24,726 nucleotides of DNA from Ramazzottius varieornatus (Eukaryota; Animalia; Tardigrada). Each line of letters starts with the position of its first letter. Position 1 is the first letter of the stretch. The notes below the pieces were generated by a model. The model saw only the letters and a program-made list of their open reading frames with translations, was not told the DNA's origin and ran no database searches. Positions 1 through 24,726 of this stretch are shown in pieces. The DNA lies in assembly GCA_001949185.1 (NCBI GenBank), contig BDGG01000020.1:351630-376355 (forward strand), given 5' to 3'. A program made the translations under genes and the position numbers.

Positions 1-735
1 CCTGTAGATGACACGGACGTGGCCTGTTCTCCGGGATACTTGTCCGTGGCTTGTTCTTCGGGATACTTGTCCGCTTCGATCAGGATAATGGCTGTGTGCC
101 ATTGTCCTTTGCTGATTACCCAAACGTCATCGCCTAGAGCACAAACCCGCAACCAGTATCGGAAAGTAGGAGAAGAGCATTTATCCCCTAAAGGAACGTT
201 GGAAGAATTTGGAGTTGTCAAATACCCTGCGCAAGTCCATGTGTGCTCAACCATGCGCAACTTCATCTGGGCAATGAAGTACTCCACTACTCTTGGCGAG
301 GTACCTATGTTGAACTGCTTTATGAAATCTTCCAGGCGCATCACCGTATCGTCATCCAATTCCCTCTTTTTCATGTTCCTGTTAGGAGTACTCGAAGTAG
401 GGTTGATAGTCATGGTCGGCGGAGGGATGAAATCGTCTGAAGCGGCGTCGCTCGTCAACGCGTTGCCCATGGTTCTGTAAAACAAACGAGACGTCCATTC
501 CTCCATACTGAAAGAACAAACGACGACCACTTACCTTCCGGTACGATCGTAAAATGCTTCAAGCAGCAGCACAAGAGCGGAAGAAGTCCCAAGAGTTGAA
601 GATGCGATGGAGTCAACATTTGTAACGAAGAGCCAAAATTCAGAATGAGGCGATGAAGTTTTGTTGCCGTATTGCGTCACTCTGGGTACAGTCCGTACAT
701 TTACTCCCTCAGGCGTACCTCCATATTGGCGAAGC
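1..735 (-). CDS. Fragment of a spliced host gene of unknown function (runs off the window start)
   Basis: Minus-strand GTAAGT donor at 534 and TTTTACAG acceptor ending at 475 (60-nt intron) join ...YDRTGR to TMGNALTSDAASDDFIPPP... in frame; that frame stays open to base 1. More splice-like signals occur near 1712 and 1815-1855. No recognisable domain; 5' end uncertain. Confidence 0.45.
19..72. repeat. 27-nt tandem duplication (coding DKYPEEQAT/DKYPGEQAT on - strand)
   Basis: gtggcctgttctccgggatacttgtcc followed by gtggcttgttcttcgggatacttgtcc. Confidence 0.85.
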
Positions 736-853
736 AACAATACTGACTGTTAACGGTCGATCAATTAATCAACTGGAAACCAGATATCAAGCGACTCGAA
801 GTTGCGTTACGGTACCAAGTTCACAGGTTGTTAGGATACGTATGAATCACAAC

Positions 854-910
854 GAAGGCAAAGTTCAGTTTAGCATGAAGGCAAAGTTCAGTTTAGCATG
901 AAGGCAAAGT
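854..910. repeat. 23-nt tandem repeat, ~2.5 copies
   Basis: gaaggcaaagttcagtttagcat x2 plus gaaggcaaagt. Confidence 0.9.
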
Positions 911-2244
911 CGCGTGAAGGCAACGTATACCAAGCCATGGCGCACAAACAACGTTCAGAATGGCGCGAACGCAGTCTTACTGTACAGGGAGGAATGGATG
1001 GAAAGGGACAAACGGACCTCCTGGACGCGAAGATGGTCGGTCAAGTAGGGAAGGTGTGGCTAATCGGGCTGATTAGCTGCTGAAGTGGAAATATATCTTC
1101 TTCGCTGGTGATGCAATCGAAGTGCCCCGAGCAGATGTAGGACAATCTTGGATGGTCAGGCCAGGATCCTTCCGATCTGGACGGCTGAGCACGAAACAAG
1201 AAAAGGGCAACGGAAATCCCATATATTGGATAAATAATAATACTATAAACAAGCGCGCAATATTTGATAATCATAAACCGAAGCTTGAAGACTGCGCTTA
1301 AGAAACGTAGGATTCAATACTCCCTGTCTCCCAACGGCCGAGTTCGAACTCCCAAGCCGGTTTCGGCACCAATGTCACATTCCTAGCCCCGCTACAGGAC
1401 GCCACAACACGCTAGGCTAGACTTCGCTAAATCTAACCTAGCTCCGGACTTTCCCTGATCTCGAGTTACCAAATTTATTCCAAGAACGCGCCACACGAGA
1501 CCGTAGTCGACGACAGAGCTGTATTACTCCGAGCTATGCAGAACGACGACTCAATCTCCCCGACGTTCGGCGCAACGCCTGACGCTGCAAAGCTAAGCTA
1601 ACTCAATACTAAAATAAGACAGGGCTGGGCTAAACCATGGGTTCGGACAGTTAAATTAGCCTGCCACGCCCGATGCTCCTCACATGTTGAGCAGTGGAGT
1701 TTTCTCACCTTACTGCTCGCTTTTGTTTGATAGAATTCCATTGCTTGCTTCAACTTGGACAGACATCCGCTTTCGTACGCTTTGATCACTACAGCACTGT
1801 GGATATCACCTGCCTGCAAAGACAGTCGACTTCTTCCAGGCAGCGCCAGACTCACCTCGTATCAGTGTTAACAACAGTAACTTGTATCTCTTTTTGAGAA
1901 CGATCGTTTTTCTGCATGGCGCGTTACGTAAGCACATGAGTTTCAGCTCAACGTAATTATGCCCCTTGCGGAAAACAACCGGTCAGTGAAGGCGAATACT
2001 ATCGTGTATTCGTGCAATGATCACCTACCCTTGTTCACGTATTCTCCATATTCTCCCAGTCCGCAAATTAGCTGACTTCCTGCGGTCATGTCCGTAAACT
2101 TCAACGCTGTGGACTGTATCACTCATTGTTCATCCTTGGTTAACCATTACTTCTAGTCTTCTCCCTCGCTAGTTTCGCTACTAAGCGTTCTAGTAGGAGC
2201 ATAAACCAATCGCCTCCAGTATTTTTGCTGTTTAATAAGCCGTA

Positions 2245-3682
2245 CCATTGCCACAGTATTGTTGTAAAAGTGGCAAATCAATCAATCGACAATCCGGGCG
2301 GGGTCGTAAGGCGGCACAATCGAAGGCCTTGATTGGTACTTCCGGTGCAACCAGCTGTTTACCTCGTACACTTGTAACAAGTGTTTCTACGCCATTTCGC
2401 TTTCTCCAGTGATGTTTTATGTGATACCGTACTCTTTGATTGTACTTTTGTGACAGAGCTTCCAGGATGGGACGCGGAGTGCGAGTGAGCGGCGATGTGG
2501 TAAAGGCCGTGAGGAGAATGAGAGACGACAACGTTAGCTGGACAAGGATCGGGAAATATTCTGGGCACTCTTCGGCGTGGGGAATGAATCTGCTCAACCA
2601 TCGACACCTTCACGGCCACATTGCTAAGAAGAGAGGACTACCAAGAAAGCCGTCAGAGCACCTCGACGACACCATTCGTCATCTTTCTCAAAACCGCCAT
2701 GCGCGAGACTGGTCAGCAGGCAGGATCCTGAAGATAGCCCTGGACTGTGATGAAGCTGTGACTGGGAAGCGGACAAAGATTTGTGAGCGGACTGTGCAGC
2801 TTCGTCTCAAATCATGAAACGCCAGGATGGATACTCCTGTGAAGAGTCCCCTAACCTACCACCACCGTACGATGCGAGTAATCTGGGCACTCGACATACT
2901 GGACAAGCTGAAGAAAGACAAAAATTACCTGAACCACGTTGCTTTCAGCGACGAAGCAAGCGCGAAGTTCGACTGTGGCCGTCACACTGTTTAACTGTAA
3001 TATCAAGAGTCAAAGGTGTCACAGTTTAATAAATGTTACTGGCCCTGGGCCCGCCTTATTTTCAGATTCGACTTTTCCCGGGCGAGTGCAAATACAACGC
3101 CGACTTCCAGAGAAAGGTTCCACCTGGACGGTTCAGTGTCATGTGCCATGGAACAATTACTCGCGATGGTCCATTGTCCTTCTTCATTGTAGATGGCTCA
3201 ATCAACCAGTTTAGCTATTCCGTGATGTTGGCGAAGAAAGTGATACCAGAAAACAGAGCGCCGCACGGACAAGAAGCGTGTTATTTGGATGCACGATAAC
3301 GCACCATCTCACAAGGCCAAGCTGGTTCAAGCCTACCTCAAGAAGTGCCGTTTGACGGTTCTTCCTTGGCCACCGTTGTCGCCCGATATGAATCCACTAG
3401 AGAATGTTTGGAACATCATGTGGGATTACGTTGGGAAGAGGAGCCCTAACACGAAGAAAGATCTGGAGAGATGGCTGTATGAAGCATGGAATAAGCTTGT
3501 AACTCCTGAGCTTTGTAGAAAGTTGTACGGTACAATGGAAAAGCGGATTGAAGATCTTTTCGGTTTGCGAACCAAGTGGTGATTCTGAGGTAACTGAATG
3601 TTGGCCTGTAGTTTCAGTAAAATCAAGGCCGCCTTACGACCCCGCTGATTGATTTGCCACTTTTACAATACGTCGGCAATGG
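2245..3682 (+). mobile_element. Tc1/mariner DNA transposon (Tc1, DD34E), degenerate
   Basis: TIRs start CCATTGCC (2245) and end GGCAATGG (3682), with TA on both sides (2243-44, 3683-84). Shared TIR blocks: ttgtaaaagtggcaaatcaatca, gcggggtcgtaaggcggc, ccttgatt. Internal transposase remnants. Confidence 0.93.
2467..3582 (+). pseudogene. Tc1 transposase, frameshifted, with a probable intron at ~2997-3065
   Basis: N-terminal MGRGVRVS...; FSDEAS (~2944); SVMCHGTI; HDNAPSHKA...WPPLSPDMNPLENVW with exactly 34 residues between D and E. Split over several frames. Confidence 0.9.
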
Positions 3683-3806
3683 TAGAATTCGCTAATCGAC
3701 GGACCAATCCAAAGAGTGACACAATGCAGGCGCTATGTCGTAGTGTTGCTCAGTATCAAAAGACTTTTTTTCGTTTGGCTAACTAAGCAGTTACAGTCCC
3801 CGGCAA

Positions 3807-4000
3807 TAGTCATGGCAACCCCATAGTCTTCCTTTGCTTCCTTATAAATCCTGAACCCGTCAACCAATTTTCGTAATTTGAAAATCATTATGTAGAAGAT
3901 ACCTTGAAAGTTCTATCCACGTTGCAATCCGGTCGACTTTTCAATCAATAAAGTTTTGCAATAAAGGAAGCAAAGGAAGACTATGGGATGGCCATGATTG
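3807..4000. mobile_element. ~195-bp MITE with Tc1-like TIRs
   Basis: catggcaaccccatagtcttcctttgcttccttat (3811-3845) is inverted relative to ataaaggaagcaaaggaagactatgggatggccatg (3961-3996). Right end reads ...ATTG|TA; no coding capacity. Confidence 0.75.
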
Positions 4001-4296
4001 TATACAAACTTATAGGTTAAAGCGCTATTTCATTAGCAGGAATATTCAGAAAAATAATTTCACACCCGAACTTTCGATTACTGACAAAAAGTGGACTTCT
4101 GCAAGAGACTTAATCATTGATTCCGCCAAGGTTCCCCAGGTTAAAGGAGAAGCGGATCTACCGTATTGCTGTAGCATCGCCCAGCTGTGTAGAAAGTCGA
4201 TAACGGAACGTATGTCTGTAAACTAATGTAGCCGTTCGACCGACCTCCAGAACACCTCGATTATAGCACCAGGTAATAGCCACAGCACTCAATAAG

Positions 4297-5939
4297 ATGC
4301 CGTATACCCCAGGAAACGACAACGAAAAGGATGGCGAGGATAGGGAGGAAGGAGCGGATGAAGGACATCGGGAAGTAGAAGCTGAAGCTGATCCTTCTTC
4401 AAATGCCTTAGCTATCGCGGTAGCCAGTGCACTGGCCGATCCGGTTCTTAATGATGACCAGGTCTACGCTGGTGTGGTTGGTCCTTCACTTAACCCGACG
4501 ATCGCGGGGCCGATTTACGAAGCTCTTCCAGTGTATTCAGGTTATGTCCAACCGGCGTATGACCAGGCAGGATGCAGCCATGCAGGGAACCCTCAAGTGG
4601 GATACAGCCAAGAGGGATACGGTCAAGCAGCACTCTTCACTCCTGGCAATGTGGCAATGGATACTGGGCAGGCATTTCCGGCTCTCAGCCAAACGGTCCA
4701 GTTTCCAGTATTCCACCAGCCTCAAGCATACAGCGGGATGAAATACATGCAGCCAGTCTATTATTGGTCGGGAACATCGACGGTAAGTCCACCTCAAAGC
4801 ATGGTGTCAGATGCGGAAGTACATAGTCTACTTGATATGGTTCGATAGTTTCCGACGACGGACACAGCACAGTGGTCCATAGTAGGCGGATATGGATATC
4901 ACCAGAATATGGCCGTCATTCAAGGGCAAGTGGCAATACCACCATCACCACCACCCCCACCAATGATGCCAGTCGAGGCTGCAGTACCGATGGCACCGGC
5001 GGTTCCAGCTGACTCTGGAGAACAAGTGGAGGAACCGACCTATGCTGAGCCTATTGTGCTGGATGAAAACCGACGAGGTTTGCCACTGGTACCACCACGT
5101 AAGCTTCAACTTTGTACGGTTAACATGCCAGGACGACATACTGACAAGCTTGTCTCTTCTGCAGCAACACAGTACGTCATCACGGAGGTGGACAATGGAG
5201 CACCGATGGCACCCTACAGCCTCCAAATTGGTAAGTTCCCTGGCCACTAATAGCATCTACTACAGACAATTGCACTCTGTTTTACAGTATTTCACGGAGC
5301 TGCGGGGATATCGGCCACCATGGAACATGAGGATGGTGCGACTCTGGTAACCATCACCGGCAACAACGCCGACGGTAAGCTATTGCGCTTAATTTGCCAG
5401 TGAGAACCGACAAAGAACCGAGCTGACCATGATTGTCTTTCTTTTGACAGAATCAAAAGCTGTCTTCGAATTTCAGCGGGAACACTGGGAAGTGGGAACA
5501 TCGGCGGAGCTGTTGCAGCATGGCCGCGTATCTGCGTCACCGGCGTGTCATTCACCAGGTTGCTGCCGGCGTTACTTTCGCGCTGTTCAGCCATCCAGTA
5601 GAGGACACCCTGGCATTGTCCTTGTCATCCACTGAGCGCCCTCCACTGGAGGGGCGTTACAAGCGAGACATCATCATCGCTGGCCACGCCCTAAGAGAAG
5701 TGGCCATAATGATGAACAAACGCAGTAACACGGTGTTTGGACAGCCGGGCAGGGGCGGGATCGCTCCTCGAGGAGCTGCCATCATTGGAAACCTCATGCA
5801 AGATAAGCGTTTTGACCGTTACGAAGCCTGTCTGGCAATGGACAATTTCGTTGTTGATTTCGTTCGCCATAGCGAAAGAAAAATTGCGCGATCAACGTTC
5901 AACAAAATTTTCGCTCACTTTTACCAACTGGGAGTGTAA
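4297..5939 (+). pseudogene. Spliced accessory ORF1: acidic/Pro/Gln/Tyr-rich N-terminus plus a globular C-terminus (possibly distant PC4-like)
   Basis: ORFs 4297-4848 and 4909-5250 share a frame and are separated by a single TAG (4846-48). Introns 5231-5287 and 5375-5450 (GTAAG...CAG, both phase 1) keep the frame: LQI-V-FHGAAG...NNAD-E-SKAVFEF. A frameshift near 5515 leads into ORF 5520-5939. Confidence 0.6.
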
Positions 5940-7873
5940 AGTTCGATCCTTGTCGCACTTATCCTTTGATGCGCTGCCGACGGCCATTGGTAAAATTCTT
6001 GGCTCAGTCTTCGGCGAAGTTTTGGCGGAAGTTGATCCACACGATAAGGTCTGAATCAGGCTGGATAGCGCGCCCTTGAGTTACCCGATATGGACACCGC
6101 CGATCCAGCGAGACCAGGTAACGATCGATCGCCTGATGGAAGAATCCTTCAGTCGCGAGATGATACTCTCACCATCTGGGTTCACCATGCAGCTGTACCA
6201 CGTGGAGGTTGTTTTGCGGTGGAAGCAGGGGAAAGTACGCTTTTGTACGACGAGCTTCAGCGCAAACGGTGTGTTATCTCCATTCTGAATACCGACGAAA
6301 TTTGTTTGCCGCGGGCCATTGTAGTGGGGCGAGCCTTGGCCGATGGGGACAAGAAGATGGCGGCACGTCTGTACAATGTGAAGAAGCCAGACCACTTTAC
6401 CGATAAAACGGCTCAGACCAAACAGGCTCTGGAGCTTATTGACCAGGCGGACTTGCCAATGCGACGGTACGATCTTCGAGATCTGGAGGCCTTCGGCCGG
6501 GTCCTCTCCGACTACATGTTTGTTGTGATCGGAGTGAAACAGTTAAACTCTGTCATGTTTGCCACCCAGTACAGAGAGAAAAAAATCACCGCTACTCCAC
6601 AGCCAGCACTTTGATGTGCTGACTTCGCTGCCGGCGTGGTTCGACAGAAACCAGTATTGTTTTCACTGCCTGAAGGCCTTTGACAGACGCGAATCCCACC
6701 GCTGCAGCTTCACCTGCAAACAGTGCCTGCGCCGTAATTGTTCAGCACGGGATACCGTAGAGCCCGCGATACATTGTGACGACAGCAACCGCAATTTCAG
6801 TGGGAATGACTGTTTCGCCGCTCACAAAGTGGTGCCTAATGTGCAGAACGAAGCGCCGATCGGACGTAGTATCTGCCAAAAGATCTACGTCTGTCGGGAC
6901 TGTCTACGATTCATATCAACAGTCAATCGGGACCCGAGTATGGTCCACAGCTGCGGGGAAGTGTACTGTCCAGTTTGTCGCGTGTATAGTATGCCGGGTG
7001 AGCACACATGCTGCATGAAGCCCCACATCATTACAGAAAAGGAACTGCGAGAGCACCAGGAAGCGCGATTCCTTTATTTGAAACGTATCAGTCGGATGAC
7101 GGCGTATTCGTTCACAATGTGGCCGTGCTGATGGATGACCAAGATACGGTGACGGTCTTCCCTATCGACAAGAGCCACATCACCGGCGATATTATTGACG
7201 CCGTTTGCAACTTCATTTTTCAACCGGCGCATCGCGGATTTTATGTACTGGCTCACAATTTTCGGGCATTCGATGGATACTTTATCTTGAAATGGCTCAC
7301 AAAGAATGGCGTGGTGCCGGATGTAATTTTGGACGGATCAAAAATTCTCCGCCCGGACGTTAAAGAATTTGGAATAAAGTTTCGCGACACCCTTAGCTAT
7401 GTCCCGCTGTCCCTCTCCAAATGGGCTACAACGTTTCAGGTGGATCAAGCCAAGGGCTGCTTTCCCCATCGTATTATATAACAGTATCGGCGTGACCGGA
7501 GGAAAAAGAAGAACAAGTTTGATGTTAACCGCGAACTGATCAGTTACTGCGTACAAGACGTTCGGACTCTGAAAGCCTGCGCCGAATCTCTACGTCAGCA
7601 ATTCCAGGACCTATCCGGTGGACTGTATCTTTTCTTGTGCTTTGACCATCGCGGGAGTGTGTGGATACTTTTGGAGATGCCGGATGTTGAAGGGAGTGGA
7701 AGTAGAGCTGGTGCATTGACCGTCGAAACGAGCTAGCTCGGTCAAGGCTCAGAAGTAGTTGCGCATGGCGGCTAACGAAGACAATGTGCTCGACCTGGAA
7801 ACGGAAGTACACATTGGATCGTATTACGTCGATGGATTTGATAACCGCACATCGACAGTATACGAATTTTACG

Positions 7874-7931
7874 GTGAGCCGGCAGTTTCTCAGGTGAGTA
7901 AAACGGGTCTACACCCTGCTTTTTATCACAG
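7874..7931 (+). other. pPolB intron 1 (58 nt)
   Basis: GTGAGC...TTTTTATCACAG; splicing gives YEFYG-CLNHRH...SMDDLFRR, in frame with ORF 8000. Confidence 0.85.
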
Positions 7932-8180
7932 GGTGTCTCAACCACAGACACGATACGCACACTCGACCGGAAACTATTCATCCTTGGCTTAATCAGTCCA
8001 TGGATGACCTGTTTCGCCGGACCATGGCTCGAGAACGGCAGATCATCCAGCTGGGCTACCGTGTCAAGTCGATCTGGGAATGTGAGTTTGACCGGCTGAT
8101 GAAATCCGACGCAAGCCTACGGAAAGAACTGGACTTGGCCGGCATTGTGACACGCCTGGATCCGCGTGCCATTTTATACG

Positions 8181-8248
8181 GTAAGTTAGACATGGACCTT
8201 AGACATGGACATGGTCATACAGCGTCCACGACTTGTTGTTTGGTGCAG
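8181..8248 (+). other. pPolB intron 2 (68 nt)
   Basis: GTAAGT...GTGCAG; splicing rebuilds the YxGG motif LDPRAILYGGRVNA. Confidence 0.92.
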
Positions 8249-8333
8249 GTGGACGCGTCAACGCTAGCGTTTTGCATCATCGATGTCGTGCTGGAGAGGA
8301 AATCCTTTACCGAGACGTCATCTCAGAGTATCC

Positions 8334-8393
8334 GTGAGTCATTGGACGGTTCCGCAATAAGTTCTGTTCGTACGTACGTGTGCACATCCGCAG
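8334..8393 (+). other. pPolB intron 3 (60 nt)
   Basis: GTGAGT...CCGCAG; splicing rebuilds motif A YRDVISEYPFVNKTKRYPVG. Confidence 0.92.
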
Positions 8394-8777
8394 GTTCGTC
8401 AACAAGACTAAACGGTATCCAGTGGGCGAACACACTGTCATTACGCGCAACTTCCCCACTGACGTAACGGCGTACTTTGGCCTACTCAAGATAAAGATAC
8501 TACCACCGCGGAAACTGTGGATCCCCGTACTACCGTACCGTCCAGTGTTACGAGGTGTGGCATTACCGCGAGTCGAGGGAACGACTTTTCGCCGAAAACA
8601 TAGACCACTTTTCAGCCTTAAAAACACAAGCTTCTGGTTGGCCCACCGGAGTGAAAAACGGGGTGGAGAAAGAGACGTTTCTACGAGACTTCCTTCAGAC
8701 CGAAGGCGTTCAGTTAGACAGAGAAAAAAGGAGAAAAATCCTGGTATGAGAGCACTGGCCAAGCTCTGTTTGAACAG

Positions 8778-8834
8778 GTAAGGGGCAACATACACCTTCA
8801 CAGTCCATTGCTATCATGTTTATTTTTTCCCTAG
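8778..8834 (+). other. pPolB intron 4 (57 nt)
   Basis: GTAAGG...TTTTTTCCCTAG; splicing rebuilds motif B KLCLNSFxGK. Confidence 0.88.
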
Positions 8835-9038
8835 TTTCTTGGGAAAGTTGGCGATAAGTTGGAGATAATAAACCTGCTACCGTCTTCATCAAGGACCCAC
8901 ATAAATTTCACGAGTTTGTCAATTCAACTCAGTACAACGTCACATCCTTCGATCTGATTAACGATGTACTGCAGCTATCGTATACGTTGCAAGAGGAATT
9001 TGTCGAAACCAACCCGAAAACTAACGTGGTTTGGCAGC

Positions 9039-9113
9039 GTAAGTACACACGCCCAGACAGCACCACAGACTGAGAACGCGAAGACAAACAGATAAAATTG
9101 CTTTCATGCGCAG
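9039..9113 (+). other. pPolB intron 5 (75 nt)
   Basis: GTAAGT...GCGCAG; splicing rebuilds NVVxAAFTTAHARL (needs a 1-nt frameshift correction at ~9030). Confidence 0.88.
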
Positions 9114-9745
9114 GTTCACAACGGCCCATGCTCGGTTGCATCTGCTGCAGTATGTGGAGATGTGTGAAAGGCGGACCCTCTACTTTGACACTGACAGCAT
9201 CATCTATGTGTGCGGTGATAGTGATATCCCCTTGCCCACGGGAAATACTCTGGGATGTTTGACCAGTGAGCTGGAAGAAGGAGAACACATTGTGGAATTC
9301 TGTGCCACGGGCACCAAGTCTTATTCATACATTACCAACAAGGAGCACGCGGTCTGTAAAGTAAAGGGTTTTACGCTGACGCGCAGTGCTGAACAAGTCA
9401 TCAACTTCCACACCATGCGCGACCTATTGACGGTTCCCGGTCCCCAAGTTTTGCCTGTCCGCTATCCGTTTAACATTCGGCGCCTCAAGAGAGCGCTGGA
9501 GATCGATGCAGTTCCCATGGTGAAAAAGTTTAAGCCCACGTATACGGGTAAACAAGTGGCCGATACAGCGACGTGGGTCAGTACGCCTTATGGCTATGAC
9601 ATGGCTCTGTTATAGTTTACTATGGTTTCTTGTCGCATTTGCCTGCTGTTGTATTTTATCACTGGACGTAATAAAAGATGGCTGAAGAAGCGAACGCGCC
9701 AGTTCCGCAGCGGCTTGACACAGGCCGGGGTCTCCGCGCAAGCGG

Positions 9746-9848
9746 AAAATTTCAAAAATGTCTGAAAGAGCCAACGTCATTTCACCGTTTAGAGTGGAAA
9801 GTATGTTTGGCAAATACAAAATTTCAAAAATGTCTGAAAGAGCCAACG
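9746..9848. repeat. Perfect 31-nt direct repeat (9746-9776, 9818-9848) between the convergent pPolB and IAP genes
   Basis: aaaatttcaaaaatgtctgaaagagccaacg twice, 72 nt apart. Confidence 0.9.
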
Positions 9849-10378
9849 AAATGACAATAACAATGATCAAGGTTAGACCTGTAAGAAGTGCAGAGAGGAG
9901 GAGACAGACCAGGAATTCCCGCCGATGCCATGATGGAGGGCGACGGTGAGACAGAACTAGCTGGCCGGCAAAAGCATGAGCTACTTAAATGCCAGTTCCA
10001 AGTTTTAAGACAAGAAAATTTCTTTGCGGTCGCGGATCAGCTGACGGCACACAGGGCACTACGTCATGGCCGTGCCGCAGGGTCCGCAGGTGCAGACGTG
10101 TTGGCACGGCTCGAAGAAGAGCGACGACTGGAAGTCCAAGCAGATCTTGCAGCGCAGAATATTCCGCAAGGCTTCCTCATTACCGTTGGTCAACTACGCT
10201 CGATGCTCGTCGCGCATCGCTTCCTGGGTGATCATGGTCTGCTTGCGTTCTTCAATGCGTTTGAGTGTCACGTAGCTCCAGACAACATCATGCGTCGCGT
10301 CCAGGTCCAGCACATGCTCGGCATGACCATAGTCATCGGGCCAGTGCAGACGGATGCGGCGCAACAAGGCTTGCTTAC

Positions 10379-10515
10379 CTGAAAATACAAGAAAAAAAGA
10401 AAAAATGTCCATCAATTTTAACTGGTCAGTAGTGAGGAGGAGAAGGTCGTTTCTAAGAAGTGACTTTCTGCTCTGGCCCGTACTTTCAACTGGGGAAATT
10501 CCACTCAATGCTTAC
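10379..10515 (-). other. IAP intron 2 (137 nt)
   Basis: GTAAGC...long polypyrimidine tract TTTTCAG; phase 1, keeps frame LES-KQALL. Confidence 0.8.
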
Positions 10516-10716
10516 TTTCCAAACCGCGGTACAAGGTGGCTGGATGACCGCGCAGGATGGAGCAGACATCATTGACGGAACGGATGCCACGGGTGTTGAT
10601 GACGAAGGCACAGGTTGCTGCCGCCTGCACGTGTCCCACCCACGGGTCGACATCGTTGCCGCGCACCTCCACTTGGACATCGCAATAGAAACAGCGCACG
10701 ATGGCGGGGAAGCCTC

Positions 10717-11003
10717 CTGTAACAAAAGAAGTCAGGACATCAGGAGAGAGAGAAAGGCGTAATATCGATCTGCAACAAAAATAACGGCAGTCAAGGACTC
10801 GATATCCCGACAAGTAACCCAACAACGGTCCGTCGGGACCGCGTAGCGGTCGGACGGACCATTGTTGGGCCTTTTGAGAAAGGGAAAATTTTGTCAGGCA
10901 AAAGGCTGGCTTTGGCCGGCCCTTTCTCAGTCTGGTGCCGAAACTAAGCTGCTGAATTGCGCGGCCCAGGGAACGACTGAATCAAGATGATATGCGAACT
11001 TAC
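10717..11003 (-). other. IAP intron 1 (287 nt), splits the BIR domain
   Basis: GTAAGT...TTTTGTTACAG; phase 1, joins AGFYFR to RGFPAIVRC. Confidence 0.85.
10818..10869. repeat. Strong 52-nt hairpin inside IAP intron 1
   Basis: cccaacaacggtccgtc / gacggaccattgttggg (16/17 match) plus inner gaccgc/gcggtc. Confidence 0.85.
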
Positions 11004-11598
11004 GTCTGAAGTAGAAGCCGGCCATCGCTAAGGAAGATGCCATGCCCCACAGTCGCGTGGGCCAGTATGGATTGCAGTAGGAGACGAAACGAGCTGCGTA
11101 TGATGACATGTCACGACGCTTGGAGGCTGGCAGGGTCATGCAGTGCTCCAGGGCGTCCTGCAGCGGATCGACGGTGGCCGGGTATCCGGGATTCAGGGTG
11201 CCCTGGTTCTCCAAATCGTGCTGGCTCATTCGTCCTTCACACAAGTGTCATCGACGTCAGATTCATTATCGCTGTCGGTGATGCCATGGTCTACGTTGTT
11301 GGTGACGAAGAAGCTACCAGGAGCCCCAGCACTGGGCACGGATGCAGGTAAGGCCGGGGGTGAGGTAGGCGTACCATGAAATGCCGGGCAGGCCATGATA
11401 GACACACAAAGAATGGACAAAGGGGACGAAGCGTTGCCTATATCCCAAAATCCACCAAATTCGAAGGTACCGTCCCTTTGTACGCAAAGACCTCGGCGGT
11501 TGCGTGGCGTAAAATCCATATTAGCAGTGTGGCGTAAAATCCAAGCAGACACTGTTGCGTGTGAGGCCTGTCTTCCTTCACGCCTAATGACATGGCCA

Positions 11599-11632
11599 TA
11601 TAAAAGGCCGGACTGTTTTCATTCATTCATTC
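11599..11632 (+). promoter_or_regulatory. RNA polymerase II core promoter: TATA box + initiator for the PC4-like gene
   Basis: TATAAAAG at 11599-11606; overlapping TCATTC Inr-like motifs with an A at 11629, 30 nt after the TATA start; first ATG at 11749. Confidence 0.7.
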
Positions 11633-11748
11633 ACCACCGCTGCCGCCACCGCCGCCGATCTCCATCCGTTTCGAAAATTTTTCTCATTTGGGCGTGCCTC
11701 ATTACAGCCTGGGTCTCGTTACTGTCTGTGTGGGTCATTTTAGGTTGT

Positions 11749-13503
11749 ATGATGGACATGTACCACACCACCACCGCTTCTGGTCGTCACCAGCAGCCGT
11801 AGCAGCAGCACCACCATCAACTGCACCACCAGCACCCTTCATCCCAACCGCGTCCCTCTCAGCCACAGCAGCAGCCACAACCGCAGCAGGTTCAGCTAGT
11901 CCCGCAACGACGAGAAGCGCTCCATGAGGCTCACCAAAATGGACAAGTCCGACCCGGTACGCAAGCGCCGTCAGCGTCGCCATCGCCTCCCCCCAGGGCT
12001 CCACCGTATCGGACAGCCAAGAGCCGGACCAGTGCGAAAATGACGAACTGCTGCTGGCCGCTTTGCTGGAAGAATCCCAAGATATTGTGGACGTTTCCAT
12101 GCCTGCTCTCGCTATTGCCAACGGTCCTGGGCTTACTGGCGCTCCTGCTGGCCTTCATCGTCCAGCCGCTGCTGCTCAACCATCACCTTCCGGTACACCA
12201 GCCAGTCAGCAGCAACAACAACAAACACAACAACAGCAACAGCAAATGGCACCACCTCCCAACCTCACCAGGACCAAGACAGTTCGCGTCAAGCCTCAAG
12301 TTTCCAAACTGGACCTGGTCGGAGGTCAACCACTGGTGGCCAACGATCAACCGACCACAGCACCTACGCCATCTCCTAGCGCTGTGCAGTGTAAGCCCAA
12401 GTTCCCCACTGTTAACCACGGCTCTAAGAATGCTGCGCTCCCACCTCAGCGGGATCAGCAAGACTTTGTTCTCCCAAACAAGAACAACAACCGCTACGTC
12501 AACGAGGATCCCAACATTGAGTACAAGCGAAATTTCCCCACCGGAAAACCAGCCTTCTTGTACCAAGGGTTCCCTGTGATGAAGTTTGGGTGAGCTCCTT
12601 GAATTTGGATGGTCGTTCCGTTACTTTATTTCCTCTTTTGCCCCTTTGCAGGTACGACAAGTTCTGCTGTCTGCGCTTGACGGATGAAAACGAGCTGGAA
12701 GCTGTCATTGGCGATTTCACCTGCGATCCTCCGGGCTCGGGCAAATGGGAACCGAGAGCCAAGCACGTGGTCCTCGAGATAAGGAGCAACTGCTGCGCCT
12801 AGTTGGGCTCATCTTCAATAACTTCACGACCAACTGCCGTGACGCCAAGGTCGCCGATACCGGTGCCAAGGTGTCCTCCATGTACAACCTGGGGAAGGAG
12901 GTCTACTTTGTCTGGTGTGCCTACAACGACACGGCCATGGCTAACGTCCGCCAGTACTTCCGGCGCGCCAACGGTGACATGCAAGCCACCAGCCAGGGCG
13001 TCTCGCCAAAGCCTACGACTCCTTCCGGACCGGCATCATGGACCTGACACTAATGATGGAGGCTGAGAAGTGCTGAGCTTCCGCACTGGCCCAATCCCTC
13101 CTCTCCCCAAACCCAACCTGCAAGAACTGATCACGGGCTTGCCCTTCGTCATGTTCAAATAATGGCTCTTGCGACTGGAAGAAAAGTGTGACAAGTGTCA
13201 GCAGCTCCGTCTGGTCTTCAAGGAGCCTCTGCGCCGGCATGCAGGCCACCACACCTGTCACCGGGGACGAACGGAGCTGACCTTGGACGAATGCATGAAG
13301 GCGGACATTTTCCGCGATCTTCTCCACAGCAAGCGGGTCTTTGGTGGGTGAAGGTTACAGCGGGCATTTTGTTTGTTAGTAGAATGCAAAAGCACCTAAC
13401 GATTTTAACCGCTGCAACTTCTGCTACAGGTATGCTGCTCTTGCTGAAGCCCTACGGAGATGCCAGCAACTTTGACAACTTGCTGCTGTTCCCGGTGGAG
13501 TAG
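11749..13503 (+). pseudogene. Gln/Pro/His-rich protein with tandem PC4 (Sub1/p15)-like ssDNA-binding domains and a CxxC...HxC motif; spliced, 3' end uncertain
   Basis: Intron 12590-12651 (GTGAGC...TTTGCAG) joins MKFG-YDKFCCL. YNLGKEVYFVWCAYNDTAMANVRQYFRRANGDMQATSQGVS resembles the PC4 core ([42 protein letters not shown]). A more divergent repeat FGYDKFCCLR...GKWEPRAKHVVL.KEQLLRL precedes it; CDKC...HHTC follows. Several stops and frameshifts. Confidence 0.7.
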
Positions 13504-13518
13504 TCTCCTCCAAACCAG

Positions 13519-13584
13519 GTGAGCACCGGAAGATTAATTATGCCTCTCTTTTGACCATAAATTAATCCTTCGGTGCTCACGCAG
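13519..13584 (+). other. Probable 66-nt intron that is almost entirely a hairpin
   Basis: CAG|GTGAGCACCGGAAGATTAATTATG...CATAAATTAATCCTTCGGTGCTCAC-GCAG|GT. Confidence 0.65.
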
Positions 13585-13713
13585 GTTTCACCATAGCCAA
13601 CACATCACCTGGTAAGGACCAACGGAATTACTTAGTGCTGTACCAAGTCACTGAGTATTCTTTGGTTTTTATACAGGCATCCTATATCTCCACGCCCATC
13701 AGCTAGCGTCACA

Positions 13714-14256
13714 TCACTCGACAACCCAACACCGCAATACTAGTTTGCCATTTTCTTTATTGCAAATTTGTCTAATTAGTGTTGTATTGTACACCCGTGT
13801 TTTTAGATCGAAACAGCTATTCACAAATTGACAAACCATCTTGTTGTTAGCGCGTGTGTTATCAGTAAACAAGTGCATAAAATCTATGTAAGACAATCGG
13901 CTTGCTCGTTTAAAAACAGACATCATAGCATACTGTCCACACTTTGCAGAAGCCGGCTGTTGAATTGTTCGGCACTGCTGTATAATTTTTAGCCCTTCCG
14001 TGAGACTTTGTAATTTAGGATTGTAGCTCCTCAGTGGTCTACCGTAACTGTCAAATGTTTCAATGTAGCCAGGATTGTCTTGGTAAAACGCCACCCAGTG
14101 AGTGCCACCACTGGTGCTATCAGAGCAGTTGGCAATGTAGGCCGACGGGAGTTCCTGACTGGGGTGGGGCAGCTGGTCGGCAGCAAAGACTCCCCGAAAC
14201 ACTGCAGCGGTAACCGAGCATGCCCTCATGGCACTGTCAATCTGCCACGTGTTCAT
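13714..14256 (-). CDS. Adenain-family (Ulp1-like/C5) cysteine maturation protease, uninterrupted
   Basis: MNTWQID...FRGVFAADQLP...IANC...GTHWVAF...FDSYG...IQQPASAKCGQY: His, Asp, Gln and Cys catalytic residues present. Confidence 0.93.
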   Translation of the reverse strand: MNTWQIDSAMRACSVTAAVFRGVFAADQLPHPSQELPSAYIANCSDSTSGGTHWVAFYQDNPGYIETFDSYGRPLRSYNPKLQSLTEGLKIIQQCRTIQQPASAKCGQYAMMSVFKRASRLSYIDFMHLFTDNTRANNKMVCQFVNSCFDLKTRVYNTTLIRQICNKENGKLVLRCWVVE

Positions 14257-14257
14257 T

Positions 14258-15662
14258 TCACGCCACAAAGTCGGTGACGAGCTGACGGAAGGTATTTATT
14301 TCTATCAGTAAATCAAAGTACAAAAGGCTGACACCCATCAACATCTTTGGCAAACTAGGGATATCGTGACGTCTCCCTGTTTGATCAAGCCCAGGGCGTT
14401 GCGACCACAGCCGCTAGGGCTGAGGTCGAAAGCAAAGAAAGTGTAGCCTTTAGCGTATCCGTCCCTCTCGAAAGGCAAGGAACCTCCCGGTGCGTGCTTC
14501 CTTCCTAGGACGTCCAAGAGACCGTCGAAACCCTCCAACGAGCGTCCCGTTTCAAAGTCCACCAGATACAGTTTGGACGGGAAGGAGACCCCATCGACTT
14601 GCAGAGAAATCTGGGTGAGATTTTTGTGAACAAAGTTGAGCGGATTAGTGTGGAGATTTCCCTCGAAGGAGTCCGATTCCACCAGCGCGAAAATTGACAT
14701 TTTGGATACCTGAAATAGCCGAAATTAGTCCCGCTATACTCATAACGCTGTCGATCACTCCATCACCTGTCCCATGTGGATATTTGGTAACTGCGTCCCA
14801 GTCGCTCCAATTGGGATATCGATCACACGGAAGAGCTGCTTTTCCAACTGATACTTTGCCGTTGTCGTCACCAGTTGTTTCGCCAAAGAATTCATGAAGT
14901 CAGGAGTTCCGACGTAACGCCTGATCAGCAGGCGTGGGTTTCGAATAAACCCTCGATGCTCCTGCCTGGTGCCAGAAGATCGTTGTCACCCCAACTTCAT
15001 AAATAGGAATACCGGTGAATTGAGCTGAAAGCGGATGTGCACGGGTACACCTGTCACCAGGTTTTTCTCCTGTGATGTTACATCCGAATAGACTTTACCC
15101 GACAGCTGCACCCACTTATGAGGGTGAACAGCTTCTGTCTCGCTACCTCCCCCTTGTTTTCTGCAGCAGTGTCCATCGCACCCGGAGTGTCGTAATAAAA
15201 CCAGCGGAGGCCAGCGCAGTACGAAGAGCCCCTTCGGAGTGCGTTGTCAAAGCTTCAATTATTGCCCGCTACGGGTAGTGTTGAGCGCAGTCGGAAACCA
15301 GGCGACTACAGAGTGATATCTGAACAGACCTGAACAGGCTGTGAGCGATCAAGTTCACCGGTGCAACATTGTCATCTTCTGACAGCTTCCCATAAGTTAA
15401 TGTTGACTTTTCGTTCTTGAATTGATAATTCAAGTTCGAACGATAACTCTGGCAGTGCCAGCAATGCATCCGTATATGGTGGAATGTAGAACGTCATCTC
15501 GCCCAGGGCGGGCAGATTCTCGGGTATGGCAGCAGTGGGTGCTATACGTTCCTCTTCAACACGGTATCGATCAGTTAAGGAGGCCGGAACGGAGAACAGG
15601 TTGGAATCGGCTGCCGTTGCCGGCTCCGGTCCTTCCAAGGTGAAGACGTTGACCGCAGCCAT
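14258..15662 (-). pseudogene. Major capsid protein (Polinton PY, double jelly-roll), frameshifted, one intron
   Basis: NLFSVP; PVNLIAHSLFRSVQI...HYP*RAIIEAL; TAKY; IPIG...MGQ|VSKMSIFALV; FEGNLHTNPLNFVH; GYTFFAFDLSP; IEIN..RQLVTDF. Stop abuts the protease ATG. Confidence 0.9.
14710..14766 (-). other. Major capsid intron (57 nt)
   Basis: CAG|GTGATG...GACTAAT...TATTTCAG|GT; contains in-frame stops; removal restores the GQ-x-x-K motif. Confidence 0.82.
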
Positions 15663-15665
15663 TTT

Positions 15666-16083
15666 TTAAAAAGTGTCAGGAAAATCGCAAGCAGGAATTC
15701 GTTTCAGACGAGTGGCGGTTCGCTTGTGTCGGCCGCGACCTGACGTCCTCAGTAGTCTACGCCGAGGGTGTTGCAGCGTGGGACGGCGTTGGTAGCGCTG
15801 GCGACGAGCTGACAGTGATGGAGCCACAAGAGCAGCAGGTTCCAACCCGGAGCCGCTTTGCTCAACGACCTCTGCACCAGTTTTTGGTGTCAATACCGAA
15901 GAAATTTTCTGCGCTATACCTTTACCCGCTTCATTAAAGACACTTTGTGCAGCCGTACTTAAATGCAGCTTTGCCGACTCCATGGCCGATTTTACATGCG
16001 GCATGGCACTTCGGACTAGCGGCGCGGCGAAACGTGAAAAGCGGGATGCCGCGGAAGAAACTTCCTAGACCTGCCCCGTTCTG
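15666..16083 (-). pseudogene. Basic virion core-like protein (PZ-like), 5'-truncated
   Basis: QNGAGLGSFFRGI...RFAAPLVRSAMPHVK...QSGSGL...Arg-rich tail ending DTF; located between the penton and major capsid genes. Confidence 0.6.
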
Positions 16084-17084
16084 ATCCTTGATAATTTTTC
16101 ATAGGAATGGCCTACATGGGTATAGGCCGCCACGTCACAGTAGATGAACAGCGACTGGTCGCCGAGATACAAGTTAATGCATCGCTTGGAAATTACTAGG
16201 TACGGTAGTTCGAGCACTGACAGTTTGAACTCATTCGGATACCGGTTAACGAGGTACCATACGCTTCTGTCCGCTTCCGTCAAGGGTTCATCTTCTCGGG
16301 GCCAAAACCTCGGCGTTTGGTGGGTAGTGGACGTGTCTGCGTAATTCTTCAGTCGATCTTCCATAAAATGGAATGCCGGACTGTCGGCAGCGCTGACGAT
16401 GGACTGGTTCTGGAAACCCAGCATTTCTTGTAAACGCGTAGATGCTGGCGGGAACTTTAACCTTACACGTAAGCTGGGAAAATGCACCCTTGCTTTACGT
16501 TCACTGGTATGGTATGAGAAGGCGAACGCCTTGGTTCCCGCTGACGGAGTGTGCTTGTGATTCTTAATGTCCTTAAAGTCCTCACCCAGTGTTACCGGTT
16601 CCAGGGGCGGTATTTGGCTGCCGATAACATGGAAAAGCTCGGCCAAATCGTAGATCACGGCGGGTACAGTAATTTCGTGCTCTTGAAGATGAAAGTACCC
16701 CTCTGTCCGTTGTTTCGGACGCGGTAAAAGTTCGTTCTTCTCTTTATCCAAACGAATTCCATAGAAGGAATTCGGCTTACGCCTGGTAGGTGCCAAACCT
16801 TGCGCCACTCGTTTAAAACTGGCGATTTCCTCTTCGGCGTCCTCTCGATGGACACACAGACCGATCAGCACAATTTGCTGAACAACAATTTTCTGATCCT
16901 CCGGGATGTTATACATTGAATGCGGGTAGATTAGTTCTACCAAAGCTACTTCCCACGTTCGGGATTACAACGCAATGGGTGCATGCAATCGAGTACTCCA
17001 AGAAGCCGCGTTGTTTTTCGGATGAATATCGCACAAAGCGTCAGAAGGCAAGGTAACATAAAATGGTCTACTTACCGATACCAT
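16065..17084 (-). pseudogene. Minor capsid protein/penton (Polinton PX), one stop, C-terminal deletion
   Basis: FYVTLPSD...HPKNNAASW..RL..PIAL*..WEVALVELIYPHS...EMLGF...SLFIYCDV...VG. Confidence 0.85.
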
Positions 17085-17089
17085 GATGT

Positions 17090-18020
17090 CTATTCACAGT
17101 TGGCTAACTCGTATCAATAAAAAAGCCCCAGAATCTCCTCTCCGTCTGTCTCGCGCACTTGGTAGATGGTCTCGGGAACGCACCTGATAACTTTGGAGAT
17201 GGTACAAATCTCGTCTTTAAAGTTCGGTTCGTAGCCCTTGGAGTAAATATCTTTCGTGACATTGATGCGCACTTTGTCTCCCACCCTAAATACTGCCTTC
17301 GCGGACTCCTCTCGAATTAACTTGCAATACAGACGGTTGAATACGAGCAACGAATTATCATCGTTGACGTCATTTGGAGCTAGTTGGTGAGTTGAATGAG
17401 TGGTCGCATTGTATTCGGCCACGATATGCGGTAGCGCGTCATAATACTTGACCGAAGGAATGCGCGCTGCGAACAGTCCCATATACGCTGACGTAATCAT
17501 CCTTTCCGCCATAGTCGCCTTGATCTCATCGTTCTCCGTGGAGAAGTGAACTATATCATGTTTTTTACATAAAGCAGCCACTTAGTTACAGTAAAACTCT
17601 TTGCCTTTACCTGTCTGCAGTTTTTCAGGGATGCTAATCTCGTTAAAAACTTTTATCAAGGCGTCTCAAACTAGCGCTCCCTCTCACCAATTCACCGAAG
17701 TCTTACCAATTGGCAGCTAGCTTTCTTACTGAAACAGTCAACGACAACGAGAGCCCAATTGCAGTGTTTATTTTTCGGAGCGACGATTGTCATGTCCATC
17801 ATGTCCATCATGTCCACTTGGAACTGATGATGACTGTCGTGGACGACTACTGGATTGCGTCGAAACCGCCTCCGACGTTGTTTCTACTTTTTGTACGCTG
17901 GGATTCGATTCAACAGGCGCTGAGCTTCCGCAGTACTCATGGAGGTCGTTTGCGCTCGTCGATACTTCTCGACTCCGCCAAGCTTCCCGCCTGTTTCGGA
18001 TCCTCCTAGTCGGTGGGCAT
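17090..18020 (-). pseudogene. int: Retroviral-like (rve, c-integrase) DDE integrase
   Basis: DPKQAGSL/GG; RRRFRRNPV; QFQVDMMDM; VVVDCFSKK; LQTGKGKEF (catalytic D changed to G); KATMAER; YNATTHST; FRVGDKVRI; KGYEPNF; GEEILGLFY. Multiple stops and frameshifts. Confidence 0.93.
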
Positions 18021-18049
18021 GACTAATAACCAGGTCCTCGTCCTCTCCG

Positions 18050-18538
18050 TCACAACAAGATTACTATCCAACGAGGTAAAGTCGGTATATTCATTCGACC
18101 AAGACCGCCCTGAGTTTTAGCTTTTCTTTCACGAAGACGACGCGGTGAAACTACCAGTGGTTCCGCGCTGTTTAAATCCTCGACCAGTTTTGATTTCGCA
18201 ATGCGTCCATGTCGCGTTACTAGTCCACTCTTCGGCGCTACGCGAGCTTTAGGCTGCTTTGTTGCCAATCCTGTTTCGTCAGACACTGGTGGCATAGGTG
18301 GAGCAGAGGGAGGTAGCGGCGGCAGTTGCGGCATGGCCGATTCTTCCGGAAAGGCTTGGGCCTTGTGTGAGAGGAACATTGCAGGTTGTCAGACAACATC
18401 TGTGCCTTAGTCCATTCAGACAGGTCTGAACGAGCCAAAATTTCCGCAAGAGAGTTGACGCCGAAAGGTGTTACACTGCCGTTGACGCCATTTCGGCATT
18501 TCCCTCATTACAGAATAGTAATCTGATTAGGTTGCCAT
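18050..18538 (-). pseudogene. Conserved-type small Polinton ORF (core-like), frameshifted
   Basis: EILARSDLSEWTKAQMLSDNLQ followed by a Pro-rich then basic tail with QGGLG and a terminal W. TATAAAT lies ~30 nt upstream of the ATG (18572-18566). Confidence 0.5.
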
Positions 18539-18966
18539 GCGGATCCTGAGTAGCTTACAGTCTAAATTTATAGCTGGAGTCAGTCACTGTTTCACGAAGT
18601 GAGCACATCAGCTTTTTTCTCGCGCCCTCCCTCCCCATCTCCAGACGTCCCTTGTATCGTTGTTCCTTTTCTCTTCTCTAGAATAATGATTTGAACCATG
18701 TTTGGTTTTCTTGTAGTTACATTTTTATCTATTGCGGTTCGTTGTGTAGATGGTACTCAGCTTTTAGCCCGAGAAAACCTCTATACCGTTTTATGTATCG
18801 TCTGTACACGTATATTCTGCACATCTATCCTATGTTCAGCCGGTGCTCAGTTTGTGCTCGAGTAAGCCGCTCAACGCAATGTATTTCTTTATATACCTAT
18901 ATACAACTAAACGAGGGGGACTGTGCGAAGGCTGGGCAAATGGCTTACGCAATTGTGTATATCCGC

Positions 18967-19182
18967 CTACCTTGACAGTTTACCTTCATTGACCCCAAGT
19001 ACTTCCGTGTTCGTTAGGTCCGGGCGTCAAGAAAGTTTATCGAGCGTCAGGGCGGTGAACGCTTCGGCGGCCTCCCGTTTAGCCAGTACATCGTTGATGG
19101 ATGGTGGTGCCAGACCCCGAAGAGCCCCCGTTCCTGTCTGCGTCAGTTCCTCGAACCTCTTCATATCGCGCTCGGGGACCAT
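18967..19182 (-). pseudogene. Small Polinton ORF remnant, possibly paralogous to 18050-18538
   Basis: MVPERDMKRFEELTQTGTGAL...KLS*RPDLTNTE. Confidence 0.35.
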
Positions 19183-19201
19183 GTAAAGAGTCTGCTTGGT
19201 G

Positions 19202-19525
19202 TTATTGGCTCAGAACGGACCCCACAACCGACGCCAGTACAGGCAGTAGCGCCGCAAAGAAACCACCTTTCTGCAGGAGGAGATCCCTCTTATACGTCAT
19301 CGGGTACGTTTTCAGTGCCAAGTTTCAAGGGCTTTTTCCAACACTGACAAACTTTCTTGTCTGTTTCCGACAGCTTTGCCGTGTTCTTCACGATGTTTAA
19401 GGCCACTTCCTCAAATGCTCGAATGTGACTTTATCGCAAAACTTTAACAGCAGTCGTCGTTGAGCCGGTTTGAGAGACTTCAGTGCGACCAGGTAAAGCG
19501 CAAGGCGATCAATTTTCTCCGACAT
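19202..19525 (-). pseudogene. Small Polinton protein ending in a protease site plus amphipathic/hydrophobic peptide
   Basis: MSEKIDRLALYLVALKSLKPAQRRLLLKFC...EVALNIVKN...LLQKGGFFAALLPVLASVVGSVLSQ*; frameshifted; directly downstream of the ATPase. Confidence 0.65.
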
Positions 19526-20189
19526 CGTGCTCGGATCCGGTATAAACTCGTACTCGTTGACCAGGTAAGATATGACTCCGGACTCTTAAATCTTCTGGAC
19601 AGTCGGATTTCAAGTCGATCATCGCGGGCTCAAATGGATGAGAAGTAGCTTTCTTGTACGCCAGGCTTAAATCGTGCTGTCCTGTTTGTTTGGCCAGCAG
19701 TTTTATCTGACCGACATCGCGCAGGTTTTTAAATACGATCATGTACGAGCAGTTCAGATGCAAATTGCGCATACTTTTTCCCTGCTGGAAAATATTTTGT
19801 CAGATATGCAGGCAGTCGACGTTCCGATGATGAATTCCTCGCGTGAACAGATCGCTGGCTTTCCGATTTTCGGCCACTGTCGATGCTAGATCATCCAAAA
19901 TTAGCAGATTATTTTCTGTTTTCGTAAAAAAGTTCTCATTGTCTAAAATGTCTGCGAGATTTTTCACAAACTCGACTTTTGGCTCAACAGTCAGCATGTT
20001 ATCGTAGGCCTTCTGCCACTCGGCATACGCGAAAACTATTCGAGTTGGAGGACGATCGAACGTTTCACCCTTATTTTTCAGCAGCCGAAGAACATACAGT
20101 GTTTTTCCAGATCCTGTGGGGCCCATGCAGAGAGCTCCGAACGGAGAGCGAAACCGAAAATCGTACTCCACCGACTTGAACTTTGACAT
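19509..20189 (-). pseudogene. A32/FtsK-like DNA packaging ATPase, one frameshift at ~19810
   Basis: Walker A GPTGSGKT, Walker B LLILDDL, FTRGIHHRN, QNIF...RNLHLNCSYMIVFKNLRD..QI. Confidence 0.93.
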
Positions 20190-20772
20190 GACTGCCGTTA
20201 TCAAAAACGTGGTTACTACAGCAGAACTGGGATGCCCAATCAATCTACACCACTTGAGCACGTGTGATATAATGGCGCACTATGTCCCTGAAAAGTTTTC
20301 CGGCCTCCTCATACGGAAACTAAAACCGTTTAAATGCCACTGCCAAGTGTACCGCAATGGAAAGATAACGGTCAACGGAGCTCGGTCGACGAAGCAGGCT
20401 AAAATACACGCAAATATGTTTCGCAATTTAATCAAGAAGCAGGGCTACCAAAACGCTAAAGTGAGAAATTTCAAGGTGGTGAATATTGTGGCTAGCTTCG
20501 ATCCGGGATCTCCGGTTCAGCTGAAAACCTTGCGAGACTATTTCGATCAAGTGACGTTCGAACCAGAAAGATTTCCCGGAGCTTCTTCGTTCAGGCTACC
20601 GAAGACAGACACAACATGTGTCATGTTTCGTTCAGGAAAATGCAATTTTCTGGGTGCCACAACTGAGTTAGACATAAAAGCGGCAGCATTGGAGGTTATG
20701 TTGACTCTTTCGTCCGTTGATTCAGCTCCTACCAACAAGGGAAACGACGATACGGCAGATACCCTTGCATGA
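20188..20772 (+). CDS. TBP: TATA-box-binding protein (TBP)-like, 194 aa, intronless, uninterrupted
   Basis: Two TBP repeats: IKNVVTTAELGCPINL...YVPEKFSGLLIR...VYRNGKITVNGARS and FKVVNIVASFD...FEPERFPG...VMFRSGKCNFLGA. No N-terminal extension. Confidence 0.92.
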   Translation: MTAVIKNVVTTAELGCPINLHHLSTCDIMAHYVPEKFSGLLIRKLKPFKCHCQVYRNGKITVNGARSTKQAKIHANMFRNLIKKQGYQNAKVRNFKVVNIVASFDPGSPVQLKTLRDYFDQVTFEPERFPGASSFRLPKTDTTCVMFRSGKCNFLGATTELDIKAAALEVMLTLSSVDSAPTNKGNDDTADTLA

Positions 20773-20986
20773 AGTCCGTGTCAAAGACATCGCTGAAGCT
20801 AGCGCTGCTGGAGCTGCTTCGGTCCGACGATGCTTGGTTGGTGCTGCCGTTGCTGCCCAGAAGGATTTCACCTTCGTTATCCGCGGCATAACCGTCAAGG
20901 TGGTATGGTAGCATGGTCGCGTCCAAGGGGTCGGGATTGGCCTGGACTGGGGACAGCAGACCGAACTCTCCATCATCATCCGCCAT
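20729..20986 (-). CDS. Small acidic/Ser-rich hypothetical protein, convergent with TBP
   Basis: ATG-initiated 85-aa ORF with biased composition; no recognisable motif. Confidence 0.25.
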   Translation of the reverse strand: MADDDGEFGLLSPVQANPDPLDATMLPYHLDGYAADNEGEILLGSNGSTNQASSDRSSSSSASFSDVFDTDFMQGYLPYRRFPCW

Positions 20987-21247
20987 GGGTCAGAAGTCTA
21001 GATGGAAAAACAACAGCGTTCAGCCAAAATGCACACAGAAGAAAATTCGCACTTTACAGATGCAAAACGCACCTCACACGCTTCTCGCCAGCCCTTCAAG
21101 CGGATCTCCTCCGATACATCGCCTTCTTCACCTGTAAAGACAGATAGGCCTACAGAGTAAGAAGTCACTCTGCAAAACCGACTTTTCACCTCTGACGATA
21201 GTGACGTCATCCAGTGCCGGAGTAAAAAGTAGATTATGGAATTTGTT

Positions 21248-21299
21248 GCCTCCCGTCCACATATTACTCTACCGCCTCCCGTCCACATATTACCGTACC
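21248..21299. repeat. 26-nt tandem duplication
   Basis: gcctcccgtccacatattactctacc / gcctcccgtccacatattaccgtacc. Confidence 0.85.
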
Positions 21300-21751
21300 T
21301 GCGGTGTCCGGGTACACGCGCCAGAAATTTTCTCCCCGGTATCGAATGCTGCGAGCCTCAAAGCTAGTACGGAAGTCACGCATCCAACGACGGACAGAGA
21401 AGCCACACCCTTGTTGCGCGATGGTCAAGCACAAAGATCGTAGGGCCCTAGTGACGATGCAGAATCCCGAACTCTCTTCTGGCGGAACGACAGTAACCAC
21501 ATGGCAGAATAAGAACGAGTGCACACGGTGTTGGGATAGTACAGATAGTGACGGAGACAAAACTGACCGGTCTTCTCAAACATCCAAGCGGGATAACACT
21601 AGATACAAAAACCCTGCCGCTCAGAACGGTGACTCTCACAACCCACCATTTCGTCCTCACTGTCCGACATCTTGCTGACTAACCACTTGTCCACCTCGCT
21701 CCAGCGGTCTTATGTAGGCCGCTGTGCATAAAGACACGGTCGTGCATCAAA

Positions 21752-21850
21752 TTCCAAACATCTGATAGCCATCTGCATGCTGATATCCAAACTCTTGAAA
21801 AGCATCTGCACGGTAAAATCCAACCTCGTGGTAAATATCTGCACGGAAAG
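21752..21850. repeat. Imperfect 33-nt tandem repeat x3
   Basis: Units at 21752, 21785 and 21818 share tccaa...atctgca. Confidence 0.7.
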
Positions 21851-22301
21851 AAAAACACCCTCCTGATAACCATCAAAACATTAAGCATGTGCTTTTTATC
21901 CGGCTCATTAACTCATGGACGCTTCCTATCCGGCCATTGTCCGAAAAATGCTCGTGATCCTGGGACTGGGCACCCCATTATTCTTTGCCACCAAGAAAGA
22001 TATCCATCTGGTGACCTGCACGATCGAATTAGTTCTGTATTTCGAAGGTTCCTCTCCTTGCTGTGAAAACTGCGCCTATACGCTTGTGCTGAGAGTATCT
22101 ACACCTTTCTATCTAAAATCCGAATGCTGCCTGAGAAAGATAGCCATGGACAACCTTTTCCCGTACCCTATGATGTCATTTGTTTCCGGTGAAATATGAA
22201 AAAAAAACGGAAAGTTGAATAACGATGTATGTCCCAATATCTGTGGTTTTGATACAATGACGTAGACCCGACTTAGAAAGTAATGGCATGTCAGACCATT
22301 A

Positions 22302-22455
22302 CCAGCGTAAGAAGTCGGCTTGAGAGGTGTACNNNNNNNNNNNNNNNNNNNNNNNNNNNNNNNNNNNNNNNNNNNNNNNNNNGTCCATGCAGAGCCACGC
22401 CCTATACCATTGCTGGAGTAAAAAGTACACCTCTCAAGTCGACTTCTTACGCTGG
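22302..22455. repeat. 31-nt inverted repeat (30/31) flanking the assembly gap; probable transposon TIR copies
   Basis: ccagcgtaagaagtcggcttgagaggtgtac (22302-22332) vs gtacacctctcaagtcgacttcttacgctgg (22425-22455). Confidence 0.8.
22333..22382. other. Assembly gap (50 N)
   Basis: Run of n. Confidence 1.
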
Positions 22456-22875
22456 CTATGGCCTCTTTGTCCGGAAATGGCGCCGCATAGGACCACAGCC
22501 GTTATTTTCCTCCTGCCAAACATGTACGAGGGAAAGGTTGTTGAGTTAGCCGGCCTATGTCGAGGTTGTTCAGTTAGCCACATATTTTCGCCTCTTATCT
22601 GTGACTAATATCCCAATTATTTCGGATGGATCGATAGAGAAAATGAGGGGCTGCCGGATAATACTATGTGTAACCAAAGATGGGTTCTGGAAGACTCTAC
22701 GGATCTTCATATTTTAGAACGCTTGAATCGCATGTTGCAGAGCCTGGACCGGAAATGAACTCGAGGCCACTAGAGGCGCTCGCAGCGTAAATCTAGTTGA
22801 CGACGTGACTTGATTTTATACGACAGGGCCAAATTCCTTTTGCTGCACTTTTTGTATTTTCACCGTAAGTCAAAA

Positions 22876-24131
22876 ATGACATCTCCCAAGCAGAAGACTG
22901 CAACAGAAGCTCATGCTCAACTTACATTGGAGGCAGCATCTTATGCCGTGGATAAACTGGGATGAATTGAGCGGAAATCATCAATACTGTACGGAGTCAA
23001 TCGACGGACGCTGATTAATCGGCTGAACATCTTGGGCCTCACGGAAAGCAGCCGAAAATACCTCCTCAAGAAGAAGCTCTTGCTGAATTTTCGCTGGCTT
23101 GTTCTGACACGGGAATTCCGCTAAATCGACAGCACTGCGCGGCAGCAATCGTGGAGATGAATAACCGACTTGGTGCGTGGAATTGTTTATTCTCGTAATT
23201 TGTCTTCCGATCTTGCTTACGTCGATCGTATTTTAATCTCAACATGTTTTAGGCCTAAAGCACACAGCCTTCAACGATCAACATGTCCGTCGATTTCTGC
23301 AGCGACATCCCACGTTGTCCATACGAGTAACCCACGCAAATAACCGAAAGAAAGACCGCGAATGGACACATGAATTAGCGGACAAATACATCAGCAAGCT
23401 GACGGAGCTACTTTTCCACCGAGGCTTCCTCGACGAACCAGAACAAGTGTGGAATCTGAACGAGTCAGCCTTCAATCCTGCAGAAATGTTCGACAGGGTG
23501 GTAGGACGAAAAGAAATGCGTCAAATTTATTCCCAATTTGATGGAACGGAGAAAGAACTGGTGACTATATTACCATGTGGTGACGCCGCTGGACTTCAAC
23601 TTCCGTTCATGACACTCTTTTCGGGTAAACGACACGTTCGTTCACGACCAGATGGTACAAGTGGACACTGCTATCAAGGAGTGAATGATTCCGGAAGCAT
23701 GGATCACTTTGCCAATTACCTTAAGTTGATAGTATTTCCGGCAATGACTAAAATGAAGGTTAGCCACAGTGTACTCAATACGTTACGCACTACCTCACTT
23801 CACAGTGAGCGATTTTTTCTGTTGTAGAATTCACTGATTCCTGTACTATGATGTCATCTGTGTCTTATTATAGAATGTGATATTCGTGGATGGACACTTC
23901 TCTCAGGTCAACAATTTCACTTTTATGAAATACATCAAGGAGGAAGTTCAGGAAACATCAAGCATTTTGCATAAAGTTGGAAAACGCGTAGCGGTCAGAA
24001 AAGTCAACTTGGCGAAGCGAAAAGCATCATCGAGCCACGAGCCACGAGCCACGAGCCACGAGCCAGAAGACATTGCCCAAGAAGTTCCACCAAGACGGAC
24101 ACGTGTTGCAAAGAAACAAAAGATAGCTTGA
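22876..24131 (+). pseudogene. pogo/Tigger-like transposase (HTH_psq, CENP-B HTH, DDE_1), degenerate, with 2 introns (23173-23252, 23759-23873)
   Basis: YGVNRRTLINR; EEALAEF...GIPL; VRRFLQRHPTLSIR; VWNLNES (D changed to N); VTILPCGDAAG..LP; SGSM; IFVDGH. The C-terminal catalytic part is missing. Confidence 0.85.
24031..24065. repeat. (CGAGCCA)5 microsatellite
   Basis: Five perfect copies. Confidence 0.9.
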
Positions 24132-24726
24132 GGGATAATCGACCCTATGATCTGAAGCGGGTTCCGCTGTTTTACCTCTTAATCAGTATTCTGACCTCGA
24201 TATTATTTGTTTTATTGAATAACCACTGAGAAGATTTCAGGGAAGTGTGATGAGCTGGTTATGCGATGGATAGTTTAGTCGCGAAGATGTCGAAATCTAC
24301 GTTCTGTGTATTTGACGGTATGGTGTCCACTACACCGCAGTTTGAAAAAGCGCTATTACTTATACCACGACTCAAGGCTATAGCACTGCCTGTGCTCCAC
24401 CACATACCGCAAGGGTGGCTAACTAAACAACCTTTCTCTCGTACTCTTACTACTAGTGAGCAAGGAATTGAACCTGACTGAGAAAAAATCAGTAGTCTCG
24501 AAAATGCGCGAACCTATTACAGGTACTACCCTCAGGTTATTTCTGTTCTGTTTCACTCTTTATCAAACATTTATTCCAAATCTCTCCCGTCTAAGCAACC
24601 TTTGAATTGTATTAGAACTGAAAGCCCAACCCTCTGACTGGGGAACGTCAGAAGATCTTGCGCTTCCAGCTTAGTGAACTACCTGGCTGCTACGCCTATA
24701 GCACTTCACTTGGACCCTGTGCAGAG

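Follow-up and report, generated by a model that had tools for sequence, protein, structure and literature searches.

The window analysed here, 24,726 nt of Ramazzottius varieornatus contig BDGG01000020.1, contains an adintovirus-type Polinton that integrated and has since decayed. Our main reading, to which we give a probability of about 60%, is that it belongs to a Polinton lineage that relied on host splicing for its genes and likely activated its virion cassette with an altered TBP of its own, acting via a non-standard TATA-like box. Matches to pPolB, integrase, ATPase, protease and major capsid in the window bear out the Polinton core described in the first-pass annotation of this DNA; pPolB, an rve integrase, ATPase, protease, a double-jelly-roll capsid and a pX-like gene are shared with adintoviruses and animal Polintons/Mavericks (PMC8502044, PMC8097293). 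The closest named relative is the R. varieornatus polymerase model RvY_19139 (89%). Related copies comprise 22 contigs at 90–95% in DNA-type run X1, a copy with two internal deletions in the same run, and the sibling gene model P0026. Most genes of the window copy carry stops or frame changes.

The left end of the Polinton is absent from this copy, and the right limit first placed at 21670 was too short, as the element extends to at least 22317 and perhaps to 24454. The candidate right terminus is an ACTACT (24449–24454, forward strand), the end motif described in PMC8097293; Polintons typically have (AGT)2//(ACT)2 ends in terminal inverted repeats, with a 6-bp target-site duplication. No AGTAGT partner was found left of 7754 in the window, nor a terminal-repeat pair (an N gap lies at 22333–22382) or target-site duplication within it. 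The likely right end is interrupted at a TA by a DDE-type transposon with 33-nt inverted ends (22524–24444, forward strand), pogo-like by eye and with no Pfam match.

The virion cassette, on the reverse strand, was compared with L001, a distant intact relative (the one locus out of 198 pattern matches). In L001, TBP stands head-to-head with the ATPase, followed by pX, an ORF, integrase, minor capsid, PZ and major capsid, all open; the window cassette has the same order. It begins with an A32-type packaging ATPase (19509–20189; PF04665, E 3.2e-5; 53% to L001 over 220 aa) with one in-frame stop near 19800, a broken pX-like gene (19197–19525; Adeno_PX, E 0.057; 40% to L001) and a broken retroviral-type integrase (17100–18020; 49–50% to the L001 integrase, itself matching rve with E 6.8e-7). 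The broken gene at 16065–17084 (43% to L001) has no family or database match and is likely the minor capsid (penton) gene, from its position and motifs, while the conserved gene at 15666–16090 (33% to the L001 gene in the same position) is one that we take to be PZ-like. The broken major capsid gene (14300–15662; 52–57% to L001) was recognised, with a low recognition score, through ESM Atlas matches at 0.95, one cluster set having 19% of its members annotated as PF21738 (DJR-like), and through a match to Capsid_NCLDV at 0.92; no PDB sequence match was found. An adenain-type cysteine protease (13714–14256; PF00770, E 2.6e-4) remains an open frame of 180 aa. To the right, a broken, spliced gene of unassigned family (20760–21670, reverse strand; no meaningful Pfam match) runs with its last exon antisense into the TBP gene, and the spliced transcript reaching TBP is antisense.

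The TBP homologue is an intronless open frame of 194 aa on the forward strand (20188–20772; PF00352, E 2.4e-34). TBP and the ATPase are head-to-head with overlapping start codons, both here and, within the same gene order, in L001, and this arrangement assigns TBP to the element. Seven relatives of the protein are found at 43–73%, and the N-terminal extension of P0015 resembles the antisense of the ATPase. The predicted structure (pLDDT 82.6) reaches TM 0.75–0.85 to cellular TBPs (0.81–0.85 for eukaryotic ones) at 26–31% identity, against TM up to 0.75 and at most 20% identity for viral TBP-like proteins. By these pairwise comparisons the predicted two-repeat saddle fold is cellular-like and not giant-virus-like, contrary to the giant-virus link drawn earlier for TBP.

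Canonical TATA-contacting residues are altered family-wide at six or more saddle positions. All 16 aligned TBPs replace yeast L114, F116, V122, T124, L205 and V213 by Q, Y, T, N, V and N, respectively, and V203 is T in 15/16; F99, R105, N159, E188, F190 and F207 are unchanged in 16/16, E186 is kept in 14/16 and N69 is also kept. Judged by these residues, the predicted protein is a TBP homologue and not a canonical TBP. It has the full two-repeat saddle in common with cellular TBP, but is ~30% identical, is without the N-terminal extension and carries L114Q, F116Y, V122T, T124N, V213N and T215L. The three changes of the yeast altered-specificity mutant TBPm3 are V203T, L205V and I194F (PMC1636458); the first two also occur in the element family, whereas I194F is absent (S in 15/16). 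No published description of an animal adintovirus with TBP was found in the literature; the legends that name TBP do so for MELD viruses only, which fall outside the animal adintovirus maps.

A candidate box for such a protein is ATTTAAG. In L001, the one distant relative on which the enrichment rests, it is the top-ranked 7-mer of the cassette strand (6 copies, 0.24 expected), with all six copies on that strand, 36–262 nt ahead of five cassette genes; a best 7-mer this strong arose in 0/60 simulated sequences and 0/200 shuffles. The window holds four copies where 3.0 are expected, not significant alone, and no k-mer enrichment was found in the 120 nt ahead of 16 start codons. Two of the window sites lie at the same codons as L001 boxes (19666–19672, 147 nt upstream of the pX-like gene, and 15958–15964, 302 nt upstream of the major capsid gene, both reverse strand); box-to-ATG distances differ widely. 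The promoter reprogramming proposed at first pass fits the altered saddle and the candidate box.

Splicing provides a further line of evidence. Seventeen candidate GT-AG introns were placed in the window: nine seen spliced, as joints in assembled contigs of runs taken as RNA by inference, five supported by homology and three predicted from sequence only. With RNA or homology support for 14 of the 17, the earlier figure of at least 11 holds. Nine of 15 splice joints found in contigs coincide with predicted introns, none of these nine being seen in DNA-type run X1; six of the nine spliced introns rest on contigs ~95% alike to the window (another strain or copy), and introns are retained unspliced in several contigs (X5 records 24 and 26, X12 record 9, X14 record 1). 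The virion cassette plus TBP makes up 41% of the length but holds one of the 17 candidates (P 0.002), in the major capsid gene (14710–14766, reverse strand, in the sequence-only class); the other 16 lie outside the cassette.

The left-hand gene (4297–5939, forward strand), spliced, of unassigned family and with a Pro/Ala/Gln-rich start, has no Pfam match. Its four GT-AG introns, at 4783–4848 (66 nt), 5231–5287 (57 nt) and 5347–5450 (104 nt), spliced in X18 and X19, and at 5099–5164 (66 nt), spliced in X18, lie downstream of a point (4299) where contigs of both runs part from the window sequence, and the 5′ end is likely cut short in this copy. Part of the gene also occurs upstream of pPolB in sibling model P0026, and it may be the N-terminal part of pPolB. 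The protein-primed DNA polymerase B gene itself (5950–9615, start approximate, forward strand; PF03175, E 2.6e-13; 13 homologues, ~40% identity to oyster Polinton-type pPolBs, P0026 aligned by tblastn) is disrupted by several stops and frame changes as well as by a deletion near 8545. We place five introns in it: 7874–7931 (58 nt; flanking peptides contiguous in homologues), 8181–8248 (68 nt; spliced in X19 at depth 4, and homology), 8334–8393 (60 nt; a 20-residue gap relative to P0026), 8778–8834 (57 nt; motif contiguous in P0029 and P0034, unspliced in X5 and X14) and 9039–9113 (75 nt; weakly spliced in X19 at depth 5 with a short side of 21 nt, and homology), both splice joints thus coming from one run at depth 4–5. 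The right-hand gene has a 75-nt intron (20998–21072, reverse strand) spliced in four runs from two studies (X5, X12, X14, X17) and absent from X1.

Between pPolB and the cassette lie two further genes. An IAP with one BIR (E 5.7e-5; Cys-x2-Cys-x16-His-x6-Cys) and a C-terminal RING (E 2.4e-10) occupies 10005–11229 on the reverse strand; its introns at 10379–10515 (137 nt) and, within the BIR, 10717–11003 (287 nt) are spliced in X17, whose spliced contig is identical to the window. In-frame stops near 10196, ahead of the RING, and 10061 leave the window copy RING-less at best. The PC4-like gene (11749–13800, end approximate, forward strand), broken by stops and frame changes, has PC4 profile matches; its long N-terminal part is rich in Gln and Pro, and is followed by two PC4 repeats, one of them clear and the other likely, and by a conserved Cys-x2-Cys...His-x-Cys segment. 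Introns at 12590–12651 (62 nt) and 13344–13429 (86 nt) are supported by homologues contiguous across them (P0085 residues 49–50 and P0087, respectively); P0084 appears to begin with read-in from the acceptor of the former, and the similarity of P0084 and P0086 ends at the latter, probably by read-through. Two more (13519–13584 and 13612–13676) are predicted from GT-AG ends and a pyrimidine tract.

The second PC4 repeat is weak in the window copy (E 0.012–0.024) and, in a relative at 74%, exceeds the Pfam cut-off (E 5.1e-6); the PC4 domain of P0084 (PF02229) scores 26.3 bits against a cut-off of 25, the profile match to human PC4 (PDB 6ycs) has E 7.8e-5, and that of repeat 2 to PC4/Sub1 is gapless over 58–60 residues. 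For the first repeat just three PDB matches reach E ≤ 10, every one of them to PC4 (E 0.076–0.13); the repeat-to-repeat hhalign score (9.6, shuffled mean 8.9) is not significant and the structure model is poor (pLDDT 40). Of the tandem PC4 reported earlier, the second repeat is borne out by profile and the first is suggestive. Repeat 2 is alike to PC4/Sub1 (PF02229; PDB 1pcf, 6ycs, 4agh; phage T5 4bg7), whereas the element protein differs in its likely two repeats per chain, Cys/His segment and long disordered N-terminus.

Several other explanations bear on this reading. The TBP might have no dedicated promoter box and work as a general booster, or else serve as a decoy tying up host TFIIB, NC2 or Mot1; the six changed DNA-facing residues, several of them hydrophobic to polar, the retained E186/E188 and the box count in the window would suit this, but three of the four intercalating aromatics remain Phe and the fourth is Tyr, N69 and N159 are kept, and the enrichment and strand bias of ATTTAAG in L001 are strong, and we consider it unlikely. 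Introns gained in the host after integration would have no bearing on a mobile spliced lineage. Introners have inserted into integrated Polinton-like elements of dinoflagellates (PMC11957031), homologues at ~40% are without these introns, and the integrase intron differs, being present in L001 and absent here. Against this, the two intron positions in the PC4 gene are also where the gene calls of relatives at 74% and ~49% break, P0026 omits the same pPolB stretches, the L001 cassette is otherwise open yet holds an intron, and no intron-linking repeat family was found among the 20 largest families shown; the spliceosomal introns of the dinoflagellate elements, otherwise comparable, are repeated, transposon-derived and mostly post-integration, whereas those here are short, mutually unrelated and in part common to relatives. 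Late gain is improbable, and a distinct, spliceosome-dependent Polinton lineage, as first proposed, gains support from the element's TBP gene and the two PC4-gene introns common to relatives.

It is very improbable that TBP, PC4 and IAP belong to the host and that pieces of a Polinton happened to insert among them, and for TBP this is already largely refuted. No terminal-repeat pair or target-site duplication marks the element in the window and IAP and PC4 bear host-type introns, but TBP shares only ~30% identity with its cellular counterparts and keeps synteny with the cassette in L001, the relatives of the PC4-like protein make up a small group distinct from cellular PC4, pPolB and BIR-RING are joined in oyster gene models (P0034), and all three genes decay or sit within a single stretch of core genes. 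Neither the IAP nor the PC4-like gene contributes much that is new: Starrett et al. (PMC8502044) report IAP in adintoviruses, as an accessory gene on Mytilus and Pinctada maps, and Fig. S2 labels IAP, with MOSUB and SSDBP on other maps. Nor is the transcription kit of TBP and PC4 suggested earlier supported: their genes belong to different modules, ~7 kb from each other, and a ssDNA-binding role is simpler. A coactivator acting with TBP is a doubtful role for the PC4-like protein, despite best matches to human PC4 and fungal Sub1 and the description of PC4 as a Pol II coactivator: what matches is the ssDNA-binding domain, the phage T5 homologue is tied to DNA replication by the title of PDB 4bg7, the gene is on the polymerase strand, and adintovirus maps labelled SSDBP and MOSUB show no TBP label. 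A replication ssDNA-binding protein is more likely.

For the element-encoded, re-tuned TBP a sequence of events may be proposed. The intron-rich left-hand gene, pPolB, PC4-like gene and IAP, in part seen spliced, would be transcribed by host Pol II and processed by the spliceosome, presumably early; pPolB would then copy the genome by protein-primed strand displacement, with the two PC4-like repeats likely folding into a single-chain dimer covering the displaced strand. TBP, which keeps its fold and the TFIIB-contact glutamates while its DNA-reading surface is changed, would likely bring host Pol II to ATTTAAG-type boxes before the ATPase–integrase–capsid–protease cassette, and the BIR-RING protein would, to judge from its family, delay host cell death. 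A full two-stage nuclear programme in a hitherto undescribed animal polintovirus lineage, with spliced replication and anti-death genes followed by a captured, re-tuned TBP acting on a private ATTTAAG box and a nearly intron-free cassette, is a more tentative proposal. Since most genes are broken, the window copy can no longer run it; being dead, it demonstrates no infectious cycle, and the real cycle once suggested is not supported.

The herpesvirus late factor is a large, distant TBP mimic, whereas the element TBP is a bare core of 170–200 aa with a predicted fold near cellular TBP. A viral TBP and a TATT box serve late promoters in beta- and gamma-herpesviruses (PMC4893493), and the TBP-like factor is one of six viral proteins (PMC7498053). 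The likeness, in that a DNA virus of the nucleus lacking a polymerase of its own relies for late genes on a TBP-like protein together with a non-standard TATA box, would be one of analogy and not shared membership, the function of the element TBP being predicted.

Intact vertebrate Polintons are described as intronless, as are the core genes of nematode Polintons, where introns are found in cargo genes only, and no published description of animal Polinton core genes with introns was found in the literature. A pPolB with five introns departs from such descriptions of adintoviruses and Polintons, a descriptive trait and not a criterion of descent. Spliced core genes, partly common to relatives, contradict the working rule of intronless Polinton core genes, and searches requiring long open frames would overlook such lineages or call them 'degraded'. 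The TBP family is a natural set of altered-specificity TBPs, and a self-encoded TBP with a changed saddle, together with a candidate box, makes Polinton gene control directly testable. If true, the proposed programme would amount to the herpesvirus late switch reduced to one protein, within an element of 20 kb, and would offer a way into the timing of Polinton particle making in animals.

The window holds a single run of Polinton genes. A spliced gene of unknown family (4297–5939), pPolB (protein-primed DNA polymerase B; about 5950–9615) and a PC4-like gene (11749 to about 13800) lie on the plus strand, with an IAP gene (encoding a BIR-RING protein; 10005–11229, minus strand) between the latter two. 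The virion gene block, or cassette, runs on the minus strand from 20189 down to 13714 in the order ATPase, pX-like gene, unknown ORF, integrase, likely minor capsid, PZ-like gene, major capsid and protease; the names minor capsid, PZ and pX are putative, from gene position and motifs. TBP (20188–20772, plus strand) and a minus-strand gene of unknown family complete the run. Among named proteins, R. varieornatus RvY_19139 is nearest (89% identity over the pPolB C-terminus), which makes a tardigrade the likely host, and the remaining 12 of 13 pPolB matches, oyster and sea-anemone models included, are at 33–51%.

This copy is a dead, decayed Polinton. Compared with the open genes of L001, a distant intact relative locus, those for ATPase, pX-like protein, integrase, and minor and major capsid contain stops or frame changes; pPolB and the PC4-like gene are likewise broken, and IAP has stops near 10196 (ahead of the RING) and near 10061 (inside it). 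Only TBP (194 aa) and the protease (180 aa) are open. Domestication of TBP was weighed, as these two genes are open amid broken ones, and set aside, two open frames of ~550 nt being unsurprising at the estimated density of breaks. Nothing in the window shows the real infectious cycle suggested by the first-pass annotation. The left end is likely lost, because related contigs part from the window at 4299. Rightward, related sequence continues to 22317; beyond an N gap and a transposon that went into a TA, ACTACT (24449–24454), described as a Polinton end motif in PMC8097293, is a candidate right terminus. It has no left partner within the window, so that terminal repeats are putative for this copy.

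Related contigs at 90–95% are present in the DNA-type run X1, and a related copy in X1 and the RNA-type run X5 lacks 5265–6593 and 6762–7502 (internal deletions); this internally deleted derivative fits gene model RvY_19139. Two exact 31-nt direct repeats lie 72 nt apart at 9746–9848, and in X18 (RNA-type) their 45-nt spacer appears inverted beside position 4299. A 40-nt inverted repeat flanks the 50-N gap (22293–22464), and 22407–22427 is a further copy of 21211–21231. Across 18450–18620 summed X1 depth climbs to 550–900, with loose ends on both sides; this is read as a short repeat of high copy number that has entered the cassette or is shared with it. Leftward of the element are a decayed Tc1/mariner-type transposon with inverted ends (2243–3684; DDE_3, E = 1.2e-12), a MITE-like pair of 34-nt inverted repeats with 120 nt between them (3810–3997), and a 176-aa open frame running off the window (3–530, minus strand; no Pfam match).

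Seventeen GT-AG intron candidates (57–287 nt) were tabulated, an eighteenth row being dropped for an improper donor, and splice joints were sought in 8 of 24 listed runs, all as contigs, the RNA nature of runs being a guess. Nine of the 17 are visible as splice joints in RNA-type contigs. X18 and X19, whose contigs are about 95% similar to the window, show four from the left-hand gene plus two from pPolB; contigs identical to the window or nearly so show two from IAP (X17) and the one at 20998–21072 (X5, X12, X14 and X17, from two studies). None of the nine joints is found in X1. Coverage of the two pPolB joints is thin (a single run at depth 4–5, and a side of 21 nt at one of them), and introns are left unspliced in several contigs. 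Homologues run contiguously across five more candidates (three at pPolB motifs, two in the PC4-like gene), and the other three have sequence alone as their basis. With RNA (9) or homology (5) support for 14 of 17, the earlier count of at least 11 spliceosomal introns stands. Other joints, 6 of 15 in the run set with X14 and X17–X19 and 5 of 6 in the set with X1, X5 and X12, are not introns; they comprise deletions, a 72-nt tandem duplication at 9746–9848 and an inversion. In the contigs, the fourth left-hand intron has its donor at 5347, and splicing from 5375 did not appear.

The cassette and TBP make up 41% of the length but hold 1 of the 17 introns (P = 0.002), and none of the 14 when only supported introns are counted (P = 0.0007). 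Gene calls for two relatives of the PC4-like protein, P0084 (74%) and P0086 (about 49%), begin or lose similarity at its intron positions, and these introns are read as probably common to all three; relatives at about 40% lack them. In L001, a 59-nt GT-AG intron (2329–2387) splits the integrase beside a catalytic-core motif and is absent from the window integrase. In the available portions of published accounts, intact vertebrate Polintons are intronless (PMC8097293), nematode Polintons have intronless core genes and introns in cargo (10.1101/2022.07.12.499685), and introners are present in dinoflagellate elements (PMC11957031).

TBP is a gene of the element, as first proposed: both its synteny with the cassette and an overlap of start codons are found in the window and in L001. 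Ten of 58 candidates in the TBP search were matches, seven forming one family at 43–73%, and the N-terminal extension of one member matches an antisense reading of ATPase. A metagenome scan led to one locus, L001, with a 47% TBP and matching gene order over the extent of its contig. In the window (20187–20190) and in L001 (4653–4657) alike, the start codon of TBP overlaps that of ATPase on the opposite strand, so the promoter of either gene must fall within the other. No locus was recovered from IMG/VR with TBP alone (4 matches), the TBP alignment (35), the ATPase alignment (150) or the pPolB C-terminus (4), and none of 71 GTDB matches to the TBP alignment was related. RNA-type contigs from X12, X14 and X17 join an off-window exon to acceptor 21132, with 20998–21072 spliced (20334–21133, minus strand); this transcript then covers the 3′ half of TBP in antisense, at depth 39 in X17, and is possibly a host transcript using element exons, or antisense silencing.

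The TBP model (pLDDT 82.6) reaches TM 0.85 to cellular TBPs at 26–31% identity, versus at most 20% for giant-virus TBPs; the suggested giant-virus link is thus not favoured, and from these comparisons capture from a cell would be the simpler reading. In an alignment of 16 sequences, many closely related, residues F99, R105, N159, E188, F190 and F207 (yeast numbering) are kept in all, L114, F116, V122, T124, L205 and V213 are replaced in all, and 15 have T for V203. TBPm3, an altered-specificity yeast mutant that also reads TGTA (PMC1636458), has three changes, of which V203T and L205V occur here; the third, I194F, is absent.

A candidate promoter box, ATTTAAG, was first noticed by eye and its enrichment tested afterwards: L001 has six copies, all on the cassette strand, versus 0.24 expected, making it the top-ranked 7-mer. 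Two precede the major capsid gene and one each those for ATPase, pX, integrase and minor capsid, at distances of 36–262 nt. No 7-mer was as strong in any of 60 simulated sequences, and none of 200 shuffles reached six. The window has four (three in the cassette) versus 3.0 expected; two share codons with L001 boxes, and a one-mismatch form precedes the minor capsid gene. ATAAAC, TATAAGA and TAAGA showed no pattern ahead of window cassette genes, nor was any k-mer enriched in the 120-nt stretches ahead of 16 start codons. With one relative behind it, ATTTAAG is a promising lead as a putative promoter box.

The PC4-like search returned four relatives among five matches, all four matching PF02229 (one above cut-off), and the family profile aligns to human PC4 without gaps (E = 7.8e-5). 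The first repeat matches only PC4 chains, weakly (E = 0.076–0.13), and has no significant likeness to the second; judging by the relatives, the Cys/His segment at 13140–13345 is part of this protein too. With repeat 2, a word-index search found no match and an Atlas search only unnamed ones, all under 0.8. Using a poor structure model (pLDDT 40), Foldseek gave no hit at E ≤ 0.001, with PC4/Sub1 in 8 of the top 10 rows, and VIA-align nothing above Z 4.2. The matched domain is ssDNA-binding by PDB titles, and a strand-displacing polymerase needs an ssDNA-binding protein; a replication role is therefore placed ahead of coactivation, and ahead of the transcription-factor kit with TBP that had been envisaged.

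Both the BIR and the RING of IAP are real, and its transcript is spliced. An X14 contig over 10709–11244 (exon 1 and intron) has 65 differences in about 540 letters and is a second, diverged IAP copy. In oyster (Saccostrea), gene models P0034 and its cluster have pPolB fused with BIR-RING, and several ‘host’ IAPs of 180 aa fall into the same cluster; some of the IAP expansion in bivalves may be cargo of Polintons, and the available text of PMC13159474 names neither Polintons nor Mavericks.

In the accessible parts of Starrett et al. (bioRxiv 10.1101/697771; PMC8502044), adintoviruses carry IAP and Bcl2, Fig. S2 labels include IAP, MOSUB (read as MoSub1, a PC4 homologue) and SSDBP, and TBP occurs only in legends for MELD viruses, in a non-animal section. 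IAP and PC4-like genes are known accessory types. Available portions of 10.1101/2023.08.22.554363, PMC13159474 and PMC5718144 held nothing on Polinton TBP, IAP/PC4 or introns. The literature covered, largely outside subscription journals, yielded no account of TBP or spliced core genes in an animal Polinton; the annotated adintovirus maps may still include one. A late-switch mechanism is the best reading of the element, with a probability of roughly 0.6, its likeness to the herpesvirus late switch being an analogy; the specific model built on ATTTAAG is less likely than not. The window copy is a real, decayed member of a Polinton lineage, unlike the described kind in its spliced replication-side genes and its altered, element-borne TBP.
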